This document shows positions 1-64,000 of a stretch of 64,000 nucleotides of DNA, piece by piece. The notes under the pieces are model-generated. The model was not told the origin of the DNA and did not search any database. It was given only the letters and a program-made list of their open reading frames with translations. The first letter of the stretch is position 1. Every line of letters begins with the position of its first letter. The stretch spans positions 588,805 to 652,804 of the forward strand of contig CAVYZR010000006.1 in assembly GCA_963773005.1 (NCBI GenBank), in the 5' to 3' direction. The stretch is from an uncultured Acidobacteriota bacterium (GTDB taxonomy: Bacteria; Acidobacteriota; Vicinamibacteria; Vicinamibacterales; 2-12-FULL-66-21). The translations under genes and the position numbers were made by a program.

Positions 1-378
1 GTCGAGTCCGACCTGGCCGCCATCGCGCGACGCTTGCGGTCCATAATCCGGGCCGTCGACGTGAGCACGGTTGAGACCGTGCGGCTCGGCGACAACGCCG
101 CCACCTATGGCGTCGGGCCGAAGAAGATGACCGACGGCTACGCCTACATCATGCCCATGCGCGGCTACATCAATCTCGGCTTCTATCAAGGGGCGGTGCT
201 GGCGGACCCCGAACGGCTGCTGGAAGGCACCGGCAAGGGGCTGCGTCACGTAAAAATCCGCTCCCTGGCCGAGGCCAACCGCCCCCCTGTTCGGGCGCTG
301 GTGGCAACGGCACTCGCTCGGCGACGGAGTGGTGCGACCGGTCCGGCCCGGGCGTCCACTCCGCGCCGCTCGAGGTGA
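1..378 (+). CDS. DUF1801 (YdhG-like) domain protein, 5' end outside window
   Basis: Frame 1 is open from the window edge to the stop at 376-378. The segment YINLGFYQGAVLADPERLLEGTGKGLRHVKIRS resembles the DUF1801 family (recalled from memory, no search). Confidence 0.55.
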   Translation, partial: VESDLAAIARRLRSIIRAVDVSTVETVRLGDNAATYGVGPKKMTDGYAYIMPMRGYINLGFYQGAVLADPERLLEGTGKGLRHVKIRSLAEANRPPVRALVATALARRRSGATGPARASTPRRSR

Positions 379-403
379 GCAGGATCTGCTCGAACTCTGC
401 CGT

Positions 404-643
404 TCATGGCTTAACCTCGTCGATGTCACTTAACGTCCAGACCTTGTCGAGGAGCGTCTTCTCCGGACCATAGAACCGCAGGATCGCCTCGAGGCTCCCG
501 CCGGCTTTCTTGTCGGAATCCAATTCGTGTCCTCGCTGGGCAGTGAGTGCGGGCCGATGCAGGTTGACCGAACTGTCCGGGTTCTTCCGTAGCCTTGTGA
601 CCTGCGATGAGCGGCTGGCATACCTGTCAGGTTCTAAGCACAA
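404..643 (-). CDS. small hypothetical protein or gene fragment
   Basis: 79-aa ORF. The C-terminal half (SLEAILRFYGPEKTLLDKVWTLSDIDEVKP) has GC-rich third codon positions, but no family was recognised. It lies next to the partial tRNA-Ser repeat. Confidence 0.25.
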   Translation of the reverse strand: MCLEPDRYASRSSQVTRLRKNPDSSVNLHRPALTAQRGHELDSDKKAGGSLEAILRFYGPEKTLLDKVWTLSDIDEVKP

Positions 644-686
644 CGCGCGTTCAGCTGAAGTAGACGGGTTGACCCGTCTTGGTAGG

Positions 687-713
687 GGTGTGTTTGGTGG
701 AGAGGGTGGGATT
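687..713. repeat. partial copy of the tRNA-Ser 3' end (direct repeat of 3843-3869)
   Basis: GGTGTGTTTGGTGGAGAGGGTGGGATT matches GGTGTGTTTGGCGGAGAGGGTGGGATT at 3843-3869 in 26 of 27 positions. The second copy covers the last 19 nt of tRNA-Ser plus 8 nt beyond its 3' end. Confidence 0.7.
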
Positions 714-817
714 TCCTATCGTCCGAAAAATGGTCCGGCATGAGAGACTGAACTCTGCTGAAATCTGGAAAGGCGATGACCTATCATCGGCAGCGTTCAC
801 AAAAGGGAGAATCGCGT

Positions 818-3247
818 ATGAACCATCGCCGCATCAGTACCGCACTGAGTTCGCTCGTCACTTCCGGCGCCATGCTGTTGCTGGCCGCTGCGGGCGCCTT
901 GGCCGGGCAGGATGTTCCCATCGTTCAGCCGGGCGCACCGGGTCAGAAGACCACGAAGCTGACGGCGCCGCAGGCGGTGAAGCTCGCCGACACGCGCTAC
1001 ACCGCGGACGATGTCACGTTCATGCGGGACATGATCCATCACCATGACCAGGCCGTGCAGATGGCCGAAGCCGTGAAGGACCGCACCAACGTGCCCGAAC
1101 TGGTTGCGGTGGCCGGCCGGATCAACGCGTCGCAGGCTGACGAAATCGCCTTCATGCAGCATTGGCTCCGTGAACGCGGCGAGAGCGTGCCGGATGCGTC
1201 GATGCATCGCGGGATGGATATGAAGGGCACCATGGTCGGCATGGCCTCGCCCGCCGACATGGCCAGGCTCGCGACCTTGAAGGGCGCCGACTTCGACCGT
1301 CTTTTCCTGACCTTGATGATCGCCCATCACGACGGCGCGCTGAAGATGGTCGACGCCCTCGTGAATAGGCCCGGCAGCGCCTACGATCCAGTGTTGTTCC
1401 AATTCACCAGCGACGTGAAGAGCGGACAGAAAGCCGAGATCGACCGGATGAGCGCGCTCCTGGGCACACTCGCGACCGACCCCCGCGTGGCGCTTGCGGC
1501 CGGGTTCAAGGACGCCGGACAGGCGGCGAGCAATCTTGCGCTGGTCGCGACGCTGGGCAAACCCACCGGCTTCTTCGATCCGGCCAACGTCGCAGATTTG
1601 CCGCTACCCAAGCCAAAGAAGAAGACTGATGGCGCCAAGCCCGCCGCCGCCAACGGCCAGTCCAATGACGGCACCGAATGGAGTGACCGTTCCCCACTGC
1701 TCTCTTTCGCGCAGACCGACATGGCGTTTAGGGGCGATGTGCTGGTAACCGGCAATTACCACGGCTTCAATATCTACCGCCTTACCGATGCGAAAGCGCC
1801 AACCCTGCTCAGCTCGGTGGTCTGTCCAGGCGGACAGGGCGATGTCTCCATCGTGGGAAATCTCCTGATCATGTCGGTTGAACAGACACGCGGCCGCGTG
1901 GACTGCGGGCGTCAGGGCGTGATCGAGGATGTGAGCAAGGACCGTTTTCGCGGTCTGCGTATCTTCGACATTTCGGACCTCACAAGCCCCCAGCAGGTCG
2001 GCCAGGTGCAGACCTGCCGCGGATCGCACACCCATTCGGTGGTGTTCGAGGACAAGGACCGTATCGTCGTCTACAACTCCGGCACGGCCGGGGTCCGCAA
2101 GGGAGAGGAGTTGGCTGGCTGCGTCGGCGGAGTGCCGGGCGACAACCGCACTGCCCTTTTCCGCATCGATGTGATCGAAATCCCCAAGGCCGATCCGTCG
2201 AAGTCGCGCATCGTCGACAGCCCCGCCGTCTTCGCGGACGAAGCCACCGGGCGCCTCGCCGGATTGTGGATGGGCGGCCATCACGGTGACGGCACGCAGG
2301 AAACGAGCGAAACCGACCAATGCCACGACATCACGGTGTTCCCCACTCGCAAGCTTGCGGCTGGCGCCTGCTCGGGCAACGGGATCATCTTCGACATCTC
2401 AGACCCGCTGAAGCCGAAGCGGCTCGACGTGGTGACCGACAAGGGTTTTGCCTATTGGCATTCGGCGACCTTCAACAACGACGGCACGAAGGTGATCTTC
2501 ACCGACGAATGGGGCGGTGGTTCGCGCCCGCGCTGCCGGTCCTACGATCCTCGCAACTGGGGCGCCGATGCGATCTACGACATCGTCTCTAACAAGCTGA
2601 TCTATCGTGGCACCTACAAACTGCCCGCTGCGCAGACCGAGAATGAAAATTGCGTCGCGCACAACGGCTCGATCGTGCCGGTGCCGGGTCGCGATATCTT
2701 CGTGCAGGCGTGGTATCAGGGCGGCCTGTCGGTGATTGATTTCACCGACAGCACGAAGCCAACCGAGATCGCCTTTTTCGACCGCGGTCCAATCAGCGAC
2801 AAGGCCGAGGTCCTCGGCGGCTACTGGTCCACTTACTGGTACAACGGCCGGATCTACGGCACCGAAATCGCCCGTGGTTTGGACGTGCTGGAACTCTCGC
2901 CTAGCAAATATCTAACTGCGAGCGAAATTGCGGCGGCGAAACTGGCGAATCAAGGTGGCACCTTCAACCCGCAGCAGCAGTATCCGGTCAGTTGGCCCGA
3001 TGCGCCAGTCGTGGCGCGCGCCTATATCGACCAACTGCAGCGTGACGGCGGCTTCACCGCGGCCAACGTCGCGACACTTTCGGCCATGCTGGACAAGGCC
3101 CAGGCGATACTCGACGCCGGACTGAAGGACGCGGGCGTGGCCGCCGAGCTGCGAACCCATGCCGGGCATCTGGCCGGTGCTGCGGCCGGCACACGCAAGG
3201 CGATGCTGGCGAAGGCAATGGAAGCGATCGCCGCCAAGCTCAGCTGA
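818..3247 (+). CDS. secreted DUF305 + LVIVD-repeat beta-propeller fusion protein
   Basis: ATG at 818 follows GGGAGA (the ORF track starts at 776). Signal-like N-terminus. Two DUF305-type His motifs (FMRDMIHHHDQAVQMAE, FLTLMIAHHDGALKMV). The following ~550 aa are highly similar by eye to the 660-aa protein at 16904-18886 (VCPGGQGD, QTCRGSHTH, QCHDITVF, ENCVAHNGS). Confidence 0.85.
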   Translation: MNHRRISTALSSLVTSGAMLLLAAAGALAGQDVPIVQPGAPGQKTTKLTAPQAVKLADTRYTADDVTFMRDMIHHHDQAVQMAEAVKDRTNVPELVAVAGRINASQADEIAFMQHWLRERGESVPDASMHRGMDMKGTMVGMASPADMARLATLKGADFDRLFLTLMIAHHDGALKMVDALVNRPGSAYDPVLFQFTSDVKSGQKAEIDRMSALLGTLATDPRVALAAGFKDAGQAASNLALVATLGKPTGFFDPANVADLPLPKPKKKTDGAKPAAANGQSNDGTEWSDRSPLLSFAQTDMAFRGDVLVTGNYHGFNIYRLTDAKAPTLLSSVVCPGGQGDVSIVGNLLIMSVEQTRGRVDCGRQGVIEDVSKDRFRGLRIFDISDLTSPQQVGQVQTCRGSHTHSVVFEDKDRIVVYNSGTAGVRKGEELAGCVGGVPGDNRTALFRIDVIEIPKADPSKSRIVDSPAVFADEATGRLAGLWMGGHHGDGTQETSETDQCHDITVFPTRKLAAGACSGNGIIFDISDPLKPKRLDVVTDKGFAYWHSATFNNDGTKVIFTDEWGGGSRPRCRSYDPRNWGADAIYDIVSNKLIYRGTYKLPAAQTENENCVAHNGSIVPVPGRDIFVQAWYQGGLSVIDFTDSTKPTEIAFFDRGPISDKAEVLGGYWSTYWYNGRIYGTEIARGLDVLELSPSKYLTASEIAAAKLANQGGTFNPQQQYPVSWPDAPVVARAYIDQLQRDGGFTAANVATLSAMLDKAQAILDAGLKDAGVAAELRTHAGHLAGAAAGTRKAMLAKAMEAIAAKLS

Positions 3248-3462
3248 TCAGGGGGCGCTCACTATTCGGCGCCGACCTCGACACGGGAGACAGCGGGGCT
3301 GCAAGAGCCCTCGCCGCCGAGCGGATGCATGCGCCCACGCCGCGGCCTGCGCCGGCCTTGCTCCAGGGCGCAAGACGTCGGCGGCGCCGAGGGGCGAGGT
3401 CAAAGCCGGCAATTCATATCATCGACGGAGCGGATCGCGGGCAGCAGGTCAACTCCATCCGC

Positions 3463-3667
3463 TCAATCGTACTCTGGAGCCTCGACCGTGCCATACGGGC
3501 GCCCGCCCAGCAGCACGAGGTTCGTCGGCACGCGGAGCGCTGTACACGCCGGCCGGCAGGGTGCCCTTCCAGCCAGGACCGACGATCGCGAAGTGGCCAC
3601 CTTTGCTACCAACCGTGCGCGAGCCTGGCGCGTGCGACGCGTTGTTCCAAGCGTCTACGGTGGCCTG
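3463..3667 (-). pseudogene. DUF1254-like gene remnant (frame-broken fragment)
   Basis: Minus-strand translation gives GSKGGHFAIVGPGWKGTLPAGVYSAP and, after a frame change, PTNLVLLGGRPYGTVEAPEYD. This resembles the GPGWKG..P.G..sPTn core of DUF1254-type proteins. There is no start codon and no intact frame. Confidence 0.35.
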
Positions 3668-3850
3668 GTTTCACGCTTCACCGCAGACGCTCGCCATGGC
3701 TGATCACTTAGGACCAGGTCTTCGGGTGATCAGGTGGCCGAGCGGACACTAGCAGAAGCGCACCGCCGAGTACCGAGGACTCTGTAAGGTTTCGTCCTCA
3801 GAGGGCGTTCATCCAAGTACGCGAGAACCCCATAACGATGGAGGTGTGTT

Positions 3851-3939
3851 TGGCGGAGAGGGTGGGATTCGAACCCACGTGCCCTTTCGGACAAGACGCT
3901 TTCGAGGCGCCCCCGTTACGACCACTTCGGTACCTCTCC
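3851..3939 (-). tRNA. tRNA-Ser (anticodon CGA), class II with long variable arm, CCA encoded
   Basis: Reverse complement is GGAGAGGTACCGAAGTGGTCGTAACGGGGGCGCCTCGAAAGCGTCTTGTCCGAAAGGGCACGTGGGTTCGAATCCCACCCTCTCCGCCA. It folds by hand into a cloverleaf with anticodon loop CTCGAAA, variable stem TGTCC/GGGCA and T-loop TTCGAAT. Confidence 0.9.
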
Positions 3940-4136
3940 GTTACTTACTGCGCTCGCCGCCCTTCGGGGCTTCACCCCGCGCTTGCTTGCCCGGACCGCG
4001 AGGACGACCTGCTAGAGACCGCGCAGATCGCTCGAGACAATTCTCTATTCTACCCCGAACCGCCCGTCAGGTAGCATGGTGAGCTCGACATCCAATCGCG
4101 GTGACACAGCGTAAAGAGGGTGTCGAGGAAGAACCT

Positions 4137-6479
4137 ATGGTTCGGATCGCTCGAATTCTCACATCTCTCCCGCTCCGCGTGGCTGGGTTCGTGATTCTGG
4201 CCGGCTCGGTCGCCTCGGCGCAGCCGCTGCTCACAGGCCGCGTGCGGGACGAGACCGGTGCGGCATTGCCGGGCGTACTCGTTGAACTCCGGTCGGGCAA
4301 TACCGCGGTCGGCCAGACGAATACGAACGATCGCGGCGAGTATCGGTTCGACGCCGCCCGTTCTGGACGGTTCGAACTCTCGTTCACGCTCGTGAACTTC
4401 GCGACGGTCCGGCGCCCGGTCACGATCGGCCCTGACGCACAGACGGTGGACGCGATTCTCTATCTCGTCCTCAGCGCAGACGTCACGGTGACTGGCAAGT
4501 CGACATTCACGAACCTCGCCGACGTACCCTCGCCGGAACAGGATCTGGTCGGGATCGCCCAATCCTCTAGTCAGGGCGCGGTCACCGCGCGGCAGCTCGA
4601 CACGCGCCCGATCATGCGGCCCGGCGAAGTCCTCGAAACCGTTCCGGGCGTCGTCATCAGCCAGCACAGCGGCGAGGGCAAGGCCAACCAATACTTTTTG
4701 CGCGGCTTCAACCTCGATCACGGCACTGACTTCGCAACGACGGTCGCGGGCATGCCGGTGAACATGCCGACGCACGGTCACGGCCACGGCTACTCCGATC
4801 TCAACTTCCTGATCCCGGAGCTCGCGAGCGGCGTTCAATTCTCAAAGGGCCCGTACTTCGCCGAGCACGGCGACTTTGCGACCGCTGGCACCGCCAACAT
4901 CAACTATACGAATACCCTCGCGCGTCCGATCGTTCGCGTCGGCGGCGGCAACGACGCCTTCGGACGCATGCTGCTCGCAGCAGCGCCGACTGTCGGCAGT
5001 GGCACACTCCTCGCCGCACTCGAGCTCGAGCACAGCGACGGCCCTTGGGAACAACCGGACGATCTGCGTAAGTTCAACGGGTTGATTCGCTATACGCGAG
5101 GCGATGGACGCAACGGCCTGTCGGCGACGCTCATGGGTTATCGCGGAACGTGGAACTCGACCGATCAGATCCCGACGCGCGCGGTGGACGACGGTCGCAT
5201 CGGCCGATTCGGCCTGGTCGATCCGACCGATGGTGGAAAGTCGTCGCGCTACAGCGCGTCGATCGAGTGGCAGCGCAGCAGCGGGAACGCCAGCACCACG
5301 CTCAGCGCCTACGGCCTCAAATACGACCTCGACCTGTTCTCGAACTTCACCTATTTCCTCGACGACCCCGAGAACGGCGATCAGTTCCAGCAGACCGATC
5401 ACCGGTTCGTGAGCGGGGCGCGCCTCACCCACCGACGCATCGGCCGGTGGCTGGATCGCCCGACGCAGAATACCGTCGGCGTCCAATTCAGGAACGACAA
5501 CATCGACGACATCGGCCTCTATCACACGCGCGAGCGTGAGCGGCTCGAGACGATCCGTCAGGATTCGGTGATCCAGACCAGTGCGGGTGCTTTCGCTCAG
5601 AACGAGACCGAGTGGACGCCGTGGCTGCGGACGCTCGCCGGCGTGCGCGTCGACGGGTATCGCTTCGATGTCACCGCCGGCATCACCGAGAACGGCGGCA
5701 CCGACTACGCAGAACTCGTCAGCCCGAAAGGCGGCGCGGTCTTTGGACCGTTCGCAAAGACCGAGGTCTACGTCAACGCCGGCCTCGGCTTTCACAGCAA
5801 CGACGCGCGCGGAGCGACCATCACCGTCGATCCGGTGACCGGCGAACCGGCCAGCCGCGTGACGCCGCTCGCGCGAGCGACTGGGGCGGAAATCGGCATC
5901 AGAACTGTACGCATCCCCAGGATGCAGATGACCGTCACGGCGTGGACTCTCGGGCTCGATTCCGAGCTCGTGTTCGTGGGCGACGCTGGAACAACAGCCC
6001 CCGGCCGCCCGAGCCGCCGCCAGGGGATCGAGTGGACGACGTACTACACGCCAAGGCCGTGGCTGATCTTCGACGCCGACCTCGCGCTCTCCAAGGGGCG
6101 GTTCACCGACGCCGATCCGGCAGGAGACCACATCCCCGGCGCCGTCGCCACGGTCGTGTCGGCCGGCGCAACCGTGGACAGCGTGCACAATGTGTTCGGC
6201 AGCGTCCGCTGGCGATACTTCGGCCCGCGCGCGCTCGTCGAGGACGACACCATCCGCTCGAAGGCGACGAGCCTCGTCAACCTCACCGCCGGATTCAAGT
6301 TCACGCCTTCACTGCGCGTCGCGCTCGAGGTGTTCAACCTCTTCAACGCAGCCGACAGCGACATCGACTATTTCTACCGGTCGCGTCTCCCAGGCGAGCC
6401 TGCCGGCGGTATCGACGATTTCCACATTCACCCTGCTGCGCCGCGGAGTGCACGGATCAACTTGATATTTGGATTCTGA
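4137..6479 (+). CDS. TonB-dependent receptor with N-terminal CarboxypepD_reg-like domain
   Basis: Signal peptide MVRIARILTSLPL...ASAQ (the ORF track starts at 4101). GRVRDETGAALPGVLVELRS module. Plug-like region VTARQLDTRPIMRPGEVLETVPGV. Long beta-barrel ending in the aromatic terminus INLIFGF. Confidence 0.85.
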   Translation: MVRIARILTSLPLRVAGFVILAGSVASAQPLLTGRVRDETGAALPGVLVELRSGNTAVGQTNTNDRGEYRFDAARSGRFELSFTLVNFATVRRPVTIGPDAQTVDAILYLVLSADVTVTGKSTFTNLADVPSPEQDLVGIAQSSSQGAVTARQLDTRPIMRPGEVLETVPGVVISQHSGEGKANQYFLRGFNLDHGTDFATTVAGMPVNMPTHGHGHGYSDLNFLIPELASGVQFSKGPYFAEHGDFATAGTANINYTNTLARPIVRVGGGNDAFGRMLLAAAPTVGSGTLLAALELEHSDGPWEQPDDLRKFNGLIRYTRGDGRNGLSATLMGYRGTWNSTDQIPTRAVDDGRIGRFGLVDPTDGGKSSRYSASIEWQRSSGNASTTLSAYGLKYDLDLFSNFTYFLDDPENGDQFQQTDHRFVSGARLTHRRIGRWLDRPTQNTVGVQFRNDNIDDIGLYHTRERERLETIRQDSVIQTSAGAFAQNETEWTPWLRTLAGVRVDGYRFDVTAGITENGGTDYAELVSPKGGAVFGPFAKTEVYVNAGLGFHSNDARGATITVDPVTGEPASRVTPLARATGAEIGIRTVRIPRMQMTVTAWTLGLDSELVFVGDAGTTAPGRPSRRQGIEWTTYYTPRPWLIFDADLALSKGRFTDADPAGDHIPGAVATVVSAGATVDSVHNVFGSVRWRYFGPRALVEDDTIRSKATSLVNLTAGFKFTPSLRVALEVFNLFNAADSDIDYFYRSRLPGEPAGGIDDFHIHPAAPRSARINLIFGF

Positions 6480-6480
6480 C

Positions 6481-6813
6481 GACGACTGACGACACACGAC
6501 AGTCGGGAGTCGGGGGTCGGAAGTCGGCAATCACAGTCGGCAGTCTGAGTCGGCAGTTCCAGTCTCATCCGGGGGACTTCGTCCCCCGGACCCCCTTACA
6601 CGCTCGCTCGCGGGGACCCCGACGCCCCGCTCCGCTCGCGTGGCTCACTCGCTACGCTCGTGCGCGCCACTAATGAGATGGCTTCTAGTCGCATCGCCTC
6701 CCCGCGCCCTGAAGGCGCTCGATACTGACTGAGACTGCCGACTCGGACTATCGACTCAGACTGTCGACGGTGACTCTCGACTCTCGACTCCCGATTCCCG
6801 ACTGCCGACTGTC
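6481..6813. repeat. composite intergenic element: GTCGGNN heptamer arms flanking an R1 core
   Basis: Left arm 6481-6565 is (GTCGGNN)n. Right arm 6721-6813 is the reverse-complement word (NNCCGAC)n. The R1 element (6569-6686) lies between the arms. Confidence 0.8.
6569..6686 (+). repeat. R1 element copy 1 (~118 nt GC-rich repeat)
   Basis: CCGGGGGACTTCGTCCCCCGG hairpin followed by ACCCCCTTACACGCTCGCTCGCGGGGACCCCGACGCCCCGCTCCGCTCGCGTGGCTC... Positions 6569-6646 are identical to 53026-53103. Confidence 0.85.
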
Positions 6814-6920
6814 TGTCCCTGTCTAGTCCCCAATCCATTCCCATCTCCCTCCCGTAGTACGAGTCGAACGCGCGGTGCGCGCCTCATCACAGGCCGGAAG
6901 AAATGAAAGGAAGGATTCTC

Positions 6921-8707
<1,787 letters not shown>

Positions 8708-8801
8708 TACTCGCGGCTCGCATCTCGCGATAAGGGGTCGGAGAGAGCAACGGCGAATTGCGAGCTGCGAGCCGCGATTTCACTTCAGAGAAGGACAGTC
8801 C

Positions 8802-9708
8802 ATGAGAGTTCCAGCTCGACTTCGCTCGGTCCTCTGCCTGACGCTCTTCATCGTCGCAGCCGGCTCGGGGCTTGCCGCCCACGACTTCTGGCTCGAACCA
8901 TCGACATTCGCGCCTGGTGTCGATGAGCTCGTCCGGATTCACCTTCGCATCGGCGAGCGATTTGCTGGCGAATCGCTCGCGCGCAACGGGTCCCTGATCG
9001 AGAAGTTCGTGATCGTCGGCCCATCAGGCGAGCGGCCGGTGCTGGGCCGCGACGGCATGGATCCCGCGGGCCTGGTGCGCCTCGATGCGCCCGGCATCTG
9101 GTTCGTCGGTTATCGCAGCCGGCCGAGCGCGGTCGAACTCGCGCCAGAGAAGTTCGAGCAATACCTGCGCGAAGAAGGGCTCGAGCACATCATCCAGGAA
9201 CGGGTCGCGCGCAAGGAGGCGCTGCTGCCGGTACGCGAGCGCTTCTCGCGCAGCGTGAAGTCGCTCCTGCGGTACGGCGGCGACCAGACGGTTCAAGGAT
9301 ACGACCGCGCGCTGGGCATGACGCTCGAGTTCGTACTCGACGCCGATCCTGCGCGCGCCTCCGGCGGTCGTGTACCGGTTCGACTCCTGAGAGACGGCCG
9401 TCCGCTCCCCGAAGCGCTGGTTGTCGCTTATCGCAGGGATTCGATCACGGCACTTCCTGGCCCAGCCAGTCAGGGCAAAGCAAGCGAGAGTCGCGAAGCA
9501 AACGAAGGCCGCGCGAGCAAACGAAAGCCGCGGAGCAAACGAAAGCAACGAAGCGCTGCGTGCCAGGACCGACAAGGACGGTCGGATCGTTCTTCCAGTG
9601 TCGAGCGGCGTGTGGCTGCTCAAAACGGTCTACATGGAGCGTGCCGCCGCCGGCAGCGGCGCCGATTGGGAGAGCGTCTGGAGCGCGCTGACGTTCAAAG
9701 TGGGTTGA
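8802..9708 (+). pseudogene. DUF4198 domain protein, reading frame broken in an internal tandem repeat
   Basis: ATG at 8802 follows AGAAGGA. Signal peptide plus AHDFWLEP (DUF4198 hallmark as I recall it). The conserved C-terminus ARTDKDGRIVLPVSSGVWLLKTVYME...WSALTFKV (stop 9706-9708) is in a different frame (ORF 9421..9708). The frame switch lies within 9498-9555. Confidence 0.7.
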
Positions 9709-9859
9709 TCAGCTTCCAGCTTCCAGCTGCCAGCTGCCAGCTGCCAGCTAGACCATTCTGAGCTCAGTCGACCGGCTAGGCTCTAAATGGTCTTAGCTGG
9801 TAGCTGGTAGCTGGAAGCCGGAAGCTGGTAGCTGGTAGCTGGCAGCGGGAAGCTGACAG
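9709..9859. repeat. CAGCTKC heptamer-armed hairpin filling a convergent spacer
   Basis: Left arm (CAGCTKC)x6 at 9709-9750, loop 9751-9793, right arm (KAGCTGG)x9 at 9794-9859. It occupies every base between the stop codons at 9706-9708 and 9860-9862. Confidence 0.85.
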
Positions 9860-10351
9860 TCATTCCCGTCGCTCCGCGAAAAACGCCTGCATGATCTGGC
9901 GGCATTCCTCCTCGAGCACGCCACCGGTGACCTGGAGGCGGTGATTCAACCCGGGCATTTCATGAGCGCGGCTGGCCGACACGAGCGCGCCGGCCTTCGG
10001 CTCGGCGGCGCCGAACACGACGCGGGCGATGCGCGCGTGAATCATCGCGCCGACGCACATCAGGCAGGGCTCGACGGTGACGTAAAGCGACGATCCGATC
10101 AGGCGATAGTTGCCGAGTGTGCGCGCGGCGGCGCGGAGCGCCACCACCTCGGCATGCGCTGTCGGATCCACGGCTAATATCGGCTGATTGAACCCGGTGC
10201 CAACGACGCGGCCTTCGTGGAGAATGACGGCGCCGACTGGAACCTCGCCGGACACACGTGCTCGTTCCGCCTCGGCCAGAGCAAGCCGCATCACGTCTTT
10301 GTCGGCCTGGGCGTGCCGGTCGTGCACTGGGTCGTGCACTGGGTGGCTCAC
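9860..10351 (-). CDS. tadA: tRNA adenosine(34) deaminase
   Basis: HAEVVALRAAA...VTVEPCLMCVGAM deaminase zinc motifs. The likely GTG start at 10351 overlaps the upstream stop (GTGA). The 484-aa track ORF is a GC-driven N-terminal extension. Confidence 0.85.
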   Translation of the reverse strand: MSHPVHDPVHDRHAQADKDVMRLALAEAERARVSGEVPVGAVILHEGRVVGTGFNQPILAVDPTAHAEVVALRAAARTLGNYRLIGSSLYVTVEPCLMCVGAMIHARIARVVFGAAEPKAGALVSASRAHEMPGLNHRLQVTGGVLEEECRQIMQAFFAERRE

Positions 10352-11439
10352 TGTCCTGATTCCGCTGCAGGCGGTGTTCCACTGGGTGTCAGGATCGGCG
10401 CCTCGGATCTCGTGAACGCGGTCAGCAGACTGCCGGCGGTCACGAGGATAATCGGCCCGAGCACGAGACCGATGAAGCCGAATGCCGACGCGCCGCCAAG
10501 CAGGCCGAGAAAGACGACCAGGCCGCTGGCCGACGTTCGGCCGCTCAGAATGAGCGGCCGCAGCACGTTGTCGACCATACCGACGCCGAGCGCGGCAACG
10601 ACCGCGAGGATCACGCCGCGCGCGACCTCGCCCGAGAGAAACAGCCACAGCGCCGCAGGAACGAACACCAGCGCCGAACCGACCACCGGCACGAGCGAAC
10701 AGAACGCGGTCGCGACGCCCCACATGACGGGCCCATTGAAACCCAGCGCCCAGAAGGTGACGCCGGCGACGAGCCCCTGCACCGCCGCGACCGCCAGCCC
10801 GGCGCCAACGCTGGCGATGACGAGATCCCGCGTCTCCGTCATCAGGCGTTCGCGGGCGCGCTCCGGAAGCGGCAGCAGATCGCGGATCTGGCGTCCGAGA
10901 ATATGGCCGTCGCGTAACAGAAAGAACAACGAGAACAGCATCACGAACAGGCTGCCGAGCGTCGCAAACGCATCGGCGACGACGCCGCCGGCCGCCGGCG
11001 CGAGAAATGCGAGGACACGCTCCACGCCTTCGCGCAAGAGAGCGGTGGGGTCCTCGGGCAGCGGCATCGGCACTCGCGACCGCACGACTTGCCAGATCCG
11101 CTCGATCTGGTCTGGCGCGGAAAGCGACGCCTGCTGTACGTAAGCGATGCCTTGCGGCACCTCGCGGGCCAGCACCGACACGAGGAGCACCGCGGGCGCC
11201 ACGATCAGCACCGCTGTCATCAGCGTCGTCACGAGCGCCGACCGGTTCGGGCCAATCCGCGAGGAGAGCTCGGAGTGGACGCCCTGGAACATCATGGCGA
11301 ACACCGACGCCCACGCCAGCGGCGCGAGGAATGGGCTGAGCACCTGATAGACGAGGTAACCCATCACGATCAGCAGGATGTAGAAAAGCAGCTGCGAAAA
11401 GCGGTCTTTGGCAGTGTCGGGCATGCGGCGATGCCGCAT
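10348..11439 (-). CDS. AI-2E family transporter (PerM/UPF0118-like permease)
   Basis: Multi-TM protein with FFLLRDG...VGAGLAVAAVQGLV...VPVVGSALVFVPAALWL typical of the family. Start taken at MRHRRMPDTAKD (11439); the track start is 11559. Confidence 0.75.
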   Translation of the reverse strand: MRHRRMPDTAKDRFSQLLFYILLIVMGYLVYQVLSPFLAPLAWASVFAMMFQGVHSELSSRIGPNRSALVTTLMTAVLIVAPAVLLVSVLAREVPQGIAYVQQASLSAPDQIERIWQVVRSRVPMPLPEDPTALLREGVERVLAFLAPAAGGVVADAFATLGSLFVMLFSLFFLLRDGHILGRQIRDLLPLPERARERLMTETRDLVIASVGAGLAVAAVQGLVAGVTFWALGFNGPVMWGVATAFCSLVPVVGSALVFVPAALWLFLSGEVARGVILAVVAALGVGMVDNVLRPLILSGRTSASGLVVFLGLLGGASAFGFIGLVLGPIILVTAGSLLTAFTRSEAPILTPSGTPPAAESGQ

Positions 11440-11512
11440 TGTACGCTCATTCGCCGACTTGACCTGGAAATCGAGCGTTAATGGACTCTCGCCCCGCCGC
11501 CGTGTCACGCTT

Positions 11513-13006
11513 ATGACGGGGAGCGCGGACTCGAACGCAAGAACCGTGGGCGAAAACACCGAGACTTACCGGCGCCTCGTCGAGCTGTCGCCAGACGGCC
11601 TTCTCATCAGCCAGGGCGGCTTCGTGGTGTTCGCCAACCCGGCGGCGGTGCGACTGTGCGGCGCGGCGCAGGACGATATCCTCGGCCGGGCAGTGTTCGA
11701 TCTCTTCGTTCCAGGCACCGAGCTATGGCGCGAACACCTCGGGTGTGTGATGGACGGCCGGACCGTTGCGCCGTTCGAGCATCAAATCGTCCAACTCGGC
11801 GGTGCGGTCATTGACGTCGAGGTTGCCCTCACGCGGCTGGACGAACCTGGCGCGCCGCCGGCGATCGTCTGGACCCTGCACGAAATCTCGGAACGCAAAC
11901 GTGCGTACGCGGCGCTGCGCGAAAGCGAAGAGCGCCTGACGCTCGCGTTCGCGGGCGCCCAGGAGGGCGTCTGGGACTGGAACCTCGTCACTGGCGACGT
12001 TGTCTACTCGGCGCGCTGGAAACAGATGCTCGGCTACGCCGATCAGGAGATCGAGCCGCATGTCAGCGCGTGGGAACGCCTGCTGCACCCGGAGGACATG
12101 GCTCGGGCGCAGGAAGTCAACGAGAGCGTCGCACGTGGTGCAAGCGCATATGAGGGCGAGTTCCGGCTCCGCCACAAGGACGGCCACTACGTCCAGGTGC
12201 TCTCGCGCGGCTACCCGGTCCGCCGCGAGCCCGGCGGCCCGGTCGTGCGTATCGTCGGCACCCACTTCGACCTGACGGAACGCAGGCAGGCCGAAGCCGA
12301 GCGTGCCCGCACCGAGCTCCTGTCACGGCTGGTCTTCGCGCAAGAGGACGAGCGCCGCCGGATCGCGCGCGAGATGCACGACCAGTTCGGCGAGCAGCTG
12401 ACAGCGCTCAACCGCGGCATCGCCGCGCTCAAAGAGGCGTGCGGGGAATCACCAGAGCTTGCCGGCCACGTTCAGACGCTCGAGAAAACCGCCCGTCAGA
12501 TCGACCGCGACGTCGATCAGCTCGTCTGGCAGTTGCGCCCGACGGCACTCGACGACCTCGGCCTGCGCGCCGCGCTCGCCAACTATGTGCAGGACTGGTC
12601 GAGGCGCGTCAACATTCCGGCGGAGCTCCACACGTCGGGGCTGCTCGACGAGCGCCTGTCTTCGGACGCCGAGACCACGCTCTACCGAATCGCCCAAGAG
12701 GCGCTGACGAACGTTGCGAAGCACTCGCGCGCCAACCGCGTCGAAGTCATCCTCGAGCGGCAGGCCGACTCCGTGGTGCTCATCGTCGAAGACGATGGCG
12801 TCGGGTTCGACGCGAGCGGCGACCGCCATGGCGAGGATGAGGACCCATCCGGAGATGGATTCGGCTTGCTCGGAATGGAGGAGCGCGCGTCCCTGGTCGG
12901 GGCGACGCTCCAGATCGAATCGACTGCGGGGAAAGGGACTACGATCTTCCTGCGGATGGCCGTCCCCGGCGCCTCTGCGCCCCAACCAAAAGCTGACGAT
13001 GAATGA
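11513..13006 (+). CDS. cytoplasmic PAS-domain sensor histidine kinase (HisKA_3 type)
   Basis: Two PAS-like segments. H-box RRRIAREMHDQFGEQLTAL. HATPase region EALTNVAKHS...DDGVGFD...GFGLLGMEERA. No TM segment was seen. Start taken at ATG 11513 (track start 11408). Confidence 0.85.
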   Translation: MTGSADSNARTVGENTETYRRLVELSPDGLLISQGGFVVFANPAAVRLCGAAQDDILGRAVFDLFVPGTELWREHLGCVMDGRTVAPFEHQIVQLGGAVIDVEVALTRLDEPGAPPAIVWTLHEISERKRAYAALRESEERLTLAFAGAQEGVWDWNLVTGDVVYSARWKQMLGYADQEIEPHVSAWERLLHPEDMARAQEVNESVARGASAYEGEFRLRHKDGHYVQVLSRGYPVRREPGGPVVRIVGTHFDLTERRQAEAERARTELLSRLVFAQEDERRRIAREMHDQFGEQLTALNRGIAALKEACGESPELAGHVQTLEKTARQIDRDVDQLVWQLRPTALDDLGLRAALANYVQDWSRRVNIPAELHTSGLLDERLSSDAETTLYRIAQEALTNVAKHSRANRVEVILERQADSVVLIVEDDGVGFDASGDRHGEDEDPSGDGFGLLGMEERASLVGATLQIESTAGKGTTIFLRMAVPGASAPQPKADDE

Positions 13007-13661
13007 ACTGACGACGACCCTGCGCGTGCTCCTGGCCGACGACCACGTGACGGTGCGGCACGGGCTGAGGCTGCTTATCGACGGGCAGCCCGATATGAAA
13101 GTCATTGCCGAAGCCAGCGATGGCACGACAGCCATCCAGCGCGCGCTCGATCTGAAACCCGACGTGGTCGTGATGGACATCTCGATGCCGGGTATGAACG
13201 GCCTCGTCGCGACGCGCACGCTCAAGCAGGCCCGGCCCCACCTGGCGGTGATCACGCTGACGCGGCATGGCGACGACGCTTACCTTCAGGAGCTGCTCAG
13301 GGCAGGTGTCTCTGGTTACGTCCTGAAGCAGAGCGCTCCGAGCGAGCTGCTGCAGGCGATCCGAGTCGCCGGCGCCGGTGGCCAGTATCTGGACTCGACG
13401 CTCACCGCGAAGGTGACCGCTGGCTTTCTCGGCCGCGAGAGGCGGGTCGGCCGAACCGGCGCTCAGATCACGGAGCGCGAATCAGAGGTATTGCGGCTCA
13501 TCGCTTCCGGGTACAGCAACAAGGAGATCGCCGCCAGGCTCGACCTCAGTGTAAAGACCGTCGAGGCGCACAAGGCCAATGCGATGCGCAAACTGGGCCT
13601 GACCGGCCGGATAGACATTGTCAAGTACGCCATCCTCCAGGGGTGGATGGATAATGCCTGA
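12999..13661 (+). CDS. NarL/LuxR-family response regulator
   Basis: MNELTTTLRVLLADDHVTVRHGL receiver domain, DVVVMDISMPGMNG, and a C-terminal LuxR HTH (TERESEVLRLIASGYSNKEIAARLDLSVKTVEAH). The ATG overlaps the kinase gene's 3' end by 8 nt. Confidence 0.9.
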   Translation: MNELTTTLRVLLADDHVTVRHGLRLLIDGQPDMKVIAEASDGTTAIQRALDLKPDVVVMDISMPGMNGLVATRTLKQARPHLAVITLTRHGDDAYLQELLRAGVSGYVLKQSAPSELLQAIRVAGAGGQYLDSTLTAKVTAGFLGRERRVGRTGAQITERESEVLRLIASGYSNKEIAARLDLSVKTVEAHKANAMRKLGLTGRIDIVKYAILQGWMDNA

Positions 13662-13666
13662 ATTCA

Positions 13667-13811
13667 GTTGGTTCAGGGTTCAAGGTTCAGGGTTCAAGGT
13701 TCAGGGTTCAAGGTTCGGGGTTCAAGGTTCGGGGTTTCGGGGTTCGGGAACGTGGAACCCGCGCCATGGACAATTTTGAACATTGAACTCTGGACCTTGA
13801 ACCATGAACCG
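13667..13811. repeat. GGTTCAR heptamer-armed imperfect hairpin
   Basis: About 11 tandem GGTTCAG/GGTTCAA/GGTTCGG units at 13667-13750. A partially complementary arm (GAACATTGAACTCTGGACCTTGAACCATGAACC) follows, ending at 13811. Confidence 0.75.
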
Positions 13812-13942
13812 CCTGTCTTAGGGATCTTCCCTACTCCAAACCGGCGCCTTCCCGATTGGACTGCCGCTTCAGGCGTCGTAGAGTCGCGCCGTGCGCTGGC
13901 CTGAATACCTAGGATCAGCGTTCGAACGAGGAGGAGGGCCCC

Positions 13943-14413
13943 ATGGAGAACCCGGCACAGGTCTTCGGAGGAACACCGCAGGCAGGAGGGCCGATCCCGC
14001 CCTCGTCGACGCTGCCCGATCACTGGCGGATGGCGCGCGCCGCGCATGTCGATCTGCTGCTGATGGGGATGCCGCGGGTCAATCTCCTTCTGATCGCGCC
14101 CGAGGGTGTCGTGCGGTTCGTGCTCGAATCGCTGTTGCTCGATCTGCACGAACCGATCGTGCGCTGGCGCCCCAGCGAACCGCTGACGCTGCCACGGGTT
14201 GACGAGGGCGGTACCCTCATGCTCCAGGACGTGGGGGCGATGACCACCGACGATCAGCTGCGGCTGCTCGACTGGCTCGAGCGAGCCGAGGGTCGAACAC
14301 AGGTCGTCAGCACGTCATCGGGCCCGGTACTGCCGCGGGTTCATTCCGGCGGTTTCATCGACACGCTCTACTACCGTCTCAATACTGTCTGCGTTGATGT
14401 GACGCCCTCCTGA
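13943..14413 (+). CDS. short sigma-54-interaction-domain-like protein lacking a Walker A motif
   Basis: GGTLMLQDVGAMTTDDQLRLLDWLE and FIDTLYYRLNTVCVDV align by eye with the GGTLFLDEIG...Q.KLLRVL and FREDLYYRLN motifs of enhancer-binding proteins. APEGVVRF replaces the GESGTGKE P-loop. Confidence 0.6.
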   Translation: MENPAQVFGGTPQAGGPIPPSSTLPDHWRMARAAHVDLLLMGMPRVNLLLIAPEGVVRFVLESLLLDLHEPIVRWRPSEPLTLPRVDEGGTLMLQDVGAMTTDDQLRLLDWLERAEGRTQVVSTSSGPVLPRVHSGGFIDTLYYRLNTVCVDVTPS

Positions 14414-14605
14414 TCGACGCCGACGCCGTTCGGATCGGTGCGCCGGTACGTCCGCCACTGATTCCTCCTGTCCGCCATCAGCCAGGTACGCACGCCCTCG
14501 TCCTCACAGCCGACGACCGCTGAATCGCTGTGGAAACTCCCACGCGGCGCGCTGCTTGCAGGCATTTTCTCGGCAGAAGACGTGGCGGGCGAAGGATGGC
14601 CGCGA

Positions 14606-15307
14606 ATGGACGTGCTGGTGGTTGATATCGGTGGCTCGCAGGTCAAGATGCGGACCAGCGGAGTTGTCGAATCGCGGACGTTCGATTCGAGCCAGGACCT
14701 GACGCCCCATTCGCTCGTGGCGCGTGTGCGCGAGTCGACAATAGGTTGGACATACGACGTGATCTCAATTGGCTACCCGGGTGCCGTCGACGCGCGCGGA
14801 CCGCGGGCGGAGCCAGGCAATCTCGGCAACGGGTGGGTCCGCTTCGACTTCTCGAAGGCGTTCGACAGGCCGGTTCGCGTGATGAACGACGCTGCGATGC
14901 AGGCACTTGGGGGATACGACGGCGGACGTATGCTCTTCATCGGCCTCGGCACCGGCGTGGGATCGGCGCTGGTGACCGAGCATGTCGTTGTACCTCTGGA
15001 GCTCGGCTGCCTTCCCTACGGCCCTGACGAAACGTTCTTCGATCGGCTTGGCGCAGCGGCAATCGAGACTGTTGGCGAACCGGCGTGGCTGGCGGCTGTT
15101 ACAGAGGTCGCCGGCATGCTCCGGGAATCATTTCTGGCGGATTACATTCTTCTGGGCGGTGGGAACGCGAAGCGAGTACGACCGCTACCTGCGCACACGC
15201 GGTGTGGAGGAAATGAAGACGCTTTCATTGGCGGCTTCCGCCTCTGGGAAGAGATAGTGGAGCCGCACGATCAGCGGTCGGCGTCTGTCTGGCGAGTCGT
15301 CCGGTGA
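14606..15307 (+). CDS. ROK-family / polyphosphate-glucokinase-like sugar kinase
   Basis: MDVLVVDIGGSQVK ATPase N-terminal motif, MNDAAMQALGG, GLGTGVGSALV. Track start is 14582. Confidence 0.65.
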   Translation: MDVLVVDIGGSQVKMRTSGVVESRTFDSSQDLTPHSLVARVRESTIGWTYDVISIGYPGAVDARGPRAEPGNLGNGWVRFDFSKAFDRPVRVMNDAAMQALGGYDGGRMLFIGLGTGVGSALVTEHVVVPLELGCLPYGPDETFFDRLGAAAIETVGEPAWLAAVTEVAGMLRESFLADYILLGGGNAKRVRPLPAHTRCGGNEDAFIGGFRLWEEIVEPHDQRSASVWRVVR

Positions 15308-15316
15308 GGAAATCGG

Positions 15317-16003
15317 ATGAGATACCTGGCACTGGCAACGGACTATGACGAAACCATCGCCTTTGACGGCCGCGTCGACGAACCGACAGTAGAGGCGCTG
15401 CGGCGGGCGAAGGCGGCTGGATTGCGTCTGGTACTCGTGACGGGGCGCGAACTCACGGACCTCTTCAATACGTTCGAGCACCCCGGTCTCTTCGGGCGAA
15501 TCGTGGCCGAGAACGGCGCCGTGATTTACGACCCGGCGACTCAGTCGGTCGAATTAATTTCTTCTGCGCCCCCGCCTGCGTTCGTCGAGACACTGGAGCG
15601 TCAGTTCGTACCACTCTCGGTGGGCCACACCATTGTGGCGACCGTTGAACCATACGAACACCAGGTCCTGGCAGCGATCCACGACTTGGGTCTCGAGTGG
15701 CACGTGATTTTCAACAAGGGCTCGGTGATGGCGTTGCCGTCGGATGTGACTAAGGCCACCGGTCTGGCGCCTGCACTGGCCGCCCTTGAGGTGCCGCTCG
15801 ACCGAACCGTCGGCGTCGGCGATGCCGAAAACGATCAGGCGTTCCTGCGCATGTGCGGACTCGCGGTGGCGGTCGACAATGCGCTGCCGGCAGTCAAAGC
15901 AATCGCGGATGTCGTAACCACAGAGGCGAGGGGTGCCGGTGTGCGTGAGCTCATCGCCGGGCTGCTCGCCGGGAAGTTCGATACCGTCGTCAGCAGGAAT
16001 TGA
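15317..16003 (+). CDS. HAD-superfamily hydrolase (Cof/IIB-like)
   Basis: LALATDYDETIA (DxD-type motif I), VLVTGR, GVGDAENDQAFL (motif IV). Confidence 0.75.
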   Translation: MRYLALATDYDETIAFDGRVDEPTVEALRRAKAAGLRLVLVTGRELTDLFNTFEHPGLFGRIVAENGAVIYDPATQSVELISSAPPPAFVETLERQFVPLSVGHTIVATVEPYEHQVLAAIHDLGLEWHVIFNKGSVMALPSDVTKATGLAPALAALEVPLDRTVGVGDAENDQAFLRMCGLAVAVDNALPAVKAIADVVTTEARGAGVRELIAGLLAGKFDTVVSRN

Positions 16004-16037
16004 CCAGCGACCGTGTGAGAACGCTCAGAACGGGCGA

Positions 16038-16307
16038 TCAGCGCGCGAACCGCTCCGCGGCGCGGGCCTTGGCTCGCGCCGCCCACTCCTCGCGATCGCG
16101 CGGCGCCGCCGCAGTCACCAGCGAGTCAATCAACCGCCGCGCGACAGCCGCGACCTCGTCAATCGCCTGGTCGAAGACCGCTTCGTTGGCCTGCGACGGC
16201 TTGGTGAAGCCCGACAGTTTGCGAACGAACTGCACCGATGCCGCCCGGATTTCCTCGTCGGTCGCCGGAGGATCGAAATTGAACAACGTGCGAATGTTTC
16301 GGCACAT
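16038..16307 (-). CDS. DUF2277 domain protein
   Basis: MCRNIRTLFNFDPPATDEEIRAASVQFVRKLSG matches my memory of the DUF2277 N-terminus. Confidence 0.7.
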   Translation of the reverse strand: MCRNIRTLFNFDPPATDEEIRAASVQFVRKLSGFTKPSQANEAVFDQAIDEVAAVARRLIDSLVTAAAPRDREEWAARAKARAAERFAR

Positions 16308-16312
16308 GGATT

Positions 16313-16394
16313 CCTGCTTCCAGCTCCCCGCTTCCAGCTTCCAGTTCCCAATGACGGCTTTTCATCGAGCTGGAAGCTGGCAGCTGGAAGCCGG
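16313..16394. repeat. CAGCTKC-type heptamer-armed hairpin
   Basis: Left arm CTTCCAGCTCCCCGCTTCCAGCTTCCAGTTCC, short loop, right arm AGCTGGAAGCTGGCAGCTGGAAGCCGGA. It fills the spacer 16308-16400. Confidence 0.75.
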
Positions 16395-16400
16395 ACGCTC

Positions 16401-16721
16401 CTAGATGAGTGGCTTCAACTCCCACTCGGGATCTTCGGCGAGCGCGCCGTACTCTTCCGCGGTAATCGAACGCTCGGCATACTGGCAGGAGAGCACGAAG
16501 AGCTCGCGGCTCTCGTGCCAATCCGCCCGCACGACCCTGGCGGGCAGCTTCCGGCCCGAGCGTGTCGTCAATTCGAGCGTTTCGTCGGGCTTCGGAATCG
16601 ACGGCACCTGAATCATCTTCCTGAACCGCACGTTCGCGTGGTCGATCGGATAGCCGTTCTCATCGAGGGCGCGCACCTTCATGTTCGGCACCCGCAAGCT
16701 GACTTCAACTTCCCTGGACAT
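16401..16721 (-). CDS. hypothetical protein
   Basis: 106-aa ORF with GC-rich third positions and sensible composition. No family recognised. Confidence 0.5.
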   Translation of the reverse strand: MSREVEVSLRVPNMKVRALDENGYPIDHANVRFRKMIQVPSIPKPDETLELTTRSGRKLPARVVRADWHESRELFVLSCQYAERSITAEEYGALAEDPEWELKPLI

Positions 16722-16751
16722 AGTGAAAATGTCTCGATTCTCTAATCTTAC

Positions 16752-16868
16752 CCGGGGGCTTCGCCCCCCGGAGCCCCCCTACTGGCTCGCTCGCGGGAAC
16801 CCCGCGCCCCACTCCGCTCGCCAGGCTCTCTCGCTACCGCTCGTTCGCGTTCTTTGTGAGATAGCTTC
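16752..16868 (+). repeat. R1 element copy 2 (diverged)
   Basis: CCGGGGGCTTCGCCCCCCGG hairpin followed by AGCCCCCCTACTGGCTCGCTCGCGGGAACCCCGCGCCCCACTCCGCTCGCCAGGCTCTCTCGCTACCGCTCGTTCGCG...GTGAGATAGCTTC. Collinear with copies 1 and 4. Confidence 0.75.
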
Positions 16869-16903
16869 GCGCGGCCGGGACAGTGGCCACATCATTATCA
16901 GAT

Positions 16904-18886
16904 CTACCGTAGACTGGCGGCCCGGCCCTTGAGCGTACTGGCGAGTGAGCGCAGACGTATCGCGTCGCGGCCGGTCGCCTTGGCGGCATCGCCTTCGAGG
17001 CCTTTCGCGAGCGCGTCGAGCTCGTCCAGCACTGCCGCGGCGCCATTGTCGCGCCCCGAGTGGAGCCGGTCAACGCGTTCGAGGGCAGCCGTAATGGCGC
17101 TCGCACGTTCCGGCTGGATGCCCTTGCTTCGCGTCAACTGGTCGATATACGCGCGTGCAACGACGGAACTCGCTGGCCAGACGACCTTCGGCTGCTGCTG
17201 CGGGTTGAACTCGGTCGCGCGGACGAGCATCGCCGCGTCGATCTCGTTCTGCGACAGGTGCTCGCTCGGCGTGAGCCTGAACACGTCAACGCCACGGGCC
17301 ATTTCTGTGCCGTAGATAAACCCGTTGTACCAGTAGGTCGACCAGTAGCCAGCGGTGATCAGGTTGATCGCATCAATCGGACCGCGGTCGAAGAACGCAA
17401 TTTCGACCGGCTTGGCTGAATCGGTGAAATCGAACACCGACACGCCGCCCTGATACCAAGCCTGCACCATGATGTCGCGGCCCGGGATCGGAATCAGCGA
17501 CCCGTTGTGCGCGACGCAGTTCTCCTGCTCGGTTTGCGGCGCCGGCATCTTGTAGTAGCCCCCGAACTCCAGCTTGCGGTCGACGATGTCGAAGACGGCG
17601 TCCGCGCCCCAGTTCGGAAGGTCGGTCGCGCGGCAGCGCGGGCGCGTGCCGCCTCCCCACTCATCGGTGAAGAGTACTTTCGAGCCGTCGTTATTGAACG
17701 TCGCCGAGTGCCAGTACGCGAAGTTCTTGTCCGTGACCTGGTCGAGCCGGACCGGCTTCACGGGATCCGAAATGTCGAGGAGGATGCCGTTTCCTGAGCA
17801 CGCGCCGGCGGCAAGGCCGACCTCAGGAAACACCGTGATGTCGTGGCACTGGTTCGTCACCGACGTTTTCTGCGTGCCCGGTCCGTGGTCGCCACCCGGC
17901 CAGAGGCCGGAGATAGCGCCGGTCGACGAATCGGCAAAGATCCGTGGGCGGCTGACGATACGGGCTTTCTCCGGGTTGGCGATCGGAATCTGGATGACGT
18001 CGATGCTGAAGAGCGCCGTGTTCGGGTCGTCTTTCGGCTCGGCGCCCGAGCAACCGGCGAGCTCGTCGGCGGACCGGACAGTGGCCGTGCCGGATCCATA
18101 GACGTAGAGATTGGCCTTGTCGTTCGGGTTCGCCACGAGGGTATGCGTGTGCGAGCCGCGGCACGTCTGCACCGCGGCGACCTGCTTCGGCTTCTTCACA
18201 TTTGTGATGTCGAAGACTCGGACGCCGCGAAAGCGAGCCGGGCTCACCGCGGCCTCGACGCCCTCGGTTCCGCAATCGATCCGGCCGCGGGTCTGCTCCA
18301 CGGACATGACGAGCAGGTTGCCGTGCACGGACAAATCGCCCTGTCCGCCCGGACAGACGATCGAGGCGAGCAACTTCGGCTTCTTCGGGTTCTCGAGATC
18401 GTAAATGTTGAACCCGTTGAAGTTGCCGATGAACAAGTGTTTGCCGCTGAACGCCAGGTCCGAATTCACGAAGTTCAAGCCGCCTCCGCCTGACGACGGC
18501 TTCGCCCCTGGCTTGGCATCTTTGTTTTCGCTCGGCTTCGCCTCTTTGCTTTCGCTCGGCTTGGCATCCTTGTTTTCACCCGGCTTGGGATCCGGCTTGT
18601 CTTCGGTCTCCGGTCCGGTGGGCTCCCCGGCCGGCTGTTTCGGATCGAAGAAGCCTGCGGGCTTCGGCAGGGTGCTGACCAGTTCGAGGTTGCGCGCGGC
18701 CTGACCGGCATCCTTCAAGCCCGGCTTGAGCCCGACGCGGGGATCGTTCGCGCTTGAGGCGGGTGCCGTCGCGGTAGGCGTCCGCTCCTGTCCACGCGCG
18801 CCGCCCCCAACCCCGCTCACAACCCCGCTCACAACAACGACGAGCGCTCCAACAACGCACAGCAACCGGGCCATCAGCGAACTCAT
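16904..18886 (-). CDS. secreted LVIVD-repeat beta-propeller protein
   Basis: Signal peptide and a low-complexity KP/E linker. The remaining ~550 aa are paralogous to the C-terminal part of 818-3247, with the same Cys/His motifs (VCPGGQGD, QTCRGSHTH, QCHDITVF, ENCVAHNGS). Confidence 0.85.
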   Translation of the reverse strand: MSSLMARLLCVVGALVVVVSGVVSGVGGGARGQERTPTATAPASSANDPRVGLKPGLKDAGQAARNLELVSTLPKPAGFFDPKQPAGEPTGPETEDKPDPKPGENKDAKPSESKEAKPSENKDAKPGAKPSSGGGGLNFVNSDLAFSGKHLFIGNFNGFNIYDLENPKKPKLLASIVCPGGQGDLSVHGNLLVMSVEQTRGRIDCGTEGVEAAVSPARFRGVRVFDITNVKKPKQVAAVQTCRGSHTHTLVANPNDKANLYVYGSGTATVRSADELAGCSGAEPKDDPNTALFSIDVIQIPIANPEKARIVSRPRIFADSSTGAISGLWPGGDHGPGTQKTSVTNQCHDITVFPEVGLAAGACSGNGILLDISDPVKPVRLDQVTDKNFAYWHSATFNNDGSKVLFTDEWGGGTRPRCRATDLPNWGADAVFDIVDRKLEFGGYYKMPAPQTEQENCVAHNGSLIPIPGRDIMVQAWYQGGVSVFDFTDSAKPVEIAFFDRGPIDAINLITAGYWSTYWYNGFIYGTEMARGVDVFRLTPSEHLSQNEIDAAMLVRATEFNPQQQPKVVWPASSVVARAYIDQLTRSKGIQPERASAITAALERVDRLHSGRDNGAAAVLDELDALAKGLEGDAAKATGRDAIRLRSLASTLKGRAASLR

Positions 18887-19551
18887 CTCTTCTCCTGCTC
18901 CTTCGACATGGCGATCATTCCACGCATGCGGTCAATCTCCATGCGCTGGTCGGCGTCGACGTCCGACGTAAAGGCATACATCTCGGATTCCTGTCCTGCT
19001 CCGGCCGTCGCGTACAACTCTTTCACCATCGTCAGGGCGCCCTCGTGGTGCTTGATCATCAGCTCCAGGAACAGCCGATCGAACGCGTCACCCTTGGCGG
19101 CGGCGAGGCGGGCCATTTCCTCGGTGCTGAGCATGCCAGGCATCAATGTAGCGCCGGTCGCACCGGCCGCGTGGTGCGCATGAGGTCCTGGCACCTGCTG
19201 GCCTCGCGCCTCGAGCCAGTGCTGCATCATGCGGATTTCGTCGGCCTGGGACAGGTCGATGCGTTTCGCAAGCAGCCGCATGTCGTCCCGTTGAGTCCGC
19301 TCCGGCACCAGGGCGGCCATCTCGAGCGCCTGCGCGTGGTGTCCGATCATACCTTGCATAAAGCGGACGTCAGCGGCGCTGTACTGGACGCGCGAGAGAT
19401 CCGTGGCTTTCTCGGCCGAAATCACCCGCGTTGCCTGGCCTGGAGCGCCTGGCTGGACGATCACGGGGCGGTCGCCGCCGCGGGGCGTGCGACACGCGCC
19501 GCCGCCTATGGTCACCAGAACGATCAGCAGGCCGCATTCAAAGCGAGACAT
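18883..19551 (-). CDS. DUF305 domain protein (secreted/lipoprotein-like)
   Basis: FMQGMIGHHAQALEMAA and FLELMIKHHEGALTMVK repeat motifs. Its stop overlaps the start of the downstream LVIVD gene (ATGA, 18883-18886). Confidence 0.85.
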   Translation of the reverse strand: MSRFECGLLIVLVTIGGGACRTPRGGDRPVIVQPGAPGQATRVISAEKATDLSRVQYSAADVRFMQGMIGHHAQALEMAALVPERTQRDDMRLLAKRIDLSQADEIRMMQHWLEARGQQVPGPHAHHAAGATGATLMPGMLSTEEMARLAAAKGDAFDRLFLELMIKHHEGALTMVKELYATAGAGQESEMYAFTSDVDADQRMEIDRMRGMIAMSKEQEKR

Positions 19552-19670
19552 CAGGGTCTGACGCTGTCTTACTAGGATACATCCCCAGCCTCGGCCGCCC
19601 CGGTGGCCGGACCGTGAGCCCCCTCCTTACCGCTTCTCGGCTTAACCCGTCAGGTTATCCCGGAGGGGCA

Positions 19671-20238
19671 ATGACTCGCCTGGTCCTCTTATTGGCACTC
19701 GGGGTCCTATCGTCTACTCCAGACGCCGCGGCGCAGCGCCTTGAAATCGGCGGCAATGCTTCAGCCATCCTGCCTGTCGTCTCCGAGGACGGCCCTGCGA
19801 TCGTCGTCGGTGGGGGGCCACGTGTCACCATCAACGTTGCGTCATGGATCGCGGTCGAGCTGCTGGCCGAAGCGCTCGGGCCCGTGGAGGATGCAGGCGT
19901 CTTCGCCTCTATGGGAGTCAAGTCAAAGTCCCAGTGAGAGAGTCTCCCGATGGCGGACGAACGCTGTCGCTCACAATCGGCGCCGCTGGCGCCGCCTCGT
20001 ACCAACGCTTCCCCGAAACTCGACGCGTGCGCTTCGATGGATCGACGATCGTTCATCCGGGCTATCGACGATTCCGCGCGTCCGCGCCGAACGTGCTCAG
20101 CCTTGGTGGCTCGGGACGGCACCGACTCAGTCGGCGCGCCGCGGGATGTGGGACCTGCAGGGGTTGATCGGAGAACTGATCGGTATCGCCGCCCGCGCGT
20201 CCCTCGGTGTCTCGTTCGGCATGGGAGAGTACCAATGA
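19671..20238 (+). pseudogene. possible outer-membrane beta-barrel-like gene split over three frames
   Basis: Signal peptide MTRLVLLLALGVLSSTPDAAAQ in one frame (stop 19937). The sequence continues plausibly as YGSQVKVPVRESPDGGRTLSLTIGAAGAASY in a second frame and ends ...IGIAARASLGVSFGMGEYQ in a third (stop 20238). Confidence 0.35.
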
Positions 20239-20371
20239 CTACATCCACGGTTTCGCCGCCAACCGCGGAGTCCTGGAGATCGACCGAATCGCGTTCGTCC
20301 GGTAAGAGCCTCCTGAAGCATACTGAAGTCCTCCTCGCCAGCAGATCGCAGGCGTTCAATGGAGGTGTGAC

Positions 20372-20767
20372 ATGTCGGAGGACACACGTCACCTGCTTCG
20401 CAGCGCGCCGTACTTCCCCGTCACCGACCTCGAGGCATCCGCATCTCATTACGAGCGCGTACTCGGGTTTCACCGCGACTACGTTGGAGGGACGCCACCG
20501 GAATTCGTGATTCTGAGCCGCGACGGCCTGCCGATCATGCTGAAGCTGGTCCCACGAACTCAGCAAATCAGTCCGAACGAGCAACAAGGGGGCACGTGGG
20601 ACGTGTTCTTCTGGGTCCGCGACGCGCGCGCGCTGCACGCCGAGTTGCGGAGCAAGGGAGCGGTCGTCGTCTACGGTCCGATCGTCCAGCAGGCCTACAA
20701 CATGGAGGAGTTCGCGGTCCGCGACCACGACGGGTATGTGCTGGGATTCGGGCAGGCGTTGAGCTGA
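20372..20767 (+). CDS. VOC-family (glyoxalase/bleomycin-resistance fold) protein
   Basis: 131 aa. PYFPVTDLEASASHYERVLGF...FAVRDHDGYVLGFG is typical of the family. Confidence 0.7.
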   Translation: MSEDTRHLLRSAPYFPVTDLEASASHYERVLGFHRDYVGGTPPEFVILSRDGLPIMLKLVPRTQQISPNEQQGGTWDVFFWVRDARALHAELRSKGAVVVYGPIVQQAYNMEEFAVRDHDGYVLGFGQALS

Positions 20768-20777
20768 TTGACGGCGT

Positions 20778-20863
20778 CCAAAAGCCTTTCACGCCGAGAG
20801 TGCAGAACGCACAGAGAAAGCCTTTGTCGATTGCCGCGTGCTCGGCGGACTCTGCGGAAAGAG
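20778..20863. repeat. GCCGAGA/TCTGCGG-word palindromic element, copy 1
   Basis: CAAAAGCCTTTCACGCCGAGAG...GCTCGGCGGACTCTGCGGAAAGAG. Related to the element at 41501-41590. Confidence 0.55.
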
Positions 20864-20905
20864 TGATAGCATCGCGCAACCTCTCGACATCGAGCACCGA
20901 GGACT

Positions 20906-22606
20906 GTGCCCACTGTGATTGCCAATCGGTTCGCCAGCATCATCATCTGCGCGCTGGGTGTGTTCCTCCTGGCTTCGACCGCGAGCGGGCAGACGCCACC
21001 AGCGTCGCAAACTCAAGCCATCGACGCGGCCGCCGGAACGGCTCAGCCCTCGGGTCAGGTCGCGACGCTCACCTACGCCAACCGCCCGATCGTTGAGTTC
21101 CGCGCGACCGTGATGTCACGCACGCCGGCCGACCGGGTGATCGGGGCCAACTTTGTTCTCGCTCGCCTGGTTGACGAACATCCGCGCGGAATCGTCGGCA
21201 CGTCGGTCCTCGGCGAGACGCGTGTCGTCAACATCGACGGGCGGGTCGTATTCGTGATCCTGCCGCAGGACGTCGACGTGCTGATTGACGAAACGATCGA
21301 TCTCAAGACGACAATGGCCGCGGCGCAGTTGCAGCTCGCCTACAACGAGGTCGTTGAGCTGCGCACGCCGTCGCGATTGGCTCGGGCCGTCGGCCTCGCA
21401 GTCGTCGCCACCTTGGTGTACTTCGTCGTGCTCGCACTGTTGGTGCGAGGCCACCGCGCCAGCGCGCGCCGGCTCGGCGAAACAACGCAGCGGCAGATCG
21501 AGCGCCTCCCAGGCGGCGAGGTCATCAGCCGCGCGTCGCATCTGACCGAGCTGGTGCGCCACCTAACCGCGATCGTGTGGATGCTGCTTGCGTTGCTCGT
21601 CACTGATATGTGGCTGACGTTTGTCCTGCGCCGGTTCCCCTATACGAGGCCATGGGGAGAGTCGATGAGGGCATCGGCGTTGAACTTGTTCGGCTCCCTC
21701 GGAGAGATGTTCGTCAACGCGCTGCCCGGCTTGGGCGCGGTCCTGGTGGTCGTGCTGATCACACGGGTTGTCACGCGGCTGGCCGGGGCCTTGTTCGACG
21801 CGGTCGATCGCCAGAGCGTCGCGCTTCCGGGCATTCACCCGGAGACCGCCCAGCCGACGCGTCGGATCGTCGTTGCGCTGCTCTGGCTGTTCGCGCTGAT
21901 CGTGTCGTACGGCTATCTGCCGGGCAGCAATTCCGACGCGTTCAAGGGCGCGAGTGTCTTCGTCGGCTTGATTGTTTCGCTGGGCTCCACCGGCATCATG
22001 AATCAGATCATGAGCGGCTTCACGATCACCTACTCGCGGGCGCTCCGCGTCGGCGACTTCGTGAAGGTGGGCGATGTCGAAGGGACCGTCACGCACATTG
22101 GCCCGCTCGCGACGAAGATCAAGACGCCGCATCGCGTCGAGGTCACGATCCCCAACGCCATCGTGATCTCGAACGCGACGACCAACTACTCGCGCGATGC
22201 AGAGAACGGCGTCTACGTCCACACCACGGTGACGATCGGCTACGACGCGCCGTGGCGGCAGGTCCGCGCGCTCCTGCTCGCGGCGGCCGAACGCACGCCT
22301 GGGATCCGATCGGATCCGAAGCCGGAAGTCCTCCAGGCTGCGCTCCAGGACTTCTTCGTCGAATACAGGCTGCTCGTGAGCCTGGAACGGCCGCACCATC
22401 GGGGTCTGATCCTCGATGCGCTGCATGCGAACATCCAGGACGAATTCAACGAGGCCGGCGTCCAGATCATGTCGCCGCACTACGAAACGGATCCGCACGC
22501 ACCCAAACTGGTGCCGCGCGCGGATTGGCAGGGAATCAAACCTCCGGACGACCAGGACCAGCCTGAAACGTCGCGGGGCAAGACGAAATCCGCCGGCGCG
22601 CCGTAG
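20906..22606 (+). CDS. mechanosensitive ion channel (MscS family)
   Basis: GTG start. N-terminal signal and TM helices. Core IMSGFTITYSRALRVGDFVKVGDVEGTVTHIGPLATKIKTPHRVEVTIPNAIV. Confidence 0.85.
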   Translation: MPTVIANRFASIIICALGVFLLASTASGQTPPASQTQAIDAAAGTAQPSGQVATLTYANRPIVEFRATVMSRTPADRVIGANFVLARLVDEHPRGIVGTSVLGETRVVNIDGRVVFVILPQDVDVLIDETIDLKTTMAAAQLQLAYNEVVELRTPSRLARAVGLAVVATLVYFVVLALLVRGHRASARRLGETTQRQIERLPGGEVISRASHLTELVRHLTAIVWMLLALLVTDMWLTFVLRRFPYTRPWGESMRASALNLFGSLGEMFVNALPGLGAVLVVVLITRVVTRLAGALFDAVDRQSVALPGIHPETAQPTRRIVVALLWLFALIVSYGYLPGSNSDAFKGASVFVGLIVSLGSTGIMNQIMSGFTITYSRALRVGDFVKVGDVEGTVTHIGPLATKIKTPHRVEVTIPNAIVISNATTNYSRDAENGVYVHTTVTIGYDAPWRQVRALLLAAAERTPGIRSDPKPEVLQAALQDFFVEYRLLVSLERPHHRGLILDALHANIQDEFNEAGVQIMSPHYETDPHAPKLVPRADWQGIKPPDDQDQPETSRGKTKSAGAP

Positions 22607-22626
22607 ATCGACGTTTGCAGGTCGCC

Positions 22627-23442
22627 CTACCGGTAACCCCAGTGCAGGTTCAAACCAAAGATCGGGCCGTAGTAGGTGAAGTCGAACTCGCGAATTGGCT
22701 TGTCGTCGGATTCGCTGCCGCCGCTGACGCCCATCCCCTTGTAGCCGATCACCAGTCCGGCCCACGGCTTCGGGCGATATTCGAACCCGAGCAGGGCGGA
22801 CCACGACATCCCGCTTCCGCCGCCGATGTCGGCGCGGCTGAGGAAACTCAGTTTCTCGTTGATCGCCGGCCGGTAGGTGAAGCCGGCAAAGCCGCTCGCT
22901 GCCGTCCGGCTCGCGTCGACGGGAGTGACTACGATGTTCGGTGTGTTGAATTGAATTTCGTTCGACATCGTAAACGTGCGAAGTCCGGCAATGATCGCGA
23001 AGTTCGCCGCCTCACCTAACGCGTACGAGGCGCCTGCTTCGAAGAACGTGCTGGAGAGATCGAACTCACCGTCGACCACGATCGCCGCCGGACCTTGCAG
23101 CGTGAACTGCGCGTCGCTCGAGAGCCCTGTGAAGTCGAGATCGCTGAAGACGCCGATGCGGCCCTTCTGAGCCTCGAAATGGAAGCTGAACGCCGCGCTG
23201 AGTTTGTCGACGGCATCGTCAAACGACATAAAGAGGGGAATGTTCCCGCTTCGGGTCGTCAGGTCTCCGTCGGTTCTCGTCGCCCAGAAGTAGAACGGCG
23301 CAAAGGTCCCTTTCCACTCGTCGCTCGGCTGCGCCATCGCTGGCCGAGGTGCGAGCACACCGAGTGCCAGCACCGAACATGAAAACAAGTGCAGGGCACG
23401 AACGCATAAGGTTTTTCTCAGTTTGGGGAACATCATCGACAT
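22627..23442 (-). CDS. outer-membrane beta-barrel protein (family not assigned)
   Basis: Signal peptide ending PAMAQ. Alternating beta-strand pattern. C-terminal GLNLHWGYR. Confidence 0.6.
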   Translation of the reverse strand: MSMMFPKLRKTLCVRALHLFSCSVLALGVLAPRPAMAQPSDEWKGTFAPFYFWATRTDGDLTTRSGNIPLFMSFDDAVDKLSAAFSFHFEAQKGRIGVFSDLDFTGLSSDAQFTLQGPAAIVVDGEFDLSSTFFEAGASYALGEAANFAIIAGLRTFTMSNEIQFNTPNIVVTPVDASRTAASGFAGFTYRPAINEKLSFLSRADIGGGSGMSWSALLGFEYRPKPWAGLVIGYKGMGVSGGSESDDKPIREFDFTYYGPIFGLNLHWGYR

Positions 23443-23480
23443 CCTTCTTTGTGAGAGAGCAACCTAAATCGAGCGGCTGG

Positions 23481-24209
23481 CTACTGAACCATCGGCCGGT
23501 AGCCGGTGTTCTGAATCACCACCTGCATCTCCTTGGCCTTGGCGTCGAGAGTCGTCTGCGCCGTGTAGGTGGTCCCGTCATCAAGCGTGCCGAACTTGAC
23601 GGCGAGCGTGACGGCATCGTCGGGTTTGTCCATGTAGGTGTTGACGTTCACACCGAGCAGTCGATTGGCTGCGCCGTCGACGTCGATGGCCATCATGTCA
23701 CCCGACTTGAGATAGTTGGTGATCTCCAGCCGAACGCGGCCGGCCTGACCTGGCCGCAGCGCGACATTGCCAGCAGTCTTCGCAGCATCGATGGCGCTGG
23801 GATTCGGCGGAACATACTGCTTGACCAGGGCAACCGCGCTCTGCATGTATTCCTGGATCTCGTCCTTCTTCTTCTCGACGATTCGCTCCTTCATCCGCCC
23901 GCGCCGGCCACCACCATCCTGGTCGGCTGCGGGTTGCGGATCACCGACTGGAAGCTTCTGCAGCGTGCCGTCGGCGCCGTAGTAACAGCGCTCCTCCTTC
24001 CGGCTCTTTTCTTCGCCCTTGTGGCTGACGATCGTGGTCTCGACCCACTCGTATTTGCGCAACTGGGCCTGGCTCTGCGCCATGTTTTTCTTCAGCGCGG
24101 CGATTCGCTGTTCTGGAGTCTGCGCATCCTGCGCCAGGATCGGGCCGGTCGCACAGACTGAAAGAGCAATCGCCCCAGCGGCGAGCGCGCATGCGTAGTG
24201 GTGATTCAT
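23481..24209 (-). CDS. secreted hypothetical protein
   Basis: Start taken at MNHHYACALAAGAIALSVCATG (24209). The longer 328-aa track ORF is an Arg-rich extension. No family recognised. Confidence 0.55.
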   Translation of the reverse strand: MNHHYACALAAGAIALSVCATGPILAQDAQTPEQRIAALKKNMAQSQAQLRKYEWVETTIVSHKGEEKSRKEERCYYGADGTLQKLPVGDPQPAADQDGGGRRGRMKERIVEKKKDEIQEYMQSAVALVKQYVPPNPSAIDAAKTAGNVALRPGQAGRVRLEITNYLKSGDMMAIDVDGAANRLLGVNVNTYMDKPDDAVTLAVKFGTLDDGTTYTAQTTLDAKAKEMQVVIQNTGYRPMVQ

Positions 24210-24493
24210 GACCGTTCTCCTGGTGATGACACATGTTTTGCCGCGATCGTGGCCGCCGCGACGTTGCACACGCCGAGCGCGATGAACTCGCGGTTGACGT
24301 CGATCTCGTAGTGAGGTGGAAAGCCGGCAAGCTGCGCGTACGCAATCGCGACCGGCAGGGCCACCGCTGCCACGGACAGCCCTGCCGGCACGTCGTTTCG
24401 CAACCACTCGACACGGTACTCGCGAAGCATGGCGAGCCCGGGAGCGACTCGCCCCAATCCTCGCCACTCTTCGGTCGAGTCGCTTCCACTCAC
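24206..24493 (-). pseudogene. N-terminal remnant of a SulP-family anion transporter
   Basis: LREYRVEWLRNDVPAGLSVAAVALPVAIAYAQLAGFPP matches the conserved SulP N-terminus. Similarity is lost after about 60 aa and the ORF stops at 95 aa. Confidence 0.55.
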
Positions 24494-24514
24494 CAGGCGT
24501 TCACCCCGCAGGTA

Positions 24515-26893
24515 CTACTGCCGCGCCATCGCGACGCGCAGCGCTTCTTCGGGCGAGACCAGGTGCGTTTCGCTCTCGGCGGCCTTGGCAATGGCGATCT
24601 GCACGCCCTTCACCACACCGTTGAACTCGTTTCCACGCGGTCCGTAGTCCTGGGAAACCGGGGCGCCCGTATCCTGGCCGACGTCGCAGCCGTCGTCGGC
24701 CGAGAAGATCATCGCGGCCGTCGCGGCGACGGGACCCGAACCGACCTGTTTACCATCGATGAAGAGCTTGGCCGTACCGCCCTTGCCGAGGCCTCCGCCG
24801 GCATACGCGAACTCCATCCGAACCTGATGATCGCCAGGAGGGATGGGCCCCGCAGACTCGACGTAGAAGTAGTGAATGCCGAGCAGGTTGTAGCAGTATT
24901 TCAGCTTGCCGCCTTTCGCGTAAAGGCTCCAGCCGCCGATGTTGCCGCCCTGCGCGATGATGACGCCCTCAGCGCCAGACGGTGGGACCTGGATCCCGGC
25001 CGTCACCGAATGCGACTTGTTCTTCACGCTGACAACGGAGTTCTCTGACAGACGGCCCATGCCGCCGAACAGGATCTGCGTGTCGCCCTTAATCAGGATG
25101 GGCCTGCCGGCGGTGTCGGGGTTCAGCCGCTCCGCAACACGATCATCGAGCGGCAACACGTTGTAGCGCGTGGCCTCGATGAGCCACAGTCGCTGCAGGT
25201 AGTGCAGCTTGTCCGGCATCTCCTTCGCCAGGTTGTTCGCCTGACTCCAGTCTTTGTTCGTGTCGTAGAGCTCCCAGTTGTCGTCGTCGAACGGCGGCGT
25301 TTTCTCGCCGACGAGGAGCCAGGGGGTCTTGTGCCTGGTCACCGCGGTCCAGCCCTTGTGGTAGATGCCGCGGTTGCCGAACATCTCGAAGTACTGCGTC
25401 TCGCGGCGCTCGGCGGCTTTGGTGTCGTTGAACGAGTACATCATGCTGACGCCTTCGATCGGCTTCTGCTGAATGCCGTCGACGAAAAGCGGCTGCGGGA
25501 TTCCTGCCGCCTCGAGAATCGTGGGCGAGACGTCGATGACGTGGTGGAACTGCGTCCGCTGCTCGCCCTTGGCCTTTATAGCCTTCGGCCAGTGCACGAT
25601 GGTGCCGTTGCGCGTCCCGCCCCAGTGTGATGCGACTTGCTTGGTCCACTGGTAGGGCGTGTTACAGGCGTGCGCCCAGCCCACCGCGTAGTGGTTGTAG
25701 GATTCCGGCCCGCCGAGCTTGTCGAGCCGCGCCATCAGGAATTCTGGCGTCTCGAGGGCTTCCGCGCCGTTGAAGTTGATCATCTCGTTGTAGGTGCCGT
25801 TGAGCGTGCCCTCAGCCGACGCGCCGTTGTCCCCGATGATGTAATAGACGAGCGTGTCGTCGACAATCTGGAGGGTCTTCAGCTCGTCGAGCAACCGGCC
25901 GACGTGATGGTCCACGAACTCCATGTAACCCGCGTACACCTCCATCTCGCGGCGCAGCACCGGCTTGAGGGCTTCCGGCATCGCGTCCCACGCCGGGATT
26001 TGCTCGTGACGGGGGGTGAGCTTGCAGTCGGGCGGGATCACGCCGAGCTTCAATTGCCGCGCAAAGGTCTCCTCCCGCAGCTTGTCCCAGCCCGCATCGA
26101 ACTTCCCCTTGTACTTGTCGGCCCAGTCCTTCGGGACGTGATGAGGGGCGTGGGTCGCACCGGGCGCGAAGTACATGAAGAACGGCTTGTCGGGCATGAG
26201 CGCTTTCTGCTGCCCCATCCAGCCGATCGCCTTGTCGGTCATGTCCGGCACGAGGTGGTAGCCCTCTTCTGGTGTCTTCTTCACCTCGATGGGACTGGTC
26301 CCCTCATAGAGCGAGGGGTACCACTGGTGGGCTTCGCCGCCAATGAAGCCGTAGAAGTACTCGAAACCGCCGCCGGCGCTTGGCCAGGCATTGAACGGAC
26401 CGGCCGGGCTCGTCTCCCACACCGGCACTTCGTGACACTTGCCGAAGTGGGCCGTGGCATAGCCATTCAGCTTCAGGGTCTTCGCGAGGGGCGCGCAGGT
26501 GTTCGGAAGGACCGAAGAGTAGCCAGGCGACCCGCTGGCGATCTCGGTGATGGCACCCATGCCAACCGAGTGGTGGTTGCGCCCGGTCAGCAACGCCTGG
26601 CGAGTCGGCGAGCAGAGGGCGGTCGTATGAAACCGGTTGTACTTCAGGCCTCCGGCCGCGAGACGCTCTGCGTTCGGCGTCGCACAGGGCCCCCCGAACG
26701 CACTCGACGAGCCAAAGCCGGCATCGTCAATGAGGATGATGAGGACGTTTGGCGCACCCGTAGGCGGCAACAGCTGGCTGATCGGAGGAAACTTCGTCTC
26801 CGGATCTTTCGCGTCGTAGGTAATCAAACCTGTGCGCGGCTGGTCGGGAATCGGCAGGACGGTCCTCGGAAGCGTGTCTCTTTCGTCTGACAT
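24515..26893 (-). CDS. arylsulfatase (formylglycine-dependent, large AtsA-like)
   Basis: ATG at 26893 follows AAGGAG. NVLIILIDDAGFG and the sulfatase signature CSPTRQALLTGRNHH. The track ORF (960 aa) over-extends upstream. Confidence 0.9.
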   Translation of the reverse strand: MSDERDTLPRTVLPIPDQPRTGLITYDAKDPETKFPPISQLLPPTGAPNVLIILIDDAGFGSSSAFGGPCATPNAERLAAGGLKYNRFHTTALCSPTRQALLTGRNHHSVGMGAITEIASGSPGYSSVLPNTCAPLAKTLKLNGYATAHFGKCHEVPVWETSPAGPFNAWPSAGGGFEYFYGFIGGEAHQWYPSLYEGTSPIEVKKTPEEGYHLVPDMTDKAIGWMGQQKALMPDKPFFMYFAPGATHAPHHVPKDWADKYKGKFDAGWDKLREETFARQLKLGVIPPDCKLTPRHEQIPAWDAMPEALKPVLRREMEVYAGYMEFVDHHVGRLLDELKTLQIVDDTLVYYIIGDNGASAEGTLNGTYNEMINFNGAEALETPEFLMARLDKLGGPESYNHYAVGWAHACNTPYQWTKQVASHWGGTRNGTIVHWPKAIKAKGEQRTQFHHVIDVSPTILEAAGIPQPLFVDGIQQKPIEGVSMMYSFNDTKAAERRETQYFEMFGNRGIYHKGWTAVTRHKTPWLLVGEKTPPFDDDNWELYDTNKDWSQANNLAKEMPDKLHYLQRLWLIEATRYNVLPLDDRVAERLNPDTAGRPILIKGDTQILFGGMGRLSENSVVSVKNKSHSVTAGIQVPPSGAEGVIIAQGGNIGGWSLYAKGGKLKYCYNLLGIHYFYVESAGPIPPGDHQVRMEFAYAGGGLGKGGTAKLFIDGKQVGSGPVAATAAMIFSADDGCDVGQDTGAPVSQDYGPRGNEFNGVVKGVQIAIAKAAESETHLVSPEEALRVAMARQ

Positions 26894-27418
26894 GACGCAA
26901 TTCTCCTTAGCGGTGCCCAGTCTTCGGCCAGAACCCTGCACGCCGCGACTCGCGCGCCGTGGGCTTCCTCGACGTGATTGGACATTTCTGAACCGGAACG
27001 GCCCGGCCGCTAGTCGTGCGCAAAAACCCTGCCGGGAGACTCCATCGTTACGTGCGCCAACCGGGCCAGAACTGGCGCCAAACCACACGGGCAGGACGCG
27101 TGGACAGGAAGCCGACTGCCAGGCGTCACGGTATGCCGTCTCGCGCCACCATATACCGTGATCGCGATGACTCGGACCGCCACGATGCTTGATCCAACTG
27201 GGCCGCGGACAACGCGTACAACACTGCCTGGACGAGATAAGTTTTAGAATGATCCCGGGCCGCCGTGCGCCTGGAGCCAAATAGCGAATGACGCCTCTCG
27301 TTGTCACGGCCGCGCACGTGGAGACTGCCCGAGTCGGGCGATCTCGTGCGCGATTGTCGCGCTCTGCACTTGGGAGGGAGCCGCGGAGGGCCTTCAAGAG
27401 CCGGACCGTCAGAAGACG

Positions 27419-29624
27419 GTGCTGGCGCTCTACACAACGAGGAGGGGAACCCCCTCAGCGGTGGTTCTCGATGGCGCCCTGGAGCGGACGCTCGGGACGG
27501 GCCTCGCAGGTCGTCTCGACCTCCACGTCGAGTACATCGACCTGGCACGGTTTCCCGATCCGCAGTACCAGTTGGCGCTGCGGGATTTCCTCCGTGCCAA
27601 GTACGCCCGGTACAAGTTCGATCTGATCATCGCGACGTCGGGCGAGGATCTCGATTTCGCCACGCGCTACCGCGACGACCTCTTTCCTGGCGTGCCCCTC
27701 GTCTTCAGTTCCAGCCCGGGCCCCTCCCCGGTCCCCAACGCGACGGGCCTCATTTCGGAGCTGAACCTCCGCGACACGGTGCAGATTGCGGCCACGATCC
27801 AGCCGAGCTGCGGCGCGTCGTGGTCGTCAGCGGCGCCTCTGCTCTTGACAAGTCCTACGAGGCGGTGGCTCGCGATCAGTTCAAGGCTTTCGAAGGCCGC
27901 CTGGTGTTCGCCTACCTGTCCGGACTTCCCATGTCGGAGCTGCTCCGACAGGTTGCCCAGCTTCCCGCAGATTCGATGATCTACTACCTCACGGTTTTCG
28001 AGGACGGCAACGGCGACAAGTTCATCGGGGCCGACGGGCTGGAGAGAATTTCGGCCGTGGCAAATGTACCGACCTACACCTGGCACATCTCAGGACTCGA
28101 CCGCGGAATCGTCGGTGGCAGCCTCATAAGCATGGAGGTCCTGGCCTGACGGCTGGCAGAACTGGGGTTGCGGGTGCTCGGAGGCGAAAGAGCAGACGCC
28201 ATCGCCATCACGGAAATCAATCCAAACGTCGTCGAGTTCGACTGGCGCCAGCTCCAGCGCTGGCAGATCGACGAGCGCCGCTTGCCGTCGGGCAGCGTCG
28301 TTCGATTCCGTCAACCTACGACGTGGGAACGGTACAAGGCCTACATCATTACGGCCGTTGCGGTCCTGGGGCTCCAGACGATGTTCATCGCCGGGCTCCT
28401 CTTTCAGCGAGCCAGACGGCGACGGGTCGAAGCGGCGCTGCGTCAGAACCAGCAGCGCTATGCGCTGGCGACGGTGGCGGGCGCAGTCGGCGTCTGGGAT
28501 TGGAACCTGGATACCAACGGGATGTACGTCGACCCGCAACTCAAGCAGCTCCTGGGCTACCGCGACGATGAAATTCGCAACCTTGACGACTGGAGGCAAC
28601 GGGTGCATCCAGACGATCGCGAGATCGTCAGGACTCGAGCGCAAGCATGCATCGACGACGGCCTTGATGCCTACGAACTGGAACACCGGATGTTGCACAA
28701 GAACGGCAGCCTCAGATGGTTTGTCGCGCGCGGATCGATCATGAAGCGGGCCGATGGCACGCCGTACCGCATCGTCGGCACCGAAACGGACATCACCGAA
28801 CGCAAACGCGCCGAACAAGAGATTCACGAGAACGAAGCCGCCCTTCGGGCCAGCAACGAAGAGATTCAGAATCTTGCGGGGCGGCTCAGGGCCGTGGGCC
28901 CGCGTCAGGGACGATTCGAGCTGGCCGACGGCGGAACGATCTTCCTGGACGAGATCGGCGATCTCTCGCCCGAGGTGCAGGTGAAGTTCCTGCGCGTCCT
29001 GCAAGAAGGTGAATTCGAGCGCGTCGGTTCCTCCCGCACCACGAGAGTGGACGTTCGCGTGATTGCGGCCATCGTGATCTCGACGCACTCGTGGCGGAAG
29101 GACACTTCCGCGCCGATCTCTACTACAGGCTGAGCGTCTATCCGATTCGCCTGCCATCGTTGCCCGAGCGCACCGCGGACATCCCGAGACTCGTGTGGTT
29201 CTTCATCAACCGCCACCAGCGAGAGCTCGGACGACGAATCGCACAGGTGCCGCGGGCCGTGATTGAAGATTTACAGCGCTACACATGGCCTGGCAACGTT
29301 CGCGAGCTCGAGAACGTCATCGAGCGGGCGCTCATCGCGTCGAGCGGCGAGATCCTCGAGCTCGACGATCCGTCTTCCCTCAGGCCGCAGCTGCACACCG
29401 CGGCGCCCGCGTCCGAGAAGCTCGACGACGTGCAGGCCGCGCACATCGGCGCCGTGCTGGCGCGGTGCGGCTGGCGAATCAATGGCAGCGGGAATGCCGC
29501 CGAGCGATTGGGCGTCCATCCCAACACGCTTCGGTTCCGGATGAAGAAGCTCGGGGTGGCCTGCCCACGGCAGCGCGCGAGCGCTCAACTCGACGCCGTA
29601 GGGAACCGACCGGTAGACTCGTAG
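27419..29624 (+). pseudogene. sigma-54-dependent transcriptional activator with periplasmic sensor, TM and PAS domains; multiply disrupted
   Basis: Domain order: sensor, TM ([21 protein letters not shown]), PAS, AAA+, Fis HTH. Frameshift near 27803. In-frame TGA at 28147-28149. The AAA+ N-terminal part including Walker A is missing (…[30 protein letters not shown]). Frameshift near 29070 between VDVRVIAA and [20 protein letters not shown]. Confidence 0.75.
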
Positions 29625-29721
29625 TCGCCGTTCGCTCAAGGCACGCGACTCGACGGGTCCCGGCGTCAAACGTCACTTGTGTGGGCTGCAACCGTCCTTC
29701 GACGGTTACATCTGGAGAATC

Positions 29722-30531
29722 ATGGCTCACACAGCGCAGACGCTTGTCGACATCTGCTCGAACCCGGGCACCGCCGCGCGCCTGCTGCGCGAGACTTTCC
29801 GCGCGCGTCGGTACGCCAGCCTGTTCGCGGCGAATCCTGTCCCGAACGCGGCTCCAGCCGCGCCGGTCCCACACGCCAACCCGCTTCGGAGTTTCTTCGA
29901 AGCGAACCGATCAGGCCCCGGCATCTGGAAATGGACGCACTACTTCGACGCCTACGTCCGTCACCTGTCGCGATTCGTCGGGCAGGACGTCCACGTCCTC
30001 GAGATCGGCGTCTACAGCGGCGGGAGCCTGCGGATGTGGCGCGACTTCTTCGGCGACCGGTGCCAGATTTACGGCGTGGACATCGAGCCGGCATGCCGGC
30101 AGTACGAGAACACGCACACACGCGTCTTCATCGGCGATCAGGCCGACCGCGAGTTCTGGCATCAGCTCCGTCGCGATGTCCCCCGACTCGACATCGTCAT
30201 CGACGACGGCGGACATCGGGCTGAACAGCAGGTGGTCACCCTCGAAGAGACGTTGCCGTACCTGTCGCCAGGCGGCGTCTATCTCTGCGAAGACGTCCAC
30301 GGCGCGACCAACGCGTTTCACTCGTACGTCTACGGCCTTGTCACCGAGCTATCGCACTTCGCCGGACGTGAGCGGCGGGACGGCGGACTCGCGTCCGATA
30401 CGAGCGGCTGGCAGTCGCAGATCGCGTCGATCCATCAATATCCCTTTCTCACCGTGATCGAGCGCCATCAACAGTCTGTCGCTGAGCTCGTCGCGCCAAA
30501 ACATGGCACCGAGTGGCAGCCGTTCTTGTGA
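29722..30531 (+). CDS. class I SAM-dependent methyltransferase (CmcI-like)
   Basis: ATG at 29722 follows GGAGAA. WKWTHYFDAYVRHL...VLEIGVYSGGSLRMW...IDDGGH. Confidence 0.7.
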   Translation: MAHTAQTLVDICSNPGTAARLLRETFRARRYASLFAANPVPNAAPAAPVPHANPLRSFFEANRSGPGIWKWTHYFDAYVRHLSRFVGQDVHVLEIGVYSGGSLRMWRDFFGDRCQIYGVDIEPACRQYENTHTRVFIGDQADREFWHQLRRDVPRLDIVIDDGGHRAEQQVVTLEETLPYLSPGGVYLCEDVHGATNAFHSYVYGLVTELSHFAGRERRDGGLASDTSGWQSQIASIHQYPFLTVIERHQQSVAELVAPKHGTEWQPFL

Positions 30532-30607
30532 CGGTGGAACACCTCCGGCGTCCACCGAGAGCGGCTTTGCGCTTGTGCTGAACAAGGCTACGGCGAGAAC
30601 CTTCGCG

Positions 30608-30717
30608 TGGATCGCGAGCGAACGAGCGGCAGCGAATGAGCCACGCGAACGGAGCTAGCGTGGCGAAGCCGCGAGCGAGAGAGTGTGTAGGGGGGCCGGC
30701 GGGGCGAAGCCCCCCGG
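30608..30717 (-). repeat. R1 element copy 3 (reverse orientation, diverged)
   Basis: Reverse complement reads TCCGGGGGGCTTCGCCCCGCCGGCCCCCCTACACACTCTCTCGCTCGCGGCTTCGCC...CGCGTGGCTCATTCGCTGCCGCTCGTTCGC. Its hairpin begins 8 nt beyond the tRNA-Arg CCA end. Confidence 0.7.
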
Positions 30718-30725
30718 ACAAAATT

Positions 30726-30802
30726 TGGTGCGCCCTGCAAGACTCGAACTTGCGACCTCCTGGTTCGTAGCCAGACGCTCTATCCAACTGAGCTAAGGGC
30801 GC
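30726..30802 (-). tRNA. tRNA-Arg (anticodon ACG), CCA encoded
   Basis: Reverse complement is GCGCCCTTAGCTCAGTTGGATAGAGCGTCTGGCTACGAACCAGGAGGTCGCAAGTTCGAGTCTTGCAGGGCGCACCA. Hand-folded cloverleaf with anticodon loop CTACGAA. Confidence 0.9.
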
Positions 30803-30884
30803 GAAGGGCGGTGACCTGAGGAACTCGTCGGCGACGGCCTCGGCACCAGTGCGAAACTCTGATTATATCGCAAGGGGTGAATGG

Positions 30885-30953
30885 GGGAACCCTGAACCCC
30901 ATGAACCCTTTTGAACCTCCTGAACCCCTTTGAACCCCTGAACCCCTTGAACC
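30885..30953. repeat. irregular TGAACC-word tandem array
   Basis: CCTGAACCCCATGAACCCTTTTGAACCTCCTGAACCCCTTTGAACCCCTGAACCCCTTGAACC, period 8-10 nt. It lies between the divergent tRNA-Arg and moaB genes. Confidence 0.7.
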
Positions 30954-30976
30954 TGTGAGATCGCTATACTGAACCG

Positions 30977-31492
30977 GTGAGCGTCTTTGCGCACCGAAAG
31001 GACGCCCCGGCCTCGGTCCGGTGCGTTGTGGTCACCGTCAGCGACACCCGAACCGAAGGCAACGACACCAGCGGGGACGCGATCGTCGAGCTGCTGAAGG
31101 ACGCCGGACATGACGTTGGCGCCAGGCGCATCGTACGGGACGATCCGGAAGCGGTGCGCAGCCTCGTGCGCTCGGTACTGGACACCAACCCCGGCGTTAC
31201 CGACGTCATCATCACGACGGGTGGGACGGGCATCACTGCGCGCGACAGCACCTACGAGGCGATCACCGCGCTCCTCGACAAGCGGCTCGACGGGTTCGGC
31301 GAGCTCTTCAGGATGCTGAGCTTCGCCGAGGTTGGCGCGGCCGCGATGTTGAGCCGCGCGACGGCGGGGTCGATCGGCACCACCGCGGTTTTTGCCTTGC
31401 CCGGATCGGAGCACGCCGTGCGGCTGGCCATGAACAGGTTGATCCTCCCAGAAATCGGCCACGTGGTGCGCGAGTTGAGACGTCAGAACTGA
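30977..31492 (+). CDS. moaB: molybdenum cofactor biosynthesis protein B
   Basis: VVTVSDTR...DVIITTGGTGITARD...FALPGS, MoaB/MogA fold motifs. GTG start. Confidence 0.8.
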   Translation: MSVFAHRKDAPASVRCVVVTVSDTRTEGNDTSGDAIVELLKDAGHDVGARRIVRDDPEAVRSLVRSVLDTNPGVTDVIITTGGTGITARDSTYEAITALLDKRLDGFGELFRMLSFAEVGAAAMLSRATAGSIGTTAVFALPGSEHAVRLAMNRLILPEIGHVVRELRRQN

Positions 31493-31511
31493 ATCCGACG
31501 CAGACACACTG

Positions 31512-32729
31512 ATGACGACCGTCCGTCCGATCCGCGAAACCATTCCACTCGACGAGGCGCGCGCGCTCGTCCTTGGGGCCGCCGTCCCGATCGAGCGTAT
31601 CGAGCGGATTTCAATCCGCGAGGCAGGTGGGCGGGTTCTCGCGCAAGCGGCAACGTCAGCGGGCGACGTGCCGCCATTCGATCGGGCGGCGATGGATGGC
31701 TACGCGGTGATTGCCGCCGACACGTTCGGAGCCAGCTCGTTCGAGCCAAGAACGCTGCGCTCGGTCGAAACGGTGTTCACCGGTCAGGTCGCGCGCGAAC
31801 GCGTCTCCCGCGGCACCTGCATCGAGATCGCGACGGGAGCCCCGCTTCCCGAGGGCGCGGATGCGGTGGTGATGGTCGAGGAGACCGAGAAAGGCAGCCT
31901 CGGCGAGATCCGGGTGCTGACACCGGTCTATCCCCGGCAGCACGTCGGGCGCCGCGGCGCCGACATCGCGGCTGGACAGACGCTGCTCTCGCCTGGAGAT
32001 CTTCTGACCCCGAGCCGCGTTGGGGCCCTCGCCGCGATGGGCCTCATCGAAGTCGACGTCTTCGCACGGCCGCGTGTCGCCATCGTCTCGACCGGCAACG
32101 AGATTGTCGACCCCGGCCAGCCGCTCGGGCCCGGCCAGCTCTACGACATCAACCAGTTCACGTTGTCATCGATCGTCGCGGCTCACGGTGGCGTTCCGGC
32201 GGTCCACCCGACTGTTGCCGACAACCTGAACGCGCTGAACGCCTCGGCAACGTCGACCGGTGATGCCGACATCCTCGTCTTCTCTGGCGGAAGCTCGGTC
32301 GGCGAGCGCGATCTCGTCATCGACGTGATCGCCGGCCTGGGCGAAGTTCTCTTCCACGGCGTCGCGGTCAAGCCGGGCAAGCCGACGACGTTCGGCCGCA
32401 TCGATCGGCGCCTGGTGTTTGGCATGCCAGGCTACGCGACCTCGTGCCTCTCGAACGCCTACATGCTCCTCGTTCCGCTGCTCCGCCGCATCGCCCGCCT
32501 GCCCGAGTATCAGGCGCAGATCGTCCAGCTACCGCTTGCGCGTCGCGTCGTCTCGACGACGGGCCGGCATCAGTTCTACACAGTCCGGATCGAGAACGGC
32601 TCGGCGGTGCCCGCGTTCAAGGCGTCTGGCGATATCACTAGCATGGCGCAGGCCGACGGCTACATCGAGATCCCCGCGCAGACCGACATCGTGGAGGCGG
32701 GCGAGCTCGTCGACATCAAGCTGTTCTGA
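31512..32729 (+). CDS. moeA: molybdopterin molybdotransferase
   Basis: PPFDRAAMDGYAV...GADIAAGQTLL...VFSGGSSVGERD...GVAVKPGKPTTFG, typical MoeA. Confidence 0.9.
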   Translation: MTTVRPIRETIPLDEARALVLGAAVPIERIERISIREAGGRVLAQAATSAGDVPPFDRAAMDGYAVIAADTFGASSFEPRTLRSVETVFTGQVARERVSRGTCIEIATGAPLPEGADAVVMVEETEKGSLGEIRVLTPVYPRQHVGRRGADIAAGQTLLSPGDLLTPSRVGALAAMGLIEVDVFARPRVAIVSTGNEIVDPGQPLGPGQLYDINQFTLSSIVAAHGGVPAVHPTVADNLNALNASATSTGDADILVFSGGSSVGERDLVIDVIAGLGEVLFHGVAVKPGKPTTFGRIDRRLVFGMPGYATSCLSNAYMLLVPLLRRIARLPEYQAQIVQLPLARRVVSTTGRHQFYTVRIENGSAVPAFKASGDITSMAQADGYIEIPAQTDIVEAGELVDIKLF

Positions 32730-32741
32730 TCCATCTTAGAC

Positions 32742-33218
32742 ATGTCCACGCGCTCGACATTGACCGCGGCGCCGCCGTTTTCGCTGCCGACACAGAAGGG
32801 CGACTTGCGTTCGCTCGAAGACTACCTGAACAAGGGTCCGGTGCTGCTCGCCTTCCATCGCGGCACGTGGTGTCCGAACTGCCGCACGAGGTTTGCCGAG
32901 CTCGCGATGAATGCCGCGACCTACACCGCGCGCGGCTGGCAGGTCGTCGCAGTCGTCGCCCAGAGCTCGACGGCGGTACGGCGCTATATCGAAGACAAGG
33001 GATTGCCGTTCAACATCCTGATCGACGCGTCGCGCGACGTCTCGAAGGCCTACGGCGTGTGGCAGCGCATCGGGATCGACGCCTGGAACATCGCCAGGCC
33101 CTCGCTCTTCCTGATCGAACCGTCAGGGGCCGTTCGCTATTCGTTCGTCGCCGCCACGCAGGATGAGTTCCCGTCGCACGAGGACATCATGAAAGAAATC
33201 GACAGGGTACTTACCTGA
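32742..33218 (+). CDS. peroxiredoxin-like thioredoxin-fold protein (AhpC/TSA family)
   Basis: FSLPTQKGDLRSLEDYLNKGPVLLAFHRGTWCPNC. Confidence 0.75.
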   Translation: MSTRSTLTAAPPFSLPTQKGDLRSLEDYLNKGPVLLAFHRGTWCPNCRTRFAELAMNAATYTARGWQVVAVVAQSSTAVRRYIEDKGLPFNILIDASRDVSKAYGVWQRIGIDAWNIARPSLFLIEPSGAVRYSFVAATQDEFPSHEDIMKEIDRVLT

Positions 33219-33236
33219 GGGGGCCAGCCGCGCATG

Positions 33237-33316
33237 TTAGGAGCTAGGAGATAGGAGCTAGGCGGCGAATCCTGCTTCCAACTTCTAGCTCCCAGCTTCC
33301 AGCTTCTAGCTCCTAC
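33237..33316. repeat. NTAGGAG heptamer-armed hairpin
   Basis: TTAGGAGCTAGGAGATAGGAGCTAGG, loop, then TTCTAGCTCCCAGCTTCCAGCTTCTAGCTCCTAC. The right arm overlaps the sod stop codon (33313-33315). Confidence 0.7.
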
Positions 33317-33915
33317 TTGAAGCGCTTGTTCACCTCGTCCCAATTCACCACGTTCCACCACGCCGTGATGTAGTCGGGCCGCCGGTTCTGGTACTTCAGG
33401 TAGTAGGCATGTTCCCACACGTCGAGACCAAGAATCGCCTTCTTGCCTTCCATCAGGGGGCTGTCCTGATTCGCGCTGCTCTCGATCACGAGCTTGCCGC
33501 CGGCGTCGATGAGCCAGGCCCAACCGCTACCGAAGCGGCCGACGCCAGCCTTGGCGAACTGTTCCTTGAACGAATCGAAGCTGCCAAAAGACGACGAGAT
33601 GGCCTCGCCGACGCGGCCGGTCGGCGCGCCGCCCTTTCCCGGCCCCATGATCTCCCAGAACATCGTGTGATTGACGTGGCCGCCGCCGTTGTTCCGCACC
33701 GCCGTGCGAATCTCCTCCGGCACGGTGTTGATGCCGCGCACCAGATCGTCGGCGCTCTTCTGCTGCAGCTGCGGGACCTTTTCCAGCGCCGCGTTCAGGT
33801 TGTTGACATACGCCGCGTGATGCTTGTCGTGATGGATCCGCATCGTCTGCTCGTCGATGTGCGGCTCGAGCGCGTTATAGGCATAAGGGAGGGGGGGAAC
33901 TTCGTAGGCCATCAT
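33313..33915 (-). CDS. Fe/Mn superoxide dismutase
   Basis: [25 protein letters not shown] and [18 protein letters not shown]. Confidence 0.95.
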
Positions 33916-33925
33916 CTGCTCCTTA

Positions 33926-34058
33926 TCAGCTGCCAGCTACCAGCTTCCGGCTTCCCGCTGGTCTCTCGAAATCCAAGTTAGTCAGCTAGCCAGCATATCG
34001 CATACGGTGGACACACGATCAACACGATCAACTGGAAGCCGGCGGGAACCTGGAAGCT
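33926..34058. repeat. CAGCTKC heptamer-armed hairpin with ~70-nt loop
   Basis: Left arm CAGCTGCCAGCTACCAGCTTCCGGCTTCCCGCTGG. Right arm ACTGGAAGCCGGCGGGAACCTGGAAGCTG, ending 2 nt before the nadA stop. Confidence 0.7.
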
Positions 34059-34060
34059 GA

Positions 34061-35194
34061 CTAGACCTTGAGCATCCGGTCGAGCGCGAGGCGTGCGAAA
34101 CTCTTCTGTGGCTCCGACACGGTGATCTGATTGTGGATCGTGCCCTCGACGAGCCCTTCGAGCGTCCACAGCAGATGATTCGGCGACACTCGAAACATCG
34201 TCGAACAAAGGCAGCCGAACGGGTCCAGGGTGACGACGGTCTTGTCAGGCTCGACGTCGTTCTTCAACCGGTTGACGAGATGGATCTCGGTCGCGACCGC
34301 CCAAATCGATCCTGACGGACTGTTCCGGACGGTGTTGATGATGTGCTCGGTCGAGCCGCTGACGTCTGCGGCCTGGACGACGTCGAACGTACACTCGGGG
34401 TGCGCGATGACTTTGCCGCCCGGGTACTTCTTGCGGAACACCTCAATCTGCTGAACCGTGAAGCGCGTGTGGACCGAGCAATGCCCCTTCCACAGGATCA
34501 GCTTTGCGGCCTTCACCTGCGCCGGCTCGAGCCCCCCGTAGACTTCATTGGGATCCCAGACGACCATTTGATCGAGCGGCACGCCCATCTTGAAGGCCGT
34601 ATTGCGGCCGAGGTGCTGGTCGGGGAGCATGACGAGCGTTTCGCCGCGCTGCCACGCCCACGCCATGATGGCAGCGGCGTTGGTCGACGTGCAGACGATG
34701 CCGCCGTGCTCGCCGCAGAATGCTTTGATATCGGCTGAAGAGTTGATGTAGGTGACGGGAACGACGGTCTCGACCGCGACGCCCATTTCCTTCAACTCGC
34801 GCCAGCACATGTCGAGCTGATCGCCGGCGGCCATGTCGGCCATCGAGCAGCCGGCGGCCAGATCCGGCAGGACGACCTTCTGATGCGGCGCGCAGAGGAT
34901 GTCGGCGCTCTCGGCCATGAAGTGCACGCCGCAGAACACGATGAACTCCGCCTTACCCTTGCTGGCGGCGGCGCGCGCGAGCTTCAACGAGTCGCCAGTG
35001 AAGTCGGCGAACTTGATCACCTCGTCGCGCTGATAGTGATGGCCGAGGATCACCAGCCGATCGCCGAGCGTCTGCTTGGCCGCTGCGATCCGAGCGTCCA
35101 TCTCGTCGTCTGAGAGGCGCAGATATTGTTCGGGGAGCGGCTGGCGCTCGCCGATACTCTGCTTTTCGACCTGGTTGAGGAGTTTGATATCCAT
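34061..35194 (-). CDS. nadA: quinolinate synthase
   Basis: LVILGHHYQRDEVIKFADFTGDSLKLA...FCGVHFMAESADIL...HPEC. Confidence 0.9.
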   Translation of the reverse strand: MDIKLLNQVEKQSIGERQPLPEQYLRLSDDEMDARIAAAKQTLGDRLVILGHHYQRDEVIKFADFTGDSLKLARAAASKGKAEFIVFCGVHFMAESADILCAPHQKVVLPDLAAGCSMADMAAGDQLDMCWRELKEMGVAVETVVPVTYINSSADIKAFCGEHGGIVCTSTNAAAIMAWAWQRGETLVMLPDQHLGRNTAFKMGVPLDQMVVWDPNEVYGGLEPAQVKAAKLILWKGHCSVHTRFTVQQIEVFRKKYPGGKVIAHPECTFDVVQAADVSGSTEHIINTVRNSPSGSIWAVATEIHLVNRLKNDVEPDKTVVTLDPFGCLCSTMFRVSPNHLLWTLEGLVEGTIHNQITVSEPQKSFARLALDRMLKV

Positions 35195-35195
35195 T

Positions 35196-35392
35196 TCAGT
35201 CGACTGTCGGGAGTCGGAAGTCGTCAGTCACAGTCGTCAATCTGAGTCGTCAGTCCCGAGTCGTCAGTCCCAGTCAGTCCGAGTCGGCAATCGAGTGTCG
35301 ACTGTCAACTCGCCCTGTCGACTGCCGACTCGGACCGTCGACTCAGACTGCCGACTGCGACTCCCGACTAACGATTCCCGACTACCGACTAT
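35196..35392. repeat. GTCGGNN/GTCGTCA heptamer-armed long hairpin
   Basis: The left half is rich in GAGTCGG/GTCGTCA words and the right half in CCGACT/CGACTC words. It spans from 1 nt after the nadA start to the stop of the mqn gene. Confidence 0.8.
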
Positions 35393-36537
35393 TGTAGTGC
35401 CCCGACGCCCGAGTCATCAGGCGCGTCGGGACCAGTAACCACGTTATACAGCGTGTCCCGTTCAACCGGCTCCCGTCCAGCCCCGCGGATGAGCCGGCGA
35501 ATCGCCGAGGTGCTCATGGACTCCGGCGTGCGCGCGCCGGCCATGTGGTAAATCTTCTCTTCCTGCACCGTCCCGTCGAGGTCGTCGACGCCGAACCACA
35601 AGGCCATCTGGGCTACTTCAACGCCCGTGGCGATCCAGAACGCCTTGACGTGCGGGATGTTGTCGAGCATCAACCGCGACACCGCATGCACCCGCAGCGT
35701 CTCGGTGGCTGTCGGCGCCGGCAGCTTCCGCATCTGGTTGTTGTCGGGGTGGAATGCCAGCGGGATGAATGCCTGAAGCCCACCGGTCTCGTCCTGGAGC
35801 GCGCGCGTCCGGAGCATGTGGTCGACGCGCTCGGCGATCGTCTCGATGTGGCCGTAAAGCATCGTGATGTTCGAGCGCAACCCGAGGCGATGGGCGATCC
35901 GGTGGATATCCAGGTAGCGCTCGGCGCCGCACTTGTCGTGGCAGATCTTCTGACGGACCCGCTCGGCGAACACTTCCGCGCCGCCACCGGGCAACGAATC
36001 GAGACCTGCGGCTTTGAGCTCTTCGAGCACTTGCTCGTCGGTCATGCGGTAGAGATCGGCAAAGAACGCGATCTCGACGGCGGTGAAACACTTCAAATGA
36101 ATCCCTGATCGAATCCGCTTGAAACCCCGCAGCAGCTCCAGGTAGTAGTCGAATGGCAGATCAGGGTGCAGGCCATTGACGACGTGAACCTCAGTGAGGG
36201 GTTGATGGGCACGCTGTCGCAGCTTGTCCCACGCCTCTTCGAGCGACATCGTGTACGACCCGTCGTCGCCTGGTTTCAGGCGGGCGAAGGCGCAGAACAG
36301 GCAGCTGGCGACACAGACGTTGGTCGCTTCGAGCCGGATGTTGAAGTTGTAATAGGTCCGCCCATCGTGCCGCTTTTCGCGTTCGCGATTGGCCAGCCAG
36401 CCGAGCGCCAGCGTGTCCGGACAGTTGAAGAGCGTCACGCCATCGTCGAAGGACAGGCGGACACCGGCCGCGAGTTTGTCGTCGATGCCGGCGAGGCCGA
36501 GCGAGGCGAGGCGACTCCGCATTGAACTAGACCACAC
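35389..36537 (-). CDS. radical-SAM menaquinone (futalosine pathway) enzyme, MqnE/MqnC family
   Basis: NVCVASCLFCAF radical-SAM cluster motif and overall family-typical sequence. The start may be MRSRL at 36522 rather than 36537. Confidence 0.8.
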   Translation of the reverse strand: MWSSSMRSRLASLGLAGIDDKLAAGVRLSFDDGVTLFNCPDTLALGWLANREREKRHDGRTYYNFNIRLEATNVCVASCLFCAFARLKPGDDGSYTMSLEEAWDKLRQRAHQPLTEVHVVNGLHPDLPFDYYLELLRGFKRIRSGIHLKCFTAVEIAFFADLYRMTDEQVLEELKAAGLDSLPGGGAEVFAERVRQKICHDKCGAERYLDIHRIAHRLGLRSNITMLYGHIETIAERVDHMLRTRALQDETGGLQAFIPLAFHPDNNQMRKLPAPTATETLRVHAVSRLMLDNIPHVKAFWIATGVEVAQMALWFGVDDLDGTVQEEKIYHMAGARTPESMSTSAIRRLIRGAGREPVERDTLYNVVTGPDAPDDSGVGALQ

Positions 36538-37027
36538 CTTGCACTTGAACGCGGATCGAGCGCTCGCGAGGCCCGTCGAGCTCGGCCGCGAGCACGCGCT
36601 GCCACTGACCGAGGACCAGTTCGCCGCCGGTGACCTGCAGCGTCATGCTGTGCCCGAGCAGCATGGCCCGGAGATGCGCGTCGGCGTTGTTGCGGTCGCA
36701 ATCCGAATGCTCGGGGTCGTTGTGCATCCACTTGCCGCTTCGCGACACCGTCAGCTCGAGGAACTGCTTGATGTCGGCGTGCAGCGCCGACTGATTCTCG
36801 TTGATGAAGAGCGCGCACGTCGTATGCAGCGACCAGAGGCTGACGAGGCCTTCCTTGACCGCTGACGCGCGGACGATGCTGCTGACCCGCTCGGTGACGT
36901 CAACGAGCTCCACACGGTCGGAGGTCTGGACGGTGAGGGTCTGTGCGTGAATCACGAGGTTGCCAGTGGCGAGGGTTACGTCGCCAGCGGGTGTCTGCCT
37001 CGCGCTGATGGTCGAGCTCTTAGTCAT
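36527..37027 (-). CDS. yjbQ: YjbQ/UPF0047 family protein (secondary thiamine-phosphate synthase)
   Basis: Start taken at MTKSS (37027). GLVSLWSLHTTCALFINENQ...DAHLRAMLLGHSMTLQV. Confidence 0.8.
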   Translation of the reverse strand: MTKSSTISARQTPAGDVTLATGNLVIHAQTLTVQTSDRVELVDVTERVSSIVRASAVKEGLVSLWSLHTTCALFINENQSALHADIKQFLELTVSRSGKWMHNDPEHSDCDRNNADAHLRAMLLGHSMTLQVTGGELVLGQWQRVLAAELDGPRERSIRVQVQGVV

Positions 37028-37099
37028 AGGCTCAAGGGCAGTTACGGCCCAGGGCACTGAGCGGCCGCAAAAGCTTAATTTTACAGGTGTTATACTGGC

Positions 37100-37300
37100 G
37101 GGCACAACTGACGTAGGAGCCGCGCCCAGTCGACGCGGCTCTGCCCGGCGAGCACGGGAAGTGGGTGCGAATCCCACGCGGTGCCGCCACTGTAAGCGGG
37201 GAGCGTCGTTTCCCTGTGGGGTCTGACCCCTACGCCACTGTGCTTTAGGGCATGGGAAGGCGAGGAAACGGCGCGTCGATCCGCAAGCCAGGATACCTGG
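37100..37300 (+). promoter_or_regulatory. cobalamin (B12) riboswitch
   Basis: GGGAAGTGGGTGCGAATCCCACGCGGTGCCGCCACTGTAA core, a second GCCACTGTGC...GGGAAGGCG (B12-box-like), and CAAGCCAGGATACCTGGCG. It lies directly upstream of a TonB receptor/ABC uptake operon. Boundaries are approximate. Confidence 0.8.
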
Positions 37301-37352
37301 CGCCGGGCCGTCCTTATTCCCTCGGCGCGAGACACGCCGAAAAGGAGCCTCG

Positions 37353-39608
37353 GTGCATAATCACGGTCCGATCCTCGCTCTCCTGCTGACGTTCATCTTT
37401 GCGGCTAGACCGTGCCTTGCGGGGCCGGTCAGCGGTCAGGTCGTCGATCCTGACGGCCGCGGCGTTCCCGGCGCGGTCGTGCTGGTAACGGACGGCACGT
37501 CGGTGATCGCCCGCACGATGACGGTCTCGTCGGGACAATTCACGCTCAACGCCCCGGACAGTGGCGACTACGAAATTCGCATCGCGCTCGACGGGTTCCG
37601 AGCCAAGCCGATCCGAATCGCTGGCGCCGGCGCGGCCAGGGATCTTGGAACGATCGCGCTCGAGATCAGCGCCGTATCTGAATCGGTCGTCGTCTCGGCG
37701 GCGCAAGTTGAAATTCCGCAATCGTCGGCCGCCTCGAGCGTGACGATCATCACCCGCGACGACCTCGAGAAGCATCAAGTCGAGAGCGTCGCCGACGCCC
37801 TGCGGGCCGTGCCGGGACTGTCGGTGATCACCAACGGCGGCCGCGGCGCGGTGACGAGCGTGTTCCCGCGCGGCGGCGAATCGGACTATTCGCTCGTGAT
37901 CGTCGACGGCGTGCAGGCGAATGCGTTCGGCGGGGGCTACGATTTCGCGCATCTCCCAGTCGCGAACATCGAGCGGATCGAAGTCGTTCGTGGACCGCAG
38001 AGCGCGCTCTTTGGATCGAACGCGATCGGCTCGGTGATCCGCGTCGTCACCCGGCGGGGCGGCCAGCCTGACGCGTCCGCCTCGATCGAAGGCGGCGGCT
38101 ACGATACGTTCCGCGCGACCGCCGCCACCTCGGGCGCCGTCGGACCGTGGCACTGGGGCGCGGCGACCGAACGGTTGACCACGGCGAATTTCAACGGCTC
38201 GCGCACCGCGACCGGTGCCATCGTCGAGAATGACGACTACGAGCGGAGCTTCGCGGATCTGGCCGGCGGGTGGCGCAACAGCCAGGGCGCGGGGATTCAG
38301 GGAAGCCTGCGCTACGCCACCGACGAGCGCGGTGCTCCGGGGCCGTTCGGCGCGGACCCTGGCGGGACCTACGGCGGGATTGACCTCGTCGCGCGCGGCG
38401 TCAACGATCGCTGGCTGATGTCGATTGCTGGCGCCGCGACGGCGGGTCGCGCCCGAATCAGCGGCGAAGCAACGCACTCGCGGCTCGGCAGCGAGTTTGC
38501 GAGCCAGTTCGGCGATTCCGAGTCGTATACCCGGCGGACGACCGCGCGCTTTCTGGTAGATACGACCTTCGCGCGGGGCCTCGAAGCGTCGGCAGGCGCC
38601 GAACTGCTAGGTGAAAGCGCCGGCGGCACCTTTATCACTGCCACAGGCAATCAGCTCGTGCCCGTTGAGCGCGGTATCGCCGGGGTCTTCGGCGAGGTGC
38701 GGTGGAACCGAGCCGATCGACTTTTTCTGGCGGCAGGCCTCCGCGTCGACCGCATTACGCGTCAAGCTCTCGCCGGAGACGCCGACGCGTTCGCTCCACG
38801 GCCGCCGTTCGACAGCGACACGGTCGTCTCGGCAAATCCCAAGGTCGCGGCGGCGTGGGTCCTTGGCGCGACCGACGGCAACTTCACCAAGCTTCGGGGA
38901 ACAGCGGGCACCGGCATCCGCCCCCCCGACGCTTTTGAGCTCGCTTTCACCGACAACCCGTCGCTCGAGCCGGAGCGCAGCCGCAGCTTCGACGCAGGCG
39001 TCGAACAGGCGCTCTTCGGCGGGCGTGGCCTCGTCGAGGGCACCTTCTTCTTCAATAACTACGACGACCTGATTGTCGCGACGGGATCGTTCAGCGGCTC
39101 GAGCCAGTTTCGGACCGACAACATCTCGAATGCGCGCGCACAGGGCGTCGAAATTGCCGGCACGGTGCGGATGCCGCTGAATGCGCTCGGCGGCGGAAGC
39201 CTTCAGGTCCGCGTCGGCTACACGCGTCTCTCGACCGAAATCCTCGCCGTCGATCAGAGCGGGCTGGCCCCGGCCCCGTATGCAGTCGGTGACCGGTTGC
39301 TGCGGCGGCCCGATCACATGTTCTCAGCCGACGTGCTGCTCTCTGCCGGACCGCTCTCGGCGTTCCTCGACGGCGGGGCCCGCAGCACAGTCAGCGACGT
39401 CGACCCGAGCTTCGGCACGTTCGGCGGCGTCTACGAGGGACCCGGATACAGTGTTTGGAACGCCGGCGCATCGTGGGCGTTCTGGAACCGGCTGCAGATC
39501 TTCGGGCGCGTCACCAACCTCTTCAATCGCGACTACGAGGAAGCGCTGGGTTACCCTGCGCTCAGACGTGCCGGGATGGTGGGAGTGAGGGTTGCTGCGA
39601 GCCGCTGA
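37353..39608 (+). CDS. TonB-dependent receptor (BtuB-like by context) with CarboxypepD_reg domain
   Basis: GTG at 37353 follows AAGGAG. Signal peptide. GQVVDPDGRGVPGAVVLV module, plug (VTIITRDDLEKHQVESVADALRAVPGL) and barrel. Confidence 0.85.
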   Translation: MHNHGPILALLLTFIFAARPCLAGPVSGQVVDPDGRGVPGAVVLVTDGTSVIARTMTVSSGQFTLNAPDSGDYEIRIALDGFRAKPIRIAGAGAARDLGTIALEISAVSESVVVSAAQVEIPQSSAASSVTIITRDDLEKHQVESVADALRAVPGLSVITNGGRGAVTSVFPRGGESDYSLVIVDGVQANAFGGGYDFAHLPVANIERIEVVRGPQSALFGSNAIGSVIRVVTRRGGQPDASASIEGGGYDTFRATAATSGAVGPWHWGAATERLTTANFNGSRTATGAIVENDDYERSFADLAGGWRNSQGAGIQGSLRYATDERGAPGPFGADPGGTYGGIDLVARGVNDRWLMSIAGAATAGRARISGEATHSRLGSEFASQFGDSESYTRRTTARFLVDTTFARGLEASAGAELLGESAGGTFITATGNQLVPVERGIAGVFGEVRWNRADRLFLAAGLRVDRITRQALAGDADAFAPRPPFDSDTVVSANPKVAAAWVLGATDGNFTKLRGTAGTGIRPPDAFELAFTDNPSLEPERSRSFDAGVEQALFGGRGLVEGTFFFNNYDDLIVATGSFSGSSQFRTDNISNARAQGVEIAGTVRMPLNALGGGSLQVRVGYTRLSTEILAVDQSGLAPAPYAVGDRLLRRPDHMFSADVLLSAGPLSAFLDGGARSTVSDVDPSFGTFGGVYEGPGYSVWNAGASWAFWNRLQIFGRVTNLFNRDYEEALGYPALRRAGMVGVRVAASR

Positions 39609-40476
39609 CATCACATTCTCGTATCGACAGCAGGCGCGGCCGGTGCTGCGCGGCGCCTCGCTGGACGTGCCAGCCGATGGCGTTGTTGGAATCCTCGGGC
39701 CGAACGGCTCGGGAAAAACCACGCTCCTGCGAGTGCTGGCGGGCACGCTTCGGCCCTCGAGCGGACGCGTGACGCTCGACGGCGTCGATCTCGCTCGATT
39801 GTCGCGTTCGATGATGGCGCGGCGAATGGCCGTCGTGCCGCAGGAAACGCACCTCGCGTTCGACTTCACGGTGCTCGAGGTGGTCCTGATGGGGCGCTAC
39901 CCCCACCTCGGGACGTTCGAAGTCGAGGGCCCGCGCGACCTCGCTCTCGCGCGCCGGGCCCTCGAGGCCACCGGCACCGGGGCGTTCGAGAATCGACTCT
40001 TTGCCACGCTGAGCGGCGGCGAGAAGCAGCGCGTCATCATCGCCGCCGCGCTGGCGCAGATTTCGAGCGAAAACCGGGGTCAGGCCGTGAATCGTGAATT
40101 CGCTGAATCCGGCCGAAAAGCCATGATTCATGATTCACGGCCTGACCCCGGTATTTTGCTGCTCGACGAGCCGACGGCGGCGCTCGATCTCGCCTACCAA
40201 CTCGAAGTCGCCTCGCTCCTTCGCGATCTCCAGCGACGCGCGCCCATCGCCATCGTCATCTCGACGCACGACCTCAACTTCGCCGCGGGGCTCTGCAAAA
40301 CGCTCGTGTTGCTCAAAGATGGGCGGATCCTGGCTTCAGGCGCGACCGGCGACGTCCTGACCGTCGGGAATATCCGGGCGCTCTACGGCATCGAGGCGGA
40401 TGTCCAGTCGCATGCGGGCGCCGGCCATCTCGTGGTCGTACCGGTCGGCCGGAGCGCGCGTGGGACGGCCTCGTGA
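39592..40476 (+). CDS. ABC transporter ATP-binding protein (FecE/BtuD family) with internal 28-aa insertion
   Basis: Walker A GPNGSGKTT, signature LSGGEKQR, Walker B ILLLDEP. ISSENRGQAVNREFAESGRKAMIHDSRP is inserted between the signature and Walker B motifs. Confidence 0.85.
   Translation: MLRAADITFSYRQQARPVLRGASLDVPADGVVGILGPNGSGKTTLLRVLAGTLRPSSGRVTLDGVDLARLSRSMMARRMAVVPQETHLAFDFTVLEVVLMGRYPHLGTFEVEGPRDLALARRALEATGTGAFENRLFATLSGGEKQRVIIAAALAQISSENRGQAVNREFAESGRKAMIHDSRPDPGILLLDEPTAALDLAYQLEVASLLRDLQRRAPIAIVISTHDLNFAAGLCKTLVLLKDGRILASGATGDVLTVGNIRALYGIEADVQSHAGAGHLVVVPVGRSARGTAS
40073..40152. repeat. palindromic element inside the ABC ATPase coding sequence
   Basis: ACCGGGGTCAGGCCGTGAATC (40073-40093) is the exact reverse complement of GATTCACGGCCTGACCCCGGT (40132-40152). 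The arms contain GTGAATC/GATTCAC heptamer words. Confidence 0.85.
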
Positions 40477-41474
40477 CGATCCGCCGGCGAATCGCCGTGA
40501 CGACAACCGGCTTCGGCCTGGTGGCGGTGGCGGCGGTCACGCTGGCGCCACTCGTCGGGTCGACCGCGATCAATCTGCGGCGCGCGTTCGACTGGTCGGT
40601 GCCATTTGCCGACAACGTCGACGCGCAGATCTTTTTCGTCGCCCGGTTACCGCGCACGCTCGCGGGCGCACTGGTCGGCGCTGCCCTGGCGGCCGCAGGC
40701 GTCGTCTTTCAAGGGCTTCTCCGCAATCCGCTCGCCACGCCGTTCACACTCGGCGTGTCCTCTGGCGCGGCGCTTGGCGCGATGCTGGCCATTACGTTCA
40801 ACTGGACGCTGGGCGTGGGCGGGATCTCCGCGGTATCGGTCGCCGGCTTCGTTGGGGCCGCATGCGCCGTCACGATTGTCTATGCGCTCGCACGCGCCCA
40901 CCGGCGCGGCCTCTCGACCGACGTCCTGCTGCTCGCCGGCGTGACGCTCAACGCGTTTTTCTCGGCACTGATCCTCTGCGTTCAGTACTTCGCCGATTTT
41001 GCCGACGCCTACCGTACCCTGCGCTGGTTGATGGGAGACCTCGACGTCAGCAGCTATCAGCCAATCGTGACCTCACTTCCGCTCTTGCTCGCTGCCTTCG
41101 CGGTGTTTGCGTGGCTGGCGCGCCCGCTGAACCTGCTCAGCCTCGGCGCTGACAGCGCCGAAACGCGAGGTATCGACGTCACGAGCGCCCAGAGACGCGC
41201 CTTCTTCAGTGCGTCGCTCGCCACCGGCGCGGCCGTTTCGGTCGGCGGACCGGTCGGCTTCATCGGCATCATCGTTCCGCACCTCGTGCGGTTGATCGTC
41301 GGCTCGGATCACCGCCTGGTGCTCCCCGCCTCGGCGCTCTTTGGCGCGGCGTTTCTCGTCGGCTGCGACGTCCTCGCCCGGACGCTGATCGCGCCGGTCG
41401 AGATCCCAGTTGGCGTGATCACGGCGCTCATCGGGGGGCCGTTCTTTCTCTGGTTGCTGGTGAGGAAAGCGTAG
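40473..41474 (+). CDS. FecCD-family ABC permease (BtuC-like)
   Basis: Multi-TM protein with RLPRTLAGALVGAALAAAG and GPVGFIGIIVPHLVRL, typical of the family. The start overlaps the upstream stop. Confidence 0.9.
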   Translation: MTIRRRIAVTTTGFGLVAVAAVTLAPLVGSTAINLRRAFDWSVPFADNVDAQIFFVARLPRTLAGALVGAALAAAGVVFQGLLRNPLATPFTLGVSSGAALGAMLAITFNWTLGVGGISAVSVAGFVGAACAVTIVYALARAHRRGLSTDVLLLAGVTLNAFFSALILCVQYFADFADAYRTLRWLMGDLDVSSYQPIVTSLPLLLAAFAVFAWLARPLNLLSLGADSAETRGIDVTSAQRRAFFSASLATGAAVSVGGPVGFIGIIVPHLVRLIVGSDHRLVLPASALFGAAFLVGCDVLARTLIAPVEIPVGVITALIGGPFFLWLLVRKA

Positions 41475-42475
41475 TGATCATAATCAAGGCCGCTCGCACT
41501 CAAAAGCCTTCACCGCCGAGAACGCCGAGAACGCCGAGCCAAATTGGTTTTCTCTGCGCGCTCCGCGTTATCTGCGGTGAGAAGCTTTTGGACACCTTCG
41601 TCATCGTAGCCATCGTGTCATCGTGCCTCATCGTGTCAACGCCGTGGGCACGTGGCGGAGTGACGACACACGCCGCCGCGCAGCCCGCCCCAACTCGCAT
41701 CATCTCGCTCATCCCGGCGGTCAGCGAGATGCTCTTCGCGATCGGCGCAGGCCCTCGAGTCGTCGCCGTCAGCAGCTTTGACGACTATCCGCCAGACGTG
41801 CTCACGCTTCCGCGTGTTGGCGCGCTCGTCGATCCGGATCTCGAGCGCATCCTGTCGCTTCGACCCGATCTCGTCATCGTCTATGAAAGTCAGATCGACC
41901 TCCGGCGTCAGCTCGACCGCGCGACCATTCCCGCGTTCGTTTACAAGCACGCCGGGCTTGCCGATGTCACCACGACGATCCGGCAACTGGGCGAGCGGGT
42001 CGGACAGCAAGAAGGCGCGGCGGCGGTGATCCGGCTGATCGAAGAGAAACTCCGCGATATCAAGAGGCGCGTCTCCGGGCGACCCAGACCGCGAACGCTG
42101 CTCGTCTTCGGCCGGGATGCGCTCGCCCTCAGAGGCGTCTATGCAAGTGGCGGCACCGGCTTCCTTCACGACATGCTCGACGCGGCCGGTGGCGACAACG
42201 TGTTCGCAGACGTGCCGCAGCAGTCCGTTCAGGCGACCTCGGAGCTCGTCCTCGCGCGCCGGCCTGAGGCCATCCTCGAGTTGCGGGCAGGCGCCATGTC
42301 ACCAGCTGAACAGCGCCAGGAAATCGCGGTATGGCAGGCGCTCCCCTCGGTGCCGGCCGTCCGCGCCGGCCGCATCGCGATCATCACGGATCCTCGCACC
42401 GTCGTCCCTGGACCGCGCGTAGCGGAAGGCACCGAGCTCATCGCGCGCGCGCTGCACCCGGAGGCGTTCAAGTGA
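41474..42475 (+). CDS. periplasmic cobalamin/siderophore-type substrate-binding protein (BtuF-like)
   Basis: RIISLIPAVSEMLFAIGAG...RPDLVIVY... Start uncertain: either GTG 41474 or TTG 41588, the latter giving a cleaner signal peptide (DTFVIVAIVSSCLIV). Confidence 0.8.
   Translation: MIIIKAARTQKPSPPRTPRTPSQIGFLCALRVICGEKLLDTFVIVAIVSSCLIVSTPWARGGVTTHAAAQPAPTRIISLIPAVSEMLFAIGAGPRVVAVSSFDDYPPDVLTLPRVGALVDPDLERILSLRPDLVIVYESQIDLRRQLDRATIPAFVYKHAGLADVTTTIRQLGERVGQQEGAAAVIRLIEEKLRDIKRRVSGRPRPRTLLVFGRDALALRGVYASGGTGFLHDMLDAAGGDNVFADVPQQSVQATSELVLARRPEAILELRAGAMSPAEQRQEIAVWQALPSVPAVRAGRIAIITDPRTVVPGPRVAEGTELIARALHPEAFK
41501..41590. repeat. GCCGAGAAC/TTCTCTGCG nonamer-word palindromic element, copy 2
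   Basis: CAAAAGCCTTCACCGC...(GCCGAGAAC)x2...TTCTCTGCGCGCTCCGCGTTATCTGCGGTGAGAAGCTTTTG. The ends are inverted repeats. Confidence 0.7.
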
Positions 42476-43146
42476 AGGTGCTCGTTTCCTGGAGCAGCGG
42501 AAAAGACAGCGCCTGGATGCTGCACACGCTCCGGATTGAAGGGGCTGGCGCGCCAGCTGGGCTGCTGACGACGATTAACGAAGCCGCCGATCGCGTGGCG
42601 ATGCACGGCGTCAGGACCGAACTGCTGCGGCGACAAGCCGAAGCCGCCGGCCTGCCGCTCGTCGTCGTCAACATCCCGTCTCCGTGCCCGAACGAGGTGT
42701 ACGAGGAACGGATGGCGGCGGCCTGCCGCGCCGCCGTCGCCGACGGCTTCACGCATGTCGCGTTTGGCGACTTGTTTCTCGAGGATGTCCGCCGCTACCG
42801 TGAAGAGCGTTTGATGGGCACCGGTCTCGCGCCGCTCTTTCCGCTCTGGAACCGGCCCACTCCCGCGCTGGCGCGCGAGATGATCGCAGGGGGCCTCGAA
42901 GCGCGCCTCACATGCGTCGACCCTCGCGCGGTCCCGGCCGTGCTGGCCGGACGGGCGTTCGACGCGTCGCTGCTGAGCGAACTGCCAGAGACCGCCGACC
43001 CTTGCGGGGAACGTGGCGAGTTCCACACCTGCGTTACCGGCGGCCCCATGTTCTCGAGGCCTATTCCGACCTCCCCAGGGGTCGTCGTCGAGCGCGACGG
43101 CTTTGTCTTTGCCGACCTCCTGCCGTTACCCCGTGGAACGTCGTAG
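42472..43146 (+). CDS. Dph6-related PP-loop ATP pyrophosphatase (Diphthami_syn_2/DUF71 family)
   Basis: GTG at 42472 overlaps the upstream stop (GTGA). MKVLVSWSSGKDSAWML PP-loop. GFTHVAFGDLFLEDVRRYRE. C-terminal GERGEFHTCVTGGPMFSRPI. Confidence 0.75.
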   Translation: MKVLVSWSSGKDSAWMLHTLRIEGAGAPAGLLTTINEAADRVAMHGVRTELLRRQAEAAGLPLVVVNIPSPCPNEVYEERMAAACRAAVADGFTHVAFGDLFLEDVRRYREERLMGTGLAPLFPLWNRPTPALAREMIAGGLEARLTCVDPRAVPAVLAGRAFDASLLSELPETADPCGERGEFHTCVTGGPMFSRPIPTSPGVVVERDGFVFADLLPLPRGTS

Positions 43147-43196
43147 TGTCCGGCTTCAGCCGGACCAAGACAGGTCCGCCTAAAGGCGGACACTAC
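43143..43196. repeat. twin-hairpin REP-like element / possible terminator
   Basis: GTAGTGTCC closes on GGACACTAC around two stem-loops, GTCCGGCTTCAGCCGGAC and GTCCGCCTAAAGGCGGAC. It starts within the stop codon of the upstream gene. Confidence 0.6.
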
Positions 43197-43297
43197 TTAA
43201 CGAGGTTGACTCGTTCCCGGGCGGATGCTGAGGAAATGAACGTGGTTATGGGATAGCCTTAGTAAGCGATTACCCCTTCAACGACGTCATTGAACTC

Positions 43298-44524
43298 ATG
43301 CAGCGTTCGCTCTCGGCACGGCCAGCCCGGTGCTCGCCATCATCTTCAGCGCGGGACCGCGTCTGGCTCAGCTCGCCGGGGCTGACCGCGTCCGCTGTCC
43401 TCCTTTTCGTGGTCGCCCTGAGCGCAGCGGCGTGCAGCCGACGCGCGACAACCGAGGGCGCGGCGCCAGCGCCAGCGGTCGTCCCCGTCACCGTCGCAAC
43501 GGTCAAGTCACTGGAGCAGCCGGTGACGATCGAAGCCACTGGAAGCTTCGAGGCCGACGAGTCGTCTGACGTCGCCCCGGATTCCTCAGGCCGCGTCGTC
43601 GCGACGCCGGTCGACGTCGGGCAGTTCGTCAAAGAAAAAGCGGTGCTCGTCCGGCTGCAGGGGATCGACGCCGGACTGCGGCTCGACGAAGCGCAGGCAG
43701 CGATCAGCCGCGCTGAAGCCAACCTCAAGCTCGCCGAGTCGCAGGACAAGCTGGCGCAGACGACGGCGCAGCGCTATGCGTCGCTCGTCGGGTCCGGCGA
43801 CGTCTCGAGTACTGTCGCCGACCAGGCAAAAACCGGCGCCGAGACCTCGGTTCAAAATGTCAACACTGCCCGCGCGTCGCTGGCGCAGGCGCGCGCACAG
43901 CTGGCGCTGGCCGAAAAAGCCGTCGAGGATGTCGCGATCGTCGCGCCGTTTTCAGGATTCATCAGCCAGCGTCGGGTGTCGCTCGGTGAGTACGTGCAGC
44001 CGTCGACGGCGGTCGTCACGCTCCTCAAGATCGACCCGCTTCGTCTGCAGCTGAATATTCCCGGCGTCCAGGCCGGGCTCGTCCGAATCGGTCAGTCGGT
44101 CAAGGCATCGGTCGACGCCTTCCCCGGGAAGTCCTTCACCGGCCGAATCACGGCAATCAACCCGGCCATCTCGGCCGAGTCGCGTTCATTCCGGGTCGAG
44201 GCTCGCGTGCCTAACCCCGACGCGCTGCTCAAACCCGGCATGTTCTCGGTCGCCACGATCGACCAGGAGAAGACGATCAAAACGATGCTCGTGCCGGCAC
44301 GCGCGGTGATCGAGGACGCGAACACTAATTCGTTCCGCGTGTTCGTCATCGACAACGATCGCAAGGCGCGGCTGCGGGTCGTCCAGCTCGCCGCGCGCGA
44401 GGTCGGCGAGAGCATTCGGATTGTCTCTGGCGTCCAGGAAGCGGACCGAGTCGCGACCTCCAATCTCGCCCAGCTCTACGATGGCGTCGAGGTCACTGTT
44501 TCGAAAGACGCCTCGGACGATTAG
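43298..44524 (+). CDS. RND efflux periplasmic adaptor (membrane fusion protein)
   Basis: Lipoprotein-like LSAAAC. Coiled-coil region. VEDVAIVAPFSGFISQRRVSLGEYV. Located upstream of the RND pump gene. Confidence 0.85.
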   Translation: MQRSLSARPARCSPSSSARDRVWLSSPGLTASAVLLFVVALSAAACSRRATTEGAAPAPAVVPVTVATVKSLEQPVTIEATGSFEADESSDVAPDSSGRVVATPVDVGQFVKEKAVLVRLQGIDAGLRLDEAQAAISRAEANLKLAESQDKLAQTTAQRYASLVGSGDVSSTVADQAKTGAETSVQNVNTARASLAQARAQLALAEKAVEDVAIVAPFSGFISQRRVSLGEYVQPSTAVVTLLKIDPLRLQLNIPGVQAGLVRIGQSVKASVDAFPGKSFTGRITAINPAISAESRSFRVEARVPNPDALLKPGMFSVATIDQEKTIKTMLVPARAVIEDANTNSFRVFVIDNDRKARLRVVQLAAREVGESIRIVSGVQEADRVATSNLAQLYDGVEVTVSKDASDD

Positions 44525-44597
44525 GGCCACGGATCACGGCCACGGATCACGGCCACGGATCACGGCCACGGATCACACGGATTACACGGATTTGTAT
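44525..44597. repeat. 13-nt tandem repeat (GGCCACGGATCAC)x4 plus ACGGATTACACGGATT
   Basis: A direct tandem array begins immediately after the adaptor gene stop. No inverted partner was seen. Confidence 0.85.
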
Positions 44598-44639
44598 TCT
44601 GCAATGCCTTCTTAGACTTCATCACCTGCCAGGTGCCCC

Positions 44640-47600
44640 ATGCAGAAGCTCGCTGAAATCTGCGTTCACCGTCCCGTCTTCGCGACGATGCTCATCGCCG
44701 CGATCACGGTCGTCGGAGGCGTGTCGTTCTTCACGCTCGGCGTCGATCGCTACCCGCGCGTCGAAACGCCGGTCGTCTCGGTCACGACGACCAATCCCGG
44801 CGCGACGCCGGAGAACATGGAAACCGAGATCACCGATCGCATCGAGGCCGCGGTCAACACCGTCTCCGGCATCGACGAGCTCCGTTCGACCTCGACCGAG
44901 GGCCGCTCGCGCGTCACGATCTCGTTCGATCTGTCCAAGAACGCCGACGTCGCCGCGCAGGAGGTGCGCGCGAAAGTCGATCCGGTCATTCGCGACCTGC
45001 CGGAAACCGCCGATCCCCCGGTCGTGCAGAAGCAGGATCCCGATTCGTTCCCGATCCTGATGTTCTCGGTGTCGGCCCCGATGCCGGTCGTCGAGTTGAC
45101 GACGTTTCTCGAGCAGAACGTGCAGAAGCGGCTCGAGTCAGTCAACGGCGTTGGCGAGGTGCTCCTTTTCGGCGCCCGGCGCCGCGAAATCCAGATCCAG
45201 ATCAACCCGGACCGGCTGAACGCTTACAGCCTGTCAACGACCGATGTAGCGGCGGCGCTGCGCTCGCAGAACCTCGAGCTCCCTGGCGGGCGCCTCGAGC
45301 AGGGCGCGCGCGAGTTGTCGGTGCGCACAGTCGGCCGCCTGCGCAGCCCGGAGGCTTTCAACGACCTCGTCGTCGCGACGCGCGGCAATTCGTCGATTCG
45401 CATTCGTGACATCGGCCAGGTCGTCGACACCGGCGAAGTCCCCACGTCGGTCTCGACCCTCGATGGACGCCCGGCGCTGACCGTCGCCATCCGCAAGCAA
45501 AGCGGCGTCAACACGGTCGCGCTGGCCGACGCAATCAAGGCCCGGATGGCCGAGATTCAGCAGACGCTGCCACCAAACGTCGAGGTCCGCCTGGTTCGCG
45601 ACGACTCGGAGTTCATCAAGGCGTCGCTGGACGCGATCGAAGAGCACCTGGTGCTCGGCGGCATCCTCGCCGCCATCATCGTGCTCATCTTCCTGCGCAA
45701 CTTCCGGACGACGCTCATCGCCGCCGTCGCAATCCCTACCTCGATCATCGGTGCCTTCGCGGTCATCGCCATCCTTGGCTTCACCCTCAATCAGATGACG
45801 ATGCTCGCCCTGACGCTGATGGTCGGTATCGTCATCGACGATGCGATCGTGGTGCTGGAGAACATCTACCGGTTCGTCGAGGAAAAAGGCATGTCGCCGT
45901 TCCGCGCGGCAATCGAAGGAACGCGCGAGATCGGTCTGGCGGTCATGGCGACGACGCTGGCGCTACTGGCGGTGTTCATTCCGGTAGGGTTCCTTGGCGG
46001 GATTGTCGGGCGGTTCATGTCGTCGTTCGGGTTGACCTCGGCGGCCGCGATCGCGATCAGCCTGATTGTGTCGTTCACGCTGACGCCGACGCTGGCCGCG
46101 CGCTGGATCAAGCCGGCCGCGGGCGAGGGCCACGGTCATGACGGCGAAGCCGGCAGCGACGCATCGCGCCGCGGCTTCTACCGCCACGTCGATCGCGTCT
46201 ATACGGCCCTGCTGCAGTGGTCGATGGCGCATCGATGGTTGATCGTCACCACGTCGGTGCTCGTGGTGATGTCGATTGTGCCGCTCTACCGCGCATCGGG
46301 AATCAACTTCACGCCGGTCGAAGACGAGTCGCGCTTCCAGATCTCGGTGCGGCTGCCCGTCGGGTCGAGCATCGCGGCTACGCAGTCGCTGGTCGATCGC
46401 ATCGGGCGCGACATGCTCCAGAACCTGCCCGGCGTCCTGGCCGTCCAAGCCAATGCCGGCCTGACCGGCGGCGGCCAGGGCAGTAACAATTCCGGCAGCA
46501 TCTTCGTCCGCCTGAAACCAATCAAGGAGCGTAACGTCTCGCAGCAGGCCCTGATGCTCGAGGCTCGACGGCTGGTGCAGCCGTACAGAAAGAGCGCCGT
46601 CATTTCGGTGCAGGCTACCGGCGGCCTGACTTTTGTCGGAGGGCGCGGCGCCCAGATTCAATACGCGCTCGTCGGGCCGGATCTCGCGAAGCTCGATCAA
46701 TACACGGCCCGCGGAACGGAGGCGATGGATAAGAGCCCGCTTCTCGTCGACGCCGATCGCACGTTCCAACCTGGACTCCCGGAGCTCAGGCTCGAGATCG
46801 ACCGCCGGCGGGCCGCGGATCTCGGTGTGCGCATCCAGGACGTGTCGCAGACCGTCAATGCCTTGATCGCCGGTCAGGAAGTCACGACCTTCAATGCCGC
46901 GAGCGACCAGTACGAGGTCGTCATCAAGGCCCAGGATTCGTTCCGGCGCACGTCCGAATCGATCGCGTCGGCGACAGTGCGGACGGCGTCGGGCGAGCTC
47001 GTCCAGCTACGCAACCTGGTGTCGTTCAACGAGGGATCGGGCCCCGCGCAGATCGATCGGCTCAATCGGCAGCGGCAGATCACGATCTCGGCCAATCCGG
47101 CCGCTGGGATCTCACAGGCCGAGGGACAGGCGGCGCTCGAAACCGCATTCGCCTCACTCGACATGGAACCGGGCTACAACCTCGTCACCAGCGGCCAATC
47201 GCGCGAGCTTGGCCGGGCGGCGTACTACTTCGCCATCGCCTTCGCGCTGTCGTTTGTCTTCATGTACATGGTACTCGCGGCGCAGTTCGAATCGTTCATC
47301 CACCCGATCACGATCCTGCTGACGTTGCCGCTGGCAGTGCCGTTCGGGCTTGGCGCCTCGCTCGCGTTCGGTCAGCAGCTCAACATCTATTCCGCGCTGG
47401 GCGTCCTGCTCCTCTTCGGTATCGTGAAGAAAAACGCCATCCTCCAGATCGACCACACGATTGGCCTGCGCGCGAGGGGGATCGCGCGGGATGAGGCGAT
47501 CATCCGCGCGAATCGCGACCGCCTGCGACCCATCCTGATGACGACGCTGGCCCTGGTCGCGGGGATGTTGCCGTTGTGCCTCGGCTCCGGACCCGGCGCG

Positions 47601-47828
47601 GAAACGAATCGCTCGATCGGCATTCTGGTCGCGGGCGGCCAGTCGTTCTGCCTGCTGCTGACGCTGCTGGCGGTGCCGGTTTTCTACTCGCTCTTCGACG
47701 ACGCAGCGCAGTCGCCGGCGTGGGCGCGGTTCGGCCGCCGCTGGGAGCGGATCACCGCGCCGGGCCGACGGGCAGTCGGCCGTCTCACGGGCCGCCGACT
47801 CGCGCCGGGCCAGGGTGTCGATCGATGA
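44640..47828 (+). CDS. RND efflux transporter permease (AcrB/HAE1-like)
   Basis: 1062 aa, 12-TM architecture. FFTLGVDRYPRVETPVVSV... and IVIDDAIVVLENI motifs. Confidence 0.95.
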   Translation: MQKLAEICVHRPVFATMLIAAITVVGGVSFFTLGVDRYPRVETPVVSVTTTNPGATPENMETEITDRIEAAVNTVSGIDELRSTSTEGRSRVTISFDLSKNADVAAQEVRAKVDPVIRDLPETADPPVVQKQDPDSFPILMFSVSAPMPVVELTTFLEQNVQKRLESVNGVGEVLLFGARRREIQIQINPDRLNAYSLSTTDVAAALRSQNLELPGGRLEQGARELSVRTVGRLRSPEAFNDLVVATRGNSSIRIRDIGQVVDTGEVPTSVSTLDGRPALTVAIRKQSGVNTVALADAIKARMAEIQQTLPPNVEVRLVRDDSEFIKASLDAIEEHLVLGGILAAIIVLIFLRNFRTTLIAAVAIPTSIIGAFAVIAILGFTLNQMTMLALTLMVGIVIDDAIVVLENIYRFVEEKGMSPFRAAIEGTREIGLAVMATTLALLAVFIPVGFLGGIVGRFMSSFGLTSAAAIAISLIVSFTLTPTLAARWIKPAAGEGHGHDGEAGSDASRRGFYRHVDRVYTALLQWSMAHRWLIVTTSVLVVMSIVPLYRASGINFTPVEDESRFQISVRLPVGSSIAATQSLVDRIGRDMLQNLPGVLAVQANAGLTGGGQGSNNSGSIFVRLKPIKERNVSQQALMLEARRLVQPYRKSAVISVQATGGLTFVGGRGAQIQYALVGPDLAKLDQYTARGTEAMDKSPLLVDADRTFQPGLPELRLEIDRRRAADLGVRIQDVSQTVNALIAGQEVTTFNAASDQYEVVIKAQDSFRRTSESIASATVRTASGELVQLRNLVSFNEGSGPAQIDRLNRQRQITISANPAAGISQAEGQAALETAFASLDMEPGYNLVTSGQSRELGRAAYYFAIAFALSFVFMYMVLAAQFESFIHPITILLTLPLAVPFGLGASLAFGQQLNIYSALGVLLLFGIVKKNAILQIDHTIGLRARGIARDEAIIRANRDRLRPILMTTLALVAGMLPLCLGSGPGAETNRSIGILVAGGQSFCLLLTLLAVPVFYSLFDDAAQSPAWARFGRRWERITAPGRRAVGRLTGRRLAPGQGVDR

Positions 47829-49558
47829 GTCGAGAGTGGCAATCGACATCTGCACCGCTTGTCGCGATCGCGCTGCTGATCACCTGGCCGACGTCGTCGG
47901 CGCTGGGTCAACCGCCCGCGCCGGCTCAACCGCCCGCGGTCGTCGAACCACTCGCGCCTCGGGTCGGCGTCTCAGGCGCCCCGTTGTCGATTACTCTGGC
48001 CGATGCGATCAGGATGACGCTCGAGCAGAACAACGATGTGGCGATCGCGAGGCTCGACATCGACGTCGCGCGCCAGAACGTGCTGGTTCTCGAAGGCGTA
48101 TATGACCCGCGAGTCATCCCGAACTTTGGATACCAGCGGAACGTCAGCGCAAACACGTCGGCGATCGGCGGCGCTACTGAAGGCCGGCTCGAGCGGACCG
48201 AGGTCGATGGCGGCGTTGGCCTGACCGGTCGAACCCCCTGGGGGGGTGGACGCTACACGGTAGACTTCAGCGGGGCGCGCCTCGACACCAGCAACCAGTT
48301 CGCGCGGCTCAACCCTGAGTTTCCATCGGCGCTGACCGGCACGTACGTGCAGCCGCTCTTGCGCGGCCGGACCATCGACCTGGACCGTCGCAACATACTC
48401 GTCGCCCGCCGCGCCGTCGACCTCACTGATGCCCAGCTCAGCCAAGTCGTGATGGACCAGTTGACGCTCGTCGAGGAGGCGTATTGGGATCTCGCCTTTT
48501 CTTCCGGCAACCTCGTCGTCCTGACTGACGCACTCGCGCAGGCGCGCAAACAGGTGGACAGCAACGAGCGGCAGGTGACGCAGGGAACACTCGCGCCAAT
48601 CGACGTCGTCGAAGCGCAGACGCAGGTCTCGAGGTTTCAACAAGCAGTCTTCTCAGGACAGCAGGCGCTGACCGAGGCGGAGAATCGGCTGAAGCGGCTG
48701 ATGTTGACGGACCGGACCTCCAACGTCTGGAATCAGCCGCTGGTGCCGGCTGATCTCACGGACCGCACGCCGCCGCCGCATGCGCTCGATCAGGCCTTGA
48801 CGCTGGCGCTCACCCGGCGGCCAGAGCTCAAGTCCCTCGAGATTCAGCGCGCGCAGAACGAGATCGATCAAGCCTTCTTCAAGAACCAAACCAAGCCGCA
48901 GGTGAATGTGGTCGGCGGCTACACGCTGTCGGGCCTGGCCGGCGATCCACTCTCTGGCACTGTCGAACCACCGGTCGATAGCAACGATCCCGACGCTGCG
49001 CTCCTCGCGCGCTTGAATCAGCTCTCGCTGCTGGCGAACCTCGAACCGCTCGACGCCCCGGCGCCATCGGCCGGGGCCGGCGTCCCCGAGTTCTTCGTCG
49101 GCGGCCTGGGCCAATCGTTCAGCAACCTGTTCGCGCGCCGCTTCCCCACCGTTCTCGTCCAGCTGCAGATGGAATTCCCGATCCGCAACCGAAGCGCCCG
49201 CGCCAACCTCGCCCGTTCAGAGATTGTGGCGACACAGCTCGAGCGCCGGCAGCAGCAGCTCGGCCAGCGGATAGAGGGCGAGGTCCGCGATGCGATGCAG
49301 GCGGTCCGTTCGTTGGAGCAGCGCCTCGAAGCCGCCGCCAACCAGCGCCGCTACGCGCTCGAACAGTACGAAAGCGAGAAGCGCCGATTCGATTCAGGCT
49401 TGAGCACTGTGTTTCTCGTCCTCGATCGCCAGACCTCCTTCGTCACCGCGCAGGCGCTCGAGCTGCGCGCCAGGGCCGATCTCAACCAGGCGATCGCCCA
49501 GCTCGAACGCGCGATCGGCGGGACGCTCGAGTGGCACGGGGTGAAGCTGCAGTCGTAG
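47825..49558 (+). CDS. TolC-family outer membrane efflux protein
   Basis: ATG at 47825 overlaps the pump gene stop (ATGA). Signal peptide. Two repeats of the OEP type (LTLADAIRMTLEQNNDVAIA...). Confidence 0.85.
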   Translation: MSREWQSTSAPLVAIALLITWPTSSALGQPPAPAQPPAVVEPLAPRVGVSGAPLSITLADAIRMTLEQNNDVAIARLDIDVARQNVLVLEGVYDPRVIPNFGYQRNVSANTSAIGGATEGRLERTEVDGGVGLTGRTPWGGGRYTVDFSGARLDTSNQFARLNPEFPSALTGTYVQPLLRGRTIDLDRRNILVARRAVDLTDAQLSQVVMDQLTLVEEAYWDLAFSSGNLVVLTDALAQARKQVDSNERQVTQGTLAPIDVVEAQTQVSRFQQAVFSGQQALTEAENRLKRLMLTDRTSNVWNQPLVPADLTDRTPPPHALDQALTLALTRRPELKSLEIQRAQNEIDQAFFKNQTKPQVNVVGGYTLSGLAGDPLSGTVEPPVDSNDPDAALLARLNQLSLLANLEPLDAPAPSAGAGVPEFFVGGLGQSFSNLFARRFPTVLVQLQMEFPIRNRSARANLARSEIVATQLERRQQQLGQRIEGEVRDAMQAVRSLEQRLEAAANQRRYALEQYESEKRRFDSGLSTVFLVLDRQTSFVTAQALELRARADLNQAIAQLERAIGGTLEWHGVKLQS

Positions 49559-49649
49559 AGGAGAGTGCCAGGGGCCAAGTGCCAAAGGGCCAGAGGCCGC
49601 CCTCCCGCCGCCCAAAGGTTGATGCGCATTACCGTGGTAATATGCGGAC

Positions 49650-49910
49650 ATGGCTCCAGCCCACTCGCGCCTCACTTCACAAGGGCAAATCTCGGTCCCT
49701 GCAAGAATTCGCCGAAAGCTTGGCGTTGGTCCAGGGTCGATCCTTGAGTGGGACGATCAGGGCGAGCAGATCGTTGTTCGCCGGGCCGGCCGCTACAGCT
49801 CGCAAGACGTGCATCGAAGCCTCTTCACGGCCCCGCCAAAGCCACGGAGGCTAAGAGAGCTCAAGGCTGGCGTCCGTCAGCACGTCAGGAACCGACGTGC
49901 GCGCGGTTGA
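49650..49910 (+). CDS. vapB: AbrB/MazE/SpoVT-family antitoxin
   Basis: SQGQISVPARIRRKLGVGPGSILEW swapped-hairpin motif. Overlaps the downstream PIN gene by 14 nt. Confidence 0.8.
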   Translation: MAPAHSRLTSQGQISVPARIRRKLGVGPGSILEWDDQGEQIVVRRAGRYSSQDVHRSLFTAPPKPRRLRELKAGVRQHVRNRRARG

Positions 49911-50277
49911 TACGAACGTGCTTGTCCGGCTCGTCACTCGCGACGACGCCAGGCAGGCGGCTGCCGCGGACGCGTTCATCGCAAGGGGCGCCTGGGTGCC
50001 ACATCTAGTGCTTGCCGAGCTTACATGGGTTCTCAGCTCAGTCTACGATCGAGAGCCTGCAGCGATTGCGACAGCGATTGAGATGCTCTTGAATCACGAA
50101 CACCTGACGCTGCAGGATCCGGACACCGTCGCGGCGGCGGTCGAGCGATTTCGTCAACGGTCCCGATTGGGGTTTTCGGATTGCCTCGTGCTCGAAGTGG
50201 CGCGAAAGGCAGGGCACTTGCCACTCGGCACATTCGACCGAGATCTGGCCTTCCTCGAGGGCGCCGAGCGTTTGTAG
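49897..50277 (+). CDS. vapC: PIN-domain ribonuclease toxin
   Basis: VDTNVLVRL (first acidic residue), LAELTWVL, SDCLVLEVA, TFDRDL. Typical VapC layout. Confidence 0.85.
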   Translation: MRAVDTNVLVRLVTRDDARQAAAADAFIARGAWVPHLVLAELTWVLSSVYDREPAAIATAIEMLLNHEHLTLQDPDTVAAAVERFRQRSRLGFSDCLVLEVARKAGHLPLGTFDRDLAFLEGAERL

Positions 50278-50280
50278 ACC

Positions 50281-50880
50281 ATGACGCCAGGGACGTCGAC
50301 TTCCACCGCAACCCGATGCGGCTGGGCGAGCACGCCGCTCAGCATCGCTTACCACGACGATGAGTGGGGCCGGCCGGTGCACGACGACCGCGTGCTCTTC
50401 GAGTTCATCACCCTCGAAGGCGCACAGGCTGGCCTCAGCTGGGAGACGATTCTCAAGAAACGCGAAGCGTATCGCAAGGCCTTCGCCAACTTCGATCCGG
50501 CAAAGGTTGGCCGCTTCACGGCCGCGCGCGTCGAACGTCTGCTGCAGAATCCTGGCATCGTCCGCAACCGCCTGAAGATTGAAAGCACGGTGACAAACGC
50601 CAAGGCGTTTCTGGCGGTTCAGAAGGAGTTCGGGAGCTTCGATGCCTACGTCTGGCGGTTCGTCAACGGCTCACCGCTGACGAATCGCCGCAGAACCATG
50701 AAGGATCTCCCCGCGCGCACGCCTGAGTCGGACGCGCTCAGCCGCGACCTCTCAAAGCGTGGTTTCAGGTTCGTGGGATCGACGATCTGCTACGCGTTCA
50801 TGCAGGCCGTCGGCATGGTCGACGACCACGTCGATGGCTGTTTCCGGAACATGAAGACGAGGCCGGCGTCGAAGGTCTAG
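50281..50880 (+). CDS. tag: DNA-3-methyladenine glycosylase I
   Basis: RCGWAS...YHDDEWGRPVHDDRVLFEFITLEGAQAGLSWETILKKREAYR. Confidence 0.9.
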   Translation: MTPGTSTSTATRCGWASTPLSIAYHDDEWGRPVHDDRVLFEFITLEGAQAGLSWETILKKREAYRKAFANFDPAKVGRFTAARVERLLQNPGIVRNRLKIESTVTNAKAFLAVQKEFGSFDAYVWRFVNGSPLTNRRRTMKDLPARTPESDALSRDLSKRGFRFVGSTICYAFMQAVGMVDDHVDGCFRNMKTRPASKV

Positions 50881-51713
50881 GCCGCGAACACGATCGGCAC
50901 ACGCTGAGGGATCAGGCCCTTCTCGAACGCATCGCCCATCAGCCGCTCGAGCCCGCGACGGCCGCGCTCGCCGTACGAGAGCGTCAGGTCGTTGACGTAC
51001 ATCCCGACGAAGCGATCGGTCTTGGCGCGGTCAAGGCCGCGGCCGAACTGCAGCGCATACTCGACCGCGGCTTCGCGGTTCGAGAGCGCGTGCGCGATGC
51101 TGTCGTGCAGCATCTTTGACACTTTTGCGATCATCTCTGGACCCAGATCGCGCCGGATGATGTTGCCGCCAAGCGGCAGCGGCAGGCCGGTAGTTCGCTC
51201 GGCCCACCACTCGCCGAGATCGACAATCTTCTGAAGGCCCTCGTCCTGGTAAGTCAGCTGGCCCTCGTGGATGAGGAGCCCCGCCTCGGCCTGGCCATCG
51301 AGGACGGCCTGCTGAATCTGGTCAAACGGCACGACGACATATTCGAAATCAGGCTCGTAGAGCCGCAGCGTGAGATACGCCGTCGTGAGCGTCCCAGGAA
51401 TCGCGATGCGGCGACCTTTCACTGCCGTCGGTCCGCCGCTTTTCGCGACGACGATCGGGCCGTAGTTGTCGCCCATACTGGCGCCGTGCGGCAGCAACGC
51501 GTACTTGTCGGCGAGGTGCGCGTAGGCGTGAAACGACACGGCCGTGACCTCGTACTTGCCGTCGAAAGCGGCGCGATTCAGCGTCTCGATATCGGCGAGC
51601 ACCTGATCGACGACGAGCCCGCCGGTGTCGACGGCGCCGCTCGCGAGGCCGAAGAACATGAAGGCATCGTCGGAATCCGGGCTGTGGGCGACGGTGATTC
51701 TGTTTATGGGCAT
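50877..51713 (-). CDS. MqnA/MqnD-family menaquinone (futalosine pathway) protein
   Basis: ITVAHSPDSDDAFMFFGL...DIETLNRAA...VTAVSFHAY. Confidence 0.75.
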   Translation of the reverse strand: MPINRITVAHSPDSDDAFMFFGLASGAVDTGGLVVDQVLADIETLNRAAFDGKYEVTAVSFHAYAHLADKYALLPHGASMGDNYGPIVVAKSGGPTAVKGRRIAIPGTLTTAYLTLRLYEPDFEYVVVPFDQIQQAVLDGQAEAGLLIHEGQLTYQDEGLQKIVDLGEWWAERTTGLPLPLGGNIIRRDLGPEMIAKVSKMLHDSIAHALSNREAAVEYALQFGRGLDRAKTDRFVGMYVNDLTLSYGERGRRGLERLMGDAFEKGLIPQRVPIVFAA

Positions 51714-51724
51714 ATAGCTGTAAC

Positions 51725-51842
51725 GGCTCAGGGCTCAGGGCTCAGGGCTCAGGGCTCAGGGCTCAGGGCTCAGGGCTCAGGGAAAACGTTAGACCACTTA
51801 CTCGAAGATCTTGCCTGAGCCTTGAGCCCTAAGCCCTGAGCC
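51725..51842. repeat. GGCTCAG heptamer-armed hairpin
   Basis: (GGCTCAG)x8 at 51725-51781. Loop GAAAACGTTAGACCACTTACTCGAAGATCTTGC. Right arm CTGAGCCTTGAGCCCTAAGCCCTGAGCC. Confidence 0.9.
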
Positions 51843-51851
51843 AACCAGAAC

Positions 51852-53016
51852 TCAACGCACAGCCATCGCGCGTCGCAGGCTCTTGACGACGGTCGTGACC
51901 CGATCGATCGCGAAATCGATGTCGGCGTCGGAAGTGGAACGGCCGAGGCCGAACCTGATCGACGCGCCGGCCTGATCGCCGACGGCGCCGATGGACTGGA
52001 GGACGTGCGACGGCGCCTGACTGCCGGAACTGCACGCGGATCCTGTCGACACCGCGAGATCGCCAAGCGCCATCAGCAGCGATTCGCCCTCGATCTTGTC
52101 GAAACTGACGTGCAGGTTATGTGGCAGACGATGCTCGAGCGAGCCATTGACGCGAACGTCGTCGAGTTGGTGGCGCAGCCCGTCGAGCAGCCGATCGCGT
52201 AACGCGGCCAACCGCGCCGACTCGGTGGCCATCTCGGACCTGCAGATCGCCGCGGCGCGACCGAGCCCGACGATACCTGGAACGTTGAGCGTGCCCGAAC
52301 GCAGCCCGTGCTCGTGGCCACCGCCGTCAATCTGGCAGGTGAGCTGGATCCGTGGCTTCTTGCGCCGGATGTAGAGCCCGCCGGCGCCCTTCGGGCCGTA
52401 GGTACTTGTGCCCGGTCAGGGAGAGCAGGTCAATCCCCATCGCGTTGACGTCGAGCGGCACCTTGCCAGCCGCCTGCGCCGCATCGGTATGGAGTAACGC
52501 ACCGGCCGCGCCGGTGATCGCGCCGATCTCGGCGAGCGGCTGGAGGACGCCAATCTCGTTGTTGGCGGCCATGACCGAGACGAGCACGGTCTGGTCCGTC
52601 ATCGCCGCCCGCAGCTCGTCGAGACGGACGAAGCCGTCGCGGTCAACGCCCAGCCAGGTGACGCGCCAACCCTCGCGTTCGAGTCTCTTGAACGAATCGA
52701 GCACGGACTTGTGCTCGGTCACGACAGTGATGACGTGATTGCCGCGCTCACGGCAGGCATACGCCGCGCCTTTGATCGCGAGATTGTTCGACTCGGTGGC
52801 ACCGCTCGTGAAAACGACCTCGCCCGCCGTCGCGCCGATGAGCGACGCGACTTCCCCCCGGGCGCGGCTGACCGCCTCGTCGGCGTGCCACCCGAACGCG
52901 TGCTGGCGGCTCGCGGGATTCCCGAACTCCTCGGTGAAGTACGGCAGCATCGCCTCGAGGACGCGCGGATCGACCGGTGTGGTGGCGTGATAGTCGAGAT
53001 AAACGGGCTTCGGCAA
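51852..53016 (-). pseudogene. iscS: IscS/NifS-type cysteine desulfurase with single-base frameshift
   Basis: N-terminal 229 codons run up to the PLP-lysine region (SLTGHKY). After an extra base near 52399-52405 the other frame reads YGPKGAGGLYIRRKKPRIQLTCQIDGGGHEHGLRSGTLNVP...STGSACSS... to the stop at 51852. TTG start at 53016. Confidence 0.8.
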
Positions 53017-53025
53017 AAGTCTTAA

Positions 53026-53143
53026 CCGGGGGACTTCGTCCCCCGGACCCCCTTACACGCTCGCTCGCGGGGACCCCGACGCCCCGCTCCGCTCGCGTGG
53101 CTCTCTCGCTCCGCTCGTTCGCGACATTAGTGAGATGGCTTCT
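53026..53143 (+). repeat. R1 element copy 4
   Basis: 53026-53103 is identical to 6569-6646. The following 40 nt are about 80 percent similar by eye. It fills the spacer between iscS and the Rrf2 gene. Confidence 0.85.
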
Positions 53144-53605
53144 CTAGAGCTTCTTCGTGAACGCCATCGGCGCCGACAATCCCGCCATCGGCATCTCCGG
53201 CACTTCCGACGAGATCTCCTGCAGCGAGCAGGTCGCGAGCGCCGAAACAATTCGCTCGCGGATGCGCCAGAGCGGATCGCGGACGCTGCACTTGGCGTAC
53301 TGGTCGCAGTTTTCTGCCTCGGTCGAGCAGGCCGTGACCGTCAGCGGTCCGTCGATGGCCTGAATGATGTCGGCAACGGAAATGACCGACGCCGCCCGGG
53401 CGAGGCGATAGCCGCCGCGCGTTCCCTGGTGCGACGACACCAGCCCGCGGCGGGCGAGCCGCTGCAGCACTTTGGCCATCAACTCGATCGGAATGTCGTA
53501 TTGCTCGGCGATTTCGCGAGCGCTCGCCGATAACGCATCCGATCGAATCGCGAGATGCTTCATCGCGATGAGCGCGTAGTCAGCTTTTTTTGACAGGCGG
53601 AGCAT
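53144..53605 (-). CDS. Rrf2-family transcriptional regulator (IscR/SufR-like)
   Basis: MLRLSKKADYALIAMKHLA...SAREIAEQYDIPIELMAKVLQRLARRGLVSSHQGTRGGYRLA, with Cys residues (CSTEAENCDQYAKC). The track ORF over-extends to 53731. Confidence 0.85.
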   Translation of the reverse strand: MLRLSKKADYALIAMKHLAIRSDALSASAREIAEQYDIPIELMAKVLQRLARRGLVSSHQGTRGGYRLARAASVISVADIIQAIDGPLTVTACSTEAENCDQYAKCSVRDPLWRIRERIVSALATCSLQEISSEVPEMPMAGLSAPMAFTKKL

Positions 53606-53609
53606 GTGA

Positions 53610-54041
53610 TCACCACAATCCCAACTGCAGTTTTGCCGCCTCGGACATTCGATCCTTCGTCCAACCCGGCTCCCATACCACTTCGACCTTCGCGTCGGCG
53701 ACGCCGGGCACCTTGCGGACCTTCTCGGCAACTTCTACTGGCAGCGACTGCGCTGCCGGACATCCCGGGGCCGTGAGCGTCATCCGAACACCGGCGATAC
53801 CGGCCGCGTCGACAACGATCTCGTAGATCAGCCCCAGCTCCCAGATGTTGACCGGGATCTCTGGATCGTACACCGTCGAAATCGCCTCGACAATGGCCGG
53901 CTTGAGCGCATCGGTGCGCGCCGGATCCGGCACCACGGTCGACACATCGTCGGCTCCGGGAGCCGGGCGTGAACCTTCCGACGTGGTTTCGGCGGCGTCG
54001 ACGGTTTCGGAGGCCGGCGGCACGAGCGGGATCGTCTTCAT
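53610..54041 (-). CDS. sufT: DUF59/MIP18-family Fe-S assembly protein (SufT-like)
   Basis: VYDPEIPVNIWELGLIY...MTLTAPGCPAAQ. Confidence 0.8.
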   Translation of the reverse strand: MKTIPLVPPASETVDAAETTSEGSRPAPGADDVSTVVPDPARTDALKPAIVEAISTVYDPEIPVNIWELGLIYEIVVDAAGIAGVRMTLTAPGCPAAQSLPVEVAEKVRKVPGVADAKVEVVWEPGWTKDRMSEAAKLQLGLW

Positions 54042-54497
54042 TCAGTCGTCGCCTTCTTCGGTCGTCGCCTTTGGGGCCCGGTTGAGAGCCGCCTTGAGTG
54101 TGTGCCACGGCAGGCTGGCGCACTTCACGCGCACGGGGAATTGGCGCACGCCGGCCAGCGCCGACAGCTTGCCGAGGTCCTCGACCGGAACGTCCGGCGG
54201 CGTCGTCACCATCCGGTGGAACCGTTCGAAGAGCGAGCACGCGTCGGCAACCAGACACCCTTTGAGGCAGTCAGTCATGAGCGACGCCGAGGCCTTGGAG
54301 ATCGCACAGCCTGATCCCTGGAAGCCGACGTCCCTGATCACGCCGCTGTCGACGGTCAGGAAGAGCTCGAGCCGGTCGCCGCAAAGCGGATTGAAGCCTT
54401 CCGCCTGGTGCGTGGCCGCGTCGAGCACGCGGAAATTCCTCGGCCGCCGGTTGTGGTCGAGGATGACTTCCTGGTAGAGGTCGGAAAGGTCGGACAT
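54042..54497 (-). CDS. sufU: SUF-type Fe-S cluster scaffold (SufU/NifU-like)
   Basis: LYQEVILDHNRRPRN...NPLCGD...GSGCAISKASASLM...C-terminal Cys. Confidence 0.85.
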   Translation of the reverse strand: MSDLSDLYQEVILDHNRRPRNFRVLDAATHQAEGFNPLCGDRLELFLTVDSGVIRDVGFQGSGCAISKASASLMTDCLKGCLVADACSLFERFHRMVTTPPDVPVEDLGKLSALAGVRQFPVRVKCASLPWHTLKAALNRAPKATTEEGDD

Positions 54498-54514
54498 ATC
54501 GTCAGCTTCCAGCT

Positions 54515-55768
54515 TCAGTGAAACATCTCTCGCACGCGCCCGAGCGCTCGCACCAGCGTATCGATGTCGTCGCGCGTGCTGTACATCGCGAGCGACGCGC
54601 GCGCGGTCGCCGGAACGCCAAACCGCTCCATCACCGGCTGCGCGCAGTGGTGCCCCGTCCGCACCGCGACGCCCTCGCGATCGACGATGGTGCCAATGTC
54701 GTGCGCATGGACTCCGTCGAGCACGAACGACAGGATGCTCGCCTTGCGGCGCGCCGTGCCGATCAGCCGCAGGCCGTCGACGCCGGCGAGGGCTTCAGTG
54801 CCATACGCAAGCAGGGCCTGCTCGTGCTCGGCGATCCGGGTCAACCCGATCGACTGGATGTACTCGACGGCGACGCCGAGCGCGATCGCTCCGGAGATGT
54901 CCGGCGTGCCCGCCTCGAACTTGTGCGGCAGTGCGTTCCAGGTCGACTTCTCGAACGTGACCGAGCGAATCATGTCCCCGCCGCCGAGAAACGGCGGCAT
55001 CGATTCGAGATGCTCTTCCTTCCCGTAGAGGATGCCGATTCCCGTCGGCCCGTAAAGCTTGTGTCCGGTCGCCGCGTAGAAATCGCAATCGAGCGCCTGG
55101 ACGTCGACCGGCAGGTGGTAGGCGGCCTGCGATCCGTCGAGGAGGACCGGCACGCCATGCCCGTGCGCGATGCGGATCAGGTCCTCCACGGGATTAATCG
55201 TGCCGAGCGCGTTCGACATGTGCGTCACCGCGACGAGCTTCGTCCGCTCGCCAATCAGCGCTTCGAACTCGTCGAGCATCAACTCGCCGCGATCGTCGAT
55301 CGGCGCGACCCGCAGCCGCGCGCCGCGCGCCTCGCACAGGAGCTGCCACGGCACGATGTTCGAATGGTGCTCCATCGCCGAGATCAGCACCTCGTCACCG
55401 GCGCCGACGCGAGTCCGCCCGAACGCCTGGGCGACCAGGTTGATGCTCTCGGTCGCGTTGCGCGTGAAGACAATCTGGCGCGGGTGCGGCGCGTTGAAGA
55501 ACGCAGCGACCGTGCGGCGGGCACCTTCAAAGGCCTCGCTCGCGATCTCGCTGAGCTCGTGCACGCCGCGGTGCACGTTGGCGTTGTACTCGGTGTAGTA
55601 CCGCGTGATCGCGTCGATCACGACCTGTGGTTTCTGCGTCGTCGCCGCGTTGTCGAGGTAGACGAGCGGCCGGCCGCGCGACTGCCGGCGCAGAATCGGA
55701 AAGTCCGCCCGCACCCGCGCGACGTCCAGCACTGGAAGGTCGCGCGTGTGTGCGGCGACCGGCGTCAT
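54515..55768 (-). CDS. sufS: cysteine desulfurase, SufS subfamily
   Basis: Start at MTPVAAH (55768) overlaps the sufD stop (ATGA). VYLDNAATTQKP, ATGHKLYGPTGIG, RTGHHCAQP. Confidence 0.9.
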   Translation of the reverse strand: MTPVAAHTRDLPVLDVARVRADFPILRRQSRGRPLVYLDNAATTQKPQVVIDAITRYYTEYNANVHRGVHELSEIASEAFEGARRTVAAFFNAPHPRQIVFTRNATESINLVAQAFGRTRVGAGDEVLISAMEHHSNIVPWQLLCEARGARLRVAPIDDRGELMLDEFEALIGERTKLVAVTHMSNALGTINPVEDLIRIAHGHGVPVLLDGSQAAYHLPVDVQALDCDFYAATGHKLYGPTGIGILYGKEEHLESMPPFLGGGDMIRSVTFEKSTWNALPHKFEAGTPDISGAIALGVAVEYIQSIGLTRIAEHEQALLAYGTEALAGVDGLRLIGTARRKASILSFVLDGVHAHDIGTIVDREGVAVRTGHHCAQPVMERFGVPATARASLAMYSTRDDIDTLVRALGRVREMFH

Positions 55769-57090
55769 GCCGCGTCGACCTCCGCGAGATCCCGGGCCAG
55801 CTGCGCGTAGAGCTCGTCTTCGAGCGCCGTCCGCAGTGGCTCGATTTTGACGCGCTCGAGGATCTCGCCGGCAAACGCGTGGATGAGCATGTCGCGGGCC
55901 TCGAGATAGGTCAGCCCGCGGGCGCGGAGGTAAAAAATCGCGTCGTCGTCGAGCTGGCCAATCGCCGCGCCGTGCGTGCACTTCACGTCGTCGGCAAAGA
56001 TCTCCAGCTGCGGCTTCGTGTTGATGGTGGCGTGATCCGACAGCAGCAACGCGCGGTTGGTCTGCTTGGCGTCGGTCTTCTGGGCGTCAATCCGGACGAT
56101 GATCTTGCCGTTGAACACCGCGCGAGCGCGGCCGCCGAGGATGCCCTTGTAAACCTCGTGGCTCGGGCAATGCGCCTTGGCGTGATCGATCGTTGTATGT
56201 GTATCGACCAGGCGCTCGCCGTCAGCCAGATAGAGCCCGTTGAGGGTGCACTCCGCGCCCTCGCCGTCGAGCACCGCCACGATGTCGTTTCTGACGATGC
56301 GGCCGCCGAGCGTGAAGGCGTGGGTCGAGACGTTGCTGCTCCTGGACGCATGAATCTGCATGCTCGCCATGTGGAACGCGTCGACGCTCTCCTCCTCGAC
56401 CTTGTAGTGATCGAGCACGGAGTGCTCGCCGGCGACGACCTCGGTGACGGCGTTCGTGAAATGCTTCTGCCCCGGCGCGCTGACATAGGTCTCGACGACC
56501 TGCGCCTGGCTGTGATCGCCGGTAACGATGAGCGTCCGGGGGTGCGACATCGTTGCAACTGCACCCTCGCTCGTCGACACGAACAGAATCTGGAGCGGCT
56601 GCTCGAACACGAGGCCGTCTGGCACGTAGACGTAGGCGCCGTCGTGCGTGAAGGCGGTGTTGAGCGCGGTGAACGCGCGCACGTTCGGGTCGGCGAGCTG
56701 ACCGAGATAGCGGCCGACGATGTCGGCCTGGTCAGTGACGGCAGACGCCAGCGAGCCGAACTTCAGGCCCGGCGGAAGGCCTGCCGTCCGCGACAGTTCT
56801 GGCGAGAACCGCCCGTTGACGATGACCAGGCGGAACGGCGCGTCCGCATAGAGAAACGTGTCGAGGACGCCGGCATCCAGCTTCGACGAGGGCGCGAGCC
56901 TGAACTCGGTGGACGCGATCGGCGAGACGTTGGTGAAACGCCACTCTTCGTCACGCACCGACGGGAACCCCAGCTCGACAAACCGTGACGCCGCGTGATC
57001 ACGCAGATCCTGGAGCCAGCGCGAACCGCCGCGCGGACGCTCCTCGAGCGCCGCCAGCCAGGGTTGAAGCTTCTCTGCTACCTGTGCCAT
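55765..57090 (-). CDS. sufD: Fe-S cluster assembly protein SufD
   Basis: 441 aa. ...DDVKCTHGAAIGQLDDDAIFYLRARGL... typical of SufD. Located between sufC and sufS. Confidence 0.85.
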   Translation of the reverse strand: MAQVAEKLQPWLAALEERPRGGSRWLQDLRDHAASRFVELGFPSVRDEEWRFTNVSPIASTEFRLAPSSKLDAGVLDTFLYADAPFRLVIVNGRFSPELSRTAGLPPGLKFGSLASAVTDQADIVGRYLGQLADPNVRAFTALNTAFTHDGAYVYVPDGLVFEQPLQILFVSTSEGAVATMSHPRTLIVTGDHSQAQVVETYVSAPGQKHFTNAVTEVVAGEHSVLDHYKVEEESVDAFHMASMQIHASRSSNVSTHAFTLGGRIVRNDIVAVLDGEGAECTLNGLYLADGERLVDTHTTIDHAKAHCPSHEVYKGILGGRARAVFNGKIIVRIDAQKTDAKQTNRALLLSDHATINTKPQLEIFADDVKCTHGAAIGQLDDDAIFYLRARGLTYLEARDMLIHAFAGEILERVKIEPLRTALEDELYAQLARDLAEVDAA

Positions 57091-57108
57091 GTGTATCTAT
57101 GTCCAAAT

Positions 57109-57180
57109 CGGGGACTTCGTCCCCGGACCCCTTTCGGCGTCGCTCGCGTGGGCCCTTCGCCCCGCTCCGCTCCGCCGGGG
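57109..57180 (+). repeat. R1 element copy 5 (degenerate)
   Basis: CGGGGACTTCGTCCCCGGACCCCTTTCGGCGTCGCTCGCGTGGGCCCTTCGCCCCGCTCCGCTCCGCC, in the sufC-sufD spacer. Confidence 0.6.
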
Positions 57181-57202
57181 CGCGCCTCCGGCGCGCCGCA
57201 TG

Positions 57203-57961
<759 letters not shown>

Positions 57962-57963
57962 AT

Positions 57964-59409
<1,446 letters not shown>

Positions 59410-59410
59410 T

Positions 59411-59490
59411 GGAAGCTTCCGGCTTCCAGCTTCCGGCTTTCAGCTAGATTCCAGTGTTCTTACTGGAAGCTGGAAGCGGGAAGCTGGCAG
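59411..59490. repeat. TCCRGCT/CAGCTKC-type heptamer-armed hairpin
   Basis: GGAAGCTTCCGGCTTCCAGCTTCCGGCTTTCAGCTA, 17-nt loop, then TGGAAGCTGGAAGCGGGAAGCTGGCAGC. It fills the sufA-sufB spacer exactly. Confidence 0.85.
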
Positions 59491-59817
59491 CTACACGCTG
59501 AACGAGGTCCCGCACCCGCACGTGCCTTTGGCGTTCGGGTTGTCGAAGGTGAAACCCTTACTGACGAGGCTCGTGTCGTAGTCGAGTGTCGTTCCGTCGA
59601 TGAACTTGTAACTCTTGCGGTCTACGAACACCCTGGAACCCTCAGGCCCGTCGAAGACGTGATCGCCATCCTTCGGCGCGGGCTCCCAGGCAAACACGTA
59701 GCTCAGCCCAGAACAGCCGCCGGCCTTGATGCCGATCCGCAGGCCGCCGCCTGGAAATCCGTTTTTCTGCGTCATTTTGCGGATGAGCTTGCCCGCGTTG
59801 TCGCTGATTTGGAACAT
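59491..59817 (-). CDS. HesB/IscA-family Fe-S cluster insertion protein (SufA/ErpA-like)
   Basis: GLRIGIKAGGCSGLSY...F.NPNAKGTCGCGTSF C-terminal motif. Confidence 0.9.
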   Translation of the reverse strand: MFQISDNAGKLIRKMTQKNGFPGGGLRIGIKAGGCSGLSYVFAWEPAPKDGDHVFDGPEGSRVFVDRKSYKFIDGTTLDYDTSLVSKGFTFDNPNAKGTCGCGTSFSV

Positions 59818-59883
59818 GGCCCGGACTCTTGGGGCTCCCTGGACCCCTGCGCCGGCCTTAAAGCCGACCAGAACAGTCCTAGT

Positions 59884-61051
59884 TTAGTATTTCGGTTGTG
59901 AAGGGTCAACTTGATCGATCCAGGCGAGGATACCGCCGGTCAGGTTCCGGGCGCGGGCGAATCCCGCGCGCCTGAGGAATGCGGTCGCGCTCGCGCTGCG
60001 CCCTCCGACCTTGCACTGCAGGACGATCTCCTTCGACGCATCGAGCTCTGCGAGCCGTGACGGCAGCTGGTGCAAAGGGATGAGCACGGCGCCGGGAATC
60101 CGGCAGATTTCGAATTCCACCGGCTCCCGAACGTCGACGATCAACGGCGCGTCGCCGCGGTCGATCCGGGCCTTGAGCTCCGTCACGGTCATGTCGCCCT
60201 CTGTCGTTCCACTCGCCACCATGGGTGTCCTCTGGGTCTGGGGCTGCGCACAACGCGACGCATCGTCATAGGTGCGCAGCTCGCGGATCGTTGGATGGCT
60301 GCCACAGACCGGGCAGTCCGGATCCTTCGGCAGCCTGATGACACGAAACTGCATCCGCAGCGCGTCATACAAGAGAAAACGGCCCACCAGCGGTTCGCCG
60401 ATCCCGAGGATCAACTTCACCGCTTCGGTCGCCTGGATGGTGCCGATGATGCCCGGCAGGACGCCGAGTACCTCCGCCCTCGGCACAGCTCGGTATGAGG
60501 CCAGGCGGCGGTGGCTCGGGATGAAGGCACCGGTAGCAGGGACCGTCCGGCATCGCAAACACCGACGCCTGGCCTTCAAATCGCGAGATGCTGCCGTACG
60601 CATTGGGACGGCCGGCAAGCACGCAGGCGTCGTTGACGAGATAGCGTGTGGGAAAGTTGTCGGTCCCGTCGACGATGACGTCGTACGCGGTCACGAGCTC
60701 GAGCGCGTTCCCGGCCGAGAACCTCACTTCGTGCGACTCGAGGCGAACGTGCGGGTTGATGTCGCGCAATCGATCGGCCGCAGAGGCGAGCTTCGGTCGA
60801 CCGACATCCGATGTGCCATGGACGATCTGCCGCTGAAGATTACTGAGGTCGACGGCATCCTCGTCGACGAGCCCGATCGTCCCGACCCCGGCCGCAGCGA
60901 GGTACATCATCGCGGGCGATCCGAGCCCGCCGGCGCCGATGCAAAGGACCCGCGCAGCCTTCAGCCGGCGCTGCCCGTCGAGGCCGATGTCAGGCAGCGT
61001 GAGATGCCGGCTGTAACGCACCAGCTCGTCGCGAGTCAGTTCCACGGTCAC
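59884..61051 (-). pseudogene. MoeZ/MoeB-type adenylyltransferase-sulfurtransferase (ThiF + rhodanese) with single-base frameshift
   Basis: GTG at 61051. RYSRHLTLPDIG..LCIGAGGLGSP...CYRCLHPEPPPPGLIPSCAEGG, then an extra base near 60471-60476. The other frame continues VLGVLPGIIGTIQATEAVKLILG...CPVCG...rhodanese (VLQCKVGGRS) to the stop at 59884. Confidence 0.8.
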
Positions 61052-61108
61052 GTTCCGATCATATGATCTCGCTGGCTCTTTCACGCTCCTTCGCCTAAAC
61101 TTCGTGTC

Positions 61109-62443
61109 GTGACCCTCGTCGTTGTCACACTGATAGCCGCGGGCCTGCTCCTCGCGACCAGCGTCTGGTTCGTCATGCGCGCGCAGGCCGACCGTGAAGT
61201 TGCCGTCGTTCGCTCGCAACTCGGCGCCGAGCTTGCCGCGACACGCGCGCGGCTCGAGGCCGAGCTGGCCGCCGAGCGCCGCAGTGCCTCAGACAAGCTG
61301 ACTCTTCTGAAGAATGCGGAGGAAAAGCTCCGCGAAGCGTTCGCGGCGCTGTCCTCCGACGCGCTCCGCCAGAACAATCAGTCGTTTCTCGATCTCGCAA
61401 AGACCTCGCTGGCGGAATTCCAGAACACGGCCCGGATGGATCTCGACGGCCGTCAGAAAGCCATCGAAGATCTCGTGCAGCCGCTCAAGGAGTCGCTCAC
61501 CAAAGTCGACGGCAAGCTTCAGGAAGTCGAAAAGAACCGCGTCGGGACCGCGTCCGCGCTGACCGAGCAGCTTCGATCGCTCCATCAGGCGCAGCATTCC
61601 CTTCAGGTGGAAACGGGGCGGCTCGTGCAAGCGCTGCGCTCTCCGAACGTCCGCGGCCAGTGGGGTGAGCTCCAGCTTCGCCGCGTCGTCGAAGCGGCCG
61701 GCATGCTGGAGTACTGCGACTTCGATTTGAAGGAATCCGTGGACGCGGACGGCACACGATTGACGCCCGACATGATCGTGCGCCTACCCGGCAGCAGAAA
61801 TGTCGTCGTCGACGCGAAAGTGCCCTCGTCGGCCTACCTCGACGCGATGGAAAGCGACGATGAGGCCGTGCGGAACGGCAAGCTGCGCGATCACGCGCGG
61901 CAGGTGCGCGACCACGTCGTTCGCCTCGGGAACAAGACCTACTGGCAGCACTTTCAGCCGGCGCCGGATCTCGTGATCATGTTCGTGCCTGGTGAAACGC
62001 TGCTGAGTGTCGCATTGCAGCGGGACCCGTCGCTCCTCGAGTTCAGCCTAGGGCGCGGCGTGATGCTCGCGAGCCCGCTGACGCTGATGGCGCTCCTCCG
62101 CGCGGTCGCGTTCGGCTGGCAGCAGGAGAAGGTCGCGCGCAACGCGCACGAGATCAGCGACCTCGGACGTCAGCTCTACGATCGCATTCGGGTCATGGCC
62201 GAACACTTCGAAGAAGTCGCGCGAGGGCTGACGCGGTCGGTCGAGGCGTACAACCGGGCGGTCGGTTCGCTCGAGAGCCGCGTGCTCGTGACGGCGCGGC
62301 GGTTGAAGGAAAAGGGCATTTCCGCGCCAGAGGAGCTACCCGAGCTCGAAGTCATCGATCACACGGCGCGGTCCCTCGGCGCGCCTGAGCTCGTCGGCTT
62401 GTTCGACGACGAGCCCGTCGATGGGGTTGTCGTTAAAGACTGA
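61109..62443 (+). CDS. rmuC: DNA recombination protein RmuC
   Basis: N-terminal TM segment, long coiled coil, then NVRGQWGELQLRRVVE...VVVDAKVP...MFVPGE. Confidence 0.9.
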   Translation: MTLVVVTLIAAGLLLATSVWFVMRAQADREVAVVRSQLGAELAATRARLEAELAAERRSASDKLTLLKNAEEKLREAFAALSSDALRQNNQSFLDLAKTSLAEFQNTARMDLDGRQKAIEDLVQPLKESLTKVDGKLQEVEKNRVGTASALTEQLRSLHQAQHSLQVETGRLVQALRSPNVRGQWGELQLRRVVEAAGMLEYCDFDLKESVDADGTRLTPDMIVRLPGSRNVVVDAKVPSSAYLDAMESDDEAVRNGKLRDHARQVRDHVVRLGNKTYWQHFQPAPDLVIMFVPGETLLSVALQRDPSLLEFSLGRGVMLASPLTLMALLRAVAFGWQQEKVARNAHEISDLGRQLYDRIRVMAEHFEEVARGLTRSVEAYNRAVGSLESRVLVTARRLKEKGISAPEELPELEVIDHTARSLGAPELVGLFDDEPVDGVVVKD

Positions 62444-62446
62444 GAC

Positions 62447-62535
62447 GGCTCAGGGCTTAGGGCTCAAGGCTCAGGCAAAAACCTTCGACCATTTACTCGA
62501 CGATCTTGCTAGCCTTGAGCCCTGAGCCCTGAGCC
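62447..62535. repeat. GGCTCAG heptamer-armed hairpin (homolog of 51725-51842)
   Basis: GGCTCAGGGCTTAGGGCTCAAGGCTCAGG. Loop CAAAAACCTTCGACCATTTACTCGACGATCTTGC. Right arm TAGCCTTGAGCCCTGAGCCCTGAGCC. It fills a convergent spacer from stop to stop. Confidence 0.9.
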
Positions 62536-63245
62536 TACTTAATAGCAGCCGTCATCGTGACCGTCACCTTGATCTCGAGCTCCCCGGGAGACATGGGCGG
62601 TTCGGCGTTCATCGCCATTTCGGCGCGCATGGTCGCCATCGGGCGGGGCGGCGGCATCGACTGGTCACGGTGCACTTCGATCCGCACGACGCGCTCGACC
62701 TTCATCCCGGCGGCTTGAGCCGCGGTGTCGGCCTGCGACCTCGCGTCTGCTACGGCGCGCTGGAGCGCGCTCTGTTCGGCAGTCGCGCGATCTTTCAGGT
62801 CGAATCGGATGCCGCTGACCGATGTCGCGCCGGCGCCTACTGACACGTCGAGGACTTCACCGAGCTTGGGCAGATCGTCGACACGTACCTCGACGGCATT
62901 CCGCGCGACGTAGCCGCGCAATGTCTGCCGATTGTTGGCGTAATCGAACTCGGGCCGTAGCTCGTACGCGGCGGTGCGAATCGCTTCTGCTGGCAGGCCC
63001 ATGCCCTTCAGCTTCTGCATCACGGCCGACATCGCGTCCGCGTTGAGCTTCTGGACTTCGGCCGGCGTTTTCGCTCGGGACTCGGCGGCGATCGTCACCC
63101 ACGCGCGATCCGGCGCGCGCTTGACGATGCCCTCGCCGGCGGTAACGACGACCGGCGCTTCGGTGCTACTCGAAGTGCCTGGTGTCTGGGCAAATGCCTG
63201 CGGTCCTAGCGAGAGGGTCAGCACGACAATTGCGAGCGGCTTCAT
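62535..63245 (-). CDS. SIMPL/DUF541 domain periplasmic protein
   Basis: Signal peptide. ITVTGEG-like VVVTAGEGIVKRAPDRAWVTIAAE...GYVARNAVEVRVDDL, typical of SIMPL proteins. Confidence 0.8.
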   Translation of the reverse strand: MKPLAIVVLTLSLGPQAFAQTPGTSSSTEAPVVVTAGEGIVKRAPDRAWVTIAAESRAKTPAEVQKLNADAMSAVMQKLKGMGLPAEAIRTAAYELRPEFDYANNRQTLRGYVARNAVEVRVDDLPKLGEVLDVSVGAGATSVSGIRFDLKDRATAEQSALQRAVADARSQADTAAQAAGMKVERVVRIEVHRDQSMPPPRPMATMRAEMAMNAEPPMSPGELEIKVTVTMTAAIK

Positions 63246-63354
63246 TGGTGTCTCCTTGTAGCCTGCCGAGCGGCGGTGTCAGCGAGCCGCGCGTGTCTTT
63301 GTCGAAGTCTCCGACAGCTTCGTGATCGATCGATCCACGATAGACTGCCGCCTG

Positions 63355-64000
63355 ATGCACGTCGACCTCGGCCTCGTCGGATTCGGCAACGTTGGCCGCC
63401 GGTTCGCCCGGCTCCTGGATGAGCGACGCGATCTCCTCGAGCGCTACTTCGATCTTACCTGTCGCATCACCGGCATCGCAACGCAGCGCCATGGATCGGT
63501 CTACGACCAGGCGGGACTGGATGCGCCGGCCGCCGCGCTCGTCGTCGAGGCGGGCGGCACGTTGTCTGACGCGGGGCGCTCAGCGCAACAGGGCCGCATC
63601 TCCAACAGCCGCGATGTGATCACTCGACTCGCGCAGAGCGCGGCACCCCTTCGCGTGTTAATCGAGACGACGACGCTCGACATCGCCGCGGCCCAGCCGG
63701 CGCTGGATCACGTCCGGATCGCGCTCGATGCCGGTTGTCACGTCGTCACGGCCAACAAGGGCCCGGTCGCGTTCGCGTATCGCGAGCTGTCGCTGCTCGC
63801 GGCGCAGCGTGAGAGGCTGTTCCTCTTCGAGGGCGCCGTGATGGACGGCGTGCCCGTGTTCAACCTCGTGCGTGAGACGCTGCCGGCGGTCAGGATCGAA
63901 GGATTTCGCGGTGTCGTGAACAGCACGACAAATCACATCTTGACGGCGCTCGAGGATGGTCACGACTACGCGCCGGCGCTGGCCGAGATGCAGGCGCAGG
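63355..64000 (+). CDS. hom: homoserine dehydrogenase, 3' end outside window
   Basis: My own translation: ATG 63355, MHVDLGLVGFGNVGRRFARLL (GxGxxG)...VVTANKGPVA...LFLFEGAVMDGVPVF...NSTTNHIL. Open to the window end, so absent from the supplied ORF track. Confidence 0.85.
   Translation, partial: MHVDLGLVGFGNVGRRFARLLDERRDLLERYFDLTCRITGIATQRHGSVYDQAGLDAPAAALVVEAGGTLSDAGRSAQQGRISNSRDVITRLAQSAAPLRVLIETTTLDIAAAQPALDHVRIALDAGCHVVTANKGPVAFAYRELSLLAAQRERLFLFEGAVMDGVPVFNLVRETLPAVRIEGFRGVVNSTTNHILTALEDGHDYAPALAEMQAQ

Follow-up and report, generated by a model that had tools for sequence, protein, structure and literature searches.

R1 is a widespread family of small non-coding repeats located between genes of soil Acidobacteriota (Vicinamibacterales), in which base pairing is preserved through compensatory changes. 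We infer, with a probability of roughly 60%, that it is a new mobile repeat of the REP/ERIC/MIRU/BOX-like kind which its hosts tolerate, and may even use, as a folded RNA spacer between cistrons. No description of such repeats in Vicinamibacteria or Acidobacteria was found in the literature searched, and the family is apparently undescribed.

Copies of R1 in the window

The window, i.e., the whole 64-kb stretch of DNA that was analysed, contained five significant R1 copies, four of full length (type A) and one of a shorter subtype (type B; Table 1). The nhmmer profile, built from a four-copy seed, gave no further match with E < 1 in the window scan, and a structure-aware covariance model (CM) recovered the same five copies (98, 98, 75, 70, and 54 bits; E 2e-16 to 2e-8). 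A hairpin pattern and a three-anchor pattern each matched five times in the window vs. zero times expected from shuffles, two of the five hairpin-pattern matches being reverse-strand self-matches of the palindrome. A sequence-only reading of the window had located these copies, and all of them were confirmed within a few nucleotides of its positions. The hairpin that it described, CCGGGGGAC TTC GTCCCCCGG, was present, as was its end motif GAGATGGCTTCT in three window copies but not in the others. The copy at 57.1 kb, taken there for degenerate, instead represents subtype B, which is distinct and common and has a GGCGCGCC-NNN-GGCGCGCC hairpin as its tail. A possible relic had also been proposed at 8612–8690; it contained a weak match, but this was marginal and restricted to the middle hairpin. 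The fragment was the top sub-threshold CM match in the window and was missed by nhmmer. A near-identical motif occurs in the sufB–sufC spacers of the relatives' loci L120–L123, and the fragment looks like a related motif that is also present in relatives.

Table 1. Positions of the R1 copies, of the sub-parts of c1, and of a marginal fragment in the window.
Feature	Position	Strand	Scores	Details
c1, type A	6559–6688	folding strand (−); flanking genes (+)	nhmmer E 6e-37; CM 97.6 bits at 6567–6644 minus	
c1 hp1	6569–6589	plus		
c1 linker	6590–6598	plus		ACCCCCTTA (reverse complement UAAGGGGGU)
c1 middle hairpin	6599–6642	plus		outer stem CACGC/GCGTG; inner stem GCGGGG/CCCCGC
c1 tail	6643–6688	plus-strand coordinates		
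c2, type A	16742–16870	(−)	nhmmer E 2e-32; CM 74.6 bits	hp1 16751–16771
c3, type A variant	30597–30727	(+)	nhmmer E 6e-28; CM 54.3 bits at 30640–30719 plus	hp1 30696–30717
c4, type A	53016–53144	(−)	nhmmer E 6e-39; CM 98.1 bits	hp1 53026–53046
c5, type B	57105–57202	(−)	nhmmer E 4e-5 at 57106–57172; CM 70.5 bits	hp1 57109–57125
Marginal fragment	8649–8678	(+)	CM 15.3 bits, E 0.35	GAGCGAGCGGGGGTGGGGCCCCGCGAGCGC; resembles middle hairpin only

The 78-nt identity between c1 and c4 that had been reported was exact (6569–6646 vs. 53026–53103), and overall 112 of 118 positions matched. c1 is situated between a TonB-dependent receptor gene (4179–6479) and a DUF4331 gene (6903–8537). It also lies at the apex of inverted heptamer arrays (6491–6564 and 6740–6813). 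c2 is flanked by two minus-strand genes (16904–18886 and 16401–16721), and its outer stem, CTGGC/GCCAG, is compensatory relative to c1 and c4. In c3, the inner hairpin reads GGC-GAA-GCC; its hp1 lies 8 nt downstream of tRNA-Arg(acg) (30726–30802, minus strand; called by ARAGORN and Rfam) and, in the orientation in which the repeat was first read, in the tRNA sense, as the sequence-only reading had noted. The remaining two copies belong to the suf cluster and each occupy an entire spacer: c4 that between the stop codon (TAG, 53144–53146) of an Rrf2 regulator and the TTG start (53016) of a class-V aminotransferase, and c5, with its tail hairpin GGCGCGCC TCC GGCGCGCC at 57179–57197, that between the sufC stop (57203–57205) and the sufD ATG (57090).

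Distribution and tandem arrays

Relatives were reached via homologues of window proteins. In the loci analysed (8–22 kb each, 0.9 Mb in total), genes were called with a crude GC3-based finder. The SufD homologues of the window were labelled Vicinamibacterales. A second orthologue search, with a PAS histidine kinase as query, returned mostly paralogues and two useful loci. With nhmmer, at least 116 matches were obtained in 83 of the 119 loci, and the family occupied at least ~100 sites in at least ~47 assemblies (MAGs) labelled Acidobacteriota or Vicinamibacterales; the dispersed repeat recognised in the window hence recurs in dozens of independent assemblies. Among the matches listed, 83 of 100 sites had no overlap with a predicted ORF. 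A scan of viral contigs yielded seven pattern matches, none of which passed the covariance model, and gave no sign of phage carriage.

R1 is a composite of 95–130 nt with two or three separate helices, and type B copies have a hairpin at each end. In other genomes, R1 copies harbour a second palindromic repeat, of 57 nt, at recurrent positions. Head-to-tail tandem arrays of up to four units were present at 14 of 100 sites (among the matches listed); only one inverted adjacent pair was seen (L089), clusters being otherwise direct head-to-tail arrays. One orthologous site held a single unit in L047 vs. three in L099. The array period was 110 nt in L004 and 105–113 nt in L012 and L048; these periods are reported as no multiple of three, so that the frame changes from unit to unit. 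The units themselves (97–113 nt) are likewise reported as no multiple of three, and no reading frame is kept.

Base pairing and the informative strand

Three parts make up the R1 core: the hairpin hp1, of 9 bp; a linker rich in G; and a second hairpin, whose internal loop is purine-rich and conserved. Across 62 distinct cores, 96.2% of the cells were paired compared to 85.5% in shuffles, and none of 500 shuffles reached the observed value. Double-sided changes numbered 147 vs. 48.5 expected, and the covariation score was 0.290 vs. 0.101 in shuffles, with slid controls at or below 0.066. Compensatory change was seen at eight base pairs of the core, and the outer stem occurred in at least nine Watson-Crick variants. 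The invariance of the two internal-loop motifs was partly imposed by the search pattern; among 23 hp1 hairpins found independently of the pattern, seven carried both motifs.

Several observations distinguished the two strands. On the reverse complement (RC) of the strand written in the sequence-only reading, G·U wobbles exceeded A·C mismatches (22 vs. 7; p = 0.004), and the predicted folding of the RC strand was more stable by 2–9 kcal/mol in all four full window copies. Between co-directional flanking genes, the RC strand is the one read at 40 sites vs. 7 (p = 1e-6; among the matches listed), c1 being one of the seven in opposite orientation. The folding, transcribed strand thus seems to be the reverse complement of the one first written, and R1 would be transcribed and fold as RNA. 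The copies at 16.7, 53.0, and 57.1 kb had been described as antisense to their neighbours; as read, they are indeed antisense to both flanking genes and the 6.6-kb copy is sense, but with the RC strand as the informative one the three represent the normal orientation of the family and no oddity. Neighbouring non-tandem copies shared the same absolute orientation in only 6 of 13 cases and were opposite in 7, indicating that R1 orientation follows genes and not replication; a replication-tied orientation, as expected for single-stranded DNA transposition, was therefore unsupported. Because G·T is the most stable mismatch in single-stranded DNA hairpins too, the strand asymmetry equally fits a DNA intermediate.

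Position at gene boundaries

Of 68 copies, 26 had the hp1 end no more than 12 nt from a start codon; for stop codons, this held for 12 of 27. Insertion into pre-existing spacers of only 2–20 nt explains the nearness to start codons equally well, and the same hp1 spacing was observed to stop codons of convergent genes. Genes downstream of hp1 were unrelated to each other and included sufD, a cysteine desulfurase-like gene, a peptidase, dehydrogenases, and hypothetical genes. Pairing of the linker with a generic anti-Shine-Dalgarno (anti-SD) sequence was calculated at −7.9 to −12.5 kcal/mol, compared to −12.0 kcal/mol for a canonical SD and −3.0 kcal/mol for the opposite strand, and in c1 and c5 most of the linker is predicted to be single-stranded. 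Canonical SDs (AAGGAG, GGAGG) were found between hp1 and ATG only where the spacer was ~15 nt or longer.

Sites between convergent genes numbered 16 among the matches listed. Five copies adjoined tRNA genes (one in the window, one in L034, two in L106, and one in L111), all with the same geometry: hp1 lay in the tRNA sense, separated from the tRNA by 3–10 nt in four copies and by 86 nt in L111, and the orientation relative to the transcript was opposite to the family norm.

Gain and loss at orthologous sites

The sufC–sufD spacer was filled in the window and, by the same insertion, in L121 and L122, and it was empty in L120 and L123, the L120 site reading TAG GCGACTC ATG. In the Rrf2–aminotransferase spacer, R1 was present in the window only and absent from all four orthologous loci (L120–L123). 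The spacer orthologous to that of c2 was empty in L125 and in L124 contained no more than the tail half of R1. The occurrence of empty, filled, and half-deleted sites, in suf operons and at one other locus, shows that R1 is gained and lost; combined with the 78-nt identity, it supports the recent copying that had been proposed from the identity.

TA or TAG flanked c4 and c5, and CTAG was found at both ends of the L066 copy. The c5 junction could be parsed as a TA, TAG, or CATG duplication and that of c4 as TA; no target duplication was found at c2, where the element lies within an older hairpin and flanking DNA has been lost, and type B flanks had no consistent duplication. Terminal complementarity was limited to 6–7 nt (TCTCAY/RTGAGA) in some type A copies. 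As in the sequence-only reading, neither long terminal inverted repeats nor a transposase were seen. No transposase or RAYT was seen in the 0.9 Mb of loci, in which three inverted R1 pairs were checked (L027, L098, and L022); between these, the ORFs encoded an M28 peptidase, a Usp-domain protein, an HTH protein, thiamine-phosphate synthase, and RNase HII. No parent insertion sequence for R1 was found.

Known families and signals

At gathering score, Rfam 15 identified a cobalamin riboswitch and two tRNAs in the whole window and no family for R1. Matches of one copy at E values up to 10 (Guanidine-II, a frameshift element, and a snoRNA) were GC-hairpin noise. The best sub-threshold match, Guanidine-II (RF01068), reached 14.8 bits vs. 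a cut-off of 32 (E 0.64); its loops were TTC/GAA and a 9-nt loop, without ACGR, and its strand is in most cases not that of the mRNA. A sigma-70 promoter scan found nothing inside any copy, and a terminator scan of both strands called nothing in any copy, hp1 having no U-tract on either strand. After hp1, one strand reads ACCCCC and the other TTAAGAC, ATGAGAC, or something similar. The terminator that the sequence-only reading had considered behind tRNA-Arg is therefore a conjecture. Integron attC sites were considered as well: a GTTRRRY-like motif after hp1 occurred in a few copies only (L016, L098, L121, and L122) and not in c1–c4, and R1 copies are scattered between housekeeping genes, those of suf and of tRNAs among them. 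The attC, MIRU-ORF, CRISPR, and protein-coding readings of R1 were ruled out on anatomy.

Proposed mechanism and alternative explanations

In the mechanism that we favour, R1 copies are added, duplicated head-to-tail, partly deleted, and lost at the DNA level in short gene-boundary spacers. The RC strand would form part of the mRNA in operons and 3′ UTRs and fold into two or three very stable GC-rich hairpins, with a predicted order of tail hairpin, middle hairpin, G-rich linker (UAAGGGGGU or GGGGAG), and hp1 with its GAA loop. In the middle hairpin, a 5-bp outer and a 6-bp inner stem enclose the internal loop GAGCGGA/GAGCGA, in which two G-C pairs can be read as surrounded by two tandem G·A pairs. 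Selection maintains the helices and disfavours the opposite orientation between co-directional genes. As a compact folded intercistronic spacer, R1 may block 3′-to-5′ exonucleases or act as a processing site, like REP and ERIC elements. Its tolerance beside start codons might be due to the linker, which would resemble a Shine-Dalgarno sequence and be brought by hp1 to within ~7–9 nt of the AUG.

A bolder version of this mechanism would make R1 a portable intercistronic RNA cassette. Its body would uncouple cistrons and protect the upstream one, the linker and hp1 would constitute a split ribosome-binding site restarting downstream translation, the G·A loop would dock an Acidobacteriota RNA-binding protein, and gain or loss would retune operon ratios such as those of suf. 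We consider this version quite unlikely. In phage T4 genes 25 and 38, a hairpin brings the Shine-Dalgarno sequence near the AUG; a split ribosome-binding site in R1, if true, would be a natural and repeatedly used way to express a gene behind a large structured insertion.

R1 could also be purely selfish DNA, i.e., a MITE-, REP-, or PATE-like non-autonomous transposon moved in trans, with no RNA-level role and with helices needed as single-stranded DNA hairpins. This possibility, unlikely but to be taken seriously, overlaps with the folded-spacer reading and differs from it solely in whether the RNA fold matters. The orientation bias would then exist only because one orientation is harmful: a transcript of the strand first read is C-rich, contains ACCCCCUUA, which resembles an anti-SD, and could mask ribosome-binding sites or attract Rho. 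Selfish DNA would account for the presence/absence polymorphism, partial deletions, and tandem arrays, for TA/TAG at c4 and c5 and CTAG at both L066 ends, and for the location of c1 and c2 at the apex of pre-existing hairpins; the nested 57-nt palindrome in other genomes and the tolerance of G·T wobbles in DNA hairpins are in keeping with it, and the hairpin at each end of type B copies recalls IS200/IS605-derived elements. It is harder to reconcile with the 0.9 Mb of loci, in which three inverted pairs were checked and no transposase or RAYT was seen, with the lack of a consistent target duplication or of a terminal inverted repeat longer than ~7 nt, and with an orientation that tracks genes, unlike strand-specific single-stranded DNA transposition. 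Binding of a nucleoid-associated or regulatory protein to the double-stranded DNA, with four to five direct GAGCG/CGCTC-type motifs plus palindromes as the platform, is very improbable. BIMEs bind IHF or gyrase, and along type A copies four CGCTC-NN-TCGC-like motifs follow one another in direct orientation; for duplex sites, however, neither the G·U vs. A·C asymmetry nor an orientation bias relative to transcription would be expected, and the fact that stem sequence varies yet pairing is kept argues for a folded single strand over a duplex motif.

A role in termination or insulation, in which hp1 and the C-rich stretch on the strand first read stop transcripts, notably at tRNA and convergent gene ends, appeared improbable. 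The 9-bp GC-rich stem of hp1 follows the tRNA in the same sense in five of five tRNA-adjacent copies, and 16 sites separate convergent genes; however, the U-tract is missing on both strands and the terminator scan was blank in all copies. Furthermore, most copies lie inside operons, e.g., sufBC-[R1]-sufDS, where stopping would be harmful, they come and go among close relatives, and arrays of up to four units are hard to account for. The gene contexts largely refuted a dedicated cis-regulatory RNA or small-RNA gene, such as a riboswitch-like or protein-binding leader for the gene downstream of hp1, which we regard as highly unlikely in spite of the strong covariation, the conserved internal loop, and the position of hp1 a few nucleotides from many start codons: the downstream genes are unrelated and their orthologues manage without R1, and tandem arrays and sites at convergent genes and tRNAs misfit a leader. 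The resemblance to the two-hairpin Guanidine-II aptamer is weak (less than half the cut-off score, on the other strand, without ACGR loops), and the promoter scan gave no candidate site. The probability that the repeat or the 78-nt identity is an artefact of assembly or chimerism is negligible. Metagenome assemblies can collapse or duplicate repeats, and at least one frameshifted gene adjoins c4; no sign of such an artefact was seen, however, as the flanks of c1 and c4 are unrelated and unique and the family recurs in independent assemblies. The unique flanks of each copy are syntenic with independent assemblies, and the at least ~47 other assemblies carrying the family derive from different technologies.

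Vicinamibacterales are among the most abundant soil bacteria, and to our knowledge almost nothing is known of their RNA biology and mobile DNA. R1 is frequent in them, with five copies in 64 kb and matches in at least ~47 species-level genomes, and it alters spacers within essential operons between close relatives. It will break up short-read assemblies, and its VNTR-like loci are usable for strain typing. The unusually clear covariation and strand asymmetry mean that R1 offers a direct test of RNA-level selection on REP-like elements; if only selfish DNA, it would be ordinary, one more repeat family.

Comparison with known small repeats

R1 resembles MITEs in its small size, its lack of coding capacity, and its presence/absence variation between orthologous sites, but it has no terminal inverted repeat matching a parent insertion sequence. 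With the BOX elements of Streptococcus pneumoniae it shares modular sub-elements in varying combinations and numbers, an intergenic location, a capacity for stable secondary structure, and the lack of a transposase of its own; the modules and the sequence differ, and the BOX host is AT-rich. We know of no orientation rule for BOX comparable to the 40:7 of R1. The Correia (NEMIS) elements of Neisseria are similar in length (~100–150 bp), are co-transcribed and processed as RNA hairpins, and alter nearby expression upon insertion. Their terminal inverted repeats of 26 bp, their TA duplication, and their IHF site have no demonstrable counterpart in R1.

The ERIC (IRU) elements of Enterobacteriaceae, reportedly ~127 bp long, are similar in size, are non-coding, occur in transcribed intergenic regions and operons, and are present or absent at orthologous sites. 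A stable RNA fold and an orientation-dependent effect on flanking genes, known for ERIC and supposed for R1, extend the likeness. An ERIC element forms a single long, imperfect palindrome that has terminal inverted repeats and a TA duplication; R1, in contrast, is a chain of two or three hairpins in head-to-tail arrays, without a long terminal inverted repeat, shares no sequence similarity with ERIC, and belongs to a different phylum. Mycobacterial interspersed repetitive units (MIRUs) are another family of this sort. Like R1, they occupy intercistronic operon spacers mainly in one orientation relative to transcription, with ends touching the flanking stop and start codons, and they form direct arrays of varying copy number (in R1, 14 of 100 sites, 40:7, and one vs. 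three units in L047/L099). In MIRUs, short ORFs extend across the neighbouring stop and start codons and so permit translational coupling; R1 keeps no reading frame, is dominated by covarying hairpins, and is unrelated in sequence and host.

GTAG- or CGTC-tagged REPs are GC-rich extragenic palindromes found mostly 3′ of ORFs, in which G-T pairs in the stem suggest an RNA role and termini often provide a TAG stop codon; REPs combine with other small repeats into mosaics, and their abundance differs between relatives (PMC3733652). A REP unit is a single palindrome of 20–40 bp with the GTAG/CGTC tag abutting the stem, usually arranged in inverted dimers and linked to RAYTs (PMC3733652). GC-rich extragenic palindromes, G-T stem pairs, mosaics, TAG-supplying ends, and uneven abundance are common to R1, which differs as a composite of 95–130 nt in direct arrays with no RAYT seen in the loci covered; by itself, only hp1 (21 nt) would qualify as such a short palindrome. 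On the RC strand, GTAG, GTAA, GATG, or GTTG stands 8–10 nt before hp1 with a G-run in between, unlike the abutting REP tag, and NTAG precedes the type B tail hairpin in only ~13–15 of 41 copies. Judged by analogy with these systems, R1 appears to be of the same general kind as the REP/BIME, ERIC, BOX, and MIRU elements.

Occurrence of R1 in the window and in other genomes

The GC-rich hairpin repeat R1 had been noticed at 6569-6686 and at several other sites, and its sequence there is as described in the sequence-only reading. Using a profile built from four copies, nhmmer recovered c1 to c4 in the window at E-values of 6e-39 to 6e-28 and c5 (as 57106-57172) at 4e-5, with no further window match below E = 1. 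A covariance model of the core returned the same five window copies at 54-98 bits, and both the 21-nt hairpin pattern and the three-anchor R1 pattern had an expectation of 0 in dinucleotide shuffles (window G+C, 64%). The reported 78-nt identity is exact (6569-6646 and 53026-53103), and the copies starting at 6569 and 53026 match at 112 of 118 positions overall. An assembly artefact was ruled out by the unique syntenic flanks of each copy and by the recurrence of the family in many assemblies.

The proposed sixth copy, a relic at 8612-8690 (minus), was retained only in part: 8649-8678 matched marginally (15.3 bits, E 0.35), in the middle hairpin alone. Its motif is the same as a GC-hairpin motif, (GCGAGCGAAGCGA...)GCGGGGGTGGGGCCCCGCGA, that immediately precedes sufC in each of the four relatives L120-L123 (L-numbers denote loci from other assemblies). 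The sufB-sufC spacers bearing this related motif measure 197-271 nt in L120-L123, with the motif at about 9175-9235 in L120; the window's own sufB-sufC spacer has only 2 nt.

A pattern matching all five window copies was scanned against one genome per GTDB species and matched at least 119 loci, and nhmmer confirmed at least 116 R1 copies in 83 of the 119 loci listed. Among the matches listed, the confirmed copies all lie in metagenome-assembled genomes (MAGs) labeled Acidobacteriota or Vicinamibacterales (about 47 assemblies), save one on a 2-kb contig binned as Thermoflexaceae, and the other pattern matches (Burkholderia, Myxococcota and others) were attributed to chance. No true R1 copy was present in the viral contigs scanned. 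The relatives compared were MAGs throughout; homologues 73-98% identical to the window SufD occur in soil metagenomes, the named ones being Vicinamibacterales.

Locations and components of R1 and of other features (window coordinates unless an L-number is given)
Feature	Location	Strand or context	Description
hp1 (first hairpin)	Core part 1	Reader's strand	9-bp stem, TTC loop
Linker	Core part 2	Reader's strand	ACCCCC(T)TA
Middle hairpin	Core part 3	Reader's strand	5-bp outer stem and 6-bp inner stem GCGGGG/CCCCGC, enclosing TCGCTC and TCCGCTC
Type A	c1-c4	After core	GGCTCACTCGCTGCCGCTCGTTCGC, then variable end
Type B	c5 and about 40 copies elsewhere among the matches listed		Terminal hairpin GGCGCGCC-NNNN-GGCGCGCC
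R1 copy c1	6559-6688
R1 copy c2	16742-16870
R1 copy c3	30597-30727	Minus	Follows tRNA-Arg
R1 copy c4	53016-53144
R1 copy c5	57105-57202
R1 copy	L034 2249-2354		Follows tRNA-Gly
R1 copy	L106 3678-3785		Follows tRNA-Gly
R1 copy	L106 4646-4766		Follows tRNA-Cys
R1 copy	L111 2614-2732		Follows tRNA-Arg
Paired arrays (often inverted)	6491-6564/6740-6813; 35197-35257/35320-35395; 9711-9750/9781-9869; 16311-16348/16365-16408; 33276-33313/33912-33961; 51718-51793/51802-51842; 59410-59447/59454-59507
Arrays	62440-62478; 13670-13736; 8524-8607; 44519-44570
57-nt palindrome	L001, L002, L004, L021, L036, L047, L048, L052, L065, L067, L075, L109
Aminotransferase gene	51858-53016	Minus	Class V, cysteine desulfurase-like
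Paralogous gene	872-3247	Plus	Pfam-less
Paralogous gene	16904-18886	Minus	Pfam-less
Cobalamin riboswitch	37156-37297	Plus	77.6 bits
TonB-dependent receptor gene	37353-39608

Structure and strand of R1

R1 occurs as two main subtypes that share one common core. In an alignment of 62 distinct cores, the 22 proposed pairs were formed in 96.2% of cells vs. 85.5% in shuffles, a level reached by 0 of 500 shuffles. Cells changed on both sides numbered 147 (48.5 expected), the covariation score was 0.290 (shuffles, 0.101; slid partners, no more than 0.066), and compensatory change was found at eight pairs. Variants of the outer stem included CACGC/GCGTG, CTGGC/GCCAG, CGCCG/CGGCG, CGGCG/CGCCG, CGCGC/GCGCG, CACCG/CGGTG, CACAC/GTGTG, CTCAC/GTGAG, and CACGG/CCGTG. 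Because the pattern used to collect the sample fixes the hp1 loop CTTCG and the two middle-hairpin loop motifs, the invariance of these elements is partly forced; among 23 hp1 hairpins of these loci that had not themselves been picked up by the pattern, both loop motifs were present in 7, one in 5, and none in 11. The conserved internal loop is not immutable, since the c5 orthologues at L121 9919-9988 and L122 9909-9988 differ by indels in the middle hairpin: an insertion of about 27 nt in L121 and a 5-nt GAGCG duplication in L122.

Three independent lines of evidence favor the reverse complement (RC strand) of the orientation written in the sequence-only reading (reader's strand). Non-Watson-Crick cells on the RC strand comprised 22 G·U vs. 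7 A·C (p = 0.004), and where both neighbors were co-directional, with each site counted once, they read the RC strand at 40 of the sites listed as opposed to 7 for the reader's strand (p = 1e-6), both p-values being indicative only because copies within one genome are not phylogenetically independent. The RC fold was also the more stable in all four full copies (-59.4 vs. -55.5, -65.9 vs. -56.4, -53.7 vs. -52.0, and -55.3 vs. -47.5 kcal/mol). On one reading, the RC internal loop GAGCGGA/GAGCGA might form two G-C pairs enclosed by two tandem G·A pairs. Genes in the loci were called with a crude heuristic GC3-based finder, which recovers the window genes that have Pfam support. Convergent genes flank a further 16 of the sites listed, and divergent genes 13. 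Within the window, c2, c4, and c5 keep the orientation rule and c1 is an exception. As only 6 of 13 neighboring non-tandem copies in the loci listed share their absolute orientation, orientation follows the genes and not the replication direction.

Position, gain and loss at gene boundaries

R1 has been inserted, tandemly amplified, eroded, and lost in short spacers at gene boundaries, as a structured, strand-asymmetric, and orientation-biased element. The suf cluster (minus strand) reads sufB, sufC, c5, sufD, sufS, two small genes, an Rrf2 regulator, c4, and a class-V aminotransferase, and was compared with four orthologous loci (SufD identity to the window's, 88-92%). The suggested comparison of orthologous spacers revealed presence and absence of R1 at both the suf and the c2 sites. 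A type B copy occupies the sufC-sufD spacer in the window, L121, and L122; the spacer without R1 is 7 nt in L120 (TAG GCGACTC ATG) and 13 nt in L123. Among the window and the four loci, the Rrf2-aminotransferase spacer holds R1 in the window alone, where c4 extends from the stop codon (TAG; TGA in the relatives) to a point 9 nt short of the start codon (TTG; ATG in the relatives). At the c2 site, L125 has no R1 and an older hairpin (GGTCCGGCT...AGCCGGACC), L124 has the tail half of R1 inside that hairpin, and the window has a complete R1, the 3' half of the older hairpin being gone. c1 lies at the apex of inverted heptamer arrays, and a paralogous pair (35197-35395) is without R1.

At 14 of the 100 sites listed, R1 forms head-to-tail arrays (2-4 units, period 97-113 nt), several of which end in partial units (e.g., hp1 plus linker alone). 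At one site, a single unit in L047 corresponds to 3 units at the orthologous position in L099. In keeping with the earlier observation, no transposase flanked R1 at the sites checked.

In 26 of 68 copies the end of hp1 lies at most 12 nt from the next gene's start codon (mode 7-9 nt); where the next gene is convergent, 12 of 27 copies have this end within the same distance of its stop codon. A stop-like triplet usually follows hp1. A canonical Shine-Dalgarno sequence (AAGGAG, GGAGG) appears between hp1 and ATG only at spacers of at least about 15 nt. Five copies among the matches listed follow tRNA genes. In each of them hp1 is the end nearest the tRNA and the reader's strand runs in the same sense as the tRNA, which inverts the orientation rule that holds beside protein-coding genes.

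Other features near R1

Many intergenic spacers hold tandem heptamer arrays (AGTCGGN, AGCTGGN, GGCTCAG, GGTTCAG, GACAGAA) and one holds a 13-mer array; the heptamer arrays often form inverted pairs that would make hairpins of 40-70 bp. One such pair (6491-6564/6740-6813) encloses c1, and similar arrays flank R1 in L043, L014, and L069. These arrays are a separate, striking repeat system of this lineage. A second repeat, a palindrome of about 57 nt (CCGCCTTCGC..GCTTCGGCGAG..CTCGCCGAAGC..GCGAAGGCGG), lies beside or nested in R1 of other genomes, with none in the window; its two recurrent positions are inside the 5' arm of hp1 and immediately behind the GCGAGCG in the middle hairpin.

The aminotransferase gene downstream of c4 is frameshifted: relative to the L122 orthologue, residues 1-210 are in frame at 53016-52387 and residues 202-386 in another frame at 52412-51858, reflecting either a pseudogene or an assembly indel error. 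Several segments of the two large paralogous genes are 71-76% identical to each other and show up as inverted repeats I1-I3 and I5; one of the two genes is the upstream neighbor of c2. The cobalamin riboswitch precedes the TonB-dependent receptor gene.

Possible function and mode of spread

Scans of the window copies for intrinsic terminators and for sigma-70 promoters were negative, and no Rfam 15 family, riboswitch or other known ncRNA, matched R1. A protein-coding role was rejected on array periods that are not multiples of three, and attC sites on the absence of their core sites and the dispersal of copies among housekeeping genes.

REP and ERIC structures are barriers to 3' exonucleases or processing sites. 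The RC strand of R1 would be co-transcribed with its flanking genes and fold into two or three very stable hairpins, whose most likely effect, by analogy, would be of the same kind. In the opposite orientation, a C-rich, anti-Shine-Dalgarno-like stretch (ACCCCCUUA) would enter the mRNA, which could account for the rarity of that orientation between co-directional genes. The RC linker (UAAGGGGGU, GGGGAG, and similar) gave calculated pairing energies with a generic anti-Shine-Dalgarno of -7.9 to -12.5 kcal/mol (canonical Shine-Dalgarno, -12.0; opposite strand, -3.0). In c1 and c5, most of the linker is predicted to stay unpaired, and hp1 would sit between the linker and start codons about 7 nt beyond the stem. 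Linker and hp1 could thus form a split ribosome-binding site, an attractive hypothesis; insertion into pre-existing tiny spacers would suffice to explain the spacing to start codons, and the same spacing is seen to the stop codons of convergent genes. For the spread of R1, there are hints of a single-stranded DNA or IS630-like mechanism in the type B hairpins at both ends, insertion in hairpin apices, and weak TA/TAG/CTAG flanks, none of them consistent.

Comparison with known repeat families

No description of such a repeat was found in the literature searched, and none seems to have been described in this phylum. The class to which R1 belongs is ordinary; what recommends R1 for testing whether such repeats are selected at the RNA level is its covariation, its strand asymmetry, its orientation rule, and the clean contrast of empty with filled sites within an essential operon. 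R1 behaves like ERIC, REP/BIME, BOX, Correia, and above all MIRU elements. Like R1, MIRU elements are intra-operon, keep one orientation, and form variable tandem arrays; unlike them, R1 has no unit ORF. REPs are single short palindromes with an abutting GTAG or CGTC tag (PMC3733652), whereas R1 has neither such a palindrome nor such a tag, and no RAYT was seen. MITEs, ERIC, and Correia elements differ in that R1 lacks long terminal inverted repeats and showed no target duplication of consistent length. Because it fails a defining feature of each of these families, R1 is filed as an interspersed structured intergenic repeat.

Follow-up and report, generated by a model that had tools for sequence, protein, structure and literature searches.

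We propose that the split DUF305 and propeller genes described here and their fused paralogue would encode a single extracytoplasmic functional unit, made of an exported metalloenzyme propeller and a dedicated metal-handling or chaperone DUF305 protein, a reading to which we give a probability of roughly one half. The large part of this unit would belong to the LVIVD superfamily and form a seven-bladed propeller stapled by disulfides. The small part would be a four-helix bundle of the CopM type, which has two MxxHH motifs as well as a linker rich in Met and His and could bind metal and serve the propeller.

Gene arrangement in the window

The three open reading frames claimed by the earlier note are all present in the ORF list and translations of the window (the whole stretch of 64,000 nucleotides analysed). 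On the minus strand, a DUF305 gene at 18883..19551 encodes 222 aa and is followed by a propeller gene at 16904..18886, whose translation is 660 aa long. Reading of the sequence bears out their ATGA coupling, the stop TGA of the former overlapping the ATG of the latter at 18883..18886. Both modules are also found fused on the plus strand, in a gene at 818..3247 encoding 809 aa, with DUF305 N-terminal to the propeller according to Pfam and to the alignment with the split copies. The longest form of this fused ORF begins at 776; close homologues measure 800-812 aa, which supports the start at 818. Pairwise alignment of the fused and split copies gave 60% identity over 579 aa for the propeller parts (E=0) and 49% over 183 aa for the DUF305 parts (E=6e-53). 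Judged by this sequence similarity, far beyond chance, the split genes and the fused gene are paralogues. Fusion or translational coupling would hold DUF305 and the propeller at 1:1.

We also considered that the split pair could lie on a 15-kb island inside a sigma-54 activator gene, as suggested by fragments at 13943 and 29091. This idea was ruled out, the 29091 fragment merely extending the neighbouring ORF 28168-29133.

The DUF305 module

The Pfam scan upheld the earlier DUF305 call, PF03713 matching the split protein at E=3.7e-43 and the fused one at E=2e-42 (147.6 and 145.3 bits for a cut-off of 27, profile positions 1-150/151). The paired HH motifs are present in both copies: the split protein has MIGHH and MIKHH (residues 68-72 and 165-169; 19336-19350 and 19045-19059, minus strand), the fused one MIHHH and MIAHH (at residues 72 and 167). 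Both MxxHH motifs are retained in 67/67 fused proteins and in 49 of the 52 separate DUF305 partners. A His/Met-rich linker joins the two halves of the split DUF305. Its hydrophobic N-terminus, in which residue 20 is a Cys, could be that of a lipoprotein or a signal peptide. In the fused protein the DUF305 helices span residues 63-218, the AlphaFold model displaying long helices at 63-84, 93-119, 156-182 and 191-218.

Sequence matches of the module in the PDB are the DUF305 structures 3bt5 and 2qf9 and CopM (5fej). The module also matches DUF4142 in Pfam, and DUF305 and DUF4142 are usually classed as ferritin-like bundles. The best NCBIfam match was the CopM model NF049983, with 75.3 and 67.1 bits, under the equivalog cut-off of 90 bits. 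CopM from Synechocystis binds Cu(I) in the periplasm with a KD of about 3e-16 M (PMC4335983), MxxHH has been described as a copper motif (PMC11836926), and the experimentally studied DUF305 proteins are copper binders required for copper tolerance (PMC4335983, PMC11836926).

On this basis, one could wonder whether the two genes form a copper-defence module, in which DUF305 would be a CopM-like periplasmic or extracellular copper sponge and the propeller, instead of being an enzyme with an unrelated substrate, would help by oxidising the copper, sequestering it or handing it on. Such a role would agree with the situation in M. xanthus, where a DUF305 lipoprotein adjoins a propeller lipoprotein in the copper-induced curA operon (MXAN_3416/3417; PMC3707914), although the latter is annotated PQQ_2. 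Yet CopM acts alone, whereas the 400-residue partner found here is more conserved between the paralogues than DUF305 itself (60% vs 49%), and its putative pocket resembles a hydrolytic binuclear centre. Together with the gene neighbourhoods reported below, these points make copper defence an unlikely explanation.

The propeller module

AlphaFold models of both proteins display seven four-stranded blades, with a pLDDT of 78.9 and a pTM of 0.83 for the split propeller. The latter starts with an N-terminal signal peptide, as read from its sequence, followed by a conserved N-terminal strand closing blade 7 (about residues 46-82), a disordered Lys/Pro-rich loop (about 85-135), the seven blades (about 137-545) and a C-terminal helical bundle (about 570-660). 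This loop, which links the closing strand to blade 1 and has a pLDDT <50, contains SENKDAKP-type units encoded by a 24-nt tandem repeat of 3.5 copies at 18510..18592 on the minus strand. The fused protein has a signal peptide at residues 1-30, a short junction between DUF305 and the propeller at about residues 219-232, the propeller itself at 236-693 with a disordered loop at 253-295, and a C-terminal four-helix domain at 730-808.

The LVIVD label given by the earlier note stands at the level of the family but falls under threshold for the split protein itself in the PF08309 scan. Indeed, the full-length split propeller had no Pfam match at E<=0.01 and, once its N-terminus was trimmed, reached 15.5 bits for a gathering cut-off of 20.2. 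The whole fused protein scored 18.6 bits and its propeller taken separately 20.9 bits, and the model matched 17 of 33 diverse relatives. The choice-of-anchor B model TIGR04312 gave partial matches of 41.2 and 56.5 bits (profile positions 198-362) for a cut-off of 100.

As judged from the models, the propeller has a single specific structural relative, Sb-PTE. This is the phosphotriesterase, also called haloalkylphosphorus hydrolase, of Sphingobium sp. TCM1, a two-manganese propeller (PDB 5hrm, 5ioj). In Foldseek, 5hrm was the best match of both models (E=1.3e-11, and 1.8e-13 for the split protein) and surpassed the next matches, generic WD40 proteins, by 2 and 4-5 orders of magnitude, with a target-normalised TM of 0.53-0.55 over about 515 columns. 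Profile searches point in the same direction: hmmsearch of the family profile against PDB sequences found 5hrm at E=1.8e-5, and hhalign of the propeller-family against the Sb-PTE-family profile gave 81% probability, with E=1.2e-5 over 271 columns. This probability was 57% with the single Sb-PTE sequence, hmmalign to Sb-PTE aligned blade 6 only, and a blade-by-blade Smith-Waterman matrix did not separate register 0 from register 4 (215 vs 213), so that the family-profile hhalign is the only informative alignment for a residue-level comparison.

The ligands of Sb-PTE, after Mabanglo et al. 2016, are said to be a bridging Glu-201, His-258, His-317, His-389, Glu-407 and His-475. These six positions are invariant within the Sb-PTE family; an offset check on a plasmid-borne homologue showed that six Cys match directly and that the His positions fit, while the numbering of E201 and E407 draws its support from the family invariance alone. 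The hhalign alignment pairs H548 of the fused protein with His-389, and C573 and C612 with Cys-411 and Cys-443, the disulfide pair of Sb-PTE. Its N-terminal half is shifted by one blade, leaving blades 2-4 out of register, and the ligand mapping of blades 2-4 and 6 thus rests on the blade register. Altogether, these sequence comparisons show a remote kinship with Sb-PTE, a weak homology at the superfamily level only.

Conserved pocket and cysteines

Every Cys/His motif listed by the earlier note was recovered in both propeller copies by alignment. In an alignment of 101 sequences, eight Cys as well as H404, H406, H503, H548 and H615 (numbering of the fused protein) are invariant. Down to relatives of about 36% identity, all eight Cys remain invariant, and one His in each listed His motif is invariant or nearly so. 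With these conserved Cys and the N-terminal signal sequences, the two proteins look consistent with export.

The candidate ligands of the fused protein, all encoded on the plus strand, are D342 (1841-1843), E355, H404/H406 (2027-2035), H503/D504 (2324-2329), H548 (2459-2461), D563/E564 (2504-2509) and H615 (2660-2662). Those of the split propeller are D184, E197, H246/H248, H348, D349, H393, D408/E409 and H460, its Cys being residues 178, 205, 242, 279, 347, 363, 418 and 457. According to the strand register of the model, the invariant D342, H404/H406, H503, H548, D563/E564 and H615 lie at inner-strand starts, in the blade positions held by the ligands in Sb-PTE, and alignment and AlphaFold strands together show the invariant polar residues clustering where the inner strand begins in five blades in a row. 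Such a modelled clustering would be typical of an active site and not of a binding surface. The candidate ligand set is rich in carboxylates and would be a better match for Mn, Zn or Fe than for Cu(I), whereas copper is the metal bound by the DUF305 proteins characterised so far.

This pattern bears on the idea that the propeller could be a non-catalytic surface or binding protein, a scaffold or adhesin, in line with the common annotation of LVIVD proteins, that DUF305 would merely modulate or anchor. LVIVD repeats were indeed first defined in cell-surface proteins (PMC2447325), and distant relatives of the propeller carry SLH, Big_3, CWB2, fn3, RTX and CBM5/12 modules of the surface-display kind. 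However, secreted enzymes carry anchoring modules just as often, the closest structure is that of an enzyme, and members from Acidobacteriota and Proteobacteria still share about 65% identity. With the active-site pattern described above, this leaves a non-catalytic role very improbable.

Another hypothesis is a two-subunit redox enzyme, in which DUF305, as a ferritin-like bundle related to DUF4142, would have its own metal or electron-transfer site and be the catalytic or redox subunit, and the Cys/His-rich propeller would act on a small inorganic substrate, for example sulfur oxyanions. The position of the eight invariant Cys on the pocket face of the models would fit this proposal, as would the DUF305 and propeller genes Snov_0990/0991 of Starkeya novella, which are 12 bp apart, driven by the ECF factor RpoE1 and induced on tetrathionate (PMC6527743). 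However, the Starkeya propeller bears a 'YVTN' annotation, and the RpoE1 operon of Sinorhizobium, considered as a further DUF305 case, was rejected because its first gene, SMc01418, has a 'lipoprotein 15' repeat and not DUF305. Moreover, since C573 and C612 align with the structural disulfide of Sb-PTE, the Cys are more likely to be staples than redox or ligand residues, and the surroundings of the DUF305-propeller loci surveyed show no conserved gene for a cytochrome, a cupredoxin or sulfur oxidation. We thus regard a redox enzyme as decidedly unlikely and retain the metalloenzyme propeller with its DUF305 helper as our working model.

Linkage of the two modules across genomes

The neighbourhood survey bore out the Rosetta-stone argument of the earlier note, with fusion in several lineages and separate adjacent genes in others, and it extended the linkage beyond the Vicinamibacterales genome of the window. 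Species with the fused form number at least 80 and belong to the Alpha- and Gammaproteobacteria, the Acidobacteriota and the Gemmatimonadales. Among the 120 clusters closest to the fused protein, all but one of 630 aa (P0158) keep the DUF305 part; most are about 780-835 aa long, the few shorter ones being probably truncated. The best 80 genome loci, from several phyla, were all fused (80/80).

Separate genes adopt several configurations. The ATGA-coupled pair recurs with its 4-bp overlap in two other acidobacterial, Vicinamibacterales-like contigs (L081, L082), the order is reversed in L085, where the propeller precedes DUF305 with a 4-bp overlap, and DUF305 lies 89 nt downstream of the propeller gene in L089. 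Divergent pairs are found in Streptomyces (annotated in RefSeq) and Nonomuraea. Distant relatives, at about 40-47% identity and with Streptomyces and Nonomuraea among them, keep the link. Of 26 metagenome loci with sufficient flank, 20 have a DUF305 gene either upstream in divergent orientation or immediately downstream, the other six having no adjacent DUF305; none is present within 4-5 kb in L084 and L087. The genetic linkage is therefore observed in four different arrangements, and the survey results exclude pure chance adjacency. Carriers of the modules include Streptomyces, Nonomuraea, Woeseia, Microbulbifer, Qipengyuania and Blastomonas, and the propeller class as a whole, clustered at 50% identity, yields about 4,400 clusters and occurs in at least 597 species.

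By ORF clustering of 80 fused and 86 distant loci, no neighbour other than DUF305 is conserved. In particular, genes for copper resistance (P-type ATPase, multicopper oxidase, CopCD, CusF, CopRS) are not conserved beside either arrangement across about 170 loci and adjoin neither arrangement in the window, a result that argues against the copper-defence module considered above. Likewise, neither of the two copies here adjoins metal-homeostasis genes conserved elsewhere. The window does contain genes for a TonB receptor, DUF4331 and DUF4198 downstream of the fused gene, which we left out of the system because they occur in 0/80 loci. Finally, 8-mer counts and lowest-GC windows over 34 divergent promoter regions, analysed for a metal-specific operator, returned GC-rich background words only.

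Proposed function

The metal- or redox-related role suggested by the earlier note gains support from the CopM-type fold with both MxxHH motifs and from the fact that the nearest structure of the propeller is a binuclear-metal enzyme. We propose that a central 'top' pocket of the propeller would be lined by invariant Asp, His and Glu residues, one at each innermost-strand start of blades 2-6, and that two acidic residues following strand B in blade 5 would complete it. Because the modelled pocket layout would match that of the two-manganese centre of Sb-PTE, the propeller would most likely be a metal-dependent enzyme and, by analogy, could be a hydrolase. Once the propeller has been exported by Sec and its disulfides have formed in the periplasm, DUF305 could load the catalytic site. 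Alternatively, it could buffer the metal or exclude the wrong one. From this we infer that the pocket would bind metal received from DUF305 and support catalysis.

A broader assumption would be that DUF305 proteins act above all as extracytoplasmic metallochaperones or insertases specific to an enzyme, whose clients would be disulfide-stapled LVIVD propeller enzymes with an Sb-PTE-like multinuclear centre catalysing a widespread periplasmic or extracellular reaction, the xenobiotic phosphotriesterase Sb-PTE being a recent offshoot. We put it forward as tentative and rather doubtful.

DUF305 is a large family whose studied members are copper binders without a known client, and LVIVD propellers tend to be set aside as mere surface repeats. 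The fusion and adjacency give each module a concrete partner, a testable metal-handling and metalloenzyme model and a list of target residues (D342, H404/H406, H503, H548, D563/E564, H615 and four Cys pairs). The analysis also places the flame-retardant-degrading Sb-PTE within a far wider natural superfamily, and this may shed light on the origin of its activity. Beyond the earlier note, the analysis brings the kinship with Sb-PTE, the sub-threshold LVIVD match of the split protein and the relatives without adjacent DUF305. The result is a useful annotation lead on a widely conserved system and establishes no new principle.

Comparison with known systems

As in the window, the M. xanthus and Starkeya pairs have a DUF305 gene directly beside an exported propeller gene. 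Both respond to envelope-stress type signals, copper via CorSR and tetrathionate via ECF RpoE1, and their propellers are annotated PQQ_2 and YVTN, respectively. Neither paper discusses the DUF305-propeller pairing (PMC3707914, PMC6527743).

The propeller family shares with Sb-PTE a seven-bladed LVIVD-type fold, export and disulfides (both predicted here), a WHS motif in blade 5 and, in the models, ligand-type Asp/Glu, His, His, His, Glu and His residues starting the inner strands of blades 2-6. On the other hand, identity is just about 14%, and the propeller family has eight invariant Cys where Sb-PTE has six. A blade 3 insertion of roughly 95 residues, an extra C-terminal helical domain and the additional conserved acidic or polar residues D504, D563 and N616 are absent from Sb-PTE. 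In the Sb-PTE family, DUF305 is neither fused to the propeller nor encoded next to it, the context being catabolic genes or IS6100-flanked plasmids; the propeller fold therefore has no general need of this partner.

The DUF305 module shares its Pfam domain with CopM from Synechocystis PCC 6803 and the other solved DUF305 proteins (5fej, 3bt5, 2qf9, 7vw0-2) and, like CopM, combines two MxxHH motifs, a Met/His-rich linker between its halves and export, here read from the sequence. Unlike CopM, the copies of the window lie outside any copMRS-type operon and are obligatorily paired or fused with a propeller, a pairing that has not been described for CopM.

A parallel can finally be drawn with the N2O reductase NosZ, a periplasmic propeller metalloenzyme with a dedicated metal chaperone, NosL. 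NosZ has no homology to our propeller, is absent among its top 50 fold matches and differs in its ligand set. The logic could nevertheless be similar, with an extracytoplasmic metal centre and, as proposed here, a small genetically linked metal-binding helper which, unlike NosL, can be fused to the propeller that it would serve.

Two paralogous copies in the window

The window looks like chromosomal DNA of ~64% G+C, and its closest named protein matches bear the label Vicinamibacterales, in line with a probable origin in an acidobacterium of that type. It carries a fused DUF305-propeller gene at 818-3247 (+) encoding 809 aa, and a split pair composed of a DUF305 gene at 18883-19551 (-) (222 aa) and a propeller gene at 16904-18886 (-) (660 aa). 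The start at 818 proposed for the fused gene is backed by homologue lengths of 800-812 aa, though the longest frame opens at 776 (776-3247). The ATGA overlap claimed for the split genes lies at 18883-18886 and is common to both. The paralogues are 60% identical over 579 residues in their propeller parts and 49% over 183 residues in their DUF305 parts. All motifs listed in the earlier note were found in the split and fused copies, and the paired HH motifs reported for the DUF305 parts correspond to two MxxHH in each protein.

Three genes follow immediately 3' of the fused gene on the + strand: one for a TonB-dependent receptor whose N-terminus is a CarboxypepD_reg domain (4101-6479), one for a DUF4331 protein (6903-8537; E=7e-135) and one for a DUF4198 protein (8661-9761). 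Together (4101-9761, +) they resemble a cluster for outer-membrane uptake, possibly of a metal; in 80 other species, none of the three was found close to the fused gene. At 37353-41474 (+), genes for an ABC ATPase and a FecCD-family permease come after a second TonB-dependent receptor of the CarboxypepD_reg type, an arrangement reminiscent of operons for siderophore or cobalamin uptake. Elsewhere, a near-perfect (GGTTCAG)n / 14-nt tandem repeat of ~5-11 copies is intergenic at 13670-13748, after a LuxR-type response regulator gene. At 28168-29624 (+), a gene resembling sigma-54 activators and including a PAS region is broken into two overlapping ORFs (28168-29133 and 29091-29624), whether by a frameshift or by a sequencing error; its AAA+ part seemingly misses the Walker A segment, as judged by eye. 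A separate ORF of 156 aa (13943-14413) has a partial Sigma54_activ_2 match only. Finally, a 229-aa ORF (52327-53016, -) matches the class-V aminotransferase (cysteine desulfurase) profile at 1-207 of 371 only and may be a truncated gene or pseudogene; it adjoins an Rrf2-family regulator (53144-53731) and a SUF-type cluster (54515-59409) with a cysteine desulfurase and two SufB/D-family genes.

Domain composition and predicted fold

The DUF305 call was borne out by Pfam (E ~1e-43, whole profile covered) and by matches of this part, in a PDB sequence search, to the solved DUF305 proteins 3bt5, 2qf9, CopM from Synechocystis (5fej) and 7vw0-2; the curated CopM equivalog cut-off was not reached by the DUF305 parts of the window. 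The LVIVD call is borderline: the fused propeller taken alone scores 20.9 bits (cut-off 20.2), 17 of 33 diverse relatives match the model, and the split protein gave no match at full length and 15.5 bits when trimmed.

AlphaFold models of the fused protein (pLDDT 78, pTM 0.71) and of the split propeller (pLDDT 79, pTM 0.83) both display seven four-stranded blades, an N-terminal strand closing the propeller, a disordered Lys/Pro-rich loop between this strand and blade 1, and a C-terminal helical bundle. Only ~15 residues separate the final DUF305 helix from the closing strand in the fused model, so that the long disordered segment is a loop within the propeller and not an inter-domain linker. 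In the split gene, a 24-nt tandem repeat of 3.5 copies at 18510-18592 (-) encodes the Lys/Pro/Glu-rich SENKDAKP-type repeats of this loop, whose length and sequence vary between the paralogues and among homologues. The C-terminal domain of ~80-100 residues (2915-3244, +, and 16907-17209, -) is predicted as a helical bundle with pLDDT >90. Its sole profile match, to FIMAH, is faint (E=0.047), and in distant relatives Big_3, SLH or other modules take its place.

Association of DUF305 and propeller across genomes

The association between DUF305 and the propeller is real. The earlier note had asked whether fusion or adjacency might be confined to one genome, and our survey found both in several phyla. 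The DUF305 model PF03713 is present in 119 of the 120 clusters closest to the fused protein, the exception being P0158 (630 aa); named members include Altererythrobacter, Woeseia, Alteromonadaceae and Kordiimonadales. A scan with one genome per species returned at least 597 propeller loci, the best 80 of which are all fused and span Sphingomonadales, Caulobacterales, Parvularculales, Woeseiaceae, Lysobacterales, Cellvibrionales, SAR86, Pseudohongiella, Acidobacteriota and Gemmatimonadales.

None of the 120 closest relatives of the split propeller is fused (578-686 aa, mostly ~620-670), and the two that were checked (L081 and L082) have an upstream DUF305 gene overlapping by the same 4 bp. At 40-50% identity, the representatives vary: in L085 the propeller gene comes first and overlaps DUF305 by 4 bp, L089 has a Big_3-carrying propeller with DUF305 89 nt downstream, and L084 and L087 have no DUF305 within 4-5 kb; L086 and L088 were left out of this tally owing to their short flanks. 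A profile built from these distant forms was used to scan metagenomes, and the loci were searched with purpose-built HMMs. An adjacent DUF305 gene was detected in 48-49 of 80 loci, and in 20 of the 26 whose flanks reach 1.6 kb or more on each side (15 divergent upstream, 5 downstream on the same strand). RefSeq annotation likewise gives a divergent pair on a linear plasmid of Streptomyces sp. NBC_00184, and Nonomuraea gerenzanensis LT559118 (L173, ~5049-8714) has a divergent DUF305 gene followed by two tandem propeller paralogues, with three propeller matches in the whole record. The latter is labelled 'plasmid I' at 11.85 Mb and is presumably the chromosome. When ORFs of the 80 fused and 86 distant loci were clustered, no conserved neighbour other than DUF305 appeared beside either arrangement. 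Altogether, we estimate at roughly 90% the probability that the two modules act together.

The propeller family comprises 4,403 clusters (50% identity) at E<=1e-3 and 829 at E<=1e-30. Other relatives carry SLH, CWB2, Big_3, fn3, RTX or CBM5/12 modules, all extracytoplasmic. They would suit a non-catalytic surface protein, an unlikely rival reading given the pocket described below.

A candidate metal pocket in the propeller

A PDB sequence search with the single propeller protein gave no match. With both models, the first Foldseek rank was 5hrm, the Sphingobium sp. TCM1 phosphotriesterase Sb-PTE, a propeller with a two-manganese centre; generic WD40 matches stood behind by 2 and 4-5 orders of magnitude. 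A family profile of the propeller retrieves both 5hrm and 5ioj at the sequence level (E=1.8e-5). We built an Sb-PTE family alignment from a full-length homologue recovered on Sphingobium plasmids, whose relatives are annotated as LVIVD-repeat proteins, and profile-profile comparison (hhalign) aligned the two families over 271 columns with 81% probability (E=1.2e-5). This near-identical Sb-PTE homologue adjoins IS6100 on Sphingobium and Sphingopyxis plasmids (L083, 1567-4342) and is ~94-97% identical to its nearest database relative. Another family member (L171, 2064-7721) sits in a catabolic setting, where the LVIVD gene overlaps by 4 bp both an upstream tannase-family gene and a downstream AMP-binding ligase gene; a GST gene comes next, and a TonB receptor lies upstream.

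The Sb-PTE ligands, as Mabanglo and colleagues reportedly assigned them in 2016, are the bridging Glu-201, His-258, His-317, His-389, Glu-407 and His-475, and the disulfides are said to be 146-242, 411-443 and 542-559. Against the plasmid homologue, this numbering places the six Cys at consistent offsets, and the His positions fit them; all six ligand positions are invariant across the Sb-PTE family. The hhalign register matches blades 5-7 and is off by one blade in the N-terminal half, a repeat artefact. Within it, H548 (WHS; fused-protein numbering) aligns with His-389 (WHS), and C573 and C612 with the disulfide partners Cys-411 and Cys-443. In the strand register of the fused model, the innermost strands of blades 2 to 6 start with D342, H404 and H406, H503 and D504, H548, and H615 and N616, respectively, and the acidic pair D563 and E564 follows strand B of blade 5. 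By this modelled register, the candidate pocket residues would match exactly the Sb-PTE order Glu, His, His, His, Glu, His. All ten are invariant in 101 sequences. D342, H503, D504, H548, D563, E564, H615 and one of H404/H406 stay invariant or nearly so down to ~36% identity, while the invariance of N616 applies to the 101-sequence alignment and was not confirmed in the ~36% identity relatives. The pocket therefore probably binds metal.

The model register also places the eight Cys in top-face loops beside the candidate ligands. A 573-612 pairing is supported by homology, and we infer 336-363, 400-435 and 502-518 for the others. Unlike the present proteins, the Sb-PTE family lacks DUF305 partners, so that the partnership is a trait of the Cys-rich subfamily.

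A possible role for the DUF305 partner

Both proteins of the window possess, besides the two MxxHH, a His/Met-rich linker. MxxHH is the described copper motif of DUF305 and MHxxH in the inter-half linker a second site (PMC11836926). The MxxHH pair is kept in 67/67 fused proteins and 49/52 separate partners. CopM, which occurs in the periplasm and outside the cell, binds Cu(I) with a KD of ~3e-16 M (PMC4335983). These properties, like the DUF305 gene in the copper-induced curA operon of Myxococcus (PMC3707914), which lies beside a propeller gene that may belong to the present family, would suit a copper-defence module, a less likely rival. The main tension is one of chemistry: the candidate ligand set, rich in carboxylates, resembles that of a site for Mn, Zn or Fe, whereas the DUF305 proteins characterised so far bind copper. 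DUF305 could load copper, load another metal, or shield the site from copper. Another rival is a redox enzyme of two subunits, perhaps linked to sulfur oxyanions; it recalls the RpoE1-dependent, tetrathionate-induced DUF305-propeller pair of Starkeya (PMC6527743), whose propeller may likewise belong to this family.

The model that we find best supported is that the propeller would be an exported metalloenzyme and DUF305 its dedicated metal-handling partner, with a 1:1 ratio held by fusion or translational coupling. Judged from the sequence, the hydrophobic N-termini and the eight Cys point to export by Sec and to disulfides formed outside the cytoplasm, in which case metal would need to be acquired after export. 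Whether DUF305 has a specific chaperone or loading role is, in our opinion, an even bet.

Public databases already contain the fused proteins, labelled merely 'DUF305 domain-containing protein'. Our literature search found no paper naming DUF305 and LVIVD together, and publications naming DUF305 with 'propeller' discuss no functional pairing. The functional link proposed here is thus well supported and previously undiscussed, with a structural hypothesis attached. It would represent a variation on a known theme, that of an extracytoplasmic metalloenzyme accompanied by a dedicated metal partner.

Follow-up and report, generated by a model that had tools for sequence, protein, structure and literature searches.

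A probable REPIN-like mobile hairpin, read in frame within a BtuD/HmuV-like ATPase gene of an uncultured Vicinamibacterales bacterium

The window, that is, the whole 64-kb stretch of DNA analysed here, contains an operon headed by a riboswitch, whose ATPase gene harbours a hairpin that lies in frame (Table 1). In translation, the ATPase displays a Walker A motif (GPNGSGKT), the ABC signature (LSGGEKQR), a Walker B motif (ILLLDEP) and an H-loop (STHDLN), and the hairpin is located between the signature and Walker B. The ORF matches models of heme, corrinoid and siderophore ABC ATPases at 1e-70 to 1e-45 (the NCBIfam heme/corrinoid ATPase models at 1e-70 to 1e-62), always in two stretches that are broken at the insert. 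Possessing the motifs and the NBD fold, and accompanied by a FecCD permease and a class III binding protein, it is a type II ABC importer ATPase. The riboswitch and the btuB-, btuD-, btuC- and btuF-like genes fit a predicted function of the operon in B12-type uptake.

Table 1. Features of the operon and of the hairpin in its ATPase gene (positions in the window)
Feature	Position	Strand	Remarks
Cobalamin riboswitch	37156..37297	+	heads the operon; Rfam RF00174, 77.6 bits
TonB-dependent receptor (BtuB-like)	37353..39608	+	upstream gene; 17-nt overlap of its stop with the start of the ATPase gene
Type II ABC-importer ATPase (BtuD/HmuV-like)	39592..40476	+	intact 294-codon ORF, reads ...LSGGEKQRVIIAAALAQISSENRGQAVNREFAESGRKAMIHDSRPDPGILLLDEP...
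Whole element by family consensus	40076..40149	.	74 nt, GGGGTCAGG...CCTGACCCC; bounds from 102 copies and alleles L001/L002
Left conserved arm GGGGTCAGGCCGTGAATCGTGAA	40076..40098	+	subfamily 1; GGGGWSAS-type start
Variable centre TTCGCTGAATCCGGCCGAAAAGCCATGA	40099..40126	.	locus-specific
Right conserved arm TTCATGATTCACGGCCTGACCCC	40127..40149	-	read as IHDSRPDP
Permease (BtuC/FecCD-like)	40473..41474	+	downstream gene
Substrate-binding protein (BtuF-like)	41474..42475	+	downstream gene

Where does the insert lie in the protein? An AlphaFold model of the ATPase, built on 64 homologues, has a mean pLDDT of 85.9 and superposes in Foldseek on HmuV (4G1U), BhuV (5B58), BtuD (4FI3) and FhuC (7LB8) with a target-normalised TM of about 0.89. 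Its confidence falls to an average of 51 for residues 161-170 and of 56 for residues 171-180, a stretch preceded by the signature helix (142-157) and followed by the Walker B strand (187-192). Such a model had been proposed in the original prediction as a check for a surface loop, and the insert does sit in this low-confidence loop. The insert-encoded peptide comprises 24 residues, GQAVNREFAESGRKAMIHDSRPDP, corresponding to ATPase residues 163-186.

At the DNA level, the hairpin had been predicted from a pair of 21-mer arms, and both their coordinates and their pairing are confirmed: ACCGGGGTCAGGCCGTGAATC (40073-40093) is the perfect reverse complement of 40132-40152, and a repeat finder extends the inverted repeat to 30 nt with 93% complementarity (40070-40099 / 40126-40155). 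The RNA of 40055-40165 folds with an MFE of -65.9 kcal/mol, compared to -31.9 +/- 3.4 for shuffles (z = -9.9), and G+C drops across the hairpin from ~0.68 to 0.53. The left arm (40076-40098) is read as (R)GQAVNRE, in the sole stop-free frame of that arm, while the right arm departs from the consensus by a single C>T at 40131, which is synonymous (His). Each arm contains only two tandem GTGAATC heptamers, both within the 23-nt conserved unit. The centre (40099-40126) is nearly identical in the orthologous copy of the relative L002 and unrelated to the centres of the dispersed copies described below. In Rfam, the hairpin belongs to no known RNA family, a match to mir-485 being sub-threshold (23.8 bits vs 70). 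Within the 64-kb window, there is no further match to the 21-mer with up to three mismatches, nor did any of 100 shuffles of the window produce one. Other heptamer-arm hairpins of the window were considered as members of the same family and rejected, having different sequences and no GGGGWSAS ends. The same applies to the GGATCAC words at 44525-44597, with which a kinship had been suspected: they form an unrelated 13-mer tandem array with copy-number variation, with four copies here and one in a relative.

A close relative without the insert, for which the original prediction had suggested a search, is represented by L001 (encoding P0018). Its version of the gene shows 93% identity over the sequence outside the loop and lacks exactly 72 nt (40077-40148, 24 codons), an indel that coincides with the element ends as defined by the family. 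The junction reads GAAAACAG^CGGCATT in L001 and GAAAACCG[GGGTCAGG...CCTGACCC]CGGTATT in the window, and no target-site duplication is found at this filled/empty junction. The native loop of the empty allele is ISNENSG, and the ISSENR of the window belongs to the native loop as well. The proposed in-frame palindromic element inside the ATPase gene of a B12-type operon is thus borne out by the empty allele, the intact ORF and the riboswitch operon. As for its length, which had been given as 84 nt or 28 aa, a multiple of 3 it is, but the comparison to L001 yields 72 nt and 24 aa; the additional argument from a multiple of 7 falls, because 72 is not divisible by 7.

Further relatives carry filled or alternative alleles. 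L002 (P0013) has the same element at this position, its centre being almost unchanged, and the same filled allele recurs in at least eight protein clusters that are independent and derive from different assemblies. Loop aside, the relative nearest to the window is L181, at a dS of 0.07; its element is another one, of family B, though bounded by the same GGGGTCAG/CTGACCCC termini. In L183, the A element is accompanied by an additional right arm, and L182 has three elements nested in one another (B>A>A), which amount to 64 extra residues and fold at -178 kcal/mol. By sequence comparison, the 72-nt filled/empty difference and the different element in L181 would represent the presence/absence polymorphism expected of a mobile REPIN/REP-RAYT repeat. 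With the window and L002 carrying A, L181 carrying B and L001 an empty site, two or more events (loss, replacement or recombination) must have occurred within a dS of ~0.25; strain-to-strain homologous recombination could also have produced this pattern. Elements of family B, as well as of a third family sharing its ends, are also found outside btuD.

Could the segment nevertheless be a native loop that is ancestral and palindromic by chance, or the gene a pseudogene broken by an insertion? BtuD/HmuV-type ATPases natively have a longer loop at this site than other ABC ATPases, which is consistent with the 6-12 aa that the loop mostly comprises in 80 more distant metagenomic orthologues. Furthermore, the btuD copy of one relative, L098, has a frameshift inside the element; unless this is an assembly error (the assembly is a long-read MAG, in which a homopolymer error is possible), not every btuD insertion is therefore harmless. 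However, empty and alternative alleles are found in near-identical genes, the filled allele recurs in the independent protein clusters mentioned above, and the ORF of the window is intact with all its motifs. Between insert-bearing genes, dN/dS outside the loop is 0.13-0.23; judged by this ratio, the ATPase gene with its insert is under purifying selection, and, as far as sequence can tell, it is still working. A native loop or a dead gene is thus exceedingly improbable.

The hairpin is a dispersed mobile repeat and not a native loop. A scan for GTCAGGCMGTGAATC-N12-42-GATTCACKGCCTGAC in one genome per species (species representatives) yielded 98 stretches with 102 copies. At least 21 assemblies are represented, almost all of which bear the label Acidobacteriota or Vicinamibacterales, and a single MAG can have up to ~19 perfect-core copies. 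Hence the other copies that the original prediction had asked for exist, and almost all of them are intergenic. Column statistics of the 102 copies reveal a sharply bounded arm of 23 nt with the consensus GG[G/T]GTCAGGC[C/A]GTGAATCGTGAA; in the dispersed copies, no conservation extends beyond this arm. There are two subfamilies, with paired compensatory changes in both arms. Dimers prevail, with 219 paired arms vs 22 solo arms (~9% solo). The centres, 3-32 nt in length, are unrelated between copies and self-complementary, with 6.0 paired positions of 12 compared to 3.9 +/- 0.2 when partners are shuffled. In the flanks of the dispersed copies, neither a conserved target motif nor a target duplication was found, and flank complementarity is slightly in excess (3.7 vs 3.3 +/- 0.15 of 12).

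About 96% of the copies are intergenic and about 4% intragenic. In nearly half of them, every one of the six frames is interrupted by stops, and the remainder mostly lie in short or upstream frames. The intragenic copies among the 102 comprise three cases in btuD orthologues (L029, L098 and L002, the last being the same contig as L029), to which the copy of the window is additional, and a single one outside btuD, in the squalene/phytoene-synthase gene of L039 (PF00494, 2.6e-57). Eight more dispersed copies are found in long stop-free frames; since none of these has a Pfam domain on both sides, they are assigned to positions upstream of or between genes. The left arm has just one TGA-free frame, and it is in this frame that all btuD copies are read; the squalene/phytoene-synthase copy avoids the stop via a mutated arm.

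Alternatively, the palindrome might have been made in place, growing locally by heptamer slippage and hairpin template-switching in the absence of any transposition. Such a process would account for a heptamer number that ranges from 2 to 3 in the arms of different copies, for centres that are palindromic though unique to each copy, and for the tandem heptamers or other short repeats, in frame and non-palindromic, in the loops of other orthologues (L106, L110, L139). Yet the identical 23-nt arm recurs at more than 100 unrelated loci as well as around a transposase gene, and local growth is therefore not sufficient; moreover, the indel against the empty allele matches the ends of the family. 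We consider an origin in place very unlikely.

What, then, would move these repeats? In L081, a 293-aa ORF is situated between a solo arm (L081 36-60) and a full element (L081 1052-1121). It combines a Y1_Tnp domain (PF01797, 3.7e-11) with a C-terminal HTH, and reaches 80.8 bits with the NCBIfam model NF047646, 'REP-associated tyrosine transposase' (cutoff 80). Among solved structures, it matches E. coli TnpA-REP (4ER8) best, the two proteins aligning at both the HUH motif and the tyrosine. Arm-flanked transposase genes are found in L081, L037, L071, L184 and L185/L186, always with the arms in inverted orientation and sometimes with several arms per side. Moreover, transposase homologues end in an arm-encoded peptide (..SRFTA*, ..HDSLPDT, ..VSGSES*) in 41 of 120 clusters, compared to 0 of 120 control proteins, and in the DNA of L184 the stop codon of the transposase ORF is supplied by the arm. 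Many of the 120 homologue clusters are named RayT by JGI. In the 64-kb window, a tblastn search with the L081 protein and an E. coli RAYT sequence returned no significant RAYT; as the window contains neither a RAYT nor a second copy of the family, the transposase link rests on the related genomes.

We conclude that the hairpin is most probably a REPIN-type, non-autonomous mobile repeat, associated with a RAYT, that has landed in frame in a still-functional ATPase gene. The term originally chosen, heptamer-word element, fits it less well than that of a REPIN-like pair of RAYT-associated repeats. The element would consist of two inverted 23-nt units around a freely evolving centre, as part of a family that is dispersed in Vicinamibacterales, tied to a RAYT-type HUH/Y1 single-strand DNA transposase and presumably mobilised by it via single-stranded hairpin intermediates. 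At the present locus, the insertion point would be ...AAC AG^C GGC ATT..., G and C being separated with no target duplication; in the BtuD/HmuV-like ATPase, this is the loop by which the Walker B strand is connected to the ABC-signature helix. Insertion or excision may be precise and duplication-free, with re-insertion possibly preferring resident copies, i.e. nesting. The copy would have survived because the loop is a length-tolerant surface loop, because the copy amounts to 72 nt and because it is read in the frame that is devoid of TGA stops, so that the gene would encode 24 extra residues, which are probably disordered and neutral as a peptide, and would remain functional.

Has the element, once inserted, been put to use? 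Between the window and L002, the arms differ at 1/46 positions and the centre at 4/26, at a dS of 0.24 for the gene. With a divergence of the arms far below that of the synonymous sites, something appears to hold them constant, be it recognition by the enzyme, conversion by copies elsewhere or a role at the RNA or DNA level, simple neutrality being insufficient. In a domesticated function, the hairpin would be kept as an mRNA structure setting the BtuB:BtuCDF ratio, or as an ATPase-modulating peptide; in its mRNA version, this could be a processing site, a stabiliser or a translation pause. Next to the constancy of the arms, the high stability of the RNA hairpin speaks for such a function, as do two C>T changes in the arms of the window copy, which retain G-U pairs on the sense strand, and the many lineages that have some palindrome at the site. 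However, of the close relatives, L001 does without any insert and L181 has one whose inner sequence is unrelated, the peptide varies freely in sequence and length, and AlphaFold yields no confident structure for the segment. As the conservation of the arms is equally explained by transposase recognition or by conversion from other copies, domestication appears unlikely.

Much has happened in this loop beyond the insertion in the window. In the best 120 homologues, the segment from LSGGE through DEP measures 27 to 95 aa; ~24 of these residues are fixed, belonging to the motifs and the signature helix, and the variable loop makes up the remainder. Palindrome-derived loop peptides, such as GQAVNRE...HDSRPDP, GSDLDFL...RKSRSDP and others, are found in many of these closest homologues, and several of the 80 more distant orthologues have other strong palindromes or in-frame tandem repeats in the loop. 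Such a busy loop may reflect either the targeting of existing copies or mere loop tolerance. A habit of nesting is supported by the centres of the dispersed copies, in which terminus hexamers show a 6-fold enrichment (P = 2.5e-5). A more far-reaching reading, which we put forward tentatively and with some doubt, is that the btuD loop constitutes a true hotspot, where RAYT-mobilised hairpins home into the apex or the ends of resident copies, stack, and get swapped continually. If so, it would offer a natural, currently active system for studying transposon self-targeting, in which the birth of new translated protein sequence in a conserved ATPase could be followed in metagenomic time series; and if the nesting or hotspot behaviour is real, it would provide a handle on the target choice of RAYTs. 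The A, B and empty alleles coexist among strains that are only 0.07-0.24 dS apart.

How does the family relate to known systems? With REPIN/REP-RAYT systems (Nunvar 2010; Bertels & Rainey 2011, PMC3116915, PMC3337134) it shares inverted units that form a hairpin around a variable yet self-complementary spacer, many dispersed copies that are mostly extragenic and include some singlets, and, in the related genomes, a Y1/HUH transposase gene flanked by inverted units. The spacers of REPINs behave alike, no two being the same and all keeping the hairpin (PMC3337134). In contrast to classical REPs, the present arm has neither an internal palindrome or stem nor a GTAG or CGTC head. In this respect, it resembles the 'TIRtrons/TIRYTs', RAYT-like genes flanked by non-palindromic inverted repeats with the motif GGGGWSAS (Di Nocera et al. 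2013, PMC3733652); a sharply defined group of TIRYTs comes from Acidobacteria, and repeat families arranged as dimers are described as well (PMC3733652). The subfamily-1 arm starts with GGGGTCAG, which fits GGGGWSAS, the family B and C elements of L181 share these ends, and dimers prevail here as well, so that the likeness rests on the repeat motif and its arrangement. The present family is unlike both REPINs and TIRYTs in its host clade, uncultured Vicinamibacterales, in its transposase with a C-terminal HTH and an ORF often ending inside an arm, and in copies that are nested in one another at one coding site. In the papers searched, we found none that links Vicinamibacter or Vicinamibacterales to REP, RAYT or REPIN.

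The in-frame residence of such an element had been called unexpected in the original prediction, but in-frame intragenic REP dimers and RAYT repeats of Acidobacteria are already on record (PMC3733652). Intragenic GTAG/CGTC REP dimers encode 20-30 aa, and clusters of them 43-82 aa (PMC3733652, Fig. 7, Additional file 3); they are viewed as neutral inserts in flexible loops (PMC3733652). While the published cases are concentrated in genes for replication and repair (uvrA, uvrB, recBCD, dnaE2) of other phyla, the present one concerns a transporter ATPase and is recurrent at one loop, with filled, empty and alternative alleles. The parallel that had been drawn to the Rickettsia palindromic elements (RPEs; Ogata et al. 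2000, cited in PMC10969869, PMC3733652) holds for the in-frame behaviour and fails for the CGTC tag, the size and the host. They share with our insert an in-frame palindrome that adds a peptide at a structurally tolerant position of a functional gene, which stays under selection. The insert has no sequence relation to them and no CGTC tag, and measures 72 nt vs ~100-150; RPEs have no known transposase, whereas the present family has a RAYT, and ~4% of its copies are intragenic, compared to roughly half in some RPE families. The insert thus works like an RPE and is not one. Bacterial MITEs (DDE-derived: Correia, Nezha, ERIC) are likewise short and non-coding, with terminal inverted repeats, a hairpin and occasional in-frame fusions; in contrast to them, the present junction is free of a target-site duplication, and the enzyme is of the Y1/HUH and not of the DDE type.

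What we describe is therefore a known phenomenon, the in-frame mobile hairpin, seen here in a new bacterial group. It extends REPIN/RAYT-type mobile repeats to the Vicinamibacterales, an abundant and largely uncultured soil order, and offers a clean case, with filled, empty and alternative alleles, of a selfish hairpin in frame within a working enzyme. For annotation, this means that GQAVNRE...HDSRPDP and GSDLDFL...RKSRSDP, when encountered in these ATPases, are peptides stemming from repeats and not functional motifs, and that the RAYT ORFs of the clade often take their stop codon from a repeat arm. The tryptic peptides predicted across the insert are EFAESGR and AMIHDSRPDPGILLLDEPTAALDLAYQLEVASLLR.

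In 41 of the 120 clusters of homologues of the REP-associated tyrosine transposase (RAYT; P0121-P0240), the transposase reading frame extends into a repeat arm (as at L184 2364-2386 and L081 36-60 in related genomes), such that its final residues, among them tails of the types ..SRFTA, ..HDSLPDT and ..VSGSES, are encoded by the arm, which often contributes the TGA stop codon too. A copy of the btuD-element family also lies in frame within a squalene/phytoene-synthase (HpnC/D-like) gene (L039 1745-1790), where the arm is mutated, with GTGCAC for GTGAAC, and the stop codon of that frame is thereby removed. Two further copies were found on contigs binned as Verrucomicrobia and Gammaproteobacteria (L044, VHCY01000232.1; L059, CAWGVW010000002.1); these occurrences outside Acidobacteriota bins could stem either from mis-binning or from horizontal transfer.

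The same loop of a btuD orthologue accommodates three nested palindromic elements (B>A>A; L182 3460-3693), which add 64 residues while keeping the frame and have a predicted RNA fold of -178 kcal/mol. In a further orthologue (L098 4540-4640), the reading frame shifts within the element, where the left arm has gained a base or a homopolymer near CCCCACCGCCCCGGGG was miscalled; the gene may truly be inactivated, or the long-read assembly may be in error here.

In L181, the closest relative outside the loop, the centre of the family-B element (6445-6466; CGCCGAATCCACGGTCCGA) is similar to that of the family-A element in the window (40101-40116; CGCTGAATCCGGCCGA). Dispersed copies otherwise have centres with no relation to one another. 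The likeness may be left over from an earlier A copy, or may reflect common ancestry of both alleles. L181 also carries a third element type, upstream of the same B12-type operon, which shares the outer ends and differs in its inner arms (see table).

Additional repeats in the window and in the closest relative
Feature	Sequence	Location	Context
Third element type	ends GGGGTCAGGC...GCCTGACCCC	L181 3517-3581	between yjbQ and btuB-like receptor gene
Strong hairpins, arms of tandem heptamer runs		window 6470-6830, 8711-8777, 35277-35335, 59414-59485, 62447-62535	mostly intergenic
Perfect tandem array	13-mer x4, GGCCACGGATCAC	window 44525-44576	between RND adaptor and pump genes

The five other heptamer-arm hairpins, with arm words such as GGCTCAG GGCTTAG GGCTCAA or AGCTTCC GGCTTCC and a predicted fold of -190 kcal/mol for that at 6470-6830, are unlike the btuD element in sequence and lack the GGGGWSAS ends; they may represent additional repeat families of the same genome. 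The tandem array, whose words the original prediction had likened to those of the hairpin arms, was rejected as a member of the hairpin family: the relative L002 has a single copy of the 13-mer versus four in the window, and the array is therefore a copy-number-variable repeat.

Finally, the public gene call for the window ATPase (P0001, 277 aa) begins 17 codons too late (39592-39642). The sequence LLRAADITFSY, upstream of the called start, is conserved among relatives, and the true start is likely the TTG at 39592, giving a 17-nt overlap with the stop of btuB.
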